Below are positions 1 to 55,934 of a stretch of 55,934 nt of DNA, piece after piece. Within the stretch, counting starts at the first letter, position 1. Each line of letters opens with the position of its first letter. The position numbers and the translations under genes are program-made. The notes under the pieces were generated by a model. It did no database searches. It saw only the letters and a list, made by a program, of their open reading frames with translations, and was not told the origin of the DNA. The stretch comes from Candidatus Aenigmatarchaeota archaeon. GTDB lineage: Archaea; Aenigmatarchaeota; Aenigmatarchaeia; CG10238-14; SpSt-28. The stretch covers positions 1 to 55,934 of the forward strand of contig JAWBAC010000002.1 in the NCBI GenBank assembly GCA_038997355.1, in the 5' to 3' direction.

Positions 1-178
1 TTCTGGCCTTTGCTCTAGCTATAGAAGCTGCAGCAACAAACAGACTATCTACCCAAGTTAATCTTTCCTCTGGATCTTTTGCTAACTCTAAAACATCTTT
101 TCTAAACAAAGTAGCAAAAAATAAGTAGTTCTGCAACTCTTCTATCTCTTTTTTACCTACAGGGTTTAAAGGTATCAT
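1..178 (-). CDS. Hypothetical protein, N-terminal fragment (continues past the left edge)
   Basis: Not in the ORF track because it is truncated. The minus-strand ATG at 176-178 overlaps the TGA of the upstream KaiC-like gene as ATGA. The frame stays open to position 1 ([58 protein letters not shown]...). No family recognised. Confidence 0.35.
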
Positions 179-897
179 AATTTAACTATTCTATCTTTAT
201 GAACTATTATTCCTTTGTCTGTTATTTCAAACTCATGCCTTTTCATAGAATGAGAAGTTCCTCTCATTTTCCAAATTATTAAAGATCTTTTCAGTTCGCC
301 ATTAATTTCATCTAAATCTAATCTAATTATTCCATCTACTCCATGTTCAACTCCAGGACCACCGAAACCTCTTTCTCCTACACTTATTTGGCTAACAAAA
401 ATGCTAGTAGTACCTAAACCAGCAAAAACTCTCTTCAAAGTTAATACTATTTTTCTGGCAACACTAGGCTTATCTATGTATAATGATGTAACACTATCAA
501 TAACAACTCTTTTAGCATTAACATTATTTACAGCTTCTCTTACAACATCTATAAACTCTCTTAAATCTGTCAAATCTTGTACTATATATTTTTCATATTC
601 TTTTGCTTTTCCAATTCCACTACTAAATGCATCTACCAAAGCAAACATGTTTTTCTCTTCATATGGTTTAACATTCCAACCAAATTGTAACATATTTTGT
701 CTAACTTGAGCTGGATGTTCTTCTAGTGCAACATATACACCATTTTCTTCCATCTGTAATCCATTCCATAAAAACTGCTGTGCAAAAATAGTTTTTCCAG
801 TACCTGGTCCGCCGCTTAATAAAACAACATTTCTTTCTGGAATTCCTCCATTTAACAAATCATCTAAACCAGGTATTCCAGTCTTTACTCTTCTCAT
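175..897 (-). CDS. KaiC/RadB-like RecA-superfamily ATPase (single-domain archaeal KaiC homolog)
   Basis: N-terminus [34 protein letters not shown] (Walker A). Walker B-like [10 protein letters not shown]. The length and layout are typical of archaeal KaiC-type ATPases. Confidence 0.85.
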
Positions 898-911
898 AAA
901 TTAAATATTGA

Positions 912-3641
912 TCAAAAATATAAACTCTTTGATTTTGCATTAGAAGAATAAAATACTATTTCTCCATTGCAAATATGACAAATACCATTTAATGTAGGTC
1001 TTCTATATACAGTAGAGCAGTTATTACAAATAAAGCCAATTAAATCTTCATACTTTATTTTATCTGCTATCCCTTTTGAAACTTGTTTTTCTTCGCTACC
1101 ATTACCATTTTTTATTGTATCTTTTATTAAAGAAAGTAAAGAAATTTGCCTGCTTCCTGTTATGAATTGAGAAGATGATATACCTATAACATTAAAAATT
1201 CTTTCTAGCGGAGGCAATAATTGATGATAAATATAATAATCTGCATCTATAGGTATTTTGTTTTTCTTAACGTATTCTGGAGTTTCTGCTCTTTCAACAA
1301 TTTTTTGTGGACCAGCAACTATTACATAACTTACTCTATCTCCAACTCCAGGAATATTTGTTTCGCCTCTTCTTATCATCTTTTTAACCAATTCTATGTG
1401 TGGTTGCTGTCCTTTGTATTTATCTAAGGGTCTAGAGATTGATTTTACAATTGCTAACTTTTCTACATCTATTTCATTGTTTTTCAACTTTCTAAAAATC
1501 TCTCTAACATATTCAAAAGCTTTTTTCTTATCTCCTTCTATCAACAAAATTTCTATTACTTTAGATAAAGTTTCTGTAACTAAATCACACCAATCTCTTC
1601 TAACAGTTTCTACTCCTTTCATAACTATTTTGCCTTTGTCATTCACATCTTCGAATAAGTATCCAACATATTTCTTTTTTGTTATGAATATTATTTTCTT
1701 CATCACACCTTCTATTTTCATCTTTATGTATTCTGGAGTTTTTGAATTTACATATTCTTCTACTTTTTTTCCTATTTCAAAAACTTTTTCAAAACTTTCT
1801 ACATTATTTCCAACTTTTATCATTACAGAATCAGTATCTCCATAAACAACTTCGTAACCAAGCTCTTTTTCTACAATATCTTTTACTCTTGTTATCCAAA
1901 ATCTACCATAAGCAGTTATAGTATTAGCTATGTCAGAAACAAAAAATCTAGCCCTTATATATCCGCTATATCCATAAAATGCGTTTGCTAAAAGCTTTAG
2001 TGCTAGCTGTTTTGCATCCAACAAATTTTTCTTTATTGGATCTTGCTCTTTTTTCATTAAACTTTTTACTTTATCTCTTTCTTCAATCAATCTCTTTAAA
2101 ACTCTTGGAAAAATTCCTTCTCTTACATTTTTAGAAACAAAATAAGTTTTAATTGGAGATTCTATAATTTCTAAACCTTCTACTTTATTTTTTAAATATG
2201 TTGTAGGACAAATATTATATTGAATTATTAAACTAGGATATAGCGACTTAAAATCTAAATAAACAACGTTTTCATGCAAACCTGTTTTGGGTTCTAATAC
2301 TATTGCTCCTTTTACTTCCTCTTTTTCTCTTTCTTTTAATTCTTTTTTGCTTGGTTTGTTAGGTATAACTATATCTTCTTTATTAAACTCTCTTAATAAG
2401 AATTGCTCTATTCTCGATGATTCACTCCCACCTAAAGAATCTTGCAATAGTAAACCACTTAATCTAGAAATTTCTATGTATTGAGAAATAAAATCTCTAC
2501 TCAGCATTATTTCTAAAACTAATTCTGCATCGGTTTTTGCATATTTTATCAATCTTAACAAATCTTCCTTATTTCCTTTCCACAATTTTATTATTTCACT
2601 TTTATCGACATCCTCCTTAGTCTTACCTATAAGAATTTGAGAAATATCTCCCAAACCTAATCTTTTTGTTTTTAACATACCTTTCTTAGAAAACTCTTTA
2701 AGTATTTCATAGAAATCTATTATTACTCTTCCAACAATAGAGTTTTTATATCTTTCTTCTCCAACTTTAGAAACTTTTGCAGATTTTTTTGCTCTACCTA
2801 AGTATGGTTTTATTTTGTTAATTCTACATCTCTCTACAATATAAGGAATATCGAAATTGTTAATGTTATATCCTATCAAAAAATCAGGATCAAACTTCTT
2901 TACTATTTCTAAAAACTTTTTTAACATTTCCGCTTCGCTATCAAAACTTAATATATAATCATATTCTTTCTCAAAATCAACTTTTTTTGATAATAAAACT
3001 AGGTTTTTCTTTCCTTCGAACTCTGGATAAAAAGCCAAAGAAATTATTGATATTGGATGTGTCTTTACGTCAGGAATTCCTGTTTCATTTGCAACCTCTA
3101 TATCAAAAGAGAGTATTTTAAAGTTAGGTAACTTATTTTCATCGATTTCTTCAAATTTAGTTGCTTCAAATTTTAAATCAGTGAAAACTGTTTTGGTATG
3201 ATTAACAAATTCTCCTTCTGCAACATACCATTTACATCCAGCGAGATTATTATCTGCCATGAATCTATACTTGAAAAGTATATCAGCTTCGAATGTTTTT
3301 TCAACAAAATCTTGAGAATGTAAATCTTCTCTAATTAATGGAACTTTTGAGGGATTTTTAAGAGTTATTTTATAGAGTTTTGTTTTTTCTTTTTGATATC
3401 CAATGGGCAAAAACTTTTCTACTTTCTCAACTTTTACTATTAAATTTTTATATTTTTTCTCTAGCAAATCTAAAAATTTTTCTTCACTATTATCTTTTAT
3501 TTTGACATAAAAATAAGGAAAAAAGTTTCTGACAAAAATCGTAATAGAATTATTAGAATCTGTTTTTCCATAAATTCTTATTAAAGGTACGTCATCTACA
3601 ATATCATAATCTACATCCAATAAGAAAAAACTAACTTTCAT
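912..3641 (-). CDS. polB: Family-B DNA polymerase (PolB-1) with an extra C-terminal zinc-ribbon tail
   Basis: Exo I SFDIEV, Exo II GYNINNFDIPYI, Exo III YAKTDAELV. Pol A DFKSLYPSLII, Pol B KLLANAFYGYSGY, Pol C YGDTDS. After the usual C-terminal region (SRQISLLSLIKD) there are 68 more residues, including CNNC-x12-CHIC (nt 969-1028). Confidence 0.95.
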   Translation of the reverse strand: MKVSFFLLDVDYDIVDDVPLIRIYGKTDSNNSITIFVRNFFPYFYVKIKDNSEEKFLDLLEKKYKNLIVKVEKVEKFLPIGYQKEKTKLYKITLKNPSKVPLIREDLHSQDFVEKTFEADILFKYRFMADNNLAGCKWYVAEGEFVNHTKTVFTDLKFEATKFEEIDENKLPNFKILSFDIEVANETGIPDVKTHPISIISLAFYPEFEGKKNLVLLSKKVDFEKEYDYILSFDSEAEMLKKFLEIVKKFDPDFLIGYNINNFDIPYIVERCRINKIKPYLGRAKKSAKVSKVGEERYKNSIVGRVIIDFYEILKEFSKKGMLKTKRLGLGDISQILIGKTKEDVDKSEIIKLWKGNKEDLLRLIKYAKTDAELVLEIMLSRDFISQYIEISRLSGLLLQDSLGGSESSRIEQFLLREFNKEDIVIPNKPSKKELKEREKEEVKGAIVLEPKTGLHENVVYLDFKSLYPSLIIQYNICPTTYLKNKVEGLEIIESPIKTYFVSKNVREGIFPRVLKRLIEERDKVKSLMKKEQDPIKKNLLDAKQLALKLLANAFYGYSGYIRARFFVSDIANTITAYGRFWITRVKDIVEKELGYEVVYGDTDSVMIKVGNNVESFEKVFEIGKKVEEYVNSKTPEYIKMKIEGVMKKIIFITKKKYVGYLFEDVNDKGKIVMKGVETVRRDWCDLVTETLSKVIEILLIEGDKKKAFEYVREIFRKLKNNEIDVEKLAIVKSISRPLDKYKGQQPHIELVKKMIRRGETNIPGVGDRVSYVIVAGPQKIVERAETPEYVKKNKIPIDADYYIYHQLLPPLERIFNVIGISSSQFITGSRQISLLSLIKDTIKNGNGSEEKQVSKGIADKIKYEDLIGFICNNCSTVYRRPTLNGICHICNGEIVFYSSNAKSKSLYF

Positions 3642-3673
3642 GATTTAAAATAATAAGCATCGATATATATGGC

Positions 3674-4684
3674 TTACTCTACTAAATTGTATATTTTTCT
3701 TTCCTTTAAATCCAATAAACATCCTTTAATATTGGAAGTTATTTCTGCAACAATAGGATTTGATTCAGATATCATAGCTTCTTTATTTTGCGAATTATAA
3801 AGTATAAAAACATTTGGTAATTGAAAAATTAATGCCAAATCTTCCTTATATTTCACAAACTCTTCAAATTTTGGTGTTACTAGTCTTGTCTTTAAAAAGA
3901 AATCTAGATCGAAATTTACTTTACTTACATCTATCGCAACAAAGAAAAAGTTTTCTATGTAAAACTTATGAATGTAAACTTTTTTATCTAAATAAACATT
4001 GTTTCCATCTATCTTATTTTCATCAGCTAAATATATGTTTATATCAGTTTGAAAATTATTACTTAGTTTTTCATAAAAAAATCCTATTTTTAATTCTAAC
4101 TGCGAATTTTGAGTAGATATTTTTTCAAGCTCTTTTTGTTTAAATTCGGGAAAAATTATATCTTCACAAACTATCTTAGAATCTTCAAAAAAACATTTTA
4201 CTCCAATTACAACATCTTCCTTCAAATATTTTAAATGTTTTTTAGCTTTTTCAGATAGAATTAATTCTACTTTTGACGACAAATCTTCTATCACAACTTT
4301 CTCGTCACTAACAGAATACACAATTCCTATTACTGAAAATGATTTAAACCTTTTAGATATCTTGTTTATAGAAATTGGATTGAAAAAAATAATATCGTTT
4401 TTTATTATTTCAGAAAGTTTTTCATATCTTTTTTTAAGCAGTTCTATGTAATCTATTATTTTTATTTCGTTGTATAAAGTCGGAAAAGACATAGAAATTT
4501 TAAAACTTTTCCTTTTTCTTTCTTTTAGAATTTTTTCTATATAATCCTTCTCTAGTACTTTTGGCTCTTGAACTTTTGGTAAAATTTCGAGAAGAAGTTT
4601 AAAATCTTCATCACTTAACGATGAAATATATTCAACATCTCTAACCAAATATCCTTTTTTTAAAAGTTCTAGTATTCTATTCAT
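3674..4684 (-). CDS. DNA polymerase B-subunit / PolD-DP1-like protein with a truncated, apparently inactivated phosphodiesterase domain
   Basis: The N-terminal helical segment (MNRILELLKKGYLVRDVEYISSLSDEDFKLLLEIL) resembles DP1 N-termini. The OB-fold segment is FSVIGIVYSVSDEKVVIEDLSSKVELIL...EDVVIGVKCFFEDSKIVCEDIIFPE. The C-terminal ~150 aa resemble the distal half of the calcineurin-like PDE fold (FLKTRLVTP, DLALIFQLPNVFILYNS). The DxH, GDxxDG and GNHD metal-binding motifs are missing. Assigned by eye, not by search. Confidence 0.5.
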   Translation of the reverse strand: MNRILELLKKGYLVRDVEYISSLSDEDFKLLLEILPKVQEPKVLEKDYIEKILKERKRKSFKISMSFPTLYNEIKIIDYIELLKKRYEKLSEIIKNDIIFFNPISINKISKRFKSFSVIGIVYSVSDEKVVIEDLSSKVELILSEKAKKHLKYLKEDVVIGVKCFFEDSKIVCEDIIFPEFKQKELEKISTQNSQLELKIGFFYEKLSNNFQTDINIYLADENKIDGNNVYLDKKVYIHKFYIENFFFVAIDVSKVNFDLDFFLKTRLVTPKFEEFVKYKEDLALIFQLPNVFILYNSQNKEAMISESNPIVAEITSNIKGCLLDLKERKIYNLVE

Positions 4685-4688
4685 TTAA

Positions 4689-4955
4689 TTACCTTTTAGT
4701 AGTTTCCAAATAATACAAAGTTATACCTTTTTCATTAGCTTTTTTTGAGTGTGGAGTCTCCATTTTTTTAACTCTATCTAGTCTAACAAGCTCTTCTAAA
4801 TATTTTTTTGTTGTATTCCAACTAATCTTTTTGTTTAACCTTTCAGAAATAAACATTGTAATCTTTCTAACATTAGAAGGATATGGATGTAGAGAAAAGT
4901 ATTCTTCGATCAGGCTATAAATTTTAAATCTTAGTGAAGGTCTTCCCCTTTTCAT
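4689..4955 (-). CDS. Small winged-helix DNA-binding protein
   Basis: 88 aa. A helix-turn-helix-wing pattern (NVRKITMFISERL...SWNTTKKYLEELVRLDRVKK...GITLYYL). It is the first gene of the apparent wHTH/B-subunit-like/PolB-1 operon and ends 4 nt before the next gene. Confidence 0.55.
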   Translation of the reverse strand: MKRGRPSLRFKIYSLIEEYFSLHPYPSNVRKITMFISERLNKKISWNTTKKYLEELVRLDRVKKMETPHSKKANEKGITLYYLETTKR

Positions 4956-5187
4956 AATAGTATTTTTTATAAACTTTCATAATATAGTTTGTGGAAGTAT
5001 ATAATAACTAAAATTAAAATAATTTGCAAAATTATTTCAGTTTCTAAAAGTTTTTATCTTAAAAATTAAAAATATAACACAGTTATAAAATTTATTAAAA
5101 ATAATTGAAAATTTTTTAATTCGCAATAAAAACAGATACACAATTTTTATTTGTTGTTAAAATGATTACACTACACAAAAAACCATT

Positions 5188-5334
5188 TGACAATTCATAA
5201 ATAATATTTGAGTGTTCATACTAAATATTTGAAAATTCATAAAAAATGTAGGAAATTTCATAAAAAAAGTCGGAAAATTCACAAAAAATATTTGAATGTT
5301 CATAAAAAATATCAGAAAGTTTTCAGAAATTGTA
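5188..5334. repeat. Tandem 21-bp iteron-like repeat array (6 good units plus 1 degenerate)
   Basis: Units: tgacaattcataaataatatt (5188), tgagtgttcatactaaatatt (5209), tgaaaattcataaaaaatgta (5230), ggaaatttcataaaaaaagtc (5251), ggaaaattcacaaaaaatatt (5272), tgaatgttcataaaaaatatc (5293), agaaagttttcagaaattgta (5314). The TTCAT core starts at 5194, 5215, 5236, 5257, 5278 and 5299, exactly 21 bp apart. Confidence 0.9.
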
Positions 5335-5350
5335 AGATAGTTGAAAAACA

Positions 5351-5362
5351 ATTTTTTATGAA
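5351..5362. repeat. Inverted copy of the iteron core
   Basis: attttttatgaa is the exact reverse complement of the 12-nt core TTCATAAAAAAT found in the units at 5236 and 5299. Confidence 0.75.
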
Positions 5363-5403
5363 AAATTTCAAATTTTTTACTTCGATAAAATAAAAACTAA
5401 CTG

Positions 5404-5676
5404 CTAGTAAAACTCTCTTATAAAATCTTTTATAAATTCAATTAGTTTCTCTCCTTTTTTTGTTAATCGAATTACTTTGTTTCTTCCATGTTTTTCAAAT
5501 TCTATAATATCCATCTCATATAACAATTTTAACATGTTTAAAGTATGTGAATAAGTTGTTTGAGTTTTTCTGTATATTTGTGTTATGTTTTTTTCTTTCA
5601 AATCGGCTAGTGATAACAATAATTTGAATGGTTTTTCTTTAAACAAAAAATCAATGATAGATTTTTTACTCGGCAT
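5404..5676 (-). CDS. ArsR/MarR-like winged-helix transcriptional regulator
   Basis: 90 aa. LLLSLADLKEKNITQIYRKTQTTYSHTLNMLKLLYEMDIIEFEKHGRNKVIRLTKKG is a classic wHTH layout. It overlaps the Bud32 3' end by 11 nt. Confidence 0.6.
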   Translation of the reverse strand: MPSKKSIIDFLFKEKPFKLLLSLADLKEKNITQIYRKTQTTYSHTLNMLKLLYEMDIIEFEKHGRNKVIRLTKKGEKLIEFIKDFIREFY

Positions 5677-6271
5677 TTTTTATTGTATATCTACCTCTTT
5701 GTAGTATTTTATTCATTCTTTCTACAACCTTTTCTCCTTCAGAATAAAATTCTTTATAACTTTCGAAGAAAATTTTTATAAATTCTTCTGCAAAAGTTGA
5801 AAAAGAGGATTTAACTGAATAAACTAAAGTTAATAAATCTTCAGCTTTTTTCTCTAAAGAAGTAGTAAATTCTCCAAGTCCAAAATCTATGAGCCAGATT
5901 TTATTTTCTTTGTCTATAATTAAGTTTGAAAGAGTTAAATCACCATGAACGATATTATTTTTGTGCAAAATTCCGATAATTTTTCCTAATTCAGTGGCAA
6001 TTTCCTTATAATTGTTTTCATTTAGAAACTCTTTAAGTTTTTTACCATCTACGAATTCCATAGAAAACCAAAAATCATTTTCTTCTAAAACTCTTGGCAC
6101 GTTTATTCCAATTCTTCTTACCTCTTTTAGTAATTTAATTTCTTTTTTGTTTCTTTCTCTTCTGATTTTCTCATCTAACTCTTTTAATCTATAAGATTTT
6201 TCAATCCTTTTCTTAATTATTTTTTCATCAATTTTTTCTATTATTGCTTCTGCACCTTGATAAATTATCAT
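5666..6271 (-). CDS. bud32: Bud32-type atypical protein kinase (KEOPS subunit)
   Basis: ~200 aa. GAEAII, catalytic loop IVHGDLTLSNLII, then WLIDFGLGEF. The small size is typical of archaeal Bud32. Confidence 0.85.
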   Translation of the reverse strand: MIIYQGAEAIIEKIDEKIIKKRIEKSYRLKELDEKIRRERNKKEIKLLKEVRRIGINVPRVLEENDFWFSMEFVDGKKLKEFLNENNYKEIATELGKIIGILHKNNIVHGDLTLSNLIIDKENKIWLIDFGLGEFTTSLEKKAEDLLTLVYSVKSSFSTFAEEFIKIFFESYKEFYSEGEKVVERMNKILQRGRYTIKNAE

Positions 6272-7221
6272 TATTTTTCTTCGTGATCTTCAATACCTTT
6301 TTCTGTAATTTTAAATACAACTTCTCTCTCAGGCAAATTTGGTGCATCTATTAATCTAGCAATTCTTAAATTACCTTTCGATTTTCTAAGATAAATTCTG
6401 TAAAAACTTATATGTGCTAATACATGCCCTCCAACAGGCTGAGTAGGATCCCCAAAAATAACATCAGGCCTTGCCATAACTTGATTAGTAATATAAACAG
6501 CTAAATTAAATGCATCAGCCAATCTTTGAAGTTGATGTAAATGTTTATTTAATTTTTGTTGTCTTTCAGCTAATTCTCCTCTACCTATATAATCAACTCT
6601 AAAATGCGATGTTATAGAATCAACAACTATTAAGCCAATGTTTTTTTCTTTTATTAGATCCACCGCTTTTTCAACCAACAGAATTTGATGATCGCTATTA
6701 TAAGCTCTTGCAACATAAATGTTTTTCAATATTTTATCAGCATCTAACCCTCTATTCTTTGCAATTTCAGCTATTCTTTCTGGACTAAATGTTCCTTCAC
6801 TATCTATAAATAAACAACCTCTTCCTAAACCACCTTGATCCTCTGGCAATTGAACATTAATAGCTAGTTGAAATGCTAGTTGTGTTTTTCCACTTCCAAA
6901 CATACCAAAGGCTTCTGTTATTGCTTGTGTAGGTATTCCGCCACCAAGCAAATCGTCCAAAGCTTTTGAGCCAGTAGTTATTTTTTTCATTTTTAATCTT
7001 CTTTCGAGAACTTTATCAGCAGTTTCAACTTTTATTCCTAAAGCATCTCTAACATTTTCGATAATTTTTCTTGCTTGTTCTTCACTCATTTCAAGTAATG
7101 CAGCCAACTCAGAAGGATTGCTAGTTGCAATAATCATAGGATCTTTAATTCCTAATTCCTCTAATTTTTTAAGAGTTTTTGGTCCGATACCTTTAATGTC
7201 TTTTAAGTTTATCTCTTCCAT
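6271..7221 (-). CDS. radA: DNA repair and recombination protein RadA
   Basis: N-terminal HhH ([20 protein letters not shown]). Walker [10 protein letters not shown]. Walker [20 protein letters not shown]. Full-length archaeal RadA architecture. Confidence 0.97.
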
Positions 7222-7237
7222 AACATTATTTACATTC

Positions 7238-8239
7238 CTATGTTTTTATTTTTTCAAATAGATATTCTATTTCTTTCTCTAAATTAACGTTTTCGACTTC
7301 GTTTATCACAAACTCAATTGTATTTAAGAATTTATTTTTTCTTGCTCTTCCTTTTATCATTAGCATTTTTCCAACTAACAATTGATTAAGATATTCTTTT
7401 AAGTTATCGATTTTTTCTAAAACGTCAACTTTACTTTCTACAATTTTTTCTGCCGTTTCTCTAAAAGCAACAGCAAGAAAATTATGAGAGAATGTATTGA
7501 TTTCCAATCTTAAGTATAAAGAATTTTTAGGTTCTATTTCGCCATGAATATCACATATAAATTTTTCTTCTTTCTTTCTAACTTTATTAGAACATATAGG
7601 ACAAACTTTAAAGAAAAAGTTTTTACCAAAAACTTTAGTTATGATTCCAACAGTTTCATAATAACCAATAGAATTTAGTGGTCCTTCTAATTTTCTGTAT
7701 TTATCTTTTGTAAACTTTTCTATTAAAGAATCTATGCTTGGTAAATCATCTCTTTCATCAAATTCGATAGTAGTGTTTTTATCTACAACAACATCAATTT
7801 CACCAAAAATGTTTTCTCTTGTTCGAGCATTATAAATTTTAAGAATGTCGCCTTCTTTTATTTTCATTTCTTCTGCTTCTTGTGCATATTCATTCCAGAA
7901 AACTAATCTTGCATAATCTGTATCATCAGCTACTAGAAAAACTTTTAATAAACCTTTTTCTTTGTTTTTTCTTTCAAATTCTTTAAGAGGGAAACTCTTA
8001 AAAACTTTAACTCTTACATTAACATTTCTTACTCCGCTAACTAATTCACTAAGAGGAGTAAAAGTTTTTATGTTTCTTATATCTATCCCATAATCTCTAG
8101 CAACTAAAATTGCTGCACCTTCCTCGCTTATTAAACCACTAAACTCAAATAGTTTTTGCTTAATTTCTTCTCTTATTTTTTCTTCCGGAACTTTAAATTT
8201 TTCTTTTATTAATTTAATTATTTCTTCAACCTTTCCCAT
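7238..8239 (-). CDS. rpa: Replication protein A large-subunit-like ssDNA-binding protein (OB fold plus zinc ribbon)
   Basis: N-terminal segment [19 protein letters not shown] is typical of euryarchaeal-type RPA. OB-fold block [14 protein letters not shown]...LVFWNEYA...GDILKIYNA. Zinc element CPICSNKV...CDIHG. Confidence 0.8.
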
Positions 8240-9278
8240 AATTAGTGAGCGATTTATATAATTTTAGATATTCTTCAATAGCTTTATCCCAGTCAAATTT
8301 TGTTAATTTCTTCTTTCTTTCTTTTAGCAATCTTTTATAAACTTTTTTGTTTTTCCAAATCTTTAATATTTTGTTTATAGCATCGTTAATATCTTCACAC
8401 TCTATACTTAATTCTTTAACTTCTTTCGGAATATCAGAGAATTTGAATGTTATTGGTAATGTATTACAACTTAATGCTTCTATTATTGGAAGTCCAAAAC
8501 CTTCTACAATCGAAGGAAATATTAAAAAATGTGATTTAGAATAAATTTCAACAAGTTTGTCATCGTTTACTCTATCTAGAATAATAATATCCTTTTCATT
8601 TTTCAAGTGACTTAAATCAAAATTAACATAATAGACAGATTTTAATTTCCCCCCTATAATGAAGAGTTTGCAGTTAACTTTTTTTCTTAGCTCTCTAAAC
8701 AATTTTATTGCTATGTCTACTCTTTTTCTATAAGAATAGTTACCCACAAAGCATAAAGTAAGAACTTTTTCTTTTTTTGTTTTTTGTCTAAACTTTTTTC
8801 TATCTATTCCTTCTAATATAACTTTCACATCTTTTCTTTTTAAAACTTTTTCGATATGTTCTTTTGTAAGAGAACTATTAGCCACTATGATTTTTGCCCT
8901 AGCAGCAACTTTCCAAATAATGTATGAAAGTAAATAAACCAGAAAACCAACTTTAAACTTTAGTTTTTTCCAATATAGTATTGGGAATAAATCGTGAAAT
9001 GTTACTATAGTTTTTTTTCTATAGAACAAAGCAGCTAAAAAACCAAGTTCTGGTGATATTGCATGTATAATATCTGCTTGTTTACCTTTTATTATTGCAG
9101 ATAAATTAGAATAAAGAAGACTATGTAAAAAACCTAACAATCCTTTATGAAATTTTCTTCTAAATACTAACTCTATTTCAAACTCGTTTTTTAATTTTGT
9201 ATATAACTCATATGCATATCTTGCTAAACCTTTTGTTTCTTTTATTGAAAATTCCGGCGAAATTAACAAAACTTTCAT
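8226..9278 (-). CDS. GT-B (family 4-like) glycosyltransferase
   Basis: The C-terminal signature PSIVEGFGLPIIEALSCNTLPI (the E-x7-E region) and overall ~350-aa two-Rossmann layout. Confidence 0.85.
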   Translation of the reverse strand: MKVLLISPEFSIKETKGLARYAYELYTKLKNEFEIELVFRRKFHKGLLGFLHSLLYSNLSAIIKGKQADIIHAISPELGFLAALFYRKKTIVTFHDLFPILYWKKLKFKVGFLVYLLSYIIWKVAARAKIIVANSSLTKEHIEKVLKRKDVKVILEGIDRKKFRQKTKKEKVLTLCFVGNYSYRKRVDIAIKLFRELRKKVNCKLFIIGGKLKSVYYVNFDLSHLKNEKDIIILDRVNDDKLVEIYSKSHFLIFPSIVEGFGLPIIEALSCNTLPITFKFSDIPKEVKELSIECEDINDAINKILKIWKNKKVYKRLLKERKKKLTKFDWDKAIEEYLKLYKSLTNYGKG

Positions 9279-9493
9279 TCTAAATTCAATTTTTTAATAG
9301 CAAGTTTTATGTCTTCTTTAAATATTGTATTTCTTTTTGAATGCTTAGCGATTTCATTAGCAACTTTTAGTATGTTGCTAACTTTTTCTTGTAATATTTC
9401 AGAAAGTTCTTTAGCTGCTTCGTATGAAATTCTTTCTATTCCAAACTCTTTTGAAAATTTTTTAAAATAATTGGTGCTAAATATTTTTTTCAT
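9275..9493 (-). CDS. Archaeal histone (HMf-type histone fold)
   Basis: GIERISYEAAKELSEILQEKVSNILKVANEIAKHSKRNTIFKEDIKLAIKKL is a histone fold. The track ORF extends to 9547, but a TATA element sits inside that extension. I therefore prefer the ATG at 9493 (MKKIFST...), which gives 72 aa. Confidence 0.8.
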   Translation of the reverse strand: MKKIFSTNYFKKFSKEFGIERISYEAAKELSEILQEKVSNILKVANEIAKHSKRNTIFKEDIKLAIKKLNLE

Positions 9494-9517
9494 AATATCT
9501 ACATTTTTTTGAAGAAA

Positions 9518-9525
9518 TTTATATA
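9518..9525. promoter_or_regulatory. Candidate shared TATA box for the divergent histone and 9556 genes
   Basis: TTTATATA reads as TATATAAA on the other strand. It lies 25 nt from the histone ATG (9493) and 30 nt from the ATG at 9556. This fits short-leader or leaderless archaeal transcripts. Confidence 0.35.
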
Positions 9526-9555
9526 TATGAAAAAAGGGAACAAACAATTGGTTTT

Positions 9556-10134
9556 ATGACAAATATTTATGAATTATTAGTTTTAATTGTTTTAAGTTCG
9601 TTAACTATCGCACCTCTATTATTCTCTTCAAAAAACTATCAATTAGTTGGAAACTTTCAAGAAATAGGAGCATTACCAGAAATAACTTCTTCTTCGAGTG
9701 AAGAAATTTCTCAAGTTTCAAGAAGTCTTTCTCCAGAAAGTTGTAAAGAAAAAGTATCTAATGCAGGCGCTAGCATTGAAATATCTGTTAACAATTTAGG
9801 AAATAACGTTGTTGTAGAAATACATCATATATCATCTAATTACAAGAGATATGCAAAAATTTCTAGCGAAGAAAGTTTTTATTCAATCAATACAAATAAC
9901 ATAACTTGTGAATTAACCTTAGGCAACGAAAAAGAAATATTATCCTTAAAATCCTCTAAAGGGAAGTTAACTATAGGCTTCATTAACGGAAGTTTTTTTG
10001 AAGAAACATATGGAATGGCGAGTAAACTAGATGATTTAGTAAGATATTGTAGAAAAGAGTTTAACTCTACAAAGGAAATAATTTTATCAATCATTAATAC
10101 TTCAACATGCCTAAAGGGAAAGTTTAATATCTAA
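9556..10134 (+). CDS. Hypothetical secreted or membrane-anchored protein
   Basis: The N-terminal hydrophobic helix (YELLVLIVLSSLTIAPLLF) is followed by a Ser-rich linker. No family recognised. Confidence 0.5.
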   Translation: MTNIYELLVLIVLSSLTIAPLLFSSKNYQLVGNFQEIGALPEITSSSSEEISQVSRSLSPESCKEKVSNAGASIEISVNNLGNNVVVEIHHISSNYKRYAKISSEESFYSINTNNITCELTLGNEKEILSLKSSKGKLTIGFINGSFFEETYGMASKLDDLVRYCRKEFNSTKEIILSIINTSTCLKGKFNI

Positions 10135-10139
10135 ATAAA

Positions 10140-10147
10140 TTTATATA
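10140..10147 (+). promoter_or_regulatory. Candidate TATA box of the L7Ae-S28e-L24e operon
   Basis: TTTATATA ends 23 nt upstream of the ATG at 10170. Confidence 0.35.
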
Positions 10148-10169
10148 TTTTTGATTGAATTATAATTCT

Positions 10170-10547
10170 ATGGCACCAAAATACGTAAAATTTGATGTTC
10201 CAGAAGAAGTACAGGAAAAAGTATTGAGATTAGTAGAGATAGCAAGAACAACAGGAAAAATTAAGAAAGGAACTAATGAAGTTACTAAAGCTGTAGAAAG
10301 AGGTCAAGCCAAATTAGTAATAATAGCTATGAATGTAGATCCAGAAGAGATTGTAATGCATTTACCATTATTATGCGAAGAGAAAAAGGTACCTTATATA
10401 TATGTAAAGAGAAAAGAAGATTTAGGTAAAGCTTCTGGAATTCAAGTATCTGCAGCAAGTGCATGTATAATTGAAGTTGGAGAGGGAAAGAAATTATTTG
10501 ACGAAATTATAAATTGGTTAAAAAATAACACACCACAAAACTTTTAA
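10170..10547 (+). CDS. rpl7ae: Ribosomal protein L7Ae (eL8 family, k-turn binder)
   Basis: [48 protein letters not shown]. The track start at 10155 is a TTG. The ATG at 10170 (MAPKYVKF) is preferred. Confidence 0.95.
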
Positions 10548-10559
10548 TAATTAAGAAAC

Positions 10560-10766
10560 ATGCCTGATCTATATCCTGCAGAGGTTATTGAAATAATCGG
10601 AAGAACAAGCTCTAAAGGCATTACTCAAGTAAAATGCAAAATATTAGAGGGAAAAGAAAAGGGTTCTATAGTTATAAGAAATGTCAGCGGACCTGTAAGA
10701 GTAGGAGATATATTACTTCTTAAGGAAGTTGAAATGGAAAGTGAAGAGAAAATTGAAGAAAGATGA
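10560..10766 (+). CDS. rps28e: Ribosomal protein S28e
   Basis: [51 protein letters not shown]. Confidence 0.95.
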
Positions 10767-10939
10767 ATTGTAATTATTGTAACAGAGAAATTAAAAAAGG
10801 AACTGGAAAAATGTATGTAACGTCTGTCGGAAAAATATATTTCTTTTGTTCTTCTAAATGTGAAAAATATTTTTTGATGGGAAGAAAATTAAAATCACAT
10901 AAATGGTTAAAAGATGAAATTAAAAATAGAAGTAGATAA
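10763..10939 (+). CDS. rpl24e: Ribosomal protein L24e
   Basis: Not in the ORF track (58 aa). My translation is [58 protein letters not shown]. It has the C-x2-C...C-x3-C L24e zinc motif, an ATGA overlap with S28e, and the conserved L7Ae-S28e-L24e order. Confidence 0.9.
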
Positions 10940-11933
10940 GAAAACATTAGAAAAAAGCGTTGAGATTATTGATTTTATTGGTAAGAAAACAATAGATAAT
11001 TTACTTTTCGAGTTTTTAAACAATAAAATTTACATAACCGACATATTATTTCTTGCATTAGATAAACTTAATAGAGATGAAAAAATAGTTTCTAAAGCTA
11101 ATGAAATAGAAAAAAACGATTTTTTAGACGAAAATTATAAGGGCGAGTTGATAAAATATTTAGAGAGAAAAATTTCAGAATTAGGAAATAAACCTTTCTT
11201 TACTTCTTTAGAAGTTTCCAAATTTTATCAATGCCAAAGAAGATTTTTCTTAGAGAAAGTTGTTCATTCTAGACAAAAGAAATCTGAAAAAAGTTATAAA
11301 GGAGAAGTGTTTCATAAATCGATTAGTAACTTTATAACAAACTATAACAAATATGTTGATAACATAGAAGTATTAGCTTCAATGGTTACAGAAAATGTTA
11401 TAAAAGAATACGAGAAAAAAGTTAAAATAGATAAATCAGAAGTTTTAAAATATCTTTATCAAATAGACTCTTTTATAAGGAAACAAAATTTTAAGTATAT
11501 AATTTCAGAACCAATATTAATTTCAATAAAGTATGGAATTATTGGCACACCTGATATAATAGGAATAACTAGAGATAATGAAATAATCCCTTTTGAAATA
11601 AAGACAAAAACAAATAAAATAAAGGAAGGTTTAAAAATTCAAATAGTCGGAGAAGCATTTGTTACTGAAGTTTGTTTTAGGAAGGAAGTTAATAAATCAT
11701 TTCTTTTAAGTCTTCAAAACGAAAAAACTTTTGAGATAAACATTACAGAAGAAGATAAAAAGCAAATACAAAACATATTGAACATGATGAAAAAAGTTTT
11801 GCTAAGTATGAGAATACCGCCAATGAGCAATTTGCCAAATTTTAGAAAAACCGTTTGTCCTTATTGTCATGTAAAAGAAACTTGCGATTTTATAGAAGAA
11901 ACAAGAAAAAGTTTACTAAAAAAGAAAGTTTAA
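10914..11933 (+). CDS. Cas4-like PD-(D/E)xK nuclease with four-Cys cluster (stand-alone)
   Basis: N-terminal Cys in YQCQRRFF. Catalytic GTPDIIG and FEIKTK (D...ExK). C-terminal CPYCHVKETC (C-x2-C-x5-C). A ~100-aa N-terminal extension of unknown function. The ATG at 10914 overlaps L24e by 26 nt. Confidence 0.75.
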   Translation: MKLKIEVDKKTLEKSVEIIDFIGKKTIDNLLFEFLNNKIYITDILFLALDKLNRDEKIVSKANEIEKNDFLDENYKGELIKYLERKISELGNKPFFTSLEVSKFYQCQRRFFLEKVVHSRQKKSEKSYKGEVFHKSISNFITNYNKYVDNIEVLASMVTENVIKEYEKKVKIDKSEVLKYLYQIDSFIRKQNFKYIISEPILISIKYGIIGTPDIIGITRDNEIIPFEIKTKTNKIKEGLKIQIVGEAFVTEVCFRKEVNKSFLLSLQNEKTFEINITEEDKKQIQNILNMMKKVLLSMRIPPMSNLPNFRKTVCPYCHVKETCDFIEETRKSLLKKKV

Positions 11934-11941
11934 AAATTTAA

Positions 11942-12027
11942 TGCGGGGGGTGGGATTTGAACCCACGACGGCACTAAGCCACTGGGACCTCAACCCAGCG
12001 CCCTTGTCCAGGCTAGGCGACCCCCGC
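11942..12027 (-). tRNA. tRNA-Leu (anticodon GAG), type II with long variable arm
   Basis: Read on the minus strand: GCGGGGG acceptor pairs with CCCCCGC. Anticodon stem CTGGG/CCCAG with loop TTGAGGT. Long variable arm. T-arm GTGGGTTCAAATCCCAC. No encoded CCA. Confidence 0.9.
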
Positions 12028-12059
12028 ATAAACTATATAAAAAATTAAAACTAATTTTT

Positions 12060-13178
12060 ATGACGTTTGAATATATAATAACGATAGCAATAATATCGAT
12101 AATAGCCTTATTTTTGTATATAGACAGGAAAAATATAGAAGTTAAAGGTATAATTCTTCTAAGAAGAACGAAAAGGTTTAATAAATTGTTAGAAACAATT
12201 GCCGAAAAATATAAAAAACTTTTTAATTATTTAGGCTATTTTTCTATAGTTTCTGCTTTTATAGCGGTTGGAATATTTTTCTATTTTGCTGTTGCAGAAT
12301 TACTTAAACCTCCAAAAAATATGGCACCCATACAACTTGTATTGCCATCTTTACCTGGCTTGTGTTCTAGTGGATTCGTACTTTGCGTACCTCCATATTT
12401 TTGGTTTTTGGTTATACCTCTTATTGCAATTTTTCATGAGGCAATGCATGCAATATACGCAAAAATTTCTAATCTAAGGATAAAATCTGTCGGATACGCA
12501 TTTATATTAATATTGCCGGCATTTTTTGTAGAAATAGATGAGAAAAAGCTTAAGAAAGCTAAAACTCTAGATAAATTAAAGATTTTTTCTTCTGGTTCGT
12601 TTGGGAATTTCATACTAGCTCTTATAGGTTTAGCACTTTTGTATATTTTTTCATTTGTTTTTGATATGATGTATGTTGAAAGCGGTCTAATCTTTTATGT
12701 AATAAATAACACACCAGCTTATTATGCAAACCTTTCTGGAATTCTAATTGGCATAAATGATAAAGAAATAAGAAACATAGCAGATTTAGAAAACATAAAG
12801 AAAGAACTTCAGCCTAATCAAACAATAAAAGTAATAACAACAAGCGGAGTTTACAACATTACATTAACAGAAAACAAGACAATAGGAATAATTATAAAAG
12901 AAGTATACTATAAAGGCAAAAATGATTTTTTTGAGAGAAATAAAGAAACGATTTTATCTGGTTTTTCTTTAATTAGAGAATTTTTCTTTTGGCTAATAAT
13001 TTTGAACTTTGGTATAGGAATGTTTAACCTTTTACCTATTAAACCTCTAGATGGAGGTTTGTTTTTTGAGGAAGTATTTAGAAGATTAAAATATGGTGAG
13101 AAAATTTACAAAACATTCTCCTTATTAACAATACTTTTAATCGCACTACTATTCTTAAAAGCTATTTTAAGATTTTAA
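12060..13178 (+). CDS. Site-2 protease family (M50) membrane metalloprotease with PDZ-like insert
   Basis: HEAMHAIYA (HExxH) in a TM helix. Distal FNLLPIKPLDGG motif. Multiple TM segments. Confidence 0.85.
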   Translation: MTFEYIITIAIISIIALFLYIDRKNIEVKGIILLRRTKRFNKLLETIAEKYKKLFNYLGYFSIVSAFIAVGIFFYFAVAELLKPPKNMAPIQLVLPSLPGLCSSGFVLCVPPYFWFLVIPLIAIFHEAMHAIYAKISNLRIKSVGYAFILILPAFFVEIDEKKLKKAKTLDKLKIFSSGSFGNFILALIGLALLYIFSFVFDMMYVESGLIFYVINNTPAYYANLSGILIGINDKEIRNIADLENIKKELQPNQTIKVITTSGVYNITLTENKTIGIIIKEVYYKGKNDFFERNKETILSGFSLIREFFFWLIILNFGIGMFNLLPIKPLDGGLFFEEVFRRLKYGEKIYKTFSLLTILLIALLFLKAILRF

Positions 13179-13738
13179 GAAGCTATTTTATCTTTTCTTT
13201 CTATTTTTATTATATCAAAGAATTTAGGAATCGCTATTTTTTTAACTTCTTTTTCTATTTTTTTCAAAACAGTGTTTTTTAGTATCATATCTTCTAAGAT
13301 ATCCTTTAAAGTCATTTGAGACAAAATTTTTATTGTGTTTTCTTCTACAATTTTTCTAATAGCTTTTTCCTGTTTGCCTCTAAGTCTTCTAAAAGTTAAT
13401 ATGTATTTCACTCTTAATAATGCATTATCTTTTGTTTTAACATTAACATAAACATTCATTCTTTTTATACCAACATATACATGGCTCTGAATATATTCTC
13501 TTAAACTTTCTATTCCATCAAATCTACTGTACGCAATTCCATTTTCTATTTTTGTGATTCTGAACCACACTTTATATTGATATTTGTTGGATTGAGTTAA
13601 TTCAGTTAAGTTTAAACAAAATCTTCTATTTATTAAATAATTATAATCGCTGCAAAAAGTATCAGATATTTCTTTGTTTTGGAATTCTTCGCTTGCTAAT
13701 AGTTTGACTCTATATAATTGTTTTTTTGCTTTCACCAT
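13175..13738 (-). CDS. rps3ae: Ribosomal protein S3Ae (eS1)
   Basis: Length and blocks FRITKIENGIAYSRFDG...VKTKDNALLRVKYILTFRRLRGKQEKAIRKI are typical of S3Ae. Confidence 0.9.
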   Translation of the reverse strand: MVKAKKQLYRVKLLASEEFQNKEISDTFCSDYNYLINRRFCLNLTELTQSNKYQYKVWFRITKIENGIAYSRFDGIESLREYIQSHVYVGIKRMNVYVNVKTKDNALLRVKYILTFRRLRGKQEKAIRKIVEENTIKILSQMTLKDILEDMILKNTVLKKIEKEVKKIAIPKFFDIIKIERKDKIAS

Positions 13739-14148
13739 TATTTAGAATATTTTTGTACTAATATTTTAGCTTCTTCTGGATCGTATTTCCAATCAACAGG
13801 TAACTTTCCAACTCTCTTATAGTATTTTTCCAATCTCTTTATTTTTGATTCTATTAAAATTAAACCTCTTCTTGAATGCTCATCTTTTCTATGAATTTCT
13901 AAATGCTTTCTTAACTTAACAGCTCTTTTAAGCAAATTTAACAAATCTTCAGGTATTTCATATTTTATTCCGTTTTCTTCTAAAATTTTTGTTATTGATT
14001 TACCAGTTATTTCTTTTACACTTGGTATTCCATACGAATCTCTTAGAATTAAACCAATCATAGAAGGCATGTAACCTTCTTTAGCTAATTTAACCACTAA
14101 GTTTTCTACTTCCTTTTTCGAATATCTAAGTTTAACATTCATAACCAC
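13738..14148 (-). CDS. rps15: Ribosomal protein S15 (uS15/S13e)
   Basis: [30 protein letters not shown]...[25 protein letters not shown]. Confidence 0.93.
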
Positions 14149-14170
14149 AATTATTTAATATTAAAAATAT

Positions 14171-14374
14171 TTATTTCTTTGACAAATCCTTTAAGAATAT
14201 TATTAAAATTAGTGCAAAGACAGAAAAGAAGATTATTGCAGAATTGATTGAAATTAACCAAAAAGACAGAGATTTAGAGAAAGGAGAAGTTAATATTCCT
14301 ATCGCTATTAGAATTGCCGAAATTATTATTATATACGTTACTACTTTTTCTAATAGCGGTAATTTTTCTTTCAT
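14171..14374 (-). CDS. Small hypothetical membrane protein
   Basis: 67 aa with two hydrophobic helices. No family recognised, so it could be spurious. Confidence 0.35.
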   Translation of the reverse strand: MKEKLPLLEKVVTYIIIISAILIAIGILTSPFSKSLSFWLISINSAIIFFSVFALILIIFLKDLSKK

Positions 14375-14511
14375 AAATTTTAAATAAGCTAATGTATAAA
14401 TTATAAAATTATGGAAAAGAAGAAGAAATGAGTTCCTTTAAACTAATAGCAGCAGATATTTGTTCTTAAGAAGCAGCTTTCTTTAATATCTTTCTTTTTA
14501 TTTTTATTTTT

Positions 14512-14600
14512 CGCCCCGGCCGGGATTCGAACCCGGGTCTGCGGCGTTCTGTTAGTTATTATTGACAGGCCGCCATCCTAGACCACTAGACGACCGGGGC
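14512..14600 (-). tRNA. tRNA-Asp (anticodon GTC) with a 16-nt intron at the canonical 37/38 site
   Basis: Minus strand: acceptor GCCCCGG/CCGGGGC. Anticodon stem GCGGC/GCCGC. Loop CTGTCA[intron]C. T-arm CCGGGTTCGAATCCCGG. The CTGT...ACAG pairing flanked by 3-nt bulges fits a bulge-helix-bulge. Confidence 0.85.
14547..14562 (-). other. tRNA-Asp intron
   Basis: ATAATAACTAACAGAA on the minus strand, between anticodon-loop position 37 (A) and 38 (C). Confidence 0.7.
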
Positions 14601-14653
14601 ATAAATAAATATAAATATTATATATTTTCGATAAGCTATAAAAAATAAAAGTT

Positions 14654-15055
14654 ATGAAAGGCTCATACATACTAATTTTAAAATTAGATAAGGATGAAAA
14701 ACTAAACATTGGAAAGTTAGGAGAATTTGAACTAAAGAAGGGATATTATTGTTATGTAGGTAGTGCAAATGGTAAAAATATAGAAATTGAAGATAGAATA
14801 AGAAGATATTTTAAGCTTAATCAAGAAAAGAAAGGAAATTTAAGATGGCATATAGACTATCTTCTTATAAATCCTAATGTAAAAATAATAGATGTCATAA
14901 AGAGTAAAATTGATGAATGTAAACTTGCTAAAAAAGTCGAAAAAGTTTGTTTAGAAAGTGTACCTAATTTTGGAAATAGTGATTGTGATTGCGAATCTCA
15001 TTTATTCTTTCATTATATAAATCCCAAAGTAAAACTCTTAAAAATTTTAAAATAA
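14654..15055 (+). CDS. GIY-YIG superfamily (DUF123-type) endonuclease-like protein
   Basis: GSYILILKL...KKGYYCYVGSA...RIRRYF...LRWHIDYLL matches the Uri/DUF123 pattern. Confidence 0.8.
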   Translation: MKGSYILILKLDKDEKLNIGKLGEFELKKGYYCYVGSANGKNIEIEDRIRRYFKLNQEKKGNLRWHIDYLLINPNVKIIDVIKSKIDECKLAKKVEKVCLESVPNFGNSDCDCESHLFFHYINPKVKLLKILK

Positions 15056-15057
15056 TT

Positions 15058-15181
15058 GTGGGTGGCGACGCACTCCCTTTCCCGCCACATGCGTGGCAGT
15101 ACTCGGGAGTACGCTGGCCGGTTTCACTTCCGTGTTCGGTATGGGTACGGGTGGGTCCCGGCCGCTTTGGTCGCCACCCAC
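15058..15181 (-). rRNA. rrf: 5S ribosomal RNA (stand-alone)
   Basis: Minus strand reads GTGGGTGGCGAC...CCCGTACCCATACCGAACACGGAAGTGAAAC...GAGTACTG...GTCGCCACCCAC. It has the hallmark CCGAACACGGAAG loop C/helix III region and a 12-bp terminal helix I. It is a strongly GC-rich island. Confidence 0.93.
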
Positions 15182-15208
15182 AATAATAAAAATAAAAAAT
15201 AAATATTT

Positions 15209-16501
15209 ATGCTAGGATTTTTATCTAAAAAGATTGAAAGTTTAGCGAGAAAGATTTATTCTTCAAAACTTGATGAAAAAGCAATAGACGAAATACTAAA
15301 CGAATTTAAAATAATTCTATTGGAAAGTGATGTGGATATAAGCATTGTTAATAAGATTATTACAAACATAAGAACCGAAATTAAAAAATCAAAAATACCC
15401 GTTGGATTAACATACAGAGAATTCTTAATAAAACTTTTGTATGACAGTTTAGTTGAGATTCTTGGTAAAGAAAAAGCAAACTTAATAGGTAAGAAAAAGA
15501 TAATGCTTGTTGGTTTATTTGGTAGCGGAAAAACAACAACAGCTGCAAAACTTGCAAAATATTTTCAAAAAAGAGGGTTAAAACCTCTCTTAGTAGCATT
15601 AGATTTTCATAGACCTGCTGCTATAGAGCAATTAAAACAACTCGCAGAAGAGATTAATGTTAACTTCTTTGTAGATAAAGATCCTTATGAAACAGCTAAA
15701 AAAAGCCTAGAATTTCTTAATAAATATGATACATTAATTTACGATACAGCAGGTAGAGATGCTTTAGACAAAGAATTGGCAAAAGAACTGAAAAAACTTA
15801 AAGAAATTATTGAGCCTGATGAAATACTCTTAGTTATTCCCGCAGATATAGGTAAGGTGGCAAAAAAACAAGCAGAAGAATTCCATAAGTTAGTAGGAAT
15901 AACTGGAGTTATTGTAACTAAAGTCGATAGCACAGCAAAAGCTGGAGGAGCATTAAATGCTTGTAGCGTTACTAACGCAAAAGTAAAATTTATAACTTTT
16001 GGAGAGAAGATAGATGCAATAGAAGAATACGATCCAAAATCGTTTGTTTCTAGGATGTTAGGTTTAGGGGATTTAAATTCACTATTACAAAAAATAAAGT
16101 TAGAATTAAAAGATAAAGTAGAAATAGAGGAATTTAATTTTGAAGAGTTTTTAAAACAAATTCAAACAATTCAAAGTTTAGGTTCTTTAGCTAGTATAGC
16201 AAAACATTTACCTTTTGTAGGAATTTCTATACCAGAAGAACTTCTAGAATTGCAAGAGCAAAAAATGCAAAAATGGAAATATATAATTCAAAGCATGACA
16301 AAAGAAGAGAGGAGAAACCCAGATATATTAGACGAGAGCAGAATAAAAAGAATTGCAAAAGGTAGCGGAACTAGCGAGCAAGAGGTTAGAGAGTTAATAT
16401 CTACTTATAAAAAAATTCAAAAACTTATGAAAAATTATGGAAAACTGATGCAAAACAAACAATTTGCTTCTTTAATGAAAAGGTTCGGTTTAAGTTTCTA
16501 A
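15209..16501 (+). CDS. srp54: Signal recognition particle protein SRP54
   Basis: N domain. G domain with GLFGSGKTTTAAKLA, DTAGR and TKVD. Met-rich C-terminal M domain. Confidence 0.97.
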   Translation: MLGFLSKKIESLARKIYSSKLDEKAIDEILNEFKIILLESDVDISIVNKIITNIRTEIKKSKIPVGLTYREFLIKLLYDSLVEILGKEKANLIGKKKIMLVGLFGSGKTTTAAKLAKYFQKRGLKPLLVALDFHRPAAIEQLKQLAEEINVNFFVDKDPYETAKKSLEFLNKYDTLIYDTAGRDALDKELAKELKKLKEIIEPDEILLVIPADIGKVAKKQAEEFHKLVGITGVIVTKVDSTAKAGGALNACSVTNAKVKFITFGEKIDAIEEYDPKSFVSRMLGLGDLNSLLQKIKLELKDKVEIEEFNFEEFLKQIQTIQSLGSLASIAKHLPFVGISIPEELLELQEQKMQKWKYIIQSMTKEERRNPDILDESRIKRIAKGSGTSEQEVRELISTYKKIQKLMKNYGKLMQNKQFASLMKRFGLSF

Positions 16502-17428
16502 CAAATTCTTTATAAACATTTCTTTATCGAATTTTTCTAAATCATCTTCTTTTTGGCCTGTACCAATATATGCAATAGGAACTTTAAACTCATATTCTAT
16601 AGATAAAATATTTCCACCCTTTTCATTCACATCAACTTTTGTAAATACAACAAAATCAATATTTGAAATTTGTTGAAAGAATTTAAATTGATTTACTATA
16701 TCGCTACCTGTTAAAGAATCTAGTACCAAAATTTTAATATCTGGATTATTAACTCTAACTATTTTTGCTAATTCATCCATTAGATTTTTATTAGTATGAC
16801 TTCTTCCTGCAGTGTCTGCCAAAATAATTTCGTAACCATTTTTTATTGCATATTGTTTTGCTTCGTATATTACTGCAGCAGGATCATAACCGTAATCTTT
16901 TTTAAATATATCTACTTTTAGTTTTTTAGACCATTCATCTAGTTGTTCTATTGCAGCGGCTCTAAAAGTATCTGCAGCCACCAAAAGCACTTTATATTTT
17001 TTAGAGAGTTTTTTAGCAATTTTTGCTATTGTAGTTGTTTTTCCGCTACCATTAAATCCAAAAAACAAAATTAATATAGGTTTTTTCATTTTTTCTATCT
17101 CTTTTTCAAAATCTCTACTTTCTGCATAAGAAAGGATTTCTTCAATACTTTTTCTTATAGAGTTCATTATTTCTTCTTTGAATTTTTTTCTTTCTATTTT
17201 CTTTCCTATAAGATTTTTCTTTATATCCTCTATTATTTTTTTCGTTACATTATAACTACAATCAGCTTCTATCAGATTAACTTCTAATTCTTCTAAGAAA
17301 TCTTTTAAATCTTCTTCTTTTATCTCTTTTTTTGTAATTTTTTCTTTAGTTTTTTTAACTTCCTCTTTTACTTTCTTTGTTACTTTCTCTACAAATTCCT
17401 TTATTTTTTTCTTAAAAAAAGAAAACAT
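16490..17428 (-). CDS. ftsY: SRP receptor FtsY
   Basis: K/E-rich A region, then GFNGSGKTTTIAKIA, DTAGR and TKVD. Confidence 0.95.
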   Translation of the reverse strand: MFSFFKKKIKEFVEKVTKKVKEEVKKTKEKITKKEIKEEDLKDFLEELEVNLIEADCSYNVTKKIIEDIKKNLIGKKIERKKFKEEIMNSIRKSIEEILSYAESRDFEKEIEKMKKPILILFFGFNGSGKTTTIAKIAKKLSKKYKVLLVAADTFRAAAIEQLDEWSKKLKVDIFKKDYGYDPAAVIYEAKQYAIKNGYEIILADTAGRSHTNKNLMDELAKIVRVNNPDIKILVLDSLTGSDIVNQFKFFQQISNIDFVVFTKVDVNEKGGNILSIEYEFKVPIAYIGTGQKEDDLEKFDKEMFIKNLLET

Positions 17429-17434
17429 AAAGGA

Positions 17435-18253
17435 TTATGAAAATTCCTTAGAGAAATTATTCCACGCAACTTCTAATATTGGCTTAATTAGGTTTTTAGC
17501 AACGTTTTCACTTCTTGTCCATAATGCTAAAGCTTGATTTGGCGCAACATTTTTTAAGTCTGTTAAACTCATTATTACATTTTCGTCATCAACCACTATT
17601 ACATTACCTTCTATGGGGAGCTTATCTTTCTCTATAGTTCTCAATTCTCCGAAAACTTTTAAGGATTTTAATGCATCAACTTCCTTTAAATCTGTTGCTA
17701 AGAATCTTATATCTATGTTTCTTTCTTTTGCTTTAACCAATAAGTTTGTAAATCTTTCATAAATTTCCTTTAAAACTTCGCTACCAGCAACTATTTGAAT
17801 TGAAGATTTTGCATTTTTTAATGCATATTCTATTTCATCAAAGAAAGATTTTAATCCTCTTATAGTACCAGTTAATTCTTCTGGTTGAATTTTTTGAATT
17901 CTCTTTTCAAAAATTTCCTTTAATTCTTTCATTATCTCACTGCTTTTAATTTCATCAATTCTTCTTTTCATTTCGTTAATTTTCTCTTCAAACCTTTTCT
18001 TATATCTTTCTAATGCTTCTTCCGGATCTATTGCAATATATCTTACAGGTCTTGTTTGCTGAATTATTACAAAGCCTTTATCTGCCAGACTCTCTAAAGT
18101 ATCATATGTCCTAGATCTAGGAACTTGAGCAAGATCTGCTAACTCACCAGCTGTTGCACTACCTCTAGCTAGTAAAGCTACATAAAGTTTTCTTTCGTAT
18201 AGGTTTAGACCTATTGTTTTTAGTGCATCTAAAACCTTTTGGTTGGCTATCAT
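17435..18253 (-). CDS. TrmB-family transcriptional regulator
   Basis: N-terminal LGLNLYERKLYVALLARGSATAGELADLAQVPRSRTYDTLESLADKGFV plus a ~170-aa C-terminal effector-like domain. Confidence 0.8.
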   Translation of the reverse strand: MIANQKVLDALKTIGLNLYERKLYVALLARGSATAGELADLAQVPRSRTYDTLESLADKGFVIIQQTRPVRYIAIDPEEALERYKKRFEEKINEMKRRIDEIKSSEIMKELKEIFEKRIQKIQPEELTGTIRGLKSFFDEIEYALKNAKSSIQIVAGSEVLKEIYERFTNLLVKAKERNIDIRFLATDLKEVDALKSLKVFGELRTIEKDKLPIEGNVIVVDDENVIMSLTDLKNVAPNQALALWTRSENVAKNLIKPILEVAWNNFSKEFS

Positions 18254-18323
18254 AGAAAGATTTAAAACTTAAAAAATTTATTTTTTTAGTATATTCATTC
18301 ATTCAGATTTAACCAATAATTTT

Positions 18324-18395
18324 TGGACCGGGCGGGATTCGAACCCGCGGCCTCCTGCTTGCGAAGCAGGCGCTCTTCCTCTGAGCTACCGGCCC
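18324..18395 (-). tRNA. tRNA-Ala (anticodon CGC)
   Basis: Minus strand GGGCCGGTAGCTCAG...CCTGC-TTCGCAA-GCAGG...GCGGGTTCGAATCCCGC-CCGGTCC-A. The G3:U70 alanine identity pair is present. Confidence 0.9.
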
Positions 18396-18438
18396 CCATA
18401 GCTATAATTTTTTCATTTATCAAAACGTTAAAAATCTT

Positions 18439-18867
18439 ATGGAAAGGATAAAAAAAGATTTAAAGTTTTTTATTACTTTGGAAAAATTAAGAAAAGCTAG
18501 AGAAAAAGAAAAAGTGAGTGAAAGAGAGATTATGAAAGCTCTTATAGATAGTTATAATAACAGAATTTATTTTGATTCTTTATCCGAGCTAATCAATTAT
18601 TTAAAATCTAAATTCCCAGATAAAAACTTACCAAAAAAAGAGATAATGAGAAGAATAGCAACAAGAGCTGGATATAAAATAAAATATGTTTGTAAAAGAG
18701 TTGAAAGACCTTTAGAAAAGTGCCCTATATGCGGATTACCATTGTTTGAGAAAATTTCTTTTAATCTGAAAGGAGAGAAAATAGTAGAATATTATTATTG
18801 CAAATTTTGTAATTATAAAAGTAGAGATAGAAAGGATTTGCCGATAAAATTTAAGTTTATTCTGTAG
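18439..18867 (+). CDS. Hypothetical protein, possible ribbon-helix-helix N-terminus plus C-terminal zinc ribbon
   Basis: CPICG...CKFCNY four-Cys ribbon. N-terminal KVSEREIMKALIDSY is RHH-like. No family recognised. Confidence 0.4.
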   Translation: MERIKKDLKFFITLEKLRKAREKEKVSEREIMKALIDSYNNRIYFDSLSELINYLKSKFPDKNLPKKEIMRRIATRAGYKIKYVCKRVERPLEKCPICGLPLFEKISFNLKGEKIVEYYYCKFCNYKSRDRKDLPIKFKFIL

Positions 18868-19609
18868 CTCTTGGTGCTACTACAAAATCTAATATTAATC
18901 TATCTGTTTCTTTGAACGTTAGTTTAATTGGATAATCTGTTGCCCACTGAATTATTACGGTATCAGCAACCTTAGAGACTTTGCTCATGGCAACTAAATA
19001 ATCTAATGGATATCTTGCTTTACTATTTTCTTCTGCTTGTAAATCAAATAATATATCTTGACCTCTCTCTATTTCAATATCCAAAGAGCTTAATTCTCCA
19101 ATTGCGTAAAATCTAATTTTATTCCCATCGGTAGATATCTCAATTTCATCTGCTATTTGTTTTGCATCATCTAAAATCTTTTTAAACCCATCAGCACTCA
19201 ATTCTGCTTTTGCCTTAAATGTTAGTGTATCTATATTTGGTAGTTCTTCTTCTGTTAGAGTTAATATAGGCATTGAAAACTTTCTCTTTGCTGTATTTTC
19301 AAAAAGAATTACTAATTTTCCAGATTCTTCATACATAGTTAATTTATCTTTTTTCGTTCCTCTCTTTAATATTGTTTTTAGTTCATCGAGATTAACTCCT
19401 ATGCTTTCAACATCTTTTTCTAATTCAAATTCTTCAAAGGCAGTAGGTAAAATATTTAATCTTATTACTGAAATCAAAGCTTTGTCAGCGGCTGTGAATG
19501 TTAATCCCTTATTTTTCTCTAACTTTATTATACCTTCTTCGACAAGCTTTGCTATACTATCGAAAACATCTTTGAACATTGTTGTTTCATATGTAGATAT
19601 TTTGAACAT
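18857..19609 (-). CDS. pcn: DNA polymerase sliding clamp PCNA
   Basis: 250 aa with two-domain symmetry. N-terminus FKDVFDSIAKLVEEGIIKL...GLTFTAADKALISVIRLNI and C-terminal PIKLTF...LILDFVVAPR are typical of archaeal PCNA. Confidence 0.9.
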   Translation of the reverse strand: MFKISTYETTMFKDVFDSIAKLVEEGIIKLEKNKGLTFTAADKALISVIRLNILPTAFEEFELEKDVESIGVNLDELKTILKRGTKKDKLTMYEESGKLVILFENTAKRKFSMPILTLTEEELPNIDTLTFKAKAELSADGFKKILDDAKQIADEIEISTDGNKIRFYAIGELSSLDIEIERGQDILFDLQAEENSKARYPLDYLVAMSKVSKVADTVIIQWATDYPIKLTFKETDRLILDFVVAPRATE

Positions 19610-19624
19610 AAAAATATACAGATT

Positions 19625-19906
19625 TTAAATATAAAGATTTTTAAACTTTTCATAAACCTCTAAAACTTTTCCAAATTTTTCATAATCTATTTTTTGTAAA
19701 ATATCCACTATAAAATCTTCTTTATCTTTTGTGAAAAAAACTCTTACAAAATCATTTTTATTTGCTTTGAAGATAGATAAGAATTTAATTTCACTGCCGT
19801 CTAATTTAAAACCTTCGTCATCTATCTCTTTAACCTTTCCATAAGTAAAATATTTACCATCTTTCAATTCTTTTGACAATTCTTCTATTTTCACGAATTT
19901 ATACAT
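19625..19906 (-). CDS. Small hypothetical protein, possible RPA14/Ten1-like OB fold
   Basis: 93 aa between tfs and pcn. It has a beta-rich pattern (GKYFTYGKVKEIDDEGFKLDGSEIKF...DFVRVFF). The functional call is weak. Confidence 0.4.
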   Translation of the reverse strand: MYKFVKIEELSKELKDGKYFTYGKVKEIDDEGFKLDGSEIKFLSIFKANKNDFVRVFFTKDKEDFIVDILQKIDYEKFGKVLEVYEKFKNLYI

Positions 19907-19929
19907 AAAAAATTAAAATACAAAATAAT

Positions 19930-20256
19930 CTATTCAAAGCTTCTCCAAGAGTAGTTACATTTAGTACAAATGTAAAATACTGTAGGTGGCTCATCTGCAG
20001 CTCTTGTTTGTTGAACATAATAATAAGCTTCGTTATTGCCACATTTTGGACAAATAACATTTGTTTTGGGTAATTTCTTTTCTTGTTCAGATTTACCAAT
20101 TACAGTTGCTTCTTCTTTGCTTTCTTTGAATTTACTTTCAAGTTTCACGTCTTTATCGAAATTATAAGATTTATCGCATTTTCTACAGTAAAAAACAACT
20201 TTTCCTTTCTCTCTTTTTGGTATTAATATACTTCCACATTTTGGGCAGGTTTTCAT
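19930..20256 (-). CDS. tfs: Transcription factor S (TFS/RpoM, transcript cleavage factor)
   Basis: Two zinc ribbons (CPKCGS...CRKCD and CPKCGN...CTKCN) and the acidic-hairpin motif QTRAADEPPT. Confidence 0.93.
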   Translation of the reverse strand: MKTCPKCGSILIPKREKGKVVFYCRKCDKSYNFDKDVKLESKFKESKEEATVIGKSEQEKKLPKTNVICPKCGNNEAYYYVQQTRAADEPPTVFYICTKCNYSWRSFE

Positions 20257-20315
20257 TTTATAATATATTGGTCGAACTCCTTAAATATTTTTCTTTGGTG
20301 TTGCAAATACCATTT

Positions 20316-20690
20316 ATGGTAAAAATTATTTCAGAAGAGGAATATTTTCTTTTCAGAATTTTATTTATAATAGGAATAATAGTTGCAGCAGCTATAGCAT
20401 CATGGACATTAATTTATTTTATAAATGAAACTTAAAATATTAAAAAAGAAGAAAAAAGAATAAATTGTTTGTTTGTTGACATAGAAGTAAGAGAATGTAA
20501 GATATTTAACGGAAGTCTAAAGATTACAGTATATAATAAAGGTGCATTTGATTTAAGTGGTTTAATCGATATAATACCTAAAAATGCTTATAAAACAATT
20601 TATATTTTTGCAAAAGAGATTCCTAATTCTATAAAAATAGTTATTAAAGATTGTCCAACGATAATAAAAGAATGTAAAATACAGCAGTGA
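20316..20690 (+). pseudogene. Pilin-like paralog interrupted by a single in-frame TAA (20433-20435)
   Basis: Track ORFs 20217-20435 and 20469-20690 are in the same frame and are separated only by one TAA. The read-through product has a TM helix followed by RINCLFVDIEVREC...VYNKG...DCP..KEC. This parallels GINCALVDFDVKSC...LFNNR...ECP..KEV in the intact pilin at 20745. Confidence 0.5.
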
Positions 20691-20744
20691 AGCTTTTCTG
20701 AGAATTAATATAATATTAAAGCTTTATAGAAAGAAAATATATTT

Positions 20745-21179
20745 ATGAAAGCTATATCTCCATTAATTGCTACTATCATTTTAATAGCATTAACAATAGC
20801 CATTGCAGGTATTTTGGGTTTATGGGCTGCAAGTTATGTTACGACAAGAATGCAAGAGGTAAATAAAACAGGAGAAGGAATAAATTGTGCTTTGGTAGAT
20901 TTTGATGTAAAATCATGTAGAATCGACACTTCTAAAAATAAAATAAGATTAATATTGTTTAATAATAGACCTGTTGATATTAACGGATTTTCTGTATCTT
21001 TTTTTGATTTGGGTTCTAATGGGACGATAGAAAATGTTACTACACTTCAAATAAGCGAAACTCTAAAAAGAAGTGAATATAAAATCATAGAAATTGATTT
21101 ATTATTACCAAACTTCGATAAATTAGAAATTAGAAGTTTAGAATGTCCAGAAAAATTAAAAGAAGTTACTTGTGTTTAA
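20745..21179 (+). CDS. Archaeal type IV pilin-like protein (class III signal peptide)
   Basis: MKAISPLIATIILIALTIAIAGILGLW is the archaeal Pilin_N pattern (K-A|ISP-IAT plus a hydrophobic helix). Confidence 0.8.
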   Translation: MKAISPLIATIILIALTIAIAGILGLWAASYVTTRMQEVNKTGEGINCALVDFDVKSCRIDTSKNKIRLILFNNRPVDINGFSVSFFDLGSNGTIENVTTLQISETLKRSEYKIIEIDLLLPNFDKLEIRSLECPEKLKEVTCV

Positions 21180-21988
21180 AAAGCCGATAAGGAAGAAAAC
21201 ACTATATATCCAAAAATCATCAATATTATGGAGTATCTTAAACCAGCAAGTACATTTCCTTCGCTTATTTTGCCTATTAATAATCCATTAAAAAAACTTT
21301 GTATTAATACCAAATGAAGTAAAATATTGTTAATCTCTTTTAAATCAATTTTTATTTGTTGAGAAGAAGTTATAGAAGGTAATAAGAATTTGATAATTAT
21401 TACCATTATCAACAAAAACATGAAATAAATCATAAATCCTTGAATTTTTGTTGGACTAGAAATCATTTCTCTTTCTCTTCTAACCTTTTCAATTTCAATG
21501 TAACTTCTTATTATAGCTTCTATTAAAGATGCAACATCTCCACCAGCTTTAATTCCTTCGCCGATAGTTATTGATAATCTTCTTATTAATTTTGATTCAC
21601 TTCTTTTTGCTAGGTTTTCTAAAGCTTTTTCAAAAGATATTCCTAGTTTAACTTCGTTATACATCTTTTTAATGAGTGGAGATAAAGCTTTATAATCGTT
21701 ATCCTTAAGAACTTCAAGAATTTTTACTATACTTCTTCCGCTTCTCAAACTTTCTGCCAAATCTCTTAAAAATGAAGAGAAATAAAATTCAATTTCTTTA
21801 ATTCTTTTATTTTTTTGAGAGAAGATAATAAAAACTATTATTAGTGGCAGAAAAATTCCTATAAGATTTAATATAAAGTTTAAAATGAAAAAATTAAAAA
21901 TTCTAGAAAGAAAAAGATTATTAAAAATCAATAGGAATGCTGAAAAAACAAATATAATAATTATTGATAGTATCTCTTCTTTTTTCAT
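21176..21988 (-). CDS. Type IV pilus/archaellum platform protein, single T2SS-F domain (TadC/FlaJ C-half-like)
   Basis: N-terminal TMs, then a cytoplasmic helical domain (FLRDLAESLRSGRSIVKILEVL...EKALENLAKRS...IGEGIKAGGDVASLIE), then C-terminal TMs. Confidence 0.8.
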   Translation of the reverse strand: MKKEEILSIIIIFVFSAFLLIFNNLFLSRIFNFFILNFILNLIGIFLPLIIVFIIFSQKNKRIKEIEFYFSSFLRDLAESLRSGRSIVKILEVLKDNDYKALSPLIKKMYNEVKLGISFEKALENLAKRSESKLIRRLSITIGEGIKAGGDVASLIEAIIRSYIEIEKVRREREMISSPTKIQGFMIYFMFLLIMVIIIKFLLPSITSSQQIKIDLKEINNILLHLVLIQSFFNGLLIGKISEGNVLAGLRYSIILMIFGYIVFSSLSAF

Positions 21989-22839
21989 ATTTCGACTTCT
22001 ACACTCTTTATTATAAATAAGAACAATATGTTCAAGAAAGGCAATATTATATAACTTAATATCTTTAATAGGTCTATTAAGGAAATAAAACCTATGTTAG
22101 TTTGTATAGCTGCCATTACAACAATCATAGAAATTATGAATAGAGGAGAAGATACTACTAAACCAACATATATCTCACTTATTGTACTTAATCTTTGTAA
22201 AAATTCTTCTCTTTTTATTTTCCAATCAAACATCAAATAATCATAAGTTATTTTTAGATAATTTTTTAAATCTCCACCACTTTCTATTATCGAAGCTATG
22301 TTATTTAAAATTTTTTGGAATAATGGAGAACAATTTGTTTTAGAAATGTATCTTAATGCGCTTAAAAAATCTTCTCCATAATTTTCTACTCTTTTTATTA
22401 GTTCTCTTATTTCTTTTGAGATTGCTTCGTATTCTTCAAATTTAGAAATTATCTTAAACATCAAATAAGGTTGAATGTTACTTTCTGCTAATGAGGTCAT
22501 ATGAAAAATAAAATTTAGAATGTTATTTTCAATACTTCTTCTATATTCTGATTCTTTTTGAATAGGTAAAGTATATAAAATTAAAAACGTTGTTATTGGA
22601 AAAATTATTGGAAAGAAATACTTCAAGTAAATTATATTTTCGGGTAATTTTATTGGAAGAAAAAATAATATTACTCCTAAAATTAGCGATATAAAAGTTA
22701 AGAAAAACATTCGAGCAAGATAAAGAGTATATACTTCTTTACTTCTTGTAGAAATTAAAGATTTTTTAATTCTTAAAAATATTTTTTTGTTTTTTACTCT
22801 ATCTACTAACCAAGAAAACAAATTATACTCGAAGCTCAT
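21985..22839 (-). CDS. Type IV pilus/archaellum platform protein, single T2SS-F domain (TadB/FlaJ N-half-like)
   Basis: Same TM-helical domain-TM layout (ILNFIFHMTSLAESNIQPYLMFKII...FLSALRYISKT...IIESGGDLKNYLK). ATGA-type overlap with the next gene. Confidence 0.8.
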   Translation of the reverse strand: MSFEYNLFSWLVDRVKNKKIFLRIKKSLISTRSKEVYTLYLARMFFLTFISLILGVILFFLPIKLPENIIYLKYFFPIIFPITTFLILYTLPIQKESEYRRSIENNILNFIFHMTSLAESNIQPYLMFKIISKFEEYEAISKEIRELIKRVENYGEDFLSALRYISKTNCSPLFQKILNNIASIIESGGDLKNYLKITYDYLMFDWKIKREEFLQRLSTISEIYVGLVVSSPLFIISMIVVMAAIQTNIGFISLIDLLKILSYIILPFLNILFLFIIKSVEVEI

Positions 22840-22848
22840 AAATATATT

Positions 22849-24453
22849 TTAGATTTCTATAACAAAAATATAACCAAGTTTTTTCACTATCTCATTTTCT
22901 TCCAATTTTAATACCAACTCTTTTGCTTTTTCAAATTCTATTAAACCTTCTATACTTTTCATTAGAGTTTCTTTATCTCTATAGTACATCTTTATAACTT
23001 CTCTAACCTCTTCATAATTCCTTTTTCCAGTTTTTAGTAACCATTCCAATACTTTTTTTCTATCTTCGATTTCTTTTTTTGCGGTTTCTAAATTTATTCC
23101 ATATCTTTCGCAAATCTCTCTAATTAATATACTATCATTAACTTTTTCGTGAACATCTTCGAAAGGATTCCATTTATAAGTTACGTTTTGCATTACTTCC
23201 CCTTTCTCGTCTATTCCAGCAATTTCTATTATTTCAATCAATCTTCTTGCAAATTCTCCTTTTTCTTTGACTCTTTTCATTATTATAACTAAATCTAGAG
23301 CTTCTAACAAAACTATTGGCAGTTCGATAGGAGGAGAAATTAATCTTTTGACTAAAGATTTTAAATCTTCTGCATGAAAAGTTGATGCGCTTGCATGTCC
23401 AGATGCCATTCCTTGAAACATTACATAAACTTCTTTACCTCTTGTTTCTCCTACAATAACATAGTCTGGATTCATTCTGAAACTCTCTCTTAATAAATCA
23501 AACAAATTTACCTCTCCATATTTTGAACCACTAGGTAAAGGTATTCCAAAACCAACTCTTGCTACTAAAGGTACCCAATTTTCATGGTAAAATCTTAATT
23601 CTCTAGTATCTTCAATACTAACTATTTTTGCCTCAGGTCTTATAAAAATTCCTAAACTATTCAACAAGCTTGTTTTTCCCGAACCAACACCACCAATTAT
23701 TAAAAAAGATATTTTATGCTCTATTAAAAACCATAAGTATGCAAAAATTTCTGCATTTGCTGTTCTTAGTTCTATCAATTCTATTGGAGAAAACGGTTTT
23801 TCGGTAAACTTTCTTATAGTAAAAGACGGTCCTCTCTGAGAAACCTCTTCACTAAAAGTTGCGCTTACTCTTGAACCATCTGGTAAGCTTCCTTCTAATA
23901 TTGGTTCAGCATATGATACATGCTTTCCACATCTTATTGCAAGTTTTATTATAAAGTCTTTTAATTTTTCTATGTCATTAAAAACAACGTTTGTTTTTAT
24001 ATTTCCAAAATATCTATGAGTAACAAATACAGGTATATCTACTCCATTACAATTAATATCTTCTATGTAAGGATCATTAATTAAGGGTTCGATTTCATTC
24101 AAACCAACGAAGTCCCTATAAATATAATAGCTTATTTTTAAAAATGTCTCACTGTCTATCTTAACATTTAATATTTTTAAAACCTTTTGTAGAACATCTT
24201 TAAGTATTTCCGTCTGTTTTTCCTTTTCTTTTATACTTGTAATATCAACATCTAAATGTTCTAATATAAGTTCTTTTGTTTTTTCTAATAATTTTTTTTC
24301 TGATTCACTAAGTTTTGGCTCTATAACTTCGTAAAATATTATTTTTTCATCCTTTTTGTAAAAGATATGTGCATAAGCAAAAGGTTTTATCAATTCATAA
24401 GTTATATTTAAATCTTCAATTTTTTCAGGAATTTTAATTTCGGTAACCTTCAT
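22849..24453 (-). CDS. Type II/IV secretion-family ATPase (FlaI/PilB/TadA-like)
   Basis: Walker A GGVGSGKTSLLNSL, Asp box SIEDTRELR, Walker B DYVIVGETRG, His box region. Confidence 0.92.
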   Translation of the reverse strand: MKVTEIKIPEKIEDLNITYELIKPFAYAHIFYKKDEKIIFYEVIEPKLSESEKKLLEKTKELILEHLDVDITSIKEKEKQTEILKDVLQKVLKILNVKIDSETFLKISYYIYRDFVGLNEIEPLINDPYIEDINCNGVDIPVFVTHRYFGNIKTNVVFNDIEKLKDFIIKLAIRCGKHVSYAEPILEGSLPDGSRVSATFSEEVSQRGPSFTIRKFTEKPFSPIELIELRTANAEIFAYLWFLIEHKISFLIIGGVGSGKTSLLNSLGIFIRPEAKIVSIEDTRELRFYHENWVPLVARVGFGIPLPSGSKYGEVNLFDLLRESFRMNPDYVIVGETRGKEVYVMFQGMASGHASASTFHAEDLKSLVKRLISPPIELPIVLLEALDLVIIMKRVKEKGEFARRLIEIIEIAGIDEKGEVMQNVTYKWNPFEDVHEKVNDSILIREICERYGINLETAKKEIEDRKKVLEWLLKTGKRNYEEVREVIKMYYRDKETLMKSIEGLIEFEKAKELVLKLEENEIVKKLGYIFVIEI

Positions 24454-24463
24454 AAATTAATTA

Positions 24464-24763
24464 TTATTGTTTCAATTTTTTTCTTACTGCTTTTCCAGGC
24501 TGAACTACTCCTAAGAATCTTGCACATTTTGGACAAACCCTTAATTTTACACTACCTAAACTTATTAAGTTTGGATTTACGCTATTCAATATTAAAGAAT
24601 CTTTTATTACGTATTTTTTGTAAATAGGAAAGGTTTTGTATCTTGGATATAATCCGCCACAAAGATCACAATGTATATGATACTCATTACCTCTAGCTTT
24701 TGTATGTTCATATGTTCTTTTGTAAGGAGCTTTACTTATTGGCATACAAAAGATAAAAGTCAA
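24464..24763 (-). CDS. rps26e: Ribosomal protein eS26-like
   Basis: A basic N-terminus followed by HIHCDLCGGLYPRYK...LRVCPKCARFLGVV follows the S26e pattern (HV.C..C...VPKDKA...YCVSCAIH). The likely true start is M7 (24745). Confidence 0.65.
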   Translation of the reverse strand: MTFIFCMPISKAPYKRTYEHTKARGNEYHIHCDLCGGLYPRYKTFPIYKKYVIKDSLILNSVNPNLISLGSVKLRVCPKCARFLGVVQPGKAVRKKLKQ

Positions 24764-24776
24764 ATTAAATATATAT

Positions 24777-25241
24777 TTATTTTTCTATGTTATCAAAATC
24801 ATAGAATTTTACAAGATTTTTAATAAGTCCTTTCAATTCTTTGTTTTTAACTAATGTACTAACTAATTCTAGCAAATCCCATCTACAAATCGGATAGTAA
24901 GAAAGTTTTTCTATAAGTTTTAGCTCGCTATTATTAATACCTTTTCTTTTCAACAGTTTTACAACTTTCTTTATAAATTGTTGATGCAGTTTTTTAGATG
25001 GCGGTGTTAAAAATAGCGCTTCTTTACATAATATACAGTCAATTTTTTCTAGAACACTTTTATCTTCTTCATAATACTCATTTTCTTCATCTTCTTCATA
25101 GAAATTCTCAAAATGTTGAGAATTTAATTTAGAAATTTCTCTATTTATAAAATCTTTCAGCCGAGTTGAGGGATATTTTCCCCCTCGGCTTTTGTTTTTT
25201 GTATAGAAGTAGATATCTTCATATTTAAGTTTTCTACACAT
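24777..25241 (-). CDS. Hypothetical protein with an acidic tract
   Basis: 154 aa with EEDEENEYYEEDK. No family recognised. Confidence 0.4.
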   Translation of the reverse strand: MCRKLKYEDIYFYTKNKSRGGKYPSTRLKDFINREISKLNSQHFENFYEEDEENEYYEEDKSVLEKIDCILCKEALFLTPPSKKLHQQFIKKVVKLLKRKGINNSELKLIEKLSYYPICRWDLLELVSTLVKNKELKGLIKNLVKFYDFDNIEK

Positions 25242-25330
25242 ATAAAGTTATATGTTGTTTTTGCTAGTTTGTCCATACTAAATATAAAGTATACTTAAAA
25301 TATTTATTCTTTTCTATAATTTGGTTTAGT

Positions 25331-26116
25331 ATGAAAAAAGATTTACTATTACAATTTTTAAAACTTAAAAATGAATTAAAAAACAAAATAGAGGAATTAA
25401 AACAAAAAGATAAAATAGTTTTAGAAAACTATTGGAACGAATATCTTCCAACTAAAAAAGAATATAATTCTGCTGCTATCGATGGTAGTTATAACTATTT
25501 AAGATATAGGTCCTTAGTTTTTTATACAATTAACATATCTTTAGTTGAATATAGAAACAAACAAATAATTAGGAAGAGTTTTCCAGAATTTGATGTTATG
25601 GAAGATTTTATGTTTTTCGAAGATTTTCTGAGAACAGAAATGATAAAAAGAGAACTGTTGTTAGCAGCAGAAAAAATTGAAACTTCTAATATAATGTTAG
25701 ATGGTTCATTAATATCTTTTTTAACTTATGTGCCAGAAGAAATTCGAAAATCATTTTTAGAAAAAGTTGAAACATCTCAGAATTTTATTTTCTCTATATC
25801 TAAAACGCCGATGAAAAGTTTTTCGGAAGTAAATAAAGAGGGGTTTTCAAAAGTAATTTCACATTACGAAAAATACAACATAATCTCTTTTTACTTTAAA
25901 TTAAGAAAAAACTCTCTTATATTTAAAGTTGAGACATTTAAAAAGTTTGAAGATAGAATAGAAGATATAATTTCTTTAATAAGATTTTTTGAGTTTCGAG
26001 GATATCCATATTTACTTAAAAGAGCACACGAAGAAGCAAAAATTAGCAATAAAGACATTCAAAAATTTGCAAAACTTTTAGGAATAAGAGAAAAAACAGG
26101 AAGAGAAATATTATGA
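25331..26116 (+). CDS. nurA: NurA-like 5'-3' nuclease
   Basis: The AAIDGSYNY catalytic-Asp motif, a second LDGSLISF block, and translational coupling to HerA (ATGA overlap). Confidence 0.7.
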   Translation: MKKDLLLQFLKLKNELKNKIEELKQKDKIVLENYWNEYLPTKKEYNSAAIDGSYNYLRYRSLVFYTINISLVEYRNKQIIRKSFPEFDVMEDFMFFEDFLRTEMIKRELLLAAEKIETSNIMLDGSLISFLTYVPEEIRKSFLEKVETSQNFIFSISKTPMKSFSEVNKEGFSKVISHYEKYNIISFYFKLRKNSLIFKVETFKKFEDRIEDIISLIRFFEFRGYPYLLKRAHEEAKISNKDIQKFAKLLGIREKTGREIL

Positions 26117-27576
26117 GCGAAGAAATTATTGGAAGATGTATAGGAGAGGCAAAAATTAACGAAGTAGAATTTCTTTCAACTAAGTTGCCAGAAGTTGGAA
26201 AATATGTTATATTAGAATATGATAATAAAAAAGTTTTAGGAATGATCGAAAGTTTAACAAGGTTTCATCCTGCGTTGTTAGAAGATGTCTATAACGAAGA
26301 AGAGATAGATTCTATAAAGAATTTTGAAGAAGACATGCAAATAATAAAAGGAAAAATAAAGATTCTGGGAGAAGTAGATACTTTAAAACTTCCTAAAATT
26401 CCACCAGCACCAGGAACGATAGTCAAAGTTGCAGATAAAGAAACTCTAGAAAAAATTTTTGGTAAAAGCGAAAAATCTATAAGTATAGGAAAGTTACTTA
26501 GTAACGAAGATGTTGAAGTTTATATAGATGTTAATAAATTAGTTTCGAGACATTTAGCAATTTTATCTATTACAGGAGCGGGAAAATCAAATACAGTAAG
26601 TGTTTTATCTGAAGGCATTTCTAAATTAGGTGGTACTGTTCTTATTTTCGATATGCATAGCGAATATGTCGATGCCGAATTTTCCAAGAAAAAAATATTA
26701 GATACCAAAATTAATCCATTATTTTTACATCCAAAAGAGGCCGCTAGATTAATTAACATAGAGGAAAATGCTTACATACAATATATGTTTTTTAGAAAAG
26801 TTTTTGAAAAAGTAAAAAATGAAATATTAAAACAAAACATTAAATTAGATACTGATATATTTTTCGAAACAATGATAAAAGAATTAGAAAGAGAAGCAAA
26901 AAAAGAAACAAGCTCTTCAGAATCTATTTACAAAGTTATAATGAAATTAGAAGACTTTAGAGAAAAGTTTGGAGAAATATTAGACTTAAGATACGATGAG
27001 ATTACAAATATAATCGAAAAAGGAAAAATAAACATCGCAGATTTAGGTAGTGTAGATGAAGAAGTTGCAGACGTTTTTGTAAGCCATACTTTAAGGAAAT
27101 TGCTAGAAGAAAGAAAGAGATATAAATCTATAGGTAAAGGTTTAAGTTTTCCAGTTTTTGTTGTTATAGAAGAAGCTCATATATTAATTCCGAAAGATTT
27201 TGATACATTTTCTAAATATTGGGCTTCTAGAATTGCAAGAGAAGGCAGAAAGTTTGGAATAGGTTTATGCTTAGTAAGTCAAAGACCCAAAGCTTTAGAC
27301 GCAAACGTATTAAGTCAAGCTAATAACATGATAATATTAAAGCTGATAGAACCAAATGATCAAAAATATGTTCAAGCTGCTAGCGAAATGCTTACAGATG
27401 AATTATTAGTACAACTTTCATCTCTTAATGTTGGAGAAGCAATAGTTTTTGGTCCAATGATAAGAATTCCTGCGATAGTGAAAATTCATGAGTTTAAAGG
27501 AAAAATTAGCGGAAAAGATATCGATTTTATAGAAGAGAGTAGAAAAGAAGAAAATTCAAGTGAAGATTTAATATAA
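26113..27576 (+). CDS. herA: HerA-type hexameric DNA helicase/translocase ATPase
   Basis: N-terminal HAS-barrel-like segment. Walker A LSITGAGKSNTV. Walker B VFVVIEEAH. LVSQRP. Confidence 0.85.
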   Translation: MSEEIIGRCIGEAKINEVEFLSTKLPEVGKYVILEYDNKKVLGMIESLTRFHPALLEDVYNEEEIDSIKNFEEDMQIIKGKIKILGEVDTLKLPKIPPAPGTIVKVADKETLEKIFGKSEKSISIGKLLSNEDVEVYIDVNKLVSRHLAILSITGAGKSNTVSVLSEGISKLGGTVLIFDMHSEYVDAEFSKKKILDTKINPLFLHPKEAARLINIEENAYIQYMFFRKVFEKVKNEILKQNIKLDTDIFFETMIKELEREAKKETSSSESIYKVIMKLEDFREKFGEILDLRYDEITNIIEKGKINIADLGSVDEEVADVFVSHTLRKLLEERKRYKSIGKGLSFPVFVVIEEAHILIPKDFDTFSKYWASRIAREGRKFGIGLCLVSQRPKALDANVLSQANNMIILKLIEPNDQKYVQAASEMLTDELLVQLSSLNVGEAIVFGPMIRIPAIVKIHEFKGKISGKDIDFIEESRKEENSSEDLI

Positions 27577-27591
27577 TTAAAATTATGAAAG

Positions 27592-27942
27592 ATGAAGGTA
27601 GTAGCGAAGCACGTGTTTGGAAGTTTATACGATTGCGATGAAGAAATTTTAAAGAACGAAGAAATGTTAATCGAAATAGTTAAGAAATCTGCAGAAATTG
27701 CTAATTCTAAATTAATTTCTATATATTCTTATAAGTTTGATGGCGGCGGAGGAGTTAGTGTAATTGCAATTGTTGCAGAATCTCATATTTCTATTCATAC
27801 ATATCCAGAATATAGATATGCTTTGGTTGATGTTTTTACTTGCGGTTCTCATACTGAGCCAGAAAAAGCTTTCGATTATATTGTAAAAGAATTGAAAGCT
27901 AAAAGTGTAAGCAAGAAAATTGAGAACAGAAGCTTCGAATAA
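27592..27942 (+). CDS. speH: Pyruvoyl-dependent S-adenosylmethionine decarboxylase proenzyme
   Basis: The self-cleavage site context VAESHISIHTYPE and FTCG. ~116 aa, the archaeal/bacterial small type. Confidence 0.92.
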   Translation: MKVVAKHVFGSLYDCDEEILKNEEMLIEIVKKSAEIANSKLISIYSYKFDGGGGVSVIAIVAESHISIHTYPEYRYALVDVFTCGSHTEPEKAFDYIVKELKAKSVSKKIENRSFE

Positions 27943-28287
27943 TTAGTAATTTATTTGGAAGTATTTTTTTGTTTTAACTATTTTTCTTTTTAGTTGCTTA
28001 GAAAGTTCTTTATCTTCGGTAGCTATTATGTATTCATCTTTGTATTTTAGAATTAGTTCATCCACTTTTCCTTTAATTTTAAGAACTTCTATTTTACCAT
28101 TTTTTATCAAAAGTTTTACTTCTTTTAATATATTCTTATTAATATTTCCTATTTCTGCTAATGTTGTTTCAAAAATGTAAATTTTATAATTTCCTAGATT
28201 CTGATTAAGAAAATCTTCGAATAGCTGAAACTTCTTTTCTTTTATTAAGTATACTAAAAAGTTTGTGTCTAACAAAACTTTTTCCAT
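27943..28287 (-). CDS. PIN-domain nuclease (Fcf1-like)
   Basis: LLDTNFLVYL at the N-terminus and IIATEDKELSKQLKRK near the C-terminus. Confidence 0.7.
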   Translation of the reverse strand: MEKVLLDTNFLVYLIKEKKFQLFEDFLNQNLGNYKIYIFETTLAEIGNINKNILKEVKLLIKNGKIEVLKIKGKVDELILKYKDEYIIATEDKELSKQLKRKIVKTKKYFQINY

Positions 28288-28295
28288 ATATTTTT

Positions 28296-29210
28296 ATGGA
28301 GATTTATCCAATATCTTTTGATTCTTTGGGCACAAGAAGTATGGCAACTTTCGTAAAAACTAATGTAAATATTTTTATAGATCCTTATGCTGCGTTAGCA
28401 CCTAGAAGATATGGATTATTTCCGCACGAAACAGAATTTAACATGTTAAATTTTTACTTGAATATCATTTATAAGCTTGGAAAATTTAGCGAATACGTTA
28501 TTATAACTCATTATCATTACGATCATCATCCAAGACCAAATGATAATAATTTTTTCGAAAGTTTTAAAAATTCCAAGTTTTTAATAAAAGATTTTAGCAA
28601 AGAGCACAGAAGCGCAAAAATAAGAGGAAAACTTTTTATAAAAAACCTAGAAAAATATGGAATTGAATATGAGTATGTAGATGGAGAAGAAATAAAAATA
28701 GGAAAAACAAAACTAATATTTTCAGAACCAGTATGGCACGGAGAAATTAATTCTAAAGTAGGTAGAGTAATAACTCTTTTAATAAAACACAAAAAGCAAA
28801 AGATGTTTTTTGGAAGTGATGCACAATTCTTAATCGATGAAAAAGCACTAAGTTTTGTTTTGGATAATAGGCCAAACTTCTTAATAATTGATGGATTTCC
28901 AACAATATTAGAAGGATATAAAGTTAGCTCAAAAAGTTTTGAAGTTGGATTAAAGCATATGAAAGTTGTTATCGAAGAAATAAATTTTGATAAAATGATA
29001 GTAGATCATCATTTATTAAGAGATAAAGAATTTAAAAAGAAGTTTCCATATTATTCAGAAAAAATAATAACAGCAGCAGAATTTTATGGTTTGCAAAATT
29101 TGCAATTAGAAGCATATAGAAAAGAGCTTTATAATGGATATAAATTTGATTTAGATGTTTATAAGAATCAAATTTTAAAAGTAGTAGAAAAAATTATTAA
29201 TGGTATATGA
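28296..29210 (+). CDS. Metallo-beta-lactamase-fold protein (UPF0282-like)
   Basis: SFDSLGTRSMATFV near the N-terminus and the ITHYHYDHH metal motif. The track start at 28263 is a TTG that overlaps the PIN gene. The ATG at 28296 is preferred. Confidence 0.7.
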   Translation: MEIYPISFDSLGTRSMATFVKTNVNIFIDPYAALAPRRYGLFPHETEFNMLNFYLNIIYKLGKFSEYVIITHYHYDHHPRPNDNNFFESFKNSKFLIKDFSKEHRSAKIRGKLFIKNLEKYGIEYEYVDGEEIKIGKTKLIFSEPVWHGEINSKVGRVITLLIKHKKQKMFFGSDAQFLIDEKALSFVLDNRPNFLIIDGFPTILEGYKVSSKSFEVGLKHMKVVIEEINFDKMIVDHHLLRDKEFKKKFPYYSEKIITAAEFYGLQNLQLEAYRKELYNGYKFDLDVYKNQILKVVEKIINGI

Positions 29211-29811
29211 AATTTTTAATGAAAGAAAAAAAGCTGCCATAAAAAAGTTGTTTGAAGCAATAGAAAAAAATGAAGTTGATTTACCAATTAAAGATATTCT
29301 CATCGAATTAAATAAATATGATTTAGTTTATTCGACATCAAGTTGTGCGGGGAGAATTGCATTATTAGTAGATAAAGGAAGCAAAAAAGATTCTTATTTT
29401 ATAGCTAAATGGCATGATACTGTAAGTTTTCAAGAAGTTGTGAAAGAATTAAAAAAAGATATTAATCACGAATTAATTTGGTTTAAGCAAGAACCATTTA
29501 TAATTCATTTGGTTTTTCCGAAAATGAAATATGCATTAGAAGTTGTTAGAATAGCTAGAGATGTTGGTTTTAAACATAGCGGTATAATAAGTGCAAAAAA
29601 AGAAAAAATTGTTGTAGAAGTTACAGGCTTAGATAGAATAGATTTCCCTATAGTTATAAATTCTGAGTTAACAATATCTTTAGAAAATTTTTCAAAAATT
29701 TTAGATCTAGCAAATTCAAAATTAATTAGAAACAAAATGCTAAGAAACAAATTTTTTGAAAAGCTTTTTGAATATTTTAAGTCTGCTGGATTTAAAAAAT
29801 CTGAACATTAA
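29200..29811 (+). CDS. taw3: tRNA wyosine-derivative methyltransferase Taw3/TYW3-like
   Basis: The YSTSSCAGRI motif and ~200-aa size. Confidence 0.8.
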   Translation: MVYEIFNERKKAAIKKLFEAIEKNEVDLPIKDILIELNKYDLVYSTSSCAGRIALLVDKGSKKDSYFIAKWHDTVSFQEVVKELKKDINHELIWFKQEPFIIHLVFPKMKYALEVVRIARDVGFKHSGIISAKKEKIVVEVTGLDRIDFPIVINSELTISLENFSKILDLANSKLIRNKMLRNKFFEKLFEYFKSAGFKKSEH

Positions 29812-30902
29812 ACATCTATTTCTAGTATAGCTGCTGTCAAACTCCTATAATCAGCAAAATATTTTGATTTTATGTTTGCAAATTTTTCTACTAATTTCCA
29901 TCTTGCCGTTATTACTAAAAATTTCTTGATGTTTGAATTTAAAACTCTATTTATAAAATTCTTATATAACTCTTCTAAATTTTCGTATTTTTTTCTTATT
30001 CCATATGGCAAGTCTGTGATAACGAAATCATAATTCGAATAATCAATATTTAATGCGTCTTTAACAAAAAATTTTATTTTGGCATAAGCTTCTTTAGAAT
30101 TCTCTTTTGCACATTCTATATAATTTTCGTTAATATCGCTACCATATATTTTTAGTTTTTCATCTTTTCCTCTATACTTTAACATATCTAACCACTTATT
30201 CCTATCTAAAAAATAAAATTTTTCGAACTCGAAGCTTCTGTTTAAATTCGGAACTCTATTAATTAAATGATAAGCTTCTATCGGAATAGTTCCTATACCA
30301 CAAAAAGGATCTATTAGAGAAAATTCTTTATTATAATTACTAAGCAAAATCATAGATGCTGCAACTGTAGGTTTTAAAGGAGATATATGAGAGCATTTTC
30401 TATACCATCTTGCATGTAAGGATTTGCCTGTTGTATCTAATGCAACAAAAAATTTATCGTTCATAACATCTACCAAAATAGAAATGTTTGGATTATCTAA
30501 ATTTACTTTTAATCTTATATTTTTCTTTTCGAGATAACTATCTATAACAGCTTGGCCAGCAACTCTTGCAACATCTAAGCTAGTAAAATTATGATTTCCA
30601 ATTCTATTTGCAACAATTGCAAAAGTTTGAGTTGGATAAATATATTGAGTAAAATCGATAGAGCTCTTAATTTTACTATATATATCGTTTAACGATGAAA
30701 AATAATCTTCTAAAAGCACGTAGTATATTTTGTGTAAAGTTTTCGAAAAATAGTTTAAAATAAAGATATCATCTAAATTGCCTTCGAATTTTATCATTCC
30801 ACCTCTTATTTTTTGAGCTTTTTGATTTATTAGCATTGAAACCTCTAGTGCTGCTATTTCTTCCAAACCTTTATTGCAAGTTGCTATAAATTCAACCTTC
30901 AC
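29808..30902 (-). CDS. THUMP-domain tRNA/rRNA guanine-N2 methyltransferase (Trm14/Trm11-like)
   Basis: N-terminal ferredoxin-like/THUMP region. SAM motif I DPFCGIGTIPIEA. Motif IV ITDLPYG. Confidence 0.8.
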   Translation of the reverse strand: MKVEFIATCNKGLEEIAALEVSMLINQKAQKIRGGMIKFEGNLDDIFILNYFSKTLHKIYYVLLEDYFSSLNDIYSKIKSSIDFTQYIYPTQTFAIVANRIGNHNFTSLDVARVAGQAVIDSYLEKKNIRLKVNLDNPNISILVDVMNDKFFVALDTTGKSLHARWYRKCSHISPLKPTVAASMILLSNYNKEFSLIDPFCGIGTIPIEAYHLINRVPNLNRSFEFEKFYFLDRNKWLDMLKYRGKDEKLKIYGSDINENYIECAKENSKEAYAKIKFFVKDALNIDYSNYDFVITDLPYGIRKKYENLEELYKNFINRVLNSNIKKFLVITARWKLVEKFANIKSKYFADYRSLTAAILEIDV

Positions 30903-31446
30903 TTATTATTTCTGCTTCGAATTCATAAATTTCTGTTTTTTCATCTAGCCAACAATTTTTATTTAATCCAGCTTTTAAGCACAAATTTTCTATAAAATCT
31001 TTTTTATTTGGCAAAACTTTCCAAACTTGTGGTAAAAACAAACCAACATTAAAACCTCTAACTATAACATAGCCTTTGTTTTTATCTAAGATGTTTAGAA
31101 TTTCTTTTCTGTTTTTCACTTTATTGTCTATTCTTTTTAATTCGCTCAAAATGCTAACTTCAATTTTAATCTTATCTAATTCATCTTTTCTTAATGGTTC
31201 AAACCTTGGATCTCTACAAGCTTCTTTAGCTGCTTTAATTATAGCAATAGCTAAGGGATATATGGGATAAGGATATCCTATACATCCTCTCAGTTCACTA
31301 TCTTTATAAATAGAAACAAAAACACCTTTCAATTCTTTAAATTCGTTAGGTAAAGAATCTAAATCTATTTCATATTCTTTTCCATATTTAACAAAAAATT
31401 CTATTGATTTTCTAGCAAGTTCTAAAATTTTATCTTTCATAACCAA
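30892..31446 (-). CDS. AMMECR1-domain protein
   Basis: LRGCIGYPYP and RDPRFEP motifs. Confidence 0.85.
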   Translation of the reverse strand: MVMKDKILELARKSIEFFVKYGKEYEIDLDSLPNEFKELKGVFVSIYKDSELRGCIGYPYPIYPLAIAIIKAAKEACRDPRFEPLRKDELDKIKIEVSILSELKRIDNKVKNRKEILNILDKNKGYVIVRGFNVGLFLPQVWKVLPNKKDFIENLCLKAGLNKNCWLDEKTEIYEFEAEIISEG

Positions 31447-32161
31447 CTTTTAAAATATACATAAGCACTATTCCAAAAATAAAGAACAATATTAGTAACG
31501 TTCTATTTCTTATGTCTTTTTCTTTTTTTATTTCAGGCAAAATATCCACAGCAGCTAGATATAAAAACCCACCAGCAACTAATGGTAATAAAAAGTTTAT
31601 AGAAGTTTCGTTTAGGAAATAGAATCCTAGTATTCCTCCTAATATAGCTGATAATTGAGATAAAAACGTTAATAATACAGCTTTTTCTCTTTTAAAACCG
31701 CTAGATAGCAAAAGTGAAAAATTACTTATTTCTTGTGGAATTTCATGAAAAATAATAGAAAAAGTTGTTATAATACCCAAATAAAAATTTGTTAAATATG
31801 CTATTGCTATCGCAACACCATCCAAAAAATTATGAATAACATCAGCAAATATAGTTAGATATCCTAAGGAATGTATATTGCATTTATATTCGTGACAATG
31901 ATGCCAATGAATTAAAAATTCTAGTAACAAAAACAAAACAAAGCCTATCATTAAGAATTTTAGAGCATTTTCTGTTTCAACTTTTTCAAGAGATTCCGAT
32001 AATAGATGAAAAAAAGCTGCAGATATTAAAACACCAGAAGCAAAAGGAACTATAAATTTTATTACTTTTCTTAAAATGTTGTTGCTAATAAAAAAAGAAA
32101 AAATTCCAACTAATCCTATCAAACTTACAATAAATGTTGATAATAAAATATAAAATATCAT
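31430..32161 (-). CDS. zupT: ZIP-family metal (zinc) transporter
   Basis: Multiple TMs, HNFLDGVAIA and HEIPQEISNF motifs. Confidence 0.85.
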   Translation of the reverse strand: MIFYILLSTFIVSLIGLVGIFSFFISNNILRKVIKFIVPFASGVLISAAFFHLLSESLEKVETENALKFLMIGFVLFLLLEFLIHWHHCHEYKCNIHSLGYLTIFADVIHNFLDGVAIAIAYLTNFYLGIITTFSIIFHEIPQEISNFSLLLSSGFKREKAVLLTFLSQLSAILGGILGFYFLNETSINFLLPLVAGGFLYLAAVDILPEIKKEKDIRNRTLLILFFIFGIVLMYILKVGYER

Positions 32162-32442
32162 TCTACTATAAATCTAGCAATTCTATAATCTTCATTTATT
32201 TCCGGCTCATTTATTTCTTTAACTTTAGCATTAAGGCCAAAATCCTTTAATATATATTCTAAATCGTATATATATTCATTCACACCACAAGTTTCACAAA
32301 ATATTCCTTCAAATTTTATATCAGCTTCTATTTTATCTCCTAATTGATTTATCTCTATTATTTTCGCAGTGGCTTCGGGGCTTCTATATCTATTATATTT
32401 TTCTATCGCTTCCTTAATTTTTTCTAATTTTGATGCTTTCAT
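32158..32442 (-). CDS. Hypothetical protein
   Basis: 94 aa, coupled to the ZIP gene by an ATGA overlap. No family recognised. Confidence 0.4.
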   Translation of the reverse strand: MKASKLEKIKEAIEKYNRYRSPEATAKIIEINQLGDKIEADIKFEGIFCETCGVNEYIYDLEYILKDFGLNAKVKEINEPEINEDYRIARFIVE

Positions 32443-32488
32443 AATCGTATTAATTAAAAAGGTTTTTAAATATTAAATAACTATATTT

Positions 32489-32878
32489 ATGGTTAAATAT
32501 CATGACGAAATTAAAGGAAGGACTCCTACTGGAGCAAAGTTTATTCCTCATTATAAAGTTAAAAAGAAGTGTCATTTGGGAGGTTACGATATAAATCCAG
32601 AGCTTTCAGAAGCAGAAAAAAGAATAATTGAAAGAACTAAGGGCGGAAATAGAAAAGTTAAACTAAAATTTGTAACATATGCGAATGTTTTTGATGGAAA
32701 AAGTTATAGAAAAGTTAAAATATTGGACGTAGTTGAAAATAAAGCACATCCATTATTTGAAAGAAAGAAAATTATTACAAAAGGTGCCATAATTAAAACT
32801 GAGATAGGATTAGCTAAGGTAACTTCAAGACCCTCGCAGCACGGAGTTGTAAATGCTATACTTATTGAATCTAAATAG
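32489..32878 (+). CDS. rps8e: Ribosomal protein S8e
   Basis: GRTPTGAKFIPHYKVKKKCHLGG...TKGGNRKVKL...ITKGAIIKTEIGLAKVTSRPSQHGVVNAILI. Confidence 0.9.
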   Translation: MVKYHDEIKGRTPTGAKFIPHYKVKKKCHLGGYDINPELSEAEKRIIERTKGGNRKVKLKFVTYANVFDGKSYRKVKILDVVENKAHPLFERKKIITKGAIIKTEIGLAKVTSRPSQHGVVNAILIESK

Positions 32879-33572
32879 TTTTGATTAATTCTTCTTCGCT
32901 TAGGTAATTTGAAAAAAATCTGTTAACATTTTCCAAATCTTTTTGAAATAACTCTTCAAATATTGGAGAATCTTTTCTAACACCATGACTAAAATCTATA
33001 AAGTATGCTTTATTATGCCCAACCATTATATTATGCTCGCTTAAATCTCCATGAACTAATCCAACTTCCTTTAATTTTTTCATGTTATCTATAATTTGCG
33101 AATATAAATCTTTAGCAATTTCATAATCTAATTCTACATCTTTCAAAAGAGGATAAGGAGTTTCATTTTCTCCCAAAAATTCCATAACGAGAATATTTTG
33201 ATAAGAAGCAATCGGTTTAGGACAATTTATCTTTGCTTTTTCATAAGCAATTTTTAAATTTCTATATTCTCTATTGCACCAAGCAAAAACTACATTTCTT
33301 CTCTCTCTTTTAATTCTTTCGTATCTAGAATCTAAGCTCAATAAACTTCTCATTTGTTTGAAATCAGTATGATAAATTCTATAAATTTTTATTGCTATAT
33401 AGTTCTTGTAAAAATCTTTACCTAAAAATATTACGCTTTCTTTTCCTTCTTTAATAATTCCTACTAGACCAAAAATTACCATTCTATTTCTTAGTTCAAC
33501 TAGTGCCTTAATTGTTAAATTATCTAAAACTTTTGAATATACTTTAAGTTCTTCTTTAAAATCTAAGCTCAT
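32871..33572 (-). CDS. rio: RIO-type serine protein kinase
   Basis: GKESVIF, catalytic LVHGDLSEHNIMV, metal-binding IDFSHGV. Confidence 0.85.
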   Translation of the reverse strand: MSLDFKEELKVYSKVLDNLTIKALVELRNRMVIFGLVGIIKEGKESVIFLGKDFYKNYIAIKIYRIYHTDFKQMRSLLSLDSRYERIKRERRNVVFAWCNREYRNLKIAYEKAKINCPKPIASYQNILVMEFLGENETPYPLLKDVELDYEIAKDLYSQIIDNMKKLKEVGLVHGDLSEHNIMVGHNKAYFIDFSHGVRKDSPIFEELFQKDLENVNRFFSNYLSEEELIKTI

Positions 33573-33861
33573 TAGGTAAATTCTTTATGTATCCATTTTT
33601 TCTTAGCCAATTAACTTCACTTTGTGTATATACATGTATAATATCTCCCTTATCTTCAGTAAACGGCCATTTTTTAAGTATAACTATGTCGCCAACTTTT
33701 ATCCAAACTCTTTTAGCAATTTTTCCAGCAATCCTTCCCATTCGAACTTTTCCATCTTCGCATATAACTCTTACTCTATCTCCAGCGTAAAACATTTCTA
33801 CCATACCATAAACTTCTCCATTTTTTTCATCTGCTAATCTAATTTTTGTTTCTTCGCTCAT
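33556..33861 (-). CDS. eif1a: Translation initiation factor aIF1A
   Basis: GEVYGMVEMFYAGDRVRVICEDGKVRMGRIAGKIAKRVWIKVGDIVIL (S1-like OB). Confidence 0.93.
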   Translation of the reverse strand: MSEETKIRLADEKNGEVYGMVEMFYAGDRVRVICEDGKVRMGRIAGKIAKRVWIKVGDIVILKKWPFTEDKGDIIHVYTQSEVNWLRKNGYIKNLPNELRF

Positions 33862-34520
33862 ATTTTTCTTATTAGTATAGTATCTAAATATAATCTTTTT
33901 CCTTCTTTTACACCAACTAAAGTTCTTGTAACTTTATATTCTATTGGAAACTTTTTTGAAATTAAATTTAAAATTTCATATGCAACCTTCTTAGAACCTA
34001 TATATAAATCTATACCATCTTTGTTTTTTTCTACTTTAGAAATAAAACTTAGAAAATCTTGCTTATTTCTTTTATTAACATAATTTTCAATTTCTTTTAG
34101 TAATTCTTCACTAACATCAAATCTTAGTTGCAAGATAGCTTGCTTATAACCGCTGTTTTTCATAGCACAAAACTTACATGTAAATGGTTTTTCTGTTATT
34201 GTAATTATCTTTTCTGAAATAAGTAGATTGTCTCTATAGAATTTAACGAAAAGTTCAGGATAATTTAGTTCATATTGTATGTCTGCATTTACTTTAAAAT
34301 GATCAGAATGTTTTACATAATGATCTATTGCTTCCTCTATAGTATTAAAAAGAAATTTTTTTGAAAAAGAATATTTCCCACAATATTTACAAAAATATAT
34401 TTTTTGAATTTTTGGAATTTCTAAACTTCTTTCAAAATCTTTTCTAAAACAATCTATACAAAATTTTTCAATAAATATTTCTGCTTCTTTTCCACATTTT
34501 GGACATATTTTTCTCAACAT
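33858..34520 (-). CDS. NMD3-like zinc-ribbon protein (large-subunit maturation factor homolog), short form
   Basis: CPKCG...CIDC...CKYCGKY is the N-terminal Cys pattern of NMD3. It is shorter than typical homologs. Confidence 0.5.
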   Translation of the reverse strand: MLRKICPKCGKEAEIFIEKFCIDCFRKDFERSLEIPKIQKIYFCKYCGKYSFSKKFLFNTIEEAIDHYVKHSDHFKVNADIQYELNYPELFVKFYRDNLLISEKIITITEKPFTCKFCAMKNSGYKQAILQLRFDVSEELLKEIENYVNKRNKQDFLSFISKVEKNKDGIDLYIGSKKVAYEILNLISKKFPIEYKVTRTLVGVKEGKRLYLDTILIRKI

Positions 34521-34554
34521 TAAAAATAAATACTTTAACTTTACAAAAAGATTA

Positions 34555-35145
34555 ATGAAATATACAATTTATTTACTTTTAACAATTTTCGTAGTTTTCA
34601 TTCTTCAAATAATTATAGTTAATTTTACAGAGACGTTTTCTTTAATTCCTAGAAAGGTGCTTGAAGGAGAAGTGTGGAGAATTTTTACATCTATTTTTTT
34701 GCATGGAGATTTTTTGCATTTATTCTATAATTCTTTCGCTCTTTTAATTTTCGCTCCTATATTAGAGAATACTATTGGCCATAGAAGATTTTTGATTGTA
34801 TTTTTTACTAGCGGAATTTTAGGAAGTATCGCATATTTATTAACAAGCTTAGTAATTAATGATCTCGATATACCAGCTTTAGGGGCTAGTGGAGCTATCT
34901 ATGGAGTAATAGGAACATTAGCAATATTAAGGCCAACAACGATAGTTTTTGTTTATTTTATTCCTGTACCTTTATTATTTTTAGCAATGTTTTGGATTAT
35001 TACAGAATCCTTAGGAACTTTACTACAATTGTTTGGTTTAAAAACTTCTATAGCATATCAAGCCCATCTCGCAGGATTGTTATTCGGAATTTTTTATGGA
35101 TACAGATTGAAAGAGAGAGGCATAAAAATTAGATATTATTTTTGA
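34555..35145 (+). CDS. Rhomboid-family intramembrane serine protease
   Basis: WRIFTSIFLHGDFLHLFYN, catalytic GASGAIYG and HLAGLLFG. Confidence 0.9.
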   Translation: MKYTIYLLLTIFVVFILQIIIVNFTETFSLIPRKVLEGEVWRIFTSIFLHGDFLHLFYNSFALLIFAPILENTIGHRRFLIVFFTSGILGSIAYLLTSLVINDLDIPALGASGAIYGVIGTLAILRPTTIVFVYFIPVPLLFLAMFWIITESLGTLLQLFGLKTSIAYQAHLAGLLFGIFYGYRLKERGIKIRYYF

Positions 35146-37583
35146 AAGAACTTAGCTAAAGAGGTTTGTTTAGTTCCTCTTAATATATCGCTTTCACTAA
35201 CATTTAAAACTGAAAGCACTCTTAAAGCTGCAGGTAATATTTGATTTGAAATATAATATTCAACATCCACATCTTCTTTTTTTACAAACAGAGCATATTC
35301 AGCTTTTTCAGAAATAGAACTTCCAAACTTAGTTATTACAAAAGGTATTATACTCCCTTCGGATATTTTTATTCCTCTTTGTATAGCTTTTTTTGCTGCA
35401 ATAACATGAGGGCTTATTTGTTTGTACTCACTAATGTTTTTTGTTAATTGTTCATATATGGTTACATCTTCTAACTTAAACTCATAATTTCTTAATTTTT
35501 GAATTACATTTCTAACATATTCTATAGCTTTTTTAACATCATTCTCTTTAAGTACTATTTCTAGAACATCTCTTTGTACAATTTTTGCTAATTTACACCA
35601 ATCTCTTCTTACAGTTTCGAAACCTCTAATCTCTAAGGAACCATCTTCACTTAATAAGGCATATCTCTTTTTAGCACCAGCTTCTTTCTCTCTCTTCTTT
35701 ACAAAAATTCCTCTGACATAAAAACCTCTAAATTCTAATTCCATTTTACTTTTCAAAGAAGAATTCACTAAATTTAAAAAGTTTTGTGCAGATTTTATAA
35801 AATCTTCTTTATTGAGCTTTGAAGTTATCATTAAAGAATCTGTATCTCCATATATTATTTCAAAATCGAAATTCTTAGCTAATTCAGCAACTTTTTTAAT
35901 ATAGCTTCTTTCGAATGCTGTAACACTTTCTGCACATTCTCTTTTATACCATCTCGCACCAACATAACCCAAATATCCATATGTTGCGTTTGCAAGAATT
36001 TTTAGAGAATACTGTAAAGCATCTAGTAATTTATATTCTTCACTATTTTTATCTAAATTTTTCATTAACTTTTTTATTCTTGCCCTTTCATCAATTAAAA
36101 ATTCTAAATGCTTAGGTATGAAACCTTTTCTTAATGTACAAAAGTGATAGTTTAGTTCTGGCACTTTATTTTCTGCTTTACAAACTTCATGCTCACAATT
36201 AAAAGTATCTATTGAAATGTTGTGTGCAACTATTATTGTAGGATATAGAGATTTAAAATCAAGCACAATTATATTTTCATGTATTCCTGTTTTTGGCTCA
36301 AAAACAAAAGCACCTTTATATGGAGCTTTTAATCTTCTTATTTGTAATTCTTCGTGCTTAGGTCTATTAGGCGCAATTTGATTATCATAGTATGCGTTTT
36401 TTAGAAGATATGCTTCTACTAGCTGAGAATATGTATTTCTACAAACATCAAACAAGCTTAATGATGTTAGTTTAGATAAAGCTATCATTTGCGGTAAAAA
36501 TATTTCTAAAAGCTTTAATACTAATTCACAATCCCAAACATTGTATTCTATTGCTTTTCTTATATCAACTCCTTGTTTAAATATAAGTTGCATTTCCTCA
36601 AAGCTTAACTCTTTTTTTCCATAGCCCAAAAATTCTTTTGCTACAGCATCTAAGGTTAAAACTTCAGTTTTTATGTTTGGAGATAAAATATGATCAACAA
36701 AAACGTATAAATCCAAATAAACTCTTCCAGGAATTTTAAAAGATTTTACCCAACCTCTCTTTACAGCTTTTATTTTTGAATTTTCTTTACCTATGTTTAA
36801 TTCTAATCCATATTTTTCTGCTTTTTCTTTTAATAAAGGTATATCGAAACCATCCGTATTATATCCAACCAGAATGTCTGGATCCTTTTCTTTTATTATC
36901 TCTATAAATCTTTTTATTAATTCTTTTTCTGTTTTAAAATTTTCTACATTATCAAATTTTTCTCCAAAATCCAAACTTAGTGTTATTTTATATCCATCGT
37001 TTCCAACTATAGATATTAATGCAATCTTTTCAGAATCTTTTTCTTCAAAGATTTCAATATCAAATGCATATATTTTTAATTTTGGTAGTTTGTTAATTTC
37101 TATTTTTTCAATCTTTTCTGCCAAAATCTTTTCATCTTTTTTTATTCCATAAACTTTTAACCAACTTGAAGGCAAAACATTATTATCAATTAAAAATCTT
37201 CTGTAAAAAGGAATATCATATTCAAAAGTTTCTAAAACTTCGCTAAAATTATCTTTTATAAATTTCCTTACTTTTGGGATTTTTCTAGGATTGTTAATAG
37301 TAATTTTTATTACTTTCACTTCTTTTCCCAAAAACTCTTTTCTTAATATTTCAACATTTTCTATTTTTGCTTCTGGAATTTTTGTTTTTTTAATTTTTTC
37401 TATAAATTCTGGAATTAACTCTTCTTTAACTAATACATAGAAATATGGCAAAAAGCCTTTATAATATACAACTAAATTATTACCTTCTAAATCTTTACAA
37501 AACATTCTTATTATTGGCTTAAATTCTTTAGTAAGTACATAGTCAATATCTAATAGAAATACTTCTTTTTCTACTTTTTCCAT
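35136..37583 (-). CDS. polB: Family-B DNA polymerase (PolB-2), canonical length with C-terminal PIP box
   Basis: Exo I AFDIEI, Exo II GYNTDGFDIPLL, Exo III YNVWDCELV. Pol A DFKSLYPTIIV, Pol B KILANATYGYLGY, Pol C YGDTDS. It ends in QTSLAKFFQK (Qxx[L]xxFF). Confidence 0.95.
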   Translation of the reverse strand: MEKVEKEVFLLDIDYVLTKEFKPIIRMFCKDLEGNNLVVYYKGFLPYFYVLVKEELIPEFIEKIKKTKIPEAKIENVEILRKEFLGKEVKVIKITINNPRKIPKVRKFIKDNFSEVLETFEYDIPFYRRFLIDNNVLPSSWLKVYGIKKDEKILAEKIEKIEINKLPKLKIYAFDIEIFEEKDSEKIALISIVGNDGYKITLSLDFGEKFDNVENFKTEKELIKRFIEIIKEKDPDILVGYNTDGFDIPLLKEKAEKYGLELNIGKENSKIKAVKRGWVKSFKIPGRVYLDLYVFVDHILSPNIKTEVLTLDAVAKEFLGYGKKELSFEEMQLIFKQGVDIRKAIEYNVWDCELVLKLLEIFLPQMIALSKLTSLSLFDVCRNTYSQLVEAYLLKNAYYDNQIAPNRPKHEELQIRRLKAPYKGAFVFEPKTGIHENIIVLDFKSLYPTIIVAHNISIDTFNCEHEVCKAENKVPELNYHFCTLRKGFIPKHLEFLIDERARIKKLMKNLDKNSEEYKLLDALQYSLKILANATYGYLGYVGARWYKRECAESVTAFERSYIKKVAELAKNFDFEIIYGDTDSLMITSKLNKEDFIKSAQNFLNLVNSSLKSKMELEFRGFYVRGIFVKKREKEAGAKKRYALLSEDGSLEIRGFETVRRDWCKLAKIVQRDVLEIVLKENDVKKAIEYVRNVIQKLRNYEFKLEDVTIYEQLTKNISEYKQISPHVIAAKKAIQRGIKISEGSIIPFVITKFGSSISEKAEYALFVKKEDVDVEYYISNQILPAALRVLSVLNVSESDILRGTKQTSLAKFFQK

Positions 37584-37602
37584 AAATTATTTAATTGTTT
37601 TT

Positions 37603-38283
37603 ATGGAAATAGCAATTTTATTCACAGGCGGAAAAGATTCTACTTATACAGTTTATAAAGCAATAGAGGATGGATTTAAAGTAAAAAGATTAATAACTAT
37701 AAGACCAAAAAAAGAAGATTCTTACATGTTTCACACACCTTCTTTAGAATTTGCCAAGATTCAAGCAGAATTAATGAATATCGAGCATGTTTATTTAGAT
37801 GTTAGCGGAGAAAAAGAAGTTGAAGTTGAAGAAGCAATAGAAAAAATAAAAGATTTTGTAAAAGATGTTAAATTTTTAGGTATAGGTGGAATTAGAAGCA
37901 AATATCAGCTTGAACGATTCGAAAAAATTGCAAAATCTTTAAATTTAAAACTTTATGTACCTCTTTTAAATATAGATTGCATTCAACATTGGAAGAATCT
38001 TTTATCAAAAAAATTTAAAGTCATAATAACTAGTGTTAATGCTTATGGATTAGATGAAAGTTTCTTAGCAAAAATTGTTGACGAGCATTTACTTAATAAA
38101 TTAATAGAAAAATCAAAGATTTTTGGTTTTGATTTGTGTTTTGAAGGAGGGGAAGCAGAAACATTAGTTTTAGATTGTCCATTATTTTCCAAAGAAATCG
38201 TTATCGAAGATTATGAAATAATAAAAGAAAATCTTTCTGCCAGAGTTTTAATAAAAAAATATAGTTTAAAATCCAAACTTTAA
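37603..38283 (+). CDS. Diphthine-ammonia ligase-like PP-loop ATPase (Dph6/MJ0570 family)
   Basis: MEIAILFTGGKDSTY PP-loop motif and ~225-aa size. Confidence 0.8.
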   Translation: MEIAILFTGGKDSTYTVYKAIEDGFKVKRLITIRPKKEDSYMFHTPSLEFAKIQAELMNIEHVYLDVSGEKEVEVEEAIEKIKDFVKDVKFLGIGGIRSKYQLERFEKIAKSLNLKLYVPLLNIDCIQHWKNLLSKKFKVIITSVNAYGLDESFLAKIVDEHLLNKLIEKSKIFGFDLCFEGGEAETLVLDCPLFSKEIVIEDYEIIKENLSARVLIKKYSLKSKL

Positions 38284-38594
38284 ACCAATTTTATATTAAC
38301 TTGAATTTCTTTTCCAAAATCTATTCTCATAATTTGCTTTAGTGCTCTTTCATCTGGTTGTAAATATATTAATCTTTTGTGAATTCTCATTTCCCAAACT
38401 TCCCATGTTGCATTTCCATGACCAGTACCGTCTTTAATGTTTGCCATTGTATAAACTTTTAATCTTCTTGTTGGTAAAGGTATAGGCCCTTTATACATTA
38501 TTCCATATTTCTTTGCAATGCTAATTATCTCTTCACAAACTCTTTTTAATTCGTTCAAATCTCTACTTGCGAGTTTTATTATTATCTTATCCAT
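38280..38594 (-). CDS. rps10: Ribosomal protein S10 (uS10)
   Basis: IKLASRDLNELKRVCEEII...GPIPLPTRRLKV...WEMRIHKRLIYL. Confidence 0.93.
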   Translation of the reverse strand: MDKIIIKLASRDLNELKRVCEEIISIAKKYGIMYKGPIPLPTRRLKVYTMANIKDGTGHGNATWEVWEMRIHKRLIYLQPDERALKQIMRIDFGKEIQVNIKLV

Positions 38595-38739
38595 AAATAT
38601 TTCTATTAAATATAAATATGCTTAAAAATTAAAATTTTTCGTTCAATAAAATATATAAAAAAGTAGAGAAATTAATATATATGGGTAACGTCAATAAATA
38701 AATATTCGAACCTTCATAAACTCACTGCTCGGTAATAAC

Positions 38740-39855
38740 ATGGAGATAACAAAACTAAAATGCAAAGTTTGTGGAAGTGAAAATATAATTCAAGATTCAT
38801 CTACTGGCGAGTATGTTTGTAGTAATTGTGGTGCTGTTGTTGAAGAAAACATTATAGATCTAAGTCAAGAATGGAGAGCATTTAGTAGCGAGCAACTTGA
38901 AAGAAGAGCAAGAACAGGAAGTCCATTATCTGTTGTTAAGCATGATAAAGGTTTGTCCACACAAATTGGTAAAGGTTCTGCTGAATTGTATAAAGTTCCA
39001 ACAGAAAAAAGATTTCAATATTACAGATTAACTCAATTAAGTAAAAGATTAAGCAGCTCTAAAGACAGAAATTTAAGTTATGCTATATCTGAATTACAAA
39101 GAATAGTTTCTGCTTTACAATTACCAAAGAGCGTATTAGAAAGAGCAGCTATGTATCACGAGCAATTAATAAGTAGAGGTGCAATAAGAGGTAGAAGTAT
39201 AGAAAGTATTGTAGCTTCCTTAGTTTATTATGCAGCAAAAGAATTACATACTCCAAGAACTTTTGATGAAATTGCTGAAGTTGTTGGAATAGATAAGAGA
39301 GAGTTAGGAAGAGCTTATAGATTTGTAGCAAGAGAGCTTGGACTAAGAATTTTACCAGCAGATGCAAGCGATTATATTCCAAGATTTTGTAGTTTAATTG
39401 GAGTAAGTGAAAAAGTTCAAAAAAGAGCATTTGAAATTTTAGAACAAGCAAGAAAAGCTGGAATTGTTAGCGGCAAAGGACCTACCGGAGTAGCTGCTGC
39501 TGTAATATTCATAGCAAGTTTATTAGAAGGCGAAAGAAAATCTCAAAGAGAAATTGCTGAAAAATGTAAATTAACAGAGGTAACGATTAGAAATAGATAC
39601 AAAGAAATAATTGAAAGATTAGGATTAGAAAACATAATAAGAGAAAAAGAGAAAGAATTAGAAGAATTAGAAAAAGCCAAAGCAGAAGAAGTTAAAAAAG
39701 AAGAAAAATCTGTAATTCCACTATTATCAAAGGAAGAAGAAAAAGAAGAGAAAAAAGAGAAAAAGGTAGAAAAGAAAGAGAAAAAAGAAGAGGTAAAGAA
39801 AAAAGAAAAAAAGAGTAAAGCAAAGAAATCTAAATCAAAAAAAGGAAAGAAATAA
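38740..39855 (+). CDS. tfb: Transcription initiation factor TFB with a 75-aa K/E-rich C-terminal tail
   Basis: Zinc ribbon CKVCGS...CSNCG, B-reader/linker, two cyclin repeats (RGRSIESIVASLVYYAAK, GKGPTGVAAAVIFIAS). A low-complexity tail follows from about nt 39628. Confidence 0.95.
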   Translation: MEITKLKCKVCGSENIIQDSSTGEYVCSNCGAVVEENIIDLSQEWRAFSSEQLERRARTGSPLSVVKHDKGLSTQIGKGSAELYKVPTEKRFQYYRLTQLSKRLSSSKDRNLSYAISELQRIVSALQLPKSVLERAAMYHEQLISRGAIRGRSIESIVASLVYYAAKELHTPRTFDEIAEVVGIDKRELGRAYRFVARELGLRILPADASDYIPRFCSLIGVSEKVQKRAFEILEQARKAGIVSGKGPTGVAAAVIFIASLLEGERKSQREIAEKCKLTEVTIRNRYKEIIERLGLENIIREKEKELEELEKAKAEEVKKEEKSVIPLLSKEEEKEEKKEKKVEKKEKKEEVKKKEKKSKAKKSKSKKGKK

Positions 39856-39861
39856 ATTTTG

Positions 39862-40404
39862 ATGATTTTTAAGTGTCCATATTGTAATGAAGAGCTAAAA
39901 ACTATTTTTGAAGAAAAAAAGATAAAATACTTTGGAAGAGTTCTATTCTATACAATTTATTGTGAAAAGTGCGGATTTAAATTTTCAGACGAATTTACTT
40001 TAGATGTCAAAGAACCAAAAGCATATTATCTTAAGGTTGAAAACGAAAATGATTTGTTTGCAAAAATAGTTAGAGGAAGTAATGGATATGTTGAAATTAA
40101 AGAGTTAGGGATAAAACTAATTCCTGGTGCTTTTTCAAAGTCTTTCATTAAGAACGTAGAAGGTTTTTTAAACGATGTAGAAGATATAATAAAATCTCAG
40201 CTAAAAAATCTTAGTGGGAAAAAATTAGAAAAGGCGAAAAAGCTTTTAGAAGAAATAGAAAAAATGAAAAGATTAGAAAAGAAATTTACTATAGTAGTTA
40301 AGGATGTTACTGGCATTTCAAAGATTATTTCAAAAAAAGCAAAAGTAAGAAAATTAACTGAAAAAGAAATAAAAAAATTAAAAACATCGATAACTTATTT
40401 ATGA
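39862..40404 (+). CDS. ZPR1-type zinc-finger protein
   Basis: CPYC...CEKCG four-Cys motif followed by a beta-rich domain. The track start at 39859 is a TTG, and an ATG follows immediately at 39862. Confidence 0.7.
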   Translation: MIFKCPYCNEELKTIFEEKKIKYFGRVLFYTIYCEKCGFKFSDEFTLDVKEPKAYYLKVENENDLFAKIVRGSNGYVEIKELGIKLIPGAFSKSFIKNVEGFLNDVEDIIKSQLKNLSGKKLEKAKKLLEEIEKMKRLEKKFTIVVKDVTGISKIISKKAKVRKLTEKEIKKLKTSITYL

Positions 40405-42056
40405 AATACTTAATAACTGCAGCATTACCATATACTAATAATTTACCTCATCTAGGAAACATTGCAGGTTCTCATTTACCTGCAGATATTTATCAAAAAC
40501 TTCTAAAATTATTAGGAAATGATGTAGTTTTTATTGGAGGTACTGATGAGCATGGAAGTCCTATAGAAATAGCTGCATTAAAAGAAAAAGTTAGTCCAAA
40601 AGAATTATGTGATAAGTATTATGTTTTGCATAAAAAAATATACGATTGGTTAAGAATAGACTACGATAATTTTGGTAGAACTTCTAATAAAATAAATCAT
40701 GAAATGACTCAATACATATTTAAAAAGCTTTATGAAAATGGATATATCTTTGAAAGTTCGATAATTTTACCATATTGCGAATTTGATAAAAGATTTTTGC
40801 CAGATAGATATGTTATAGGTACTTGTCCTTATTGTAAATACGAGAAAGCAAGAGGAGATCAATGTGAAAATTGTGGAAAATTATTGGATCCAAAAGATCT
40901 AATAGATCCAAAATGTGCTATATGTGGCAATTCTCCAACATTCAAAGAATCTAAACATTTATTTTTTGATCTTCCAAAATTAGAGAGAAAACTACTAAAA
41001 TGGATACAAAAAAATAAACATTGGAAAGAAAATGTAAAAAATTTTGCATTAAGCTGGCTAAAAGAGGGATTAAAAGCCAGAAGTATTTCTAGAGATTTAA
41101 CTTGGGGTATAAAAATTCCCTTAGAAGGCTATGAAGACAAGGTATTTTATGTTTGGTTTGACGCTCCAATTGGTTACATTTCTTCAACAATAGAATATTT
41201 TGAGAAAATTGGAAAAAAAGATGAATGGAAAAATTATTGGTTAAAAAATTCTAAAGCAAGAATAGTTCATTTTTTAGGTAAAGATAACATACCATTTCAT
41301 ACTATTTTTTGGCCTGCAATGCTAATGGGAACAAAAGAATTTAATTTGCCTTATTATGTTTTTGGTTTAGAATATTTGAATTTCGAAGGCAGAAAAATTT
41401 CTAAAAGCCAAAATTGGGGCGTATTCTTAGAAATAGAAGATGAAAAAATAAAATTGAGAATATTAGCAAACAATCAAGACAAAAAATTCGAAGTCGATCC
41501 AGATTACATAAGATTCTACTTATCATTAATCTTACCAGAAAATAAAGATTCTAGTTTTTCTGTAAAAGAGTTTGTAGAAAAAATAAACAAAGAACTTATA
41601 GGAAATTTTGGAAATTTCGTGTATAGAGTTTTGAGTTTTGTAGAAAAGTATTATAACTTAGAGATACCCAAAACAAAAGCAGATAAAGATATTTTAAAAG
41701 TTTTCAAAGATGCAAAAAAAGAAATAAAAGATTTAGTGAAAAAATTTGAAATAAAGAAAGTTTTAATGAAGGTTTTAGAACTTTCATATCTTTCTAACAA
41801 ATATTTTCAAGAAAACGAGCCATGGAAAAATCAAGAAAAAAGAGACGAGGTAATTTTAACATCTGTTAATTTAGTAAAAGATTTAGCAATTCTCTTCTGG
41901 CCATATATAACAAATTCCTCTGAAAAAATTTTCAAAATGATAAATTACGAATTCATCGCAAAGGGAGCAATAAAAAGGATTGGAAAAATAGAATTAAAAG
42001 ATACAAAAATTAACAAGCCAGAAATTATTTTCAAACCTCTTGAAATAAATATTTAA
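40401..42056 (+). CDS. metG: Methionyl-tRNA synthetase
   Basis: ALPYTNNLPHLGNIAGS (HIGH region). Zinc knuckles CPYC...CENCG and CAICG. KISKSQ (KMSKS). Confidence 0.95.
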   Translation: MKYLITAALPYTNNLPHLGNIAGSHLPADIYQKLLKLLGNDVVFIGGTDEHGSPIEIAALKEKVSPKELCDKYYVLHKKIYDWLRIDYDNFGRTSNKINHEMTQYIFKKLYENGYIFESSIILPYCEFDKRFLPDRYVIGTCPYCKYEKARGDQCENCGKLLDPKDLIDPKCAICGNSPTFKESKHLFFDLPKLERKLLKWIQKNKHWKENVKNFALSWLKEGLKARSISRDLTWGIKIPLEGYEDKVFYVWFDAPIGYISSTIEYFEKIGKKDEWKNYWLKNSKARIVHFLGKDNIPFHTIFWPAMLMGTKEFNLPYYVFGLEYLNFEGRKISKSQNWGVFLEIEDEKIKLRILANNQDKKFEVDPDYIRFYLSLILPENKDSSFSVKEFVEKINKELIGNFGNFVYRVLSFVEKYYNLEIPKTKADKDILKVFKDAKKEIKDLVKKFEIKKVLMKVLELSYLSNKYFQENEPWKNQEKRDEVILTSVNLVKDLAILFWPYITNSSEKIFKMINYEFIAKGAIKRIGKIELKDTKINKPEIIFKPLEINI

Positions 42057-42769
42057 TCTTTTTTGTATTTTGGAATATTTCTTAATGCGTCAAACATCGC
42101 TTGAATTAAATTCATATGTTGTTTAGTTCTTCCAAAAGTTTTACTCCAAACATCTTTTATTCCTGCTAATCTAAACAATTTTTTGCTTTCATCATCAACA
42201 ACCAATCCAGTACCTCTTGGTGCTGGCATTAATTCTACTTTTACACTTCCGCTCTTTCCATATGTTTTCCATGGGATTGAATGCTCTTCATTACAAGCAC
42301 ATTCCCAGCTACCGCAGCCTCTATATACTTTAATTATGTTTAGTTTTGCTTTTCTTAAAGCTTTTAAATATGCGCTTCTTCCATCTTTACCCTTTCCTCT
42401 TCCTATGCCAACGTGCCCATTTCCATCACCTACAATAACCATTACACTATATCTAGTTCTTCTACCGCTAGCAGTAACTTTTTGGCTTCTCTTTATGGGT
42501 ATTCTTTTTCCAGCACCACCTTTTGTACCTCCTTTACCTATTAAAACAAATTCTACTTTTAAATTTGGTAATAAAATATCAACGATTTCTGGCTCTAATA
42601 TTTTCATGTTTTTTTCTAATATTTCATCTATAGACTTTATTTTCCCTTCTAGAACCATTTTTCCAAGTTTTGTTCTAGGTTTCCAATTAGCTAAGCTTTC
42701 AGGTAAAGGAAGCTTAATTTCTTCCTGCTGTTCTTGAACTTCTTCTTTTTGCTCAGTTATCTCAACCAT
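42053..42769 (-). CDS. rps5: Ribosomal protein S5 (uS5)
   Basis: RRTRYSVMVIVGDGNGHVGIGRGKGKD and C-terminal GTGLVVD blocks. Confidence 0.93.
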   Translation of the reverse strand: MVEITEQKEEVQEQQEEIKLPLPESLANWKPRTKLGKMVLEGKIKSIDEILEKNMKILEPEIVDILLPNLKVEFVLIGKGGTKGGAGKRIPIKRSQKVTASGRRTRYSVMVIVGDGNGHVGIGRGKGKDGRSAYLKALRKAKLNIIKVYRGCGSWECACNEEHSIPWKTYGKSGSVKVELMPAPRGTGLVVDDESKKLFRLAGIKDVWSKTFGRTKQHMNLIQAMFDALRNIPKYKKD

Positions 42770-43289
42770 AATCTTTTAAAATTTGTTCTTTAACTTTATA
42801 AAAATCTTGAGTTATGTTTTTGAACTTTTCTAAATAACTCGCTATATGTTTACCTTCGATTCTATCTTGCGAAGGTAATATTTCTTCGCTATGAGGTATT
42901 TTCAATCCAGCATCTACAGCACCTTTTAAAACAGCATATATTCTATTACCTTTTGTGCTTCTATTTAGACCTATATCTAAAATCGCTTCTTGAATTCCAT
43001 ACTTTAGTGCAAGTTTACCTATTATTAACCCAGTTAAATATGCAGCAGGCAAATTTTTGCAAGAATATTGCCAGTTATATTTATCTTTTAAAATCTTTGA
43101 TGTAATGCCAATTATAGTATAATCTTGAGCTTCTTTTGATTTAACTAATTGAGCAATAATATATCTATTTGTTTTTCTTACAACCAATCTTACTTTTCCG
43201 CTTTTTAATAATCCTATTCTTTGTCTATAATCTGTTTTAAACTTTCTTCTTCTTTTATATGGCATTTTATAAGTTGTTTTTTGAACCAT
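42762..43289 (-). CDS. rpl18: Ribosomal protein L18 (uL18)
   Basis: RRRKFKTDYRQRIGLLKSGKVRLVVRKTNRYIIAQL and its position between L19e and S5. Confidence 0.9.
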   Translation of the reverse strand: MVQKTTYKMPYKRRRKFKTDYRQRIGLLKSGKVRLVVRKTNRYIIAQLVKSKEAQDYTIIGITSKILKDKYNWQYSCKNLPAAYLTGLIIGKLALKYGIQEAILDIGLNRSTKGNRIYAVLKGAVDAGLKIPHSEEILPSQDRIEGKHIASYLEKFKNITQDFYKVKEQILKDYG

Positions 43290-43290
43290 T

Positions 43291-43713
43291 TTATTTGTTT
43301 TCTTCTTTTAATAGTTTATGGGTTTCTAAATATAATTTTAAGTGAGAAACGCTTCTGAAATATCCACCCTTTATTAATCTTCTTAACTCTCTATAAGTTT
43401 TATTATCTATCTTTCCTTCTTCTTTTAATTTTTTGATAAATCTTCTTAATGGTCTAACTCTATTTATCCACTTTCTTTTTCTAGAAATTATTGAGTATTT
43501 ACCACCTTTTCTTACTGGCTTCTTTTCTTTTTCCTTTTTCCAATGTAAGAAATCTCTTTTTACCTTTATTATACCTCTAAATATTAATTTTTTAACGTCA
43601 GCAGCAGTAATTGCTTTTTCAGCTTCATCTAATTTATTTGGATCTATCCAAATCTTGCTTTTTCCAACCTTCAATATTCTTGCTGCAAGCCTTTTTACAG
43701 TAGTGAGCGCCAT
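43291..43713 (-). CDS. rpl19e: Ribosomal protein L19e
   Basis: KRLAARILKVGKSKIWIDPN, a basic C-terminal half, and the conserved L19e-L18-S5 order. Confidence 0.9.
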   Translation of the reverse strand: MALTTVKRLAARILKVGKSKIWIDPNKLDEAEKAITAADVKKLIFRGIIKVKRDFLHWKKEKEKKPVRKGGKYSIISRKRKWINRVRPLRRFIKKLKEEGKIDNKTYRELRRLIKGGYFRSVSHLKLYLETHKLLKEENK

Positions 43714-43772
43714 TAATAATATTTAAAAAATTTAAATTTAATTGAAAATAATTAAACAAGCAAAAATATATT

Positions 43773-44903
43773 ATGCTATGGGTAGTTAAATATAGACCAA
43801 AAAGTCTAAAAGAATTTGTAAATCAAAAAGAAGCAATAGAAAAATTTTTACAATGGTATAAAAATTGGAAAAACACAAAAAAAGCAGCACTATTATATGG
43901 ACCTCCTGGCATTGGAAAAAGTTGTTTCGTTGAGGCTTTTGCTAGAGATAATAATCTAGAATTAATTCAACTTAATGCTAGCGATAAAAGAGATGCAACA
44001 TCTTTAAGAAATATTCTTGGTAATTCTTCTAAGGCAATGAGTATATGGAAAAAGGGCAAAATATTCTTAATTGATGAAGTTGATGGAATTTCTACTAGAG
44101 AAGATAAAGGTGCTGTAAAGGAGTTAATAGAAATAATTAACGAATCTAAATTTCCAATAGTTTTAACAGCTAACGATCCTTTTGATCCAAAATTAAAACC
44201 TTTAAGAGAGGCTTGTGAATTAATAGAGTTTAAAAGATTGAATGTTTTTGATGTTGAGAAAAAATTAATAGAGATTTTAGAGAAAGAAGGAATTAAATAT
44301 GATAGAAGTGTTGTAAGAGAAATAGCTGCTAGAAATAATGGAGATTTAAGAGGTGCTATAAATGATTTAGAGATTGTCGCAAGAAATAAAAAAGAAATTA
44401 AAAGAGAAGATTTAGAAATTTTAGGTTATAGAGATAGAGAATCTCAAATTTTTGAAGCATTGAAAATTCTCTTTAAAACAAAATATCCTATGACAGCTAA
44501 AATGAGTATTGCAAATTTAGATATGGATCCAGAAGAAATATTTTATTGGATTGAGGAAAATATTGCAAACGAATACGAAAATATTGAAGAAATTGCAAAA
44601 GCTTATAATTCTTTAAGTTTGGCAGACTTGTTTAGAAAAAGAATAATGTTAAGACAGAATTGGAGATTTTTAGTTTATATGAATGATTTAATGACTATAG
44701 GTGTTGCATTAGCAAAGAAAGAAATGTATAGAAAATTTACAAAATATAGACCGCCAACAATTCTTAAATTATTAGCTCAAACAAAAACTTTGAGAGAAGA
44801 AGAAAAAGTAAAATATAGAGAGCTTGCTGAAAAACTACATTGTTCAGTTAGAAAATTAAAGAGTGAATATTTGCCTTATCTTTCAAAAATTATTAAAAAA
44901 TGA
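43773..44903 (+). CDS. rfcL: Replication factor C large subunit
   Basis: WVVKYRPKSLKEFVNQKE, Walker A GPPGIGKS, Walker B LIDEVDG, sensor region NGDLRGAINDLE. Confidence 0.88.
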   Translation: MLWVVKYRPKSLKEFVNQKEAIEKFLQWYKNWKNTKKAALLYGPPGIGKSCFVEAFARDNNLELIQLNASDKRDATSLRNILGNSSKAMSIWKKGKIFLIDEVDGISTREDKGAVKELIEIINESKFPIVLTANDPFDPKLKPLREACELIEFKRLNVFDVEKKLIEILEKEGIKYDRSVVREIAARNNGDLRGAINDLEIVARNKKEIKREDLEILGYRDRESQIFEALKILFKTKYPMTAKMSIANLDMDPEEIFYWIEENIANEYENIEEIAKAYNSLSLADLFRKRIMLRQNWRFLVYMNDLMTIGVALAKKEMYRKFTKYRPPTILKLLAQTKTLREEEKVKYRELAEKLHCSVRKLKSEYLPYLSKIIKK

Positions 44904-45358
44904 GAATATCGAAAAAAATATTATTTATAATCGCTATTATAATTTTTACATTTATAGTTGTTTTAGCTGTTTATCCATTAGTTTTCGCTCATCTTATTGG
45001 ATTACCTGCAAATATTGAAATTTCTGATGTTATCAGAGAAGGAAATATTAGCTATGTAGAAATAAGAATAAATTTATCTAGAATTCCAAAAATTAGTTTT
45101 GATATAAAGATCGATAGTAACTTAAATAATTTATCTATAATATTTGAAACTACAGTCTCTAGCTTGTTTAAAGAGTTTAACACTAAAGATATTTATATAA
45201 CTGGAAATTCGATAGTAATAAAAAGAGCGAAACCTTCTAATAAGCTTTCATACTTATATATCTATGGTGAAACTAATAATTCTATTTCGATAAATGTAAG
45301 TTTGTCCAAAAGAATCTTTTTTCTCTATTTTGAAACAAAATATTTACTAACTAAATAA
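44900..45358 (+). CDS. Hypothetical N-terminally membrane-anchored protein
   Basis: Signal-anchor helix ILFIIAIIIFTFIVVLAVYPLVF. ATGA overlap with rfcL. It lies directly upstream of the 956-aa secreted protein. Confidence 0.45.
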   Translation: MRISKKILFIIAIIIFTFIVVLAVYPLVFAHLIGLPANIEISDVIREGNISYVEIRINLSRIPKISFDIKIDSNLNNLSIIFETTVSSLFKEFNTKDIYITGNSIVIKRAKPSNKLSYLYIYGETNNSISINVSLSKRIFFLYFETKYLLTK

Positions 45359-45363
45359 AATTT

Positions 45364-48234
45364 ATGAGTCACACATTTCTACAAAAAATAAAATTTATAA
45401 TTTTAATAATTTTCCTATTTTTCGTAACTACTCTTATACCTGTAGAATCTGCTAAATATTTCTTGAATAGCATAGTTGAACAATGTAGCACATATAATGC
45501 AGATAAAATAAATAGCGAAGATGGATTGTATGCTAGATACGCATATGGCGGCAATTGTAATAAAAATTGCGGATATTTTGCATATACAGTATATGATTTT
45601 GGTAGAGAGGTATCATTTTCATATATGTATATAAGAGGTGCTAATGGATTTGGTTGTTCTTATCCTTATTGTACTGGTCCAGAAACCGTAAAAATTGGTA
45701 TAAGTTTAGATGGAAGAAATTGGAATTGTAATGTTTATAATGGTCAAGGATTACCTACCAATTCATTGGGCAGCACAACTTTTAATTTTGGTCAAACTCT
45801 GAGAGCAAGATACGTTGTTATATATAGAGGAGCAAGTGGCCCCGCTAGAGGAGATCCCATAGTTGATTGTATTGCTTTTTGTGATAATTATAACGAATGT
45901 ACAAGTTGTGCTCAGGTTTCTCAATGTCAAGTAACTTTAAATTCATTAACATTAAATCCATCATCAACAAGTCAATGTGGTCAATCCATTTCACTAACCG
46001 CAACTGTTAGTTATTCTGCAAGCGGAAGCTGTCAGAATCAATATATAACTGTTTATAAACCAGATGGAAGTAAATTATGTGATATCCCAATAGATACTTC
46101 AAAAACAAGTAATTCATGCACTGCAAATTATAATGTTCCATCTCAAAGTGGGACATATACTTTTAAAGCAACTTATGCTTCACAAGAAAAAACTGCTAGT
46201 TTAAGTGTCAATTGTCAACAAGCAAATAAAAATCCCGTTTGGATTAAGTATTTTTCCAATGCCTCTCAAGCATTTATAAATCAACCAATATTATTTTCTA
46301 GTTTGTGGAATGCAACAAGAGACAATTCTCAAAATGTTTATCTTTCTCACTTTATATTTTCATATAAATTAGGCAATAATCAATGGATTAACGAAACATA
46401 TGTTTTTTCTCAACAAACTAATAACTGGCTTTCTGGTTGGCAGTATAGAATTCCAATTACAATTAAAGAAAATTCTGGAAATACATTAACAGATTATCAA
46501 GTTTTAATTGCTTTAAATACTCAAAGTTTAATATCTCAAGGAAAAATGAGAAATGATTGTGGAGATATAAGATTTACTGATAGCGATGGAATAAGTTTAT
46601 TAAATTATTGGCTTGAATCTGGTTGTAATTCCGCAAACACAAAAATATTGGTTAAAGTTCCAAACATTCCAGCAAACGGTCAAAAAACAATTTATGTTTA
46701 TTATGGAAATCCAAGTGCTACAAGTTTAAGTAATGGAGATAATACTTTTATATTTTTTGATGATTTTAGCTTTAAGGACACATCAAAATGGACTTGGCCT
46801 TCAGATTGGACTGTTGAAACAGGATATGCAAAACAAACTTATTCACAAGATTGGCCGCCTTCTGGGCCTAATAAACATATATTTCCTCAACCTATTTCAA
46901 TTTCATCTTCGGTTGGAATTGCTATAGAGACTTACGTGAAAAATTTAGGAACGGTTTATGCATATGATTTGCAAATCGGTGTTACCGACGGTAATATAAG
47001 AAGAGAAGCAAACTGGGCAGTTGGTGCTTGGGATTTTCTTTTTGTAGTAAATCTAGAAGATTGGGGAGAAGCAGATACTAGAAATTGGAATCCAGTTACA
47101 TTAATAGTGAGAAATGGTAATCAACAAATCTATATCAACGGTATTTTAGAAAAAACTAGTACAGTTTCTATAACTACAATTTCATCAGTAGACATTAGAT
47201 CGAAAGGTCAATCTTATTGGGATTGGTTTAGAGTTAGAAAATATACTTATCCAGAACCATCTGTTACTATTGGAAATGAAGAAACAAATAAATTATTTAC
47301 TGCTTGGGCAAATGTTACTAAAAGTTTTTCTCAGCCAGGAACTTTATGTTGGAAGTTTTATGCTAACAATTCTTTAAATCTTTGGAATGTAACTCCAGAA
47401 AGTTGTTTAAATATAATTGCACCAGATTATTATTTCGAAATTACATTAGTTCAACCAAAAGAAAGTACTATTAATAATTTGGTTGTTGGAGAAAGCTTAG
47501 ATGTAAAAGCTCATTTAAAAATGATAACTAACTATCAATTCTGCTTGGATATAAATGCTTATATAAGATATAACCAATCAAGTAATATTCCAGATTCTCC
47601 AATTCCCACAACAACAAATTCACTATCTACTGATACGAATCCTATTTCGACTCGAATATGTAATGATCAAACGATTAATTTAGATTATATGATATATGCA
47701 AACAAACCATCATTTAAAATAATAGATATAAGAGTTTGTGATACACAAAACATAAAATGTAATTCTTCAAAAACATTTTATGTAAATGTAAGTTTAGTAG
47801 CTAATAGAGATTTTTCTTTAAAAACAGGATGGAATTTAATTTCTATACCATATAAATCTATTTACTTAGACTTATCTCAAGATGGTTGTAATCTTGCAGA
47901 AAAAATATTCCATTATTATAATTCAACTTCGAAATCATGGCAATATCATAGATTTAACGAACTTAAATATGGAATTGCTTATTGGGTTTATTCAGATAGA
48001 GATTGTACATCTAAAATTTCAGCAAGCGGCAATGTAAATATTAATGATCTTCCAAGAGCTCAAAGAGGAATTAATTATATAGGTTCTTTAACATCTAGTA
48101 AAAGTGTAAATACAATAGCAGCAGCAATAGGTTGTAATAATGCAATCGTTAGATATTGGGATCCTTCATCCAAAACTTTTAAAGATGCAGCTCAAATAGT
48201 TCCCTGGTACGGATATATATTTGAATGTTCTTAA
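45364..48234 (+). CDS. Large secreted multidomain surface protein (Cys-rich N-terminal domain, Ig-like segment, DUF2341-like and LamG/concanavalin-like region, GWNLISIP C-terminal domain)
   Basis: Signal-like N-terminus FIILIIFLFFVTTLIPVESA. The DUF2341-type block is WQYRIPITIKE...DYQVLI...CGDIRFTDSDG..LNYWLE...KILVKVPNIPANG.KTIYVYYGNP. Many Cys and N-x-S/T sites. No C-terminal TM helix. Confidence 0.75.
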   Translation: MSHTFLQKIKFIILIIFLFFVTTLIPVESAKYFLNSIVEQCSTYNADKINSEDGLYARYAYGGNCNKNCGYFAYTVYDFGREVSFSYMYIRGANGFGCSYPYCTGPETVKIGISLDGRNWNCNVYNGQGLPTNSLGSTTFNFGQTLRARYVVIYRGASGPARGDPIVDCIAFCDNYNECTSCAQVSQCQVTLNSLTLNPSSTSQCGQSISLTATVSYSASGSCQNQYITVYKPDGSKLCDIPIDTSKTSNSCTANYNVPSQSGTYTFKATYASQEKTASLSVNCQQANKNPVWIKYFSNASQAFINQPILFSSLWNATRDNSQNVYLSHFIFSYKLGNNQWINETYVFSQQTNNWLSGWQYRIPITIKENSGNTLTDYQVLIALNTQSLISQGKMRNDCGDIRFTDSDGISLLNYWLESGCNSANTKILVKVPNIPANGQKTIYVYYGNPSATSLSNGDNTFIFFDDFSFKDTSKWTWPSDWTVETGYAKQTYSQDWPPSGPNKHIFPQPISISSSVGIAIETYVKNLGTVYAYDLQIGVTDGNIRREANWAVGAWDFLFVVNLEDWGEADTRNWNPVTLIVRNGNQQIYINGILEKTSTVSITTISSVDIRSKGQSYWDWFRVRKYTYPEPSVTIGNEETNKLFTAWANVTKSFSQPGTLCWKFYANNSLNLWNVTPESCLNIIAPDYYFEITLVQPKESTINNLVVGESLDVKAHLKMITNYQFCLDINAYIRYNQSSNIPDSPIPTTTNSLSTDTNPISTRICNDQTINLDYMIYANKPSFKIIDIRVCDTQNIKCNSSKTFYVNVSLVANRDFSLKTGWNLISIPYKSIYLDLSQDGCNLAEKIFHYYNSTSKSWQYHRFNELKYGIAYWVYSDRDCTSKISASGNVNINDLPRAQRGINYIGSLTSSKSVNTIAAAIGCNNAIVRYWDPSSKTFKDAAQIVPWYGYIFECS

Positions 48235-48653
48235 GTTTTTGGAACCCAGCTAAAAGGTATTATTTCGTAATAGTTGGTTTTTCCATCACTAAAAAACAAT
48301 TCTAATTCACTAGTTGCTGGGAAGTTCGCAATATTATAAGGTTGCTGACAAGGAGAAACTCTTACTTTAATGCTTACATAATATCCAAACTTTTGTAATT
48401 TTTCTAATTCCTTAGAAAATTCTTCCAAATTATATTTAAATTCTTCACAATTTTTCGACAAATTTATTATGTCTAATGCTTTTTCTTTAATATTTTTTAT
48501 TAATAGTGCATATTCTGGCAAAAATTGAGATACGTCAACAAAAACAACTCTATAAGTTAAAAAGAATAAAATTATTAGAATACTAACTATCAATATTGCC
48601 CCCAAAGTCATAAACTGAGATTTAAAGTATTTGTAGTATTGCATGTTTTTCAT
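48231..48653 (-). CDS. Hypothetical N-terminally anchored protein, possible prepilin-like signal
   Basis: FKSQFMTLGAILIVSILIILFF is a basic residue, then S-Q, then a hydrophobic helix. This is reminiscent of class III signals, but the call is weak. Confidence 0.4.
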   Translation of the reverse strand: MKNMQYYKYFKSQFMTLGAILIVSILIILFFLTYRVVFVDVSQFLPEYALLIKNIKEKALDIINLSKNCEEFKYNLEEFSKELEKLQKFGYYVSIKVRVSPCQQPYNIANFPATSELELFFSDGKTNYYEIIPFSWVPKT

Positions 48654-48924
48654 TACCTATAATTAAAATATTTTTTTCATTGATTAATTTTAACTCTATT
48701 AACAAATTTACACTATTATTGCCAAAAGCATTTATAACATCGAAATTTTCTTCTCTTAAAATTTTTATTAATTCATCTTTTTCAACATATCTTTCAAAAT
48801 AAAAACTTTTTGAAATTTTTATTTTAATTCCTTTAAACTCAAACTCTTTTTCTAAAACGTTTTCATCACAAATCGCTAAAATTTTAATTCCAAGATTTTT
48901 ATGAATTTTAATGCAGAACCTCAT
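48622..48924 (-). CDS. DUF424-family protein
   Basis: The pattern KILAICDENVLEKEFEFKGIKIKISKSFYFERYV...VINAFGNNSV resembles the archaeal DUF424 family. Confidence 0.6.
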   Translation of the reverse strand: MRFCIKIHKNLGIKILAICDENVLEKEFEFKGIKIKISKSFYFERYVEKDELIKILREENFDVINAFGNNSVNLLIELKLINEKNILIIGNEKHAILQIL

Positions 48925-49329
48925 TTAATATCTTATTATTTTTTTATTGCCACAAGCATCGCATTTTAAATATTTAATGTTGTTTTCTATTACTATTCTT
49001 GTTTCTGGTTTATTGCAAACATCACAAATAACAAAAACTTTTACATATTCTTCAAGTTTTCTTTTAAGCACTTCTTTATTTATTATTCCGTTCAAAACTA
49101 AAACATCTTTTTCAAATCTAGCAGGTATACCAACTATTCTTGAAAAATCCCCTTTAAATTCTTCTTTTTCCCTTTTTAGTTTAAACAAAATTTCCTTAAT
49201 GTTTAGAATATACGTTTTATTTTTTTCATATCTTACCTCTATTTCTGGTAAGGCATACCTATCTACATTAACAACTATTTGAGGCAACCTTTTCAAACCT
49301 TCTTCTAACATTTCTTCGTAAGATTTCAT
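48925..49329 (-). CDS. eif2b: Translation initiation factor aIF2 beta subunit
   Basis: YEEMLEEGLKRLP and the C-terminal zinc ribbon CDVCNKPET...CDACG. Confidence 0.92.
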   Translation of the reverse strand: MKSYEEMLEEGLKRLPQIVVNVDRYALPEIEVRYEKNKTYILNIKEILFKLKREKEEFKGDFSRIVGIPARFEKDVLVLNGIINKEVLKRKLEEYVKVFVICDVCNKPETRIVIENNIKYLKCDACGNKKIIRY

Positions 49330-50039
49330 TTTATAATTTTATATTTTCCTGGTTTATATTCATAAATCTTTCCACTTTCTAGTAAGCTATCTATTATTTG
49401 TGTCAGTTTCTCTTTATCTATATTAACCAAACTTAAAATTTCAGATAAGCTAATTCCTTCCTCAGAAGAGAAATTTTCAATAATTTTTAAAACATTGTCT
49501 TCTAAATTTTCAATTCCTTTATTTTTTAATACTTCACTAACTTCTATTTCATCCATTTCGAACCTCTTTTTAGCTTCTTCTAACAATTCACTATAAGAAA
49601 GAATGTTAGATAATTTTAGTATTTCTTCAACTTTGTAAGAATTTCTTTTTATTCTTTCAATAACTTTCAATTTAAAGAAAGCTTCAAACTTAAAATCAAC
49701 TTTCTTAATTAATTCCGCATTTATATATCTATAATTACTTTCCCTTATTTTTCCAACAACAAAAACTATATTACCTATATCTATTTTTACCGCTTCATTA
49801 ACTAAATCTCTAAATGCTTTTACAACTATATCATCTGTTTCATCATTAACTATTAATCTACAATATGTCATTTCATCGTTAACATACTTATCAACAACTG
49901 TTCCGACAATTCCAGCTCGTATAACTTTTTCTCCTAACTTAGTTACGATAAAAGAAGGTAGCTTATTCTCTTTATTTCCAGCATAATATGTTGAATTTTT
50001 TATTTCTGCAATTCGTAAAGGAATAAAAGGATTTCTCAT
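49326..50039 (-). CDS. RPA32-like protein (OB fold plus C-terminal winged helix)
   Basis: OB block VIRAGIVGTVVDKYVNDEMTYCRLIVNDETDDIVVKAF...GNIVFVVGKI. The C-terminal wH is EGISLSEILSLVNIDKEKLTQIIDSLLESGKIYE. Confidence 0.6.
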   Translation of the reverse strand: MRNPFIPLRIAEIKNSTYYAGNKENKLPSFIVTKLGEKVIRAGIVGTVVDKYVNDEMTYCRLIVNDETDDIVVKAFRDLVNEAVKIDIGNIVFVVGKIRESNYRYINAELIKKVDFKFEAFFKLKVIERIKRNSYKVEEILKLSNILSYSELLEEAKKRFEMDEIEVSEVLKNKGIENLEDNVLKIIENFSSEEGISLSEILSLVNIDKEKLTQIIDSLLESGKIYEYKPGKYKIIK

Positions 50040-50072
50040 AAATTTGAAAAGATATAGAAAATAAATATGTAA

Positions 50073-50145
50073 GGGGAGGTAGTTTAGCTTGGCAGAATGC
50101 AGGCCTTGGGAGCCTGTGACCCGGGTTCAAATCCCGGCCTCCCCA
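50073..50145 (+). tRNA. tRNA-Pro (anticodon TGG)
   Basis: GGGGAGG acceptor pairs with CCTCCCC. Anticodon stem CAGGC/GCCTG with loop CTTGGGA. T-arm CCGGGTTCAAATCCCGG. Confidence 0.92.
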
Positions 50146-50183
50146 ATACTTTTAAATCTAAAATAACCTAAATTAAGAAATTT

Positions 50184-51524
50184 ATGAGAGAGTTACTATC
50201 CAATTTAGGTTTTATACTTCAATTTTCTGGTTTATTTATATTATTAGCAGCTTTTGTTGCTATTTATCTTAATGAAACAAGAGAAGCTATCGCATTTTTT
50301 ATAACATCTTCTACATTTTTAGCACTAGGATTTCCTTTAAATGCTTTGTCAGAAAGAAAAGACCTAAAAAATTTTAAAGAAGCTTTAGTTTTATTTGTAT
50401 TAACTTTTTTGTTTTTGGGATTAATTTCTTCAATACCTTATTTGTTTTTAGGTTTATTCTCAGAGAAAGATTTAATAACTAATATAGTTAATTCGATTTT
50501 TGAAGGATTTTCAGGCATTACTACTACTGGCTTTACTTTTTTAAATTCTGAAAATTTATCTCAATCGATGATATTTTATAGGGCTTTATCTCAATTTGTT
50601 GGAGGAATAGGAATTGTTTATCTTTTAATAACTTTTATTTATTCTGAAAAATTCAAGATTACTAGATTTTTTGGAAAATTAATAGGTTTTGACGAAAACG
50701 ATGAAATAAAAAAGAATATAAAAGAAATAATAATTTTTTACTTTAGTGCTTTAGCAATTTTGTCTTTTTTGATGTTCTATTTCAATAAAGATTTAATAAA
50801 ATCCTTTAGCTTAATTGCTAGCGGAATAGCTACTGGAGGTTTTCCGCATTATGATATAGCGAGTTTAAGTATAGAGGAAAAAACACTTATAATAGCATCA
50901 ATGATATTAGGTTCTATTTCGATTTTTATAATTGCAAAATTAAAAAAAGAGTTACCTATATATATCTTTCTGATATTTTTAACATCATTAATTTTATATA
51001 TCTATGAAGGTATTGATTATTTTTCTTCTATCTTTCATGCTGTGTCTTTTGTTTCTACAACTGGATATAGTTATATAGATATTGGTAATCTTTCAAACCA
51101 AACATTAGTAATATTATCGATAGTAATGCTAATAGGAGGTATGGCAATTTCTACAAGTGGCGGATTTAAAATAATAAGATTAATATACTTTTTTAAAGGG
51201 ATGAAAGATGCAATAATATCTTTTGTAAGAGGTAGTCAAACAATGATAGATGAATTTGTACTCATAAGCTTTGCATGTATTTTTTCTTATCTAATTTTTT
51301 TGTTTTTGTTGAGTTTTATTCTTTCATATTATTATTCTGATAAAGATTTTCCAAAAATAATTTTTGATTCTTCGTCTTCGTTAACAACAAGCGGATTTTC
51401 TTCTGGATTAATAAACGATAATTTACCAATTTTATTGAAAATTTTAATAATATTTTATATGTTGTTAGCAAGAATAGAAATATTACCTATATTTGCATTA
51501 TTTGTTAAAATAAAATATGAGTGA
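50184..51524 (+). CDS. trkH: TrkH/KtrB-family cation (K+) transporter
   Basis: Four pore-loop-like motifs (SGITTTGF, SGIATGGF, VSTTGYS, LTTSGFS) in a polytopic membrane protein. Confidence 0.85.
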   Translation: MRELLSNLGFILQFSGLFILLAAFVAIYLNETREAIAFFITSSTFLALGFPLNALSERKDLKNFKEALVLFVLTFLFLGLISSIPYLFLGLFSEKDLITNIVNSIFEGFSGITTTGFTFLNSENLSQSMIFYRALSQFVGGIGIVYLLITFIYSEKFKITRFFGKLIGFDENDEIKKNIKEIIIFYFSALAILSFLMFYFNKDLIKSFSLIASGIATGGFPHYDIASLSIEEKTLIIASMILGSISIFIIAKLKKELPIYIFLIFLTSLILYIYEGIDYFSSIFHAVSFVSTTGYSYIDIGNLSNQTLVILSIVMLIGGMAISTSGGFKIIRLIYFFKGMKDAIISFVRGSQTMIDEFVLISFACIFSYLIFLFLLSFILSYYYSDKDFPKIIFDSSSSLTTSGFSSGLINDNLPILLKILIIFYMLLARIEILPIFALFVKIKYE

Positions 51525-52953
51525 AGAATTAGGAATAAAAGCAAAAAAAGATAATTTGAGTGAATGGTACGAAGAAGTAGTTTTAAAAACTGGATTGGCA
51601 GATTATTCTCCGGTTAAAGGTTGTATAATATTCTTACCATATAGTATGGCAATTTGGAATTTAATAAGGGAAGAATTTACTAAAATGATTAAAGACGAAG
51701 TAAAAGAAGTTTATTTTCCTTTATTTATTCCAAAAAGTATTTTAGAAAAAGAGGCAAAACATTTTGAAGGATTTGTACCAGAGGTAGCTTGGGTAACTAG
51801 AAGTGGAAAAGAAGAGTTAGATGAATGGTTAGCAGTAAGGCCTACTAGCGAAACAATAATTTATTCCTACATTTCAAAATTAATAAAAAGTTATAGAGAT
51901 TTGCCATTAAGAATTATTCAGTGGTGTAATGTTGTTAGATGGGAAACAAAATCTACAAAACCATTCTTAAGAGGAAGAGAATTTTTATGGCATGAAGGTC
52001 ATACATTTCATGCAACTTTTGAAGAAGCAATGGAAGAAACTATGAAAAGAATTCTTCAATATAAGGAATTTGTTGAAAAATATTTGGCAATTCCAGTTAT
52101 TGTTGGATATAAGAGCGAATATGAAAAATTCGCAGGCGCACATACAACAACTACAATCGAAGCATTAATGCCAGACGGCAAAGCATTACAATGTGGAACT
52201 TCTCATAATTTGGCGGATAATTTTTCAAAAGTTTTTGAAATTTATTATCAAGACAAAGATGGAAAGAATAAATTAGTATATCAAACATCATGGGGATTTT
52301 CTACTCGATTAATAGGTGCATTAATAATGGTTCATGGAGATGATAAAGGTTTAATCTTGCCACCAAAAATAGCTCCATATCAAATAGTCATAATTCCAAT
52401 ATATTACAACGAGGAACAAAAGAAAATAGTTTTTGAAAAAGTTAAAGAAGTAGAAAATAGACTAAAAAAAGAATTTAGAGTAATTTCTGATTTAAGAGAA
52501 GAATATACTCCAGGTTATAAATTTAACGATTGGGAATTAAAAGGCGTGCCAATAAGAATTGAAATAGGTCCTAAAGATATTGAAAACAAAACTTTAGTTA
52601 TTTTTAGAAGAGACGAAATGAAAAAAACCGTAATAAAAGAAGAAGAGTTAGAGAAAGTTTTAACAAATCTTTTGGAAGAAATTCAAAGAAATTTATTCGA
52701 GAAAGCGAAAAGATTTTTAGAGTCTCACATATTTATAGCTAACGATTTCGAAGAGTTTAAAAAATATGTAGAAAAAGGTTTTGTTATTGCTAATCATTGT
52801 GGCGATATGAGCTGCGAAGAAAAAATAAAAGAATTAACGAAAGCAACTTGCAGAGTAATAGAATTTAACAACGAAGAACCTTTTGGAAATAAAAAATGTG
52901 TATATTGCGGAAAAGAAGCAAAATATAAAGCTTATTTTGCAAGGTCTTACTAA
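51517..52953 (+). CDS. proS: Prolyl-tRNA synthetase (archaeal/eukaryotic type)
   Basis: Class II motifs (RPTSET, FLRGREFLWHEGH, GTSHNL), an anticodon-binding domain, and a C-terminal zinc domain ending in ...CVYCGKEAKYKAYFARSY. Confidence 0.95.
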   Translation: MSEELGIKAKKDNLSEWYEEVVLKTGLADYSPVKGCIIFLPYSMAIWNLIREEFTKMIKDEVKEVYFPLFIPKSILEKEAKHFEGFVPEVAWVTRSGKEELDEWLAVRPTSETIIYSYISKLIKSYRDLPLRIIQWCNVVRWETKSTKPFLRGREFLWHEGHTFHATFEEAMEETMKRILQYKEFVEKYLAIPVIVGYKSEYEKFAGAHTTTTIEALMPDGKALQCGTSHNLADNFSKVFEIYYQDKDGKNKLVYQTSWGFSTRLIGALIMVHGDDKGLILPPKIAPYQIVIIPIYYNEEQKKIVFEKVKEVENRLKKEFRVISDLREEYTPGYKFNDWELKGVPIRIEIGPKDIENKTLVIFRRDEMKKTVIKEEELEKVLTNLLEEIQRNLFEKAKRFLESHIFIANDFEEFKKYVEKGFVIANHCGDMSCEEKIKELTKATCRVIEFNNEEPFGNKKCVYCGKEAKYKAYFARSY

Positions 52954-53258
52954 ATCTCTATAAAATCTTTTTTAATAAATCTAAGATAAAAATTCCATTG
53001 TTTTTCTGTAAGCAAGTGAAATTCGAAAGGATAATCAAAATATTTCGAAAACAAAATATCATAAACTTCTAATTTTTTCTCTCTATTTTTAAACTCATCC
53101 GAAACAATAGCAATATCAACATCGCTTAATCCTATGGAAAAATTTCCTTTAACTATCGAACCAAAAACATATATTTTTGCATTAACATGTTGATTTACAA
53201 TTTTTTTCATTTCTTTTAATAATTTCTTTACTTTTTCTAAATATTCTGTTCTTTCCAT
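52950..53258 (-). CDS. Minimal nucleotidyltransferase (MNT, antitoxin-type)
   Basis: VFGSIVKGNFSIGLSDVDIAI (the GS...DxD motif). ~100 aa. 22-nt overlap with the upstream HEPN gene. Confidence 0.8.
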   Translation of the reverse strand: MERTEYLEKVKKLLKEMKKIVNQHVNAKIYVFGSIVKGNFSIGLSDVDIAIVSDEFKNREKKLEVYDILFSKYFDYPFEFHLLTEKQWNFYLRFIKKDFIEI

Positions 53259-53626
53259 AGAAGATTTTCTAATTCTTCAACAACTCTAAAAGCTTCTTCA
53301 ACTTCTTCCTCAAAAAATTCTTCATAAATATACCTAGCAGAAATATATGCTCTTTCTAAATCTCTCAAAACTTTTTTATTTTTTTCTACGAATTCATTTA
53401 TCTTTTCTTTATTCCAATTTTCAGCTAATTCTTTTAACAATTTCCTTAAAGAATGAGTTTTCTCAAAAGAACCCTTTATTTCTAATAATTTTGCTTTAAT
53501 TAAAAGCTGTGCAGCTTGCTCTAAGTGAAACATGCATATATCAAAGTTTTTATTTTTAAAATCAAAAATAGCATCCTCTTTAAATATTCTAGCTCTTCTT
53601 AGAAATTCTTCTATCTCTTCTTTCAT
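53237..53626 (-). CDS. HEPN-domain protein (toxin-type partner of MNT)
   Basis: ~130-aa all-helical protein with N-terminal FLRRARIFKEDA...FDICMFHLEQAAQLLIKA and distal ERAYISARY. The pairing with MNT supports the call. Confidence 0.7.
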   Translation of the reverse strand: MKEEIEEFLRRARIFKEDAIFDFKNKNFDICMFHLEQAAQLLIKAKLLEIKGSFEKTHSLRKLLKELAENWNKEKINEFVEKNKKVLRDLERAYISARYIYEEFFEEEVEEAFRVVEELENLLWKEQNI

Positions 53627-53662
53627 AAAAAATTCAAAAACTTAAAATAAATAAAAAAGGAA

Positions 53663-54430
53663 TTAGATTAAAAACGAAAACCAGCTTCTTATTCTCTTTA
53701 GATATGTTGTAAACGGAACTCTATATTCTTCTCCAGCTAAATATGCAGCTAACTTCATAAATTCTACAGCAGCTTTACTATAATCGTTAATCTCTAAATA
53801 TGTTTTACCTAATGCTAAGGCTTTTTCAAAATCAGAATCATATGGTATTGCAGCGATTACTGGCAAATTTGTTAACTCTTCTATTTCTCCTATAGTTAAT
53901 TCATGTACTTTTCCAGTAACTTTATTTACAACTACTCCTAATGGCTTTAATCCAAGTTTTTCTGCGACTTCATTAATTTTTATTACATCTGTTACTGCAG
54001 CAATGTTTGGATTGGTTACATATAGAATTTCTTTCGATGCTTTCATTGCACTAACCGCTTCCCTTCCTATTCCAGGTGCACTATCTATCAAGACAAAGTC
54101 GCTATATGGTATTTCTTTTATCACTCTTTCTAATTTTGTTATATCTACATTTTGTAATTCATTAACATCTAAGGAGCTTGGTATTATCTTTAATCCGCTA
54201 TCGTGAAAATATATTGCATCTATTATTGTTTTTGTTTCTTCTCTTAAGACATGATTCAATGTTGTTGGATTGTAGAACATTCCGAAATTCATTGCTAAAT
54301 GCGGAGTAGTTATGTTTGCATCTATTATTGTAACGCTTTTTCCAAGCTTTGTTAAGGCTAAGCCAAGGTTTGCTGTTACTGTAGTTTTACCTACACCACC
54401 TTTACCGCTAGCAACAGTTATTACTCTCAT
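53663..54430 (-). CDS. minD: MinD/ParA-family ATPase
   Basis: Deviant Walker A ASGKGGVGKTT, DSAPG Walker B region, and an amphipathic C-terminus (LKRIRSWFSFLI). Confidence 0.9.
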   Translation of the reverse strand: MRVITVASGKGGVGKTTVTANLGLALTKLGKSVTIIDANITTPHLAMNFGMFYNPTTLNHVLREETKTIIDAIYFHDSGLKIIPSSLDVNELQNVDITKLERVIKEIPYSDFVLIDSAPGIGREAVSAMKASKEILYVTNPNIAAVTDVIKINEVAEKLGLKPLGVVVNKVTGKVHELTIGEIEELTNLPVIAAIPYDSDFEKALALGKTYLEINDYSKAAVEFMKLAAYLAGEEYRVPFTTYLKRIRSWFSFLI

Positions 54431-54446
54431 AAATTTATATCAATCA

Positions 54447-55265
54447 TTATATATTTATTTTTTCCAAAACAATTGAAGAGAGTTCTTTTTCAACTATTTT
54501 TTTAAAGTTTTTTAGTAAAAAATCATCTACATCGTAATGGAACTTTTTGTTTATTAGTTTAAATATATTGTTTTTTAAATTTTCATCTATACGCAATTCT
54601 AAGAAATTTTTAAATTTTTTAATAGTCAACACAGGCTTATTAAGAACTGCAGCATAAAGTATTTCTCTGTAAAATTTGTTTTTGGAGAAATCAAGTATTA
54701 TATCAACATACTTCAAAAGTTTTATTAATTCATTTCTTTCTAAATTCTTTTTTATAAATCTTATATTTTTTGAATTAGATACATTTTCATTAAATATCCC
54801 ATATATAAAAATTTCAAAATCTTCTAATAACGAAGTTATCAATCCTATTATTTCAAAAGTTAACTTTTCAGTAAGGATTAATAGCGAATTTTTTTGCTTT
54901 AGTTGATATAAATTTTCTATTTTATCTTTTCTAACTATTTCATCATTTATAACAAACGGAAAATAAATTATGTTATCTAAAAAGACTTTTTCTTTTCTGT
55001 AAACATAAACTTTATCTTTTTGTGCAAGATTTATATCATCTATAACATTTATAACTTTTTTTAGTTCGAAATTGTTATCAGATAAATTAATAATTATATC
55101 AACTTCATCATAAAAATTTTTTAGTTCTTCGAAAGACAAAAGAAAAATATTATTTATCCTTCTTTTTTCAATTTCATTTAAAGAAAAATAAAAAAATTCA
55201 AAAGGTAAAAATCTTAAACCATCTATTAAATCGATATCATACTCGCTTATTATTCCAACTTTCAT
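54447..55265 (-). CDS. Hypothetical protein (possible Rossmann-like/GT-B half-like C-terminal region)
   Basis: 272 aa, packed between the PqqD-like and MinD-like genes. The segment NIRFIKK.LERNELIKLLKYVDIILDFS...EILYAAVLNKPVLT vaguely resembles a GT-B C-terminal domain. Not assignable by eye. Confidence 0.4.
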   Translation of the reverse strand: MKVGIISEYDIDLIDGLRFLPFEFFYFSLNEIEKRRINNIFLLSFEELKNFYDEVDIIINLSDNNFELKKVINVIDDINLAQKDKVYVYRKEKVFLDNIIYFPFVINDEIVRKDKIENLYQLKQKNSLLILTEKLTFEIIGLITSLLEDFEIFIYGIFNENVSNSKNIRFIKKNLERNELIKLLKYVDIILDFSKNKFYREILYAAVLNKPVLTIKKFKNFLELRIDENLKNNIFKLINKKFHYDVDDFLLKNFKKIVEKELSSIVLEKINI

Positions 55266-55268
55266 AAA

Positions 55269-55538
55269 CTATATCCAACTTATAAAATTTAATTCTGTAA
55301 GTTCTTTGAATATTTCATCTAAAACTTTTTTTATCATTTCTTTATCCATTCCTGTTTTTTGCGATAAAATTTCTAGAATTTCTTCATAAGTTTTTTTACC
55401 ATCGCAATATTTCAATAAACCAACAGCTATTGGATCTATTTGATATAGTTTTTCTTTATCTATTGTTGCATAGTAAGTATTTAAATAATTAATTATAGTT
55501 AAGTTTTCATTCTTTTTTGGCTTTTTTCCTTCAAACAT
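55269..55538 (-). CDS. PqqD-like (RiPP-recognition-element-type) small winged-helix protein
   Basis: LYQIDPIAVGLLKYCDGKKTYEEILEILSQKTGMDKEMIKKVLDEIFKELTELNFI follows the PqqD pattern (L.LN..a..iw.l.DG..T.eEi...l......v..dv..fl..L...g.i). Confidence 0.55.
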   Translation of the reverse strand: MFEGKKPKKNENLTIINYLNTYYATIDKEKLYQIDPIAVGLLKYCDGKKTYEEILEILSQKTGMDKEMIKKVLDEIFKELTELNFISWI

Positions 55539-55539
55539 T

Positions 55540-55815
55540 TCACTTTCCTAATCTTTTTCTCAATTCTTCTAAGATTTCTTCATCTGTTACTTTTTGTGCA
55601 AATTTCTGCTTTAAATAGCATAATTTTGCTTTTCCAACTTTTCTTTGATATACTATTTCTGCACCTATTAGTTCATGCAAATACTTAGCTACTGTTATTC
55701 TACTATAACCAAGCATATCAGATATTTGCTGAATTGTTAAACCTTCTGGATGGTTTCTCAATAAATCTATTATTAACTTTCTTACATCTTCTTTCTTTTT
55801 TTCTTTTTCTTCCAT
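55540..55815 (-). CDS. Winged-helix transcriptional regulator
   Basis: LIIDLLRNHPEGLTIQQISDMLGYSRITVAKYLHELIGAEIVYQRKVGKAKLCYL. It is the first gene of a four-gene cluster with gaps of 1 nt (55539), 3 nt (55266-55268) and 16 nt (54431-54446). Confidence 0.6.
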   Translation of the reverse strand: MEEKEKKKEDVRKLIIDLLRNHPEGLTIQQISDMLGYSRITVAKYLHELIGAEIVYQRKVGKAKLCYLKQKFAQKVTDEEILEELRKRLGK

Positions 55816-55871
55816 AAATATAGTTAATTAAAAATATTTATATTTATTGTTTAACACATTTGTTAACTATT

Positions 55872-55934
55872 TTAAATATTTTTTGCATTTATTTCTATGA
55901 ACTTTTTTAGCTCTTTTTCAAAAATTTTTGAAGA
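55872..55934 (-). CDS. Possible 3' end of a gene entering from the right edge
   Basis: The minus-strand frame reads ...SSKIFEKELKKFIEINAKNI then TAA at 55872-55874. It is too short to assess. Confidence 0.2.
   Translation of the reverse strand, partial: SSKIFEKELKKFIEINAKNI

Follow-up and report, generated by a model that had tools for sequence, protein, structure and literature searches.

The window (the whole stretch of DNA analysed, 55,934 nt from a Candidatus Aenigmatarchaeota archaeon) carries a trio of co-directional minus-strand ORFs, which encode a winged-helix protein of 88 aa, a DP1-like protein of 336 aa and a family-B DNA polymerase of 909 aa (PolB-1). The intergenic gaps are 4 nt and then 32 nt, so that the ORF coordinates bear out the layout given in the initial annotation. 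The genes and features are:

175-897, KaiC-domain gene (240 aa), 14 nt downstream of PolB-1, matching TIGR03877 with E=6e-131
912-3641, minus strand, PolB-1 (909 aa), catalytic subunit
915-1118, minus strand, C-terminal extension of PolB-1 (residues ~842-909), with no counterpart in PolB-2
948-1037, minus strand, Cys4 zinc ribbon, GFICNNCSTVYRRPTLNGICHICNGEIVFY (C872, C875, C888, C891), by profile homologous to DP2 Zn-III
3674-4684, minus strand, inactivated DP1/B-subunit homologue (336 aa), putative non-catalytic second subunit
3677-4102, minus strand, eroded phosphodiesterase (PDE) remnant (residues ~195-336), with ~70-100 aa deleted around GNHD
4151-4348, minus strand, OB fold (residues ~113-178; AF2 strands 115-125, 129-133, 138-143, 158-167 and 170-177)
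4517-4684, minus strand, N-terminal helical domain (residues ~1-56; AF2 helices 3-9, 17-22, 25-34 and 46-56)
4689-4955, minus strand, winged-helix gene (88 aa), directly upstream of the DP1-like gene
5178-5312, minus strand, 21-bp tandem array of 6.4 copies, unit TTTTTTATGAAnnTTCaaat in minus-strand sense (TRF score 130)
35136-37583, minus strand, PolB-2 (815 aa), C-terminus ...QTSLAKFFQK

The locus was compared with other distinct Aenigmatarchaeota or metagenomic loci (L001-L018). The KaiC-domain gene had been counted as a member of the same operon, but this position is not conserved: it is missing downstream in L003, L004, L007, L008 and L011.

PolB-1 matches the Pfam families DNA_pol_B (2e-116) and DNA_pol_B_exo1 (9e-41). 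Its exonuclease motifs are ExoI FDIE (D180/E182), ExoII NxxxFD (N259/D264) and ExoIII YxxxD (Y367/D371), its polymerase motifs are motif A (D463), motif B (K549..YG) and motif C DTD (D602/D604): every catalytic residue was found, as had been claimed, and these residues are invariant among aligned relatives. Among PDB entries, human Pol delta is matched with 357 bits by PolB-1 and 162 bits by PolB-2, and Thermococcales PolB with 426 and 556 bits, respectively. By score, the core of PolB-1 appears Pol-delta-like.

In alignments PolB-1 extends ~68-69 aa past the end of PolB-2. The extension consists of a variable Gly/Asn/Lys-rich linker, the length of which differs among clades, followed by a conserved zinc ribbon; the ~68-aa tail with a CNNC-x12-CHIC motif described before is indeed present, with cysteines at 872, 875, 888 and 891. 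A tail profile from 7 loci matches DP2 of T. kodakarensis (residues 1128-1157, 6knb_B, E=7.3e-7) and of P. abyssi (residues 1120-1149, 6hms_B, E=2.5e-6). After DP2, generic zinc ribbons appear only at E>0.03, a separation of 4-5 orders of magnitude, and the equivalent PolB tails of L016 and L018 match NCBIfam DP2 models directly. Furthermore, a YRR..L.G motif is common to the PolB-1 tail family and DP2 Zn-III and is conserved. The dN/dS of the tail (~0.10) indicates purifying selection. Judged from these profiles, the homology of the ribbon is specifically to Zn-III, through which DP2 binds DP1 in PolD.

The 336-aa protein matches the NCBIfam model of the PolD small subunit (NF003118) with E=6.4e-15. 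A profile of nine members of the short family, built without any canonical DP1, finds DP1 in the PDB (6knb_A) with E=3.6e-15 over two stretches, the OB fold and the distal PDE part. The AF2 model (pLDDT 85, pTM 0.73) agrees: Foldseek ranks 1-37 in the PDB are all DP1 or B-subunits of eukaryotic Pol δ/ε/α/ζ. Profile and predicted fold both identify the protein as a DP1/B-subunit homologue, as the initial annotation had proposed. Single-sequence searches hardly recognise it. The DP1-type N-terminal helical segment that had been read from the sequence is found in the AF2 helices and aligns with the DP1 N-terminus (alignments and NF003118 match); it is strongly conserved. The OB-fold strings quoted earlier are present, and this fold, which aligns to the DP1 OB domain, is the best-conserved part of the protein with the lowest pN/pS (0.16); the gene as a whole has a dN/dS of 0.15. 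By analogy with PolD, where the DP1 N-domain is described as binding Gins51 (PMC9023282), the N-terminal helical domain probably docks on the replisome.

The PDE half is shortened, and DxH, GDxxDG and GNHD are absent from the 336-aa sequence. All 5/5 metal-ligand positions are substituted or deleted relative to canonical DP1 (motif I YEKL, II ADENK, III deleted, IV IDVS, V YNSQ; including a 148-sequence alignment), in agreement with the earlier reading of a dead domain. Among 141 short-family representatives, motif III is kept in none and all five motifs are lost in 105. Distal PDE blocks can still be recognised (FLKTRLVTP versus LLKNRHLAP, LPNVFI versus IPDIFV), and a dN/dS of ~0.23 shows that purifying selection continues to act on the remnant. 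From its motifs, the phosphodiesterase of this DP1 homologue is judged inactivated.

The pairing of the two genes is conserved. A tailed PolB with the DP1-like gene directly upstream is found in the window, L001, L003, L004, L006, L007, L008, L010, L011 and L018; L005 also contains the DP1-like gene, and its PolB is cut before the tail by the contig end. The DP1-like/PolB pair is syntenic in 10/10 other distinct loci with a readable upstream side, so that wherever the proposed synteny check could be read, the two genes occur side by side. Since tail motif and gene order recur in relatives of only ~25-50% identity, the association is not due to chance. The tail-less PolB-2 has no DP1-like neighbour gene.

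A two-subunit PolB/DP1 enzyme is already known from the literature. In 2020, Kazlauskas et al. defined B6-aenigma1 as a group of PolBs whose CTD most resembles DP2 zfIII, and described the inactivated DP1 and the loss of DP2, which most Aenigmarchaeota lack (PMC7544198). Since that publication, the view that no DP1-type partner is described for archaeal PolBs has been outdated. In 2025, Aenigmatarchaeota, reported to lack DP2 yet retain DP1 (PMC12680538; PMC7544198), were shown by AlphaFold3 and yeast two-hybrid (Y2H) to have a DP1 that binds PolB-DP2CTD and not other PolBs (PMC12680538). For the physical interaction and for the lack of DP2 we rely on these publications (PMC12680538, PMC7544198); the homologies, motif loss, synteny and purifying selection were observed here. 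The present locus shares with B6-aenigma1 the phylum, the intact exonuclease, a single C-terminal Cys4 motif most like DP2 Zn-III, a co-occurring DP1 homologue with inactivated PDE and a window without DP2. There is no essential difference; within the family, the 336-aa protein belongs to the most eroded forms. PolB-1 is assigned to B6-aenigma1, the group B6 placement being based on taxon, tail and bit-score ratios and not on a tree.

Very probably, then, this is the aenigmatarchaeal form of a eukaryote-like family-B replicase with two subunits, both encoded at the locus. The putative PolB/B-subunit pair joined via the zinc tail, first suggested in the initial annotation, is supported by DP1 homology, Zn-III homology and synteny. 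PolB-1 would be an active, proofreading, Pol-delta-like polymerase that acquired DP2 Zn-III at its C-terminus, and the most likely docking site of its ribbon is the DP1 homologue encoded next to it, as proposed by analogy to DP2 Zn-III on DP1 and to CysB-type modules on the B-subunits of Pol alpha, delta and epsilon. Having lost the PDE metal ligands and much of the domain, the DP1 homologue could not proofread, a task left to the PolB-1 exonuclease. With OB fold and N-terminal helices kept, it most likely serves as a scaffold linking the polymerase to other parts of the replisome, and the pair would replace PolD in this lineage.

The 88-aa protein is predicted by AF2 to be a winged helix of three helices and two strands (pLDDT 85.8), in accordance with its earlier description as wHTH. 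Its gene abuts the DP1-like gene in the window, L001, L003-L008, L010 and L011, the spacing across loci varying between a gap of 26 nt and an overlap of 17 nt. The 21-bp array lies 223-357 bp upstream of the first start codon of the trio, and a conserved phased repeat, TTTTTATGAAnnTTC, is found upstream of the trio: homologous arrays with exact 21-bp phasing occupy the same position in L001, L007, L008, L010 and L011, and the same core is present with 20-21 bp phasing but inverted in L003, L004 and L005. At 6/8 loci the phased run was reached in 0/5000 Markov resamples, and the whole window contains no exact copy of the motif outside the array. The repeat core ATGAA is invariant, and the array accompanies the winged-helix gene in both clades. 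Winged-helix protein and array probably constitute a regulator/operator pair, in which the protein, translationally coupled upstream, most likely acts on the array as a DNA-binding regulator. Keyword searches of the main texts of PMC7544198 and PMC12680538 returned neither the winged-helix gene nor the array, nor any mention of the conserved operon order.

Instead of a transcription regulator, the winged-helix protein might be a structural third polymerase subunit, modelled either on the winged-helix N-domain with which Pol delta p66/Pol32 binds the B-subunit or on the Rpa2 winged helix on PolD, a complex that exists in the PDB (9f2a, in the Foldseek match list). The gene lies directly upstream, often overlapping, in all loci with a readable upstream side, and the protein is strongly conserved in the alignment. 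However, the winged helices of p66N/Pol32N or RPA32 are not favoured in Foldseek; PadR, MarR and Fur regulators and the Orc/Cdc6 WH are best, all weak (E>=2e-3), and the phased array with its ATGAA core fits DNA binding by a recognition helix that is invariant among homologues (SWNT..KYL). We consider a third subunit unlikely.

The DP1-like gene could also be a relic or have an unrelated role, with the ribbon contacting, for example, DNA or PCNA rather than the DP1 homologue. In PolD and the eukaryotic enzymes, part of the surface that binds Zn-III is provided by the PDE domain; in the 336-aa protein this domain is heavily truncated, which speaks against the two-subunit reading. Erosion of the remnant is extreme, and its sequence changes faster than that of the remaining protein (62% aa identity to L001, compared with 76% for the OB part), which, like the poor recognition in single-sequence searches, would suit a relic, and the CTD was labelled 'degenerate' in 2025 (PMC12680538). 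Against this, at least 150 representative clusters maintain intact ORFs, even the PDE remnant has a dN/dS well below 1, the tight coupling to the tailed PolB and the YRR..L.G motif are conserved, and Y2H was positive for the phylum (PMC12680538). A relic is very unlikely on this evidence. The representative used for Y2H is unspecified (PMC12680538) and may be a less eroded DP1 of ~390 aa and not the minimal 336-aa form.

Direct repeats accompanied by a Rep protein are typical of plasmid iterons, and the ~21-bp direct repeats beside a small winged-helix gene resemble such an arrangement. Trio and array might represent an integrated or domesticated replication module of a virus or mobile element, with iterons, winged-helix initiator and polymerase, and Kazlauskas et al. 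suggested a viral or mobile-element provenance of B4/B6 PolBs (PMC7544198). We regard this as highly improbable: several genomes share the same chromosomal neighbourhood (genes for ribosomal proteins, histone, RPA-like protein, RadA and a RIO-type kinase), the surroundings of the trio contain neither an integrase nor any other mobile-element gene, IMG/VR yields no relative and BFVD no whole-fold match, and gene orientation is unchanged across the array. It is scarcely credible that a conventional PolD, with DP2 encoded elsewhere, uses the 336-aa protein as its divergent small subunit and that the adjacency to PolB-1 is incidental: the absence of DP2 covers a single 55.9-kb contig of this genome, and the DP2 alignment of Kazlauskas et al. 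includes some Aenigmarchaeota according to the Figure S16 legend (PMC7544198), but PolD needs DP1 for proofreading and this protein is without any PDE ligand, the DP1-binding Zn-III module is carried by PolB-1, the DP1-like gene adjoins a tailed PolB across the distant relatives, and the phylum is reported without DP2 or without active DP2 (PMC7544198, PMC12680538).

The proposed PolB/DP1 enzyme resembles PolD (P. abyssi 6hms/6t8h/8ppt, T. kodakarensis 6knb) in its DP1-homologous second subunit (N-domain, OB and PDE fold) and in the Zn-III ribbon on the catalytic subunit, with C-x2-C-x-x-(Y/F)RR-x-PL-x-G-x-C-x2-C-x-G shared. In contrast to PolD, the proposed enzyme has a family-B polymerase as its core and not the double-psi beta-barrel of the catalytic subunit DP2, the ~110-170 residues that follow Zn-III in DP2 (PDB chains) are missing from PolB-1, and the Mre11-like exonuclease site of DP1 is destroyed, so that proofreading would come from the PolB exonuclease domain. 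The eukaryotic polymerases delta, alpha, epsilon and zeta (6tny, 3flo, 5vbn) tether a PDE-inactivated DP1 homologue to a family-B subunit via a Cys-rich C-terminal module, and here a similar arrangement is putative: the 336-aa model matches p50/Pol31, p59/Dpb2 and Pol alpha B, in addition to the score-based likeness of PolB-1 to Pol delta. However, PolB-1 has one Cys4 motif instead of a CysA/CysB pair, with no evidence of an Fe-S cluster, and a much shorter CTD; the B-subunit PDE is truncated and not merely inactivated as in eukaryotes, and no p66/p12-type accessory subunits were identified. Comparable, too, are the Baldrarchaeia, reportedly a lineage without DP2 that kept DP1, which have a PolB with a DP2-derived CTD (PolB3-DP2CTD), the interaction being shown by Y2H (PMC12680538). 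According to the description in that publication, the Baldrarchaeial CTD is full-length and DP2-/eukaryote-like, whereas the 'degenerate' aenigmatarchaeal one is shorter and has a different predicted structure (PMC12680538).

A run of four closely spaced genes lies on the minus strand of the window, which has a G+C content of ~27%:

4689–4955, minus strand: ORF of 88 aa, first of the four genes
3674–4684, minus strand: ORF of 336 aa, 4 nt downstream of the 88-aa ORF
912–3641, minus strand: PolB-1, 909 aa, 32 nt downstream of the 336-aa ORF
175–897, minus strand: KaiC-domain ATPase, 240 aa, 14 nt downstream of PolB-1 (TIGR03877 thermo_KaiC_1, E=6e-131)

PolB-1 belongs to the family-B polymerases and has both the polymerase and the exonuclease domain (Pfam PF00136, 2e-116; PF03104, 9e-41). 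The exonuclease motifs ExoI (D180/E182), ExoII (N259/D264) and ExoIII (Y367/D371) and the polymerase motifs A (D463), B (K549) and C (D602/D604) are all present, and they are invariant across our PolB alignment. The window carries a second family-B polymerase:

35136–37583, minus strand: PolB-2, 815 aa, untailed, motifs intact, ending ...QTSLAKFFQK

Since the motifs of both PolBs are intact, the genome has two apparently active family-B polymerases. PolB-1 runs ~68 aa past the point where PolB-2 ends, and its C-terminal sequence is GFICNNCSTVYRRPTLNGICHICNGEIVFY; the gene spacing, the PolB-1 motifs and the ~68-aa tail with a zinc ribbon are thus as the initial annotation described them. Bit scores, used as a proxy in place of a tree, were 357 (PolB-1) and 162 (PolB-2) against human Pol delta and 426 and 556, respectively, against Thermococcales PolB. 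Judged by these scores the PolB-1 core is markedly nearer to Pol delta than the PolB-2 core, and the score ratios are consistent with a position of PolB-1 in the Delta-like clade (group B6), to which published work assigns this PolB group. PolB-2 is by score an ordinary Thermococcales-type PolB (556 bits to the Pfu-type enzyme).

With the 336-aa sequence alone as query, Pfam and the PDB returned only noise, and PF04042 was not detected; finding its homology to DP1, the small subunit of PolD, took profiles or NCBIfam. The NCBIfam model NF003118 (PolD small subunit) aligns with residues 18–193 (E=6.4e-15). The closest database relative is 70% identical and comes from an Aenigmatarchaeota MAG, followed by short proteins (336–396 aa) without Pfam domains and then by canonical DP1s of ~520 aa. 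We discarded a PDB match obtained with a first profile because its alignment included canonical DP1s, and replaced it by profiles of the short family only. A profile of nine short proteins alone matches DP1 structures in the PDB (E=3.6e-15) twice, once over the OB region and once over the distal phosphodiesterase (PDE) region; one built from five close sequences gave E=0.27, the alignment being too shallow. The AlphaFold2 model (pLDDT 85, pTM 0.73) was compared with the PDB as a whole chain using Foldseek: ranks 1–37 are taken by PolD DP1 and the B-subunits of eukaryotic Pol epsilon, delta, zeta and alpha, and generic OB-fold proteins appear only below rank 37. The protein begins with an N-terminal helical domain (predicted helices within residues 3–56) that aligns with DP1 N-termini, followed by an OB fold and a truncated calcineurin-like phosphoesterase fold.

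The Mre11-like motifs GDxH, GD, GNHD, HG and GHTH correspond in the 336-aa protein to YEKL, ADENK, a deletion, IDVS and YNSQ, and ~70–100 residues around GNHD are gone relative to canonical DP1. As none of the five metal-ligand motifs of an active DP1 exonuclease is retained, being substituted or deleted, the protein is not an active DP1; in being catalytically inactive it resembles the eukaryotic B-subunits. Two distal blocks are kept, FLKTRLVTP (canonical LLKNRHLAP) and LPNVFI (canonical IPDIFV), which identifies the C-terminal half as a PDE remnant and not as unrelated sequence. Both earlier proposals for this protein, a likeness to DP1 and B-subunits and a shortened PDE half without the DxH, GDxxDG and GNHD ligands, therefore stand, the former on NF003118, the short-family profile and the top 37 Foldseek ranks, the latter on the alignment with canonical DP1. 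In comparison with the orthologous locus L001, dN/dS was ~0.15 for the whole DP1-like gene, ~0.23 for the PDE remnant and ~0.03 for the PolB core, values that are approximate as dS is near saturation. The DP1-like protein is under purifying selection.

An exhaustive profile search covered 1.84 billion representative sequences. At E<=1e-3 it retrieved 1133 proteins, of which 150 reached E<=1e-30; the best 150 matches listed are nearly all 300–415 aa long. We tabulated the motif status of 142 of these, 141 short ones and one of canonical length, with counts that depend on the alignment. Among the 141 short representatives motif III is never retained; 105 have none of the five PDE motifs left, and 13, ~388-aa forms exemplified by P0007 and P0009, still show motifs I, II, IV and V. 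A complete set is present only in the canonical DP1 of 578 aa. PDE inactivation is thus ancestral to the short family. The protein of the window is one of the majority in which erosion is complete, lies towards the short end of the size range, and has lost much more than the ~390-aa forms. This gradient suggests one ancestral inactivation that was followed by independent further decay.

The tail of PolB-1 carries one CxxC-x12-CxxC ribbon. Searching with the C-terminal 130 aa of PolB-1 gave a single fragment and hence no picture of how widely the tail is distributed. A profile of the C-terminal 90 residues from seven tailed PolBs was searched against all PDB sequences: significant matches occur only in PolD large subunits, namely T. 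kodakarensis DP2 residues 1128–1157 (6knb_B, E=7.3e-7) and P. abyssi DP2 residues 1120–1149 (6hms_B, E=2.5e-6), and generic zinc ribbons (adenylate kinase lid, HypA) come next with E>=0.03. The DP2 residues concerned make up the C-terminal zinc module (Zn-III), and the tails of related metagenomic PolBs (L016, L018) match NCBIfam DP2 models directly. By sequence profile, the PolB-1 tail is a homologue of DP2 Zn-III. Kazlauskas et al. (PMC7544198, 2020) named this module DP2zfIII, regarded the DP2 CTD motif as the equivalent of CysB in eukaryotes, and described DP2-type/CysB CTDs as mediating the binding of DP1 or B-subunits. In contrast to Pol alpha, delta, epsilon and zeta, whose CTDs comprise two modules (CysA and CysB), the PolB-1 tail contains four cysteines and a single ribbon, with no second metal-binding module.

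The system at this locus is exactly that described by Kazlauskas et al., a B6-type tailed PolB with an inactive DP1. These authors reported PolB group B6 in Aenigmarchaeota with a CTD that carries one metal-binding motif ('B6-aenigma1') and is nearest to the DP2 zinc motif, as well as a group of inactive DP1 homologues ('Aenigma_GB_GCA_002789635-like'). They found DP2 missing in most Aenigmarchaeota, proposed that the B6 PolB took over from the DP2 subunit, and suggested that eukaryotic B-subunits might derive from such an inactive DP1 group. A later study (PMC12680538, 2025, Nat Ecol Evol) used AlphaFold3 and yeast two-hybrid assays and found that DP1 binds PolB-DP2CTD and not other PolBs in both clades concerned, Aenigmatarchaeota and Baldrarchaeia; it described the aenigmatarchaeal CTD as 'degenerate' and shorter and attributed the two-motif 'B6-aenigma2' sequences to Baldrarchaeia contamination. 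Absence of DP2 is reported at the level of the phylum (PMC7544198, PMC12680538). In the 55.9-kb window we found neither DP2 nor a canonical DP1, the ORFs above 800 aa being the two PolBs and a DUF2341 protein. In view of the two published accounts, the inference of the initial annotation that the locus encodes a two-subunit PolB/B-subunit enzyme is correct but already in the literature (PMC7544198), and what it chiefly predicts has been put to the test in relatives (PMC12680538).

Gene order was compared with related loci in Aenigmatarchaeota MAGs and metagenomes, which fall into a close clade and a distant clade (L003, L004, L005). The order small gene, DP1-like gene, tailed PolB of ~890–910 aa recurs across nine loci beside the window:

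L001/L009: GCA_038997305.1
L003: 185-kb JGI contig
L004, L006 and L010
L005: PolB interrupted by the contig end
L007: GCA_038733315.1, 397-kb contig
L008: GCA_038735415.1
L011: 549-kb contig

Co-occurrence and synteny of the tailed PolB and the DP1-like gene, which had been put forward as a check, are therefore found in the window and in all of these loci, the PolB of L005 being cut off before its tail. The KaiC/RadB-like ATPase, earlier placed in the same apparent operon, is not a conserved member of the unit: a KaiC gene lies downstream of PolB only in the window, L001 and L006, and it is absent there in L003, L004, L007, L008 and L011. Between the clades the DP1-like proteins are only ~25–30% identical and the PolBs ~50%, so the linkage is old. 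The closest relatives of the DP1-like protein (70% and 38–40% identity) and of the small protein (85% and 59–66% identity) all come from NCBI MAGs labelled Candidatus Aenigmatarchaeota. A GTDB-wide survey with the five-sequence profile gave three genomes only, a thin coverage. Another lineage of the PolB plus DP1-like system is represented by a 64.5-kb metagenome contig:

L018, positions 178–5135 of Ga0080004_1118698: 389-aa DP1 homologue directly upstream of a tailed PolB

The PolB of this locus has 1260 aa and is interrupted by a LAGLIDADG intein. The PDE of its DP1 homologue is still matched by Pfam Metallophos; it keeps motifs I, II, IV and V and has lost GNHD.

The neighbourhood in the close clade is ordinary chromosome, with genes for ribosomal proteins, a histone, a glycosyltransferase, an RPA-like protein, RadA, a RIO-type kinase and an HTH_45 protein. 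In the window a run of genome-maintenance genes (5404–8239, minus strand) lies upstream of the trio, in an order common to L001, L007, L008 and partly L011:

5404–5676, minus strand: HTH_45 winged-helix protein
5666–6271, minus strand: RIO/Bud32-like kinase
6271–7221, minus strand: RadA
7238–8239, minus strand: RPA-like OB/zinc protein

The homologies of both proteins and of the tail, the lost PDE site, the intact PolB sites, the gene linkage and the purifying selection are direct observations, and we consider it very likely that PolB-1 and the 336-aa protein form a two-subunit polymerase. The Zn-III ribbon of PolB-1 would dock on the 336-aa protein as in PolD, and the latter would serve as a scaffold without catalytic function. 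By analogy with PolD, in which DP1N contacts Gins51 (PMC9023282), contact with the replisome probably goes through the conserved N-terminal helical domain of the 336-aa protein. A PolB paired with a dead DP1 is the best archaeal model for the origin of the Pol alpha/delta/epsilon architecture, in which a family-B catalytic subunit tethers an inactivated DP1 through a Cys-rich tail; this significance has already been recognized and partly tested (PMC7544198; PMC12680538). The locus adds that the pair constitutes an operon-like unit of strictly conserved order. It also adds a second subunit eroded well beyond eukaryotic B-subunits, with all ligands and a third of the PDE gone, which is still under selection; such extreme erosion helps to narrow down the surfaces needed for a scaffold role.

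The 88-aa gene lies directly upstream of the DP1-like gene at every locus with a readable upstream side, at spacings from a 26-nt gap to a 17-nt overlap; in every locus examined it opens the trio and is translationally coupled. The family is conserved, with an invariant SWNT..KYL segment. AlphaFold2 predicts a classical winged helix (pLDDT 85.8), for which Foldseek ranks PadR, MarR/ZitR and Fur-type regulators and the Orc/Cdc6 winged helix highest, all of them weak matches (E>=1.9e-3); in Pfam, 10 of 12 family members weakly match the TBPIP/Hop2 winged helix and DUF7342. A tandem array with a 21-bp unit lies in the ~450-bp intergenic region upstream of the trio:

5178–5312, minus-strand sense: 6.4 copies of TTTTTTATGAAnnTTCaaat

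Across loci of both clades the unit upstream of the trio is TTTTTTATGAAnnTTC, in 4–6 copies with exact helical phasing. L001, L007, L008, L010 and L011 carry equivalent arrays at the same place, with ATGAA phased at exactly 21 bp in 4–6 copies; in the distant clade (L003, L004, L005) the same core is phased at 20–21 bp, inverted and nearer to the start codon. Coordinates in relatives are as follows:

L001: 9323–9461
L007: 7613–7724
L011: 4363–4493
L003: 9620–9724 (inverted)

The phased run was unmatched in 5000 Markov resamples for six of eight loci, and exact copies of the array motif were not found elsewhere in the window.

The array probably serves as operator for the winged-helix protein that is conserved alongside it. 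Binding of this protein to the array, with control of operon expression, is the most economical reading of their co-conservation. That the winged-helix protein is instead a third subunit, or the array an iteron-like or origin-like site, is less likely than an operator; a p66/Pol32-like subunit was rejected, as no p66/Pol32 chain appears in the Foldseek PDB top 50 and the model shows no preference there for p66/Pol32 or RPA32 winged helices. We regard as quite improbable a combined scheme in which the protein binds an iteron-like array and recruits or tethers the PolB/DP1-like polymerase, as an integral replicase module and not just an autoregulatory switch. If this were true, the array would resemble an origin or be a site where the polymerase is loaded, and it would be a vestige of the mobile-element ancestry that has been proposed for B6 polymerases. 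With its ATG in phase, the array can be read as an ORF of FFMNxQI repeats; a small coding gene was nevertheless rejected, since no ORF is conserved in L011 and the distant clade carries the array in inverted orientation. The idea of a viral or mobile-element origin that is still visible today was dismissed, there being no relatives in IMG/VR or BFVD.

A keyword scan of the main texts of PMC7544198 and PMC12680538 gave no mention of the 88-aa winged-helix gene and nothing relating to an operon, synteny or a third subunit at the locus. The gene and the 21-bp array may be new elements of the locus. A dedicated winged-helix gene and a phased array that accompany the operon offer a testable handle on how the main replicase of a DPANN archaeon may be controlled.

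Elsewhere in the window, a 956-aa protein (45364–48234, plus strand) has DUF2341 as its sole recognizable domain (E=2e-29). A HerA-type helicase with HAS barrel and DUF87 (26113–27576, plus strand) is preceded by an overlapping 261-aa ORF, the two spanning 25331–27576 on the plus strand, and they may represent a NurA-HerA pair.

Follow-up and report, generated by a model that had tools for sequence, protein, structure and literature searches.

Between two small winged-helix genes, and directly ahead of the genes for a DNA polymerase, an archaeal chromosome fragment carries a gap filled with evenly spaced repeats; what does this gap do? The window (the whole stretch analysed, 55,934 nucleotides of a contig from a tiny hot-spring archaeon of Candidatus Aenigmatarchaeota, a DPANN lineage) has its largest ORF-free gap at 4956-5403, as the first-pass annotation had stated, once two TTG-start ORFs that are products of the repeats rather than genes (5166-5351 on the minus strand and 5208-5393 on the plus strand) are discounted. 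Because the two flanking genes are encoded by the minus strand, the gap lies downstream of one (5404-5676) and upstream of the other (4689-4955). The first-pass annotation had interpreted it as either an origin or an operator, a view that our analysis partly supports: the gap looks most like an undescribed replication origin, but it might serve the polymerase genes simply as a control switch. The repeat array is one part of a three-part module that comprises phased units, an A/T-rich spacer with a palindrome, and an inverted unit. The features are as follows.

912..3641, minus strand: family-B DNA polymerase (PolB), 909 aa, with Pfam DNA_pol_B and exonuclease domains
3674..4684, minus strand: degenerate DP1-like (polymerase B-subunit-like) protein, 336 aa
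4689..4955, minus strand: 88-aa protein, first gene of the replicase operon and candidate binder of the module
4962..4978, plus strand: inverted unit, ATTTTTTATAAACTTTC on the plus strand, opposite to the array and ending 6 nt before the ATG of the 88-aa gene
4979..5176, no strand: A/T-rich spacer, 198 bp, 15.7% GC, candidate unwinding region or loop
5073..5087, no strand: palindrome TATAACACAGTTATA, TATAAC-N3-GTTATA, about halfway from the innermost array unit to the inverted unit
5177..5323, minus strand: phased array, reading TGAAnnTTC-nnAn-ATTTTTTA on the minus, operon-sense strand (TRF, spacing, weight matrix, homologous arrays)
5351..5378, plus strand: distal inverted copy, lineage-specific (inverted-repeat pairs I1, I2 and I23)
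5404..5676, minus strand: 90-aa winged-helix protein (HTH_45, ArsR- or Sso10a-like; Pfam, NCBIfam), whose stop codon borders the module

The head-to-tail array described in the first-pass annotation is real, as TRF, exact spacing, lag-21 identity and a weight matrix all confirm, and it is the strongest periodic signal of the 56-kb window. Seven 21-bp units occupy 5177-5323 of the minus strand with an exact 21-bp step. TRF scores the array (5178-5312, 6.4 copies) at 130, the highest among the 97 entries for the window, and a repeat search gave start-to-start distances of exactly 21, 21, 21 and 21. Identity at lag 21 in 150-bp windows reaches its maximum of 0.72 at position 5186, against a window mean of 0.33 (s.d. 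0.05), and at the other lags from 18 to 24 it never exceeds 0.54 anywhere in the window. The weight matrix, trained on 29 units from five genomes, returns 13-25 bits at 5177, 5198, 5219, 5240, 5261, 5282 and 5303; its 6 window matches of at least 17 bits all fall inside the array, compared with 0.06 in shuffled sequence. Beyond the seven units lie one or two degenerate ones, to about 5345.

Each unit consists of a GAAnnTTC palindrome and an adjacent T6/A6 tract, repeated in a phase of two helical turns, and is better defined as ATTTTTTA-TGAAnnTTC-nnnn on the minus strand. The 12-mer that had been proposed as the core does start at 5194, 5236, 5257, 5278 and 5299 with zero to one mismatch, but the copy at 5215 is poor. 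Counted over the window, this 12-mer is mildly enriched (16 matches with at most one mismatch versus 10 expected), but the signal resides in clustering and phasing. Full units and the 17-mer are confined to the module across about 190 kb of sequence, and a regulon search of the 56 kb found no second strong unit outside it. A single weak unit match (13.3 bits) occurs at the TFB promoter, at 38696-38716. Rfam gave no match on 4800-5500, so an RNA element is not supported.

The DNA adjoining the array had been called nearly free of G and C, which is an overstatement: 4956-5187 is 15.5% GC in a genome of 27% GC. The lowest-GC 200 bp of the window (4955-5154, 14% GC) overlaps the spacer, whose sequence, palindrome aside, is not conserved among relatives. 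The palindrome at 5073-5087 is the sole exact match in the window; its shorter 13-mer has a second match at 54827, outside the module. Among 471 kb of fetched loci, all 16 exact matches to ATAAC-N3-GTTAT fall inside modules, including those of the 60%-GC contigs L047-L050, and L068 and L069 carry the palindrome too. It is present once per related locus, each time in the spacer, with the exception of L065, which lacks it, and in most lineages it lies 87-156 bp from the flanking units on each side.

Both this palindrome and the conserved inverted copy at 4962-4978, beside the 88-aa start codon, had been missed by the first-pass annotation, which pointed to an inverted 12-mer at 5351-5362. That copy is exact, but it is lineage-specific and not conserved in relatives; the distal inverted copy to which it belongs (5351-5378) is mutated in the strain contig L002, and none was seen upstream of the arrays in L007-L010. 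The unit at 4962-4978 overlaps the core promoter of the 88-aa gene, promoter positions being inferred from TATA-like boxes. A proximal inverted unit is found 3-20 nt before the ATG in the window and in L007-L010, L012, L019, L020, L036 and L045, where it either separates a TATA-like box from the start codon or covers the TATA position. When up to 1-2 mismatches are allowed, the 17-mer is found only in arrays and at this promoter-proximal site in every Aenigmatarchaeota relative.

Homologous arrays occupy the same position in L007-L010, L012, L019, L020, L036, L045 and L065, and array, spacer and proximal unit are kept together in relatives at 92%, 73% and 47% PolB identity. Across lineages the module comprises five to seven 21-bp-phased units, a spacer of about 170-280 bp with a central ATAAC-N3-GTTAT, and at least one further unit beyond the spacer that overlaps the promoter of the 88-aa gene. 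A GC-rich relative, L045 (~50% GC), has genes of 51-59% GC, with the array at 36% and the spacer at 32%. The exception to this anatomy is L065, in which array and proximal unit share one orientation, the spacer measures about 110 bp and the palindrome is absent. The conservation is deep and tied to the winged-helix gene and, judged from sequence comparison, points to a selected module of protein-binding type. The L011 contig begins 202 bp before the DP1-like gene, and L066 and L067 hold distant paralogues in other settings. Loci from the metagenome scan (L016, L028, L043, L044 and other single-unit loci) proved to be look-alike repeats or chance matches in unrelated DNA, and pattern scans of IMG/VR yielded no true module, L051 and L052 being look-alikes or chance matches.

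Of the two bracketing winged-helix genes that had been linked to the element, the 88-aa gene is indeed tied to it, but the 90-aa gene is confined to closer relatives (L001-L004, L019, L020 and L036) and is replaced in deeper ones. L012 has a 133-aa gene in its place, with no detectable sequence similarity between the two, and genes whose C-terminus resembles that of the 133-aa gene hold the same place in L045 and L065. Alignment of the 88-aa protein reveals an invariant, AT-hook-like N-terminal MKRGRP followed by a winged helix-turn-helix; this motif is invariant or nearly so in 11 close members and in most of the distant ones. The AF2 model (pLDDT 86) contains three helices and a two-strand wing, whereas the N-terminal ten residues are modelled at lower confidence and without secondary structure. 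A GRP core with basic flanks in an unstructured arm, together with an A6/T6 tract in every unit, is what would be expected of an AT-hook and its target, and we infer that the arm binds these tracts.

The 88-aa family is small (51 representative clusters among 1.84 billion proteins), with the N-terminus conserved throughout. Foldseek returned generic winged-helix matches only, to PadR and MarR regulators as well as to Orc/Cdc6 winged helices. We considered whether the protein is a detached Orc1/Cdc6 winged helix; this descent is not supported, because the matches listed (7tjh_I and 2qby_B) are no better than those to PadR or MarR and because Pfam favours a weak similarity to the Hop2 winged helix, not Cdc6_C. 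No Rep-family match to this single winged helix was found in Pfam, NCBIfam, PHROGs or the PDB.

The remainder of the operon encodes a recognizable replicase. The DP1-like protein matches NCBIfam NF003118 (PolD small subunit) with E=6e-15, below the curated cut-off, and shows weak matches to PF04042+PF00149 proteins. PolB, of the 'B6-aenigma1' type, carries a C-terminal CxxC...CxxC zinc motif, a DP2-type tail. An inactivated DP1 is described in Aenigmarchaeota (PMC7544198), and its pairing with a PolB bearing a DP2-type zinc tail is the known Aenigmatarchaeota replicase (PMC7544198; PMC12680538). The gene after PolB (240 aa) encodes a single-domain KaiC-like protein (TIGR03877) and is absent from that place in L007; its identification as RadB, which would have paralleled the Pyrococcus cdc6-dp1-dp2-radB operon, was rejected. 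In agreement with the first-pass annotation, which saw no Orc1/Cdc6 gene nearby, Pfam detected no Orc1/Cdc6 domain in any window ORF of at least 300 aa (some of these were also searched with NCBIfam, and smaller ORFs were scanned in part).

Modules also occur outside this setting. Three contigs (L017, L038 and L054) hold a complete module away from any polymerase gene, with three to four units per side, a T/A-rich centre and the palindrome, and with a unit polarity opposite to that of the operon copies. The region encodes a tape-measure-like protein and, about 4 kb from the module, a ParB-like protein, and is therefore a probable tailed virus or provirus. In L017 the module lies between the 3' ends of two annotated genes, where a 35-aa ORF is the sole candidate to control; in both L017 and L038 the last unit is about 25 nt before this conserved ORF, and no 88-aa-family gene is within reach of the module. 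L038 has no terminal overlap, and its closure with L053 is not possible.

A further group of contigs that resemble mobile elements (L047-L050, L068 and L069) encodes a distant homologue of the 88-aa protein, and the same palindrome comes after it. The units on either side of the palindrome are of another kind here, GAAAAyGTTTGCAnAAA, with a phase of 21-22 bp. Both contigs that are long enough (L047 and L069) have an Orc1/Cdc6-type AAA+ gene at a distance of about 0.7-1 kb. Because the module of L047, L068 and L069 lies downstream of the homologue's gene, it cannot be that gene's promoter operator. A site on the regulator's core promoter is found in the Aenigmatarchaeota operons, but not in L047, L068, L069, L017 or L038. 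The palindrome is constant wherever the 88-aa family occurs; the phased units vary with lineage.

How does this module compare with characterized systems? Iteron plasmid origins (RepA, pi and TrfA) combine direct repeats of about 20 bp, spaced by about two turns, with an A/T-rich region and an inverted copy at a promoter. Where such origins call for at least four direct repeats of roughly 17-22 bp at about two-turn spacing beside A/T-rich DNA, the module has seven 21-bp units adjoining its A/T-rich region, and the winged-helix gene next to it has an inverted repeat copy on its promoter, through which it would be autoregulated. Unlike iteron Reps, which have two winged-helix domains and belong to defined families, the 88-aa protein has one together with an AT-hook-like arm, and the module is archaeal-chromosomal, has a central palindrome and is without DnaA boxes.

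Among archaeal origins, Sulfolobus oriC1 places a DUE with a central ucm between ORB3 and ORB2, beside orc1-1, and the ucm is bound by the 111-aa UBP (PMC12141716). Here, similarly, initiator-type sites flank an A/T-rich stretch with a short conserved central motif, a DNA-binding gene is directly adjacent and one site is near that gene's promoter (PMC12141716); as at ORB origins, the flanking binding-type sites are inverted, the array facing 4962-4978 across 198 bp. In place of ORBs, however, the units combine GAAnnTTC with an A-tract, seven of them form a phased array on one side, and the neighbouring gene encodes an 88-aa winged helix rather than the AAA+ Orc1, in a module so far known from its sequence. 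UBP is a saddle-shaped, strand-swapped dimer that contacts DNA through beta-hairpins and, by these descriptions, is set apart from the 88-aa protein, which is modelled as a winged helix. Sulfolobus oriC3 is thought to have been captured from an extrachromosomal element, and its WhiP, which resembles Cdt1 and contains two winged helices, is larger than the 88-aa protein. As an origin with a non-Orc1 winged-helix protein encoded alongside (PMC12141716), oriC3 resembles the present locus both in that respect and in the link to mobile elements; no sequence or fold link between WhiP and the 88-aa family was detected.

The gene order offers another parallel. In Thermococcales, Halobacteriales and Methanosarcinales, oriC lies beside cdc6 and dp1 (PMC2643942; PMC10989965), and the oriC-cdc6-dp1(-dp2) arrangement is echoed here by repeats directly upstream of an operon that runs from a DNA-binding gene to a small subunit and then a catalytic subunit (PMC2643942, PMC10989965, PMC1904270). 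It differs in that the first gene is not cdc6, the repeats are neither ORBs nor mini-ORBs, and a PolB with a DP2-like zinc tail replaces DP2 alongside a degenerate DP1 (PMC7544198). The ORB and mini-ORB consensus has a TTCC ... GAA core, for example TTCCAGTGGAA (PMC1904270), which the units do not match, their GAA and TTC halves standing in the opposite order; the first-pass annotation was correct on this point. A TGGAAA or TTTCCA hexamer in L012, L038 and L045 is too short to count as an ORB.

We propose that the gap is a replicator-type origin module bound by the 88-aa protein family, a proposal that we regard as about evenly poised between right and wrong; its most likely identity is an origin of the chromosome, or one taken over from a mobile element, accompanied by a DNA-binding protein of its own. 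The 88-aa protein would have its site in either the phased units or the palindrome; its recognition helix would enter the major groove, and the KRGRP arm at its N-terminus would reach into the minor groove of the A-tract beside it. The two-turn spacing of the units would place the bound proteins on one face of the DNA, where they might assemble cooperatively, and the complexes flanking the spacer, with whatever occupies the central palindrome, would destabilise the A/T-rich DNA or mark it for helicase loading. The promoter-proximal unit would simultaneously autoregulate the operon (88-aa protein, DP1-like protein and PolB), and an Orc1/Cdc6 encoded elsewhere in the genome may participate.

Support for an origin comes from the strong conservation of the module at the same place to 47% PolB identity, the GC-rich relative included. 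The specificity of full units, 17-mer and palindrome to modules in the fetched loci also speaks for it, as do the movement of the module as a unit, with copies outside the polymerase operon, and the proximity of Orc1/Cdc6-like genes to its versions in mobile-element-like contigs. The mirror layout of most lineages, with the palindrome 87-156 bp from the innermost unit on each side, matches the ORB3-DUE(ucm)-ORB2 plan of Sulfolobus oriC1 (PMC12141716), and the DP1-like and polymerase genes are preceded by the module and the winged-helix gene at the place that corresponds to oriC-cdc6. Composition fits as well, no stretch of the window being lower in GC than the spacer. Overall, the comparative evidence leans toward an origin over an operator.

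Other observations argue against an origin. The genes on either side of the module share one direction. At four-fold sites, over about 4 kb per side and in five genomes, the skews keep their sign from one side of the module to the other (GC skew, 0.075±0.069 versus 0.130±0.068; AT skew, -0.096±0.025 versus -0.028±0.024), a comparison of low power in which the errors are as large as the expected effect; at the scale of the window, GC and AT skew tracks gene strand, with no feature at 5.2 kb. The units do not fit the mini-ORB core, no Orc1/Cdc6 gene was found among the window ORFs of at least 300 aa, and the genome probably has an Orc1/Cdc6 elsewhere, with its own origin; genomes of less than a megabase rarely require two. 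The 88-aa protein is a single winged helix without an ATPase or a known helicase-recruiting part, the architecture is not universal (L065, and the polarity of the virus-like copy), and a proximal unit sited in the promoter is exactly what a plain autoregulator would be expected to have.

This last point leads to the main rival, an operator array with no initiation role, through which the 88-aa protein would autoregulate the replicase operon and set the level of polymerase holoenzyme. Seven phased sites would be filled cooperatively and the DNA would loop over the flexible A/T-rich spacer to the proximal site, with a second factor on the central palindrome at the loop apex, as in a Gal-type repressosome. 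Such an operator would explain why the proximal unit takes the classical place of an archaeal repressor, 3-20 nt before the ATG, in every Aenigmatarchaeota relative, why the regulator gene heads the operon and why L065 makes do with an upstream array and proximal sites, without the palindrome or a long spacer; it also fits a fold closest to PadR and MarR regulators and the lack of a skew switch in the low-power four-fold-site test, and autoregulated small winged-helix genes are far commoner than origins. We nonetheless consider it rather unlikely: the module follows the homologous gene in L047, L068 and L069 instead of standing at its promoter, the two-sided module of L017 lies between gene 3' ends with only a 35-aa ORF to control, and the module adjoins replication genes in three unrelated settings. 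Five to seven sites, a low-GC spacer in a GC-rich genome and an invariant palindrome likewise exceed the needs of a promoter switch.

Small DNA-binding proteins also coat phased direct repeats, and regulate their own promoters, in the TubR/tubC and ParR/parC systems. A centromere-like or chromosome-organising site, coated in this manner by a winged-helix adaptor and serving to segregate or anchor the chromosome and related viruses or plasmids, would account for the occurrence of the module in both chromosome and mobile elements and for the ParB-like protein about 4 kb from it in the virus-like context, and phased direct repeats beside a small DNA-binding gene with a site at its own promoter are the established plan of type II and III partition systems. 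It strikes us as improbable, however, given that no ParA, ParM or TubZ-type motor gene adjoins the module in any context examined (the nearby NTPase of the window is only the single-domain KaiC-like protein, not conserved there in L007), that the conserved neighbours are replication genes and that a long A/T-rich spacer with a central palindrome is foreign to known centromeres. It is very improbable indeed that the array is a by-product, be it a stack of oligo-T terminators that shields the replicase operon from upstream-gene read-through, a set of tandem TATA-like promoters of an unannotated transcript, or a neutral tandem duplication. Oligo-T is an archaeal termination signal, every unit has a T6 run in operon sense, the start of the array ranges from an overlap with the stop codon of the upstream gene (L012) to a point about 170 nt past it, and the last unit of L017 and L038 is placed like a TATA box about 25 nt before the 35-aa ORF. 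Yet the units of L065, and those on one side of L038, face the other way, which takes their T-runs off the sense strand, and termination requires neither a conserved GAAnnTTC nor an exact 21-bp phase; an Rfam match is absent, the spacer is unconserved outside the palindrome, and neutral repeats would have been lost by 47% PolB identity and within a genome of 50% GC.

Returning to the replication origin, we put forward a broader form of it tentatively, as a possibility that we would sooner doubt than believe. A family of 'mini-initiators' of about 85 aa, each with an AT-hook arm and one winged helix, would together with their own replicator define origins that archaeal viruses or mobile elements have in common with the chromosomes of Aenigmatarchaeota. 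This replicator would be the ATAAC-N3-GTTAT palindrome with flanking phased A-tract units, such an origin would function without an adjacent Orc1/Cdc6, and the eukaryote-like replicase operon would have come from a mobile element or would still travel with its own origin.

The literature searched holds no description of the array, of the 88-aa family or of any Aenigmatarchaeota origin. The Aenigmatarchaeota replicase has been placed close to the root of eukaryotic Pol alpha, delta and epsilon, and the available portions of the two papers concerned make no mention of operon control or replication start in these archaea (PMC7544198; PMC12680538). Together with the 88-aa protein, the conserved and easily synthesised 450-bp module makes a concrete pair, from a DPANN lineage not in culture, for assays of binding, unwinding and helicase loading. 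Even if it serves only as an operator, few replicative polymerases would be expected to have so elaborate a control region. Should it prove to be an origin, the 88-aa family would be the second type of archaeal origin specifier, after WhiP, that is not an Orc1, and the module would show that hosts and viruses share origins and would support a mobile-element source for the replicase.

The gap between a 90-aa and an 88-aa winged-helix gene holds a selected, composite cis-module, which is strictly associated with one small winged-helix family. It turns up next to replication genes in three contexts, namely the replicase operon, Orc1/Cdc6-like genes and a probable virus. The window is archaeal and AT-rich (27% GC), and retrieval of relatives through PolB assigns it to Aenigmatarchaeota (a DPANN lineage), among MAGs from hot springs; strain contigs near-identical to it are present in several runs. 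Genes near the gap encode a histone, RPA, RadA, Bud32, two family-B polymerases and the RFC large subunit. Since both flanking genes are on the minus strand, the 90-aa gene (5404-5676) precedes the gap in the direction of transcription and the 88-aa gene (4689-4955) comes after it, followed on that strand by a 336-aa gene and then the 909-aa PolB. The features of the module are as follows.

4956-5403, gap between two minus-strand genes
4962-4978, promoter-proximal unit, inverted relative to the array, conserved
5073-5087, central palindrome TATAAC-N3-GTTATA, inside the spacer
5177-5323, array of phased 21-bp units

The phased 21-bp array proposed in the first-pass annotation is real: its TRF score (130) tops the 97 rows for the window, its units are spaced by exactly 21 bp, and lag-21 identity reaches 0.72 against a window mean of 0.33 (s.d. 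0.05). On the operon strand the unit reads ATTTTTTA-TGAAnnTTC-nnnn, with the information concentrated in the GAAnnTTC palindrome and the T-run. Within the ~190 kb searched, the unit 17-mer (up to 1-2 mismatches) is confined to arrays and the promoter-proximal site. The stretch beside the array had been described as nearly free of G/C; it includes the lowest-GC 200 bp of the window (4955-5154), but at 14% GC it is not devoid of G/C. Two 61-aa TTG-start ORFs inside the gap, 5166-5351 (minus strand) and 5208-5393 (plus strand), arise from the repeats and do not merit annotation as genes. Elsewhere, a weak single unit (13.3 bits; GAACCTTC beside an A/T tract) occurs at 38696-38716 on the minus strand, between 38595 and 38739 and some 25-45 nt ahead of the start of the TFB gene (38740); it may represent either another target of the 88-aa protein or a chance match in an A/T-rich promoter.

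Conservation of the array in related genomes, which the earlier reading had left to be checked, extends from 92% to 47% PolB identity. All five loci retrieved with PolB (L010, 92%; L008, 74%; L007 and L009, 73%; L012, 47%) carry a 21-22-bp array of the same consensus in the same place, preceding the small gene, the DP1-like gene and PolB. A metagenome pattern scan added three examples (L019, L020 and L036), and a distant protein homologue led to L045, in which the genes have 51-59% GC, the array 36% and the spacer 32%. In array-bearing relatives an inverted unit stands 3-20 nt upstream of the small gene's start codon, and the TATAAC-N3-GTTATA palindrome occurs once per locus, always within the spacer, and 87-156 bp separate it from the innermost unit on each side. 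The inverted copy at 5351-5378 noticed previously exists, but is specific to the window's strain group and is not a conserved element. One locus, L065, departs from the plan, with the array in direct orientation, a spacer of ~110 bp and no palindrome. In operon sense, the array and its equivalents in L007, L012 and L045 present six or seven T6 runs past the upstream gene. The distance from that gene's stop codon is ~80 nt in the window and 12 nt in L007; in L012 the array overlaps the stop codon.

The first-pass annotation had bracketed the array with two winged-helix genes; only the 88-aa gene is tied to the module. The 90-aa gene encodes an ArsR/HTH_45-type winged helix, and its place is taken in L012 by a 133-aa gene without detectable similarity, and in L045 and L065 by genes whose C-terminus resembles that of the 133-aa gene; it is therefore not a constant partner. 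The 88-aa family is small, with 11 close homologues and 51 representative clusters among 1.84 billion proteins. Its members are all about 85 aa long and share an invariant N-terminal M-K-R-G-R-P, a conserved SWNT..KYL.EL helix and an LPHSK wing. AT-hooks are defined by a GRP core with basic flanks, and the N-terminus is AT-hook-like in having these. AlphaFold2 predicts with confidence a winged helix of three helices and two strands, whose N-terminus is less ordered. Foldseek returned generic winged-helix matches only (E about 1e-3 to 1e-2), among them PadR, MarR/ZitR and the winged helices of Cdc6/Orc1, and Pfam gave weak similarity to the Hop2 winged helix.

The 336-aa gene encodes a degenerate small subunit of PolD and the PolB C-terminus carries CxxC...CxxC; the operon is the published Aenigmatarchaeota replicase. 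The replicase passages of PMC7544198 describe loss of DP2, inactivation of DP1 and a PolB with a DP2-type tail, and those of PMC12680538 a DP1-PolB interaction demonstrated by two-hybrid; these passages mention neither the small gene nor the array. Directly after PolB, 175-897 (minus strand) encodes a single-domain KaiC-like ATPase (TIGR03877, above cut-off), not RadB; this gene is not at that position in L007. A second family-B polymerase (815 aa; 35136-37583, minus strand) lies 31 kb from the first.

Distant family members (E about 1e-6 to 1e-7) occur in mobile-element-like contigs, L047-L050 (60% GC), L068 and L069. In the intergenic region just downstream of the homologue, ATAACAGTGTTAT or ATAACACTGTTAT gives an exact copy of the palindrome, whose flanks carry one inverted and three further units of a different sequence (GAAAAyGTTTGCAnAAA) in 21-22-bp phase. 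Across the fetched loci (471 kb), 16/16 exact ATAAC-N3-GTTAT matches fall inside such modules, and base composition puts the probability of a chance match in one 340-bp gap, against a 60%-GC background, at about 1e-4; the palindrome therefore tracks the 88-aa protein family. The phased A-tract units change from lineage to lineage. The only other exact match in the window, 54827-54839 (ATAACGAAGTTAT), lies within an ORF (54447-55265), has no units in its vicinity and probably reflects chance. On both sufficiently long contigs, L047 and L069, an Orc1/Cdc6-type AAA+ gene stands ~0.7-1 kb away; the two proteins have a Cdc6_lid domain above cut-off and are 48% identical. The gene order there is a 127-130-aa gene, the winged-helix homologue, the module, a 204-239-aa gene (Sigma70_r4-like in L047) and the convergent Orc1/Cdc6-like gene; L069 additionally carries an HTH_17/excisionase-like gene and ThiF. 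The fetched L047 stretch closes with a 60-nt inverted repeat (9218-9342; 98% complementary, 5-nt loop), which could represent a hairpin end or an artefact of assembly.

The metagenome scan also found a complete module in L017, L038 and L054, with no polymerase gene within reach on the contigs. It has three to four units each side of a T/A-rich centre with the palindrome TATAACACTGTTATA, and in L017 is flanked by two annotated genes, each with its 3' end towards it. With respect to the centre, the units point the opposite way from those of the operon context, and both layouts are mirror-symmetric. A conserved 35-aa ORF (MEKQYRLKIRLPP...) begins ~25 nt past the last unit; its copies differ by conservative or synonymous changes, and it is called as a gene in L053.

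L017 1066-1173, 35-aa ORF
L038 about 2117-2224, 35-aa ORF
L053 4972-5079, 35-aa ORF

L053, which extends this context, encodes a ParB-like protein together with one of 841 aa that matches tape-measure families, so the context is likely that of a tailed (pro)virus. In L038 a TnpB/Cas12f-like gene (512-1621, minus strand; OrfB_IS605 and TNB domains) is inserted directly beside the module; the left neighbour in L017 differs.

The module would act in the manner of an iteron or ORB-type origin, or of a multi-site operator. The 88-aa protein would bind a unit by inserting its recognition helix into the major groove, with the KRGRP arm lying in the minor groove of the A-tract; two-turn spacing would set all bound proteins on one DNA face, favouring cooperative assembly, and the proximal unit could mediate operon autoregulation. 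We rank first, at evenly balanced confidence, an origin-type replicator, because the module travels as one piece, irrespective of the promoter it occupies in the window, lies downstream of the homologous gene in mobile elements, shares with Sulfolobus oriC1 the order of sites, A/T-rich region with central motif, and sites (PMC12141716), and holds relative to dp1 the place at which oriC lies in several euryarchaeal orders (PMC2643942, PMC10989965). Against this reading, the units lack the ORB consensus and no Orc1/Cdc6 gene was found in the window (Pfam, ORFs of 300 aa or more), as the first-pass annotation had held; no skew switch occurs at the module in a low-power test, the genes on either side are all transcribed one way, and an Orc1/Cdc6-linked origin probably lies elsewhere in the genome.

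A role solely as operator is a serious rival, if a rather unlikely one: the proximal unit sits exactly at the position expected for an archaeal repressor, ordinary regulators share the protein's fold, and the symmetry would equally follow from a looped repressosome. A centromere-type role fits less well than either of these and seems improbable. Terminator, promoter or neutral-repeat readings also fit less well and are more improbable still; the T6 runs could also block read-through from the RadA-Bud32-wHTH genes, but array orientation is not kept in L065.

Membership in the ORB/Orc1 family was rejected on both consensus and adjacency, and membership in known Rep-iteron families because the 88-aa protein is not a Rep. 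In the literature searched we found no description of the array, the 88-aa family or any Aenigmatarchaeota origin. The module heads a replicase that features, as a model, in discussions of how eukaryotic polymerases arose; in an uncultured lineage, it provides a pair of candidate replicator and candidate binder that is compact and amenable to testing.
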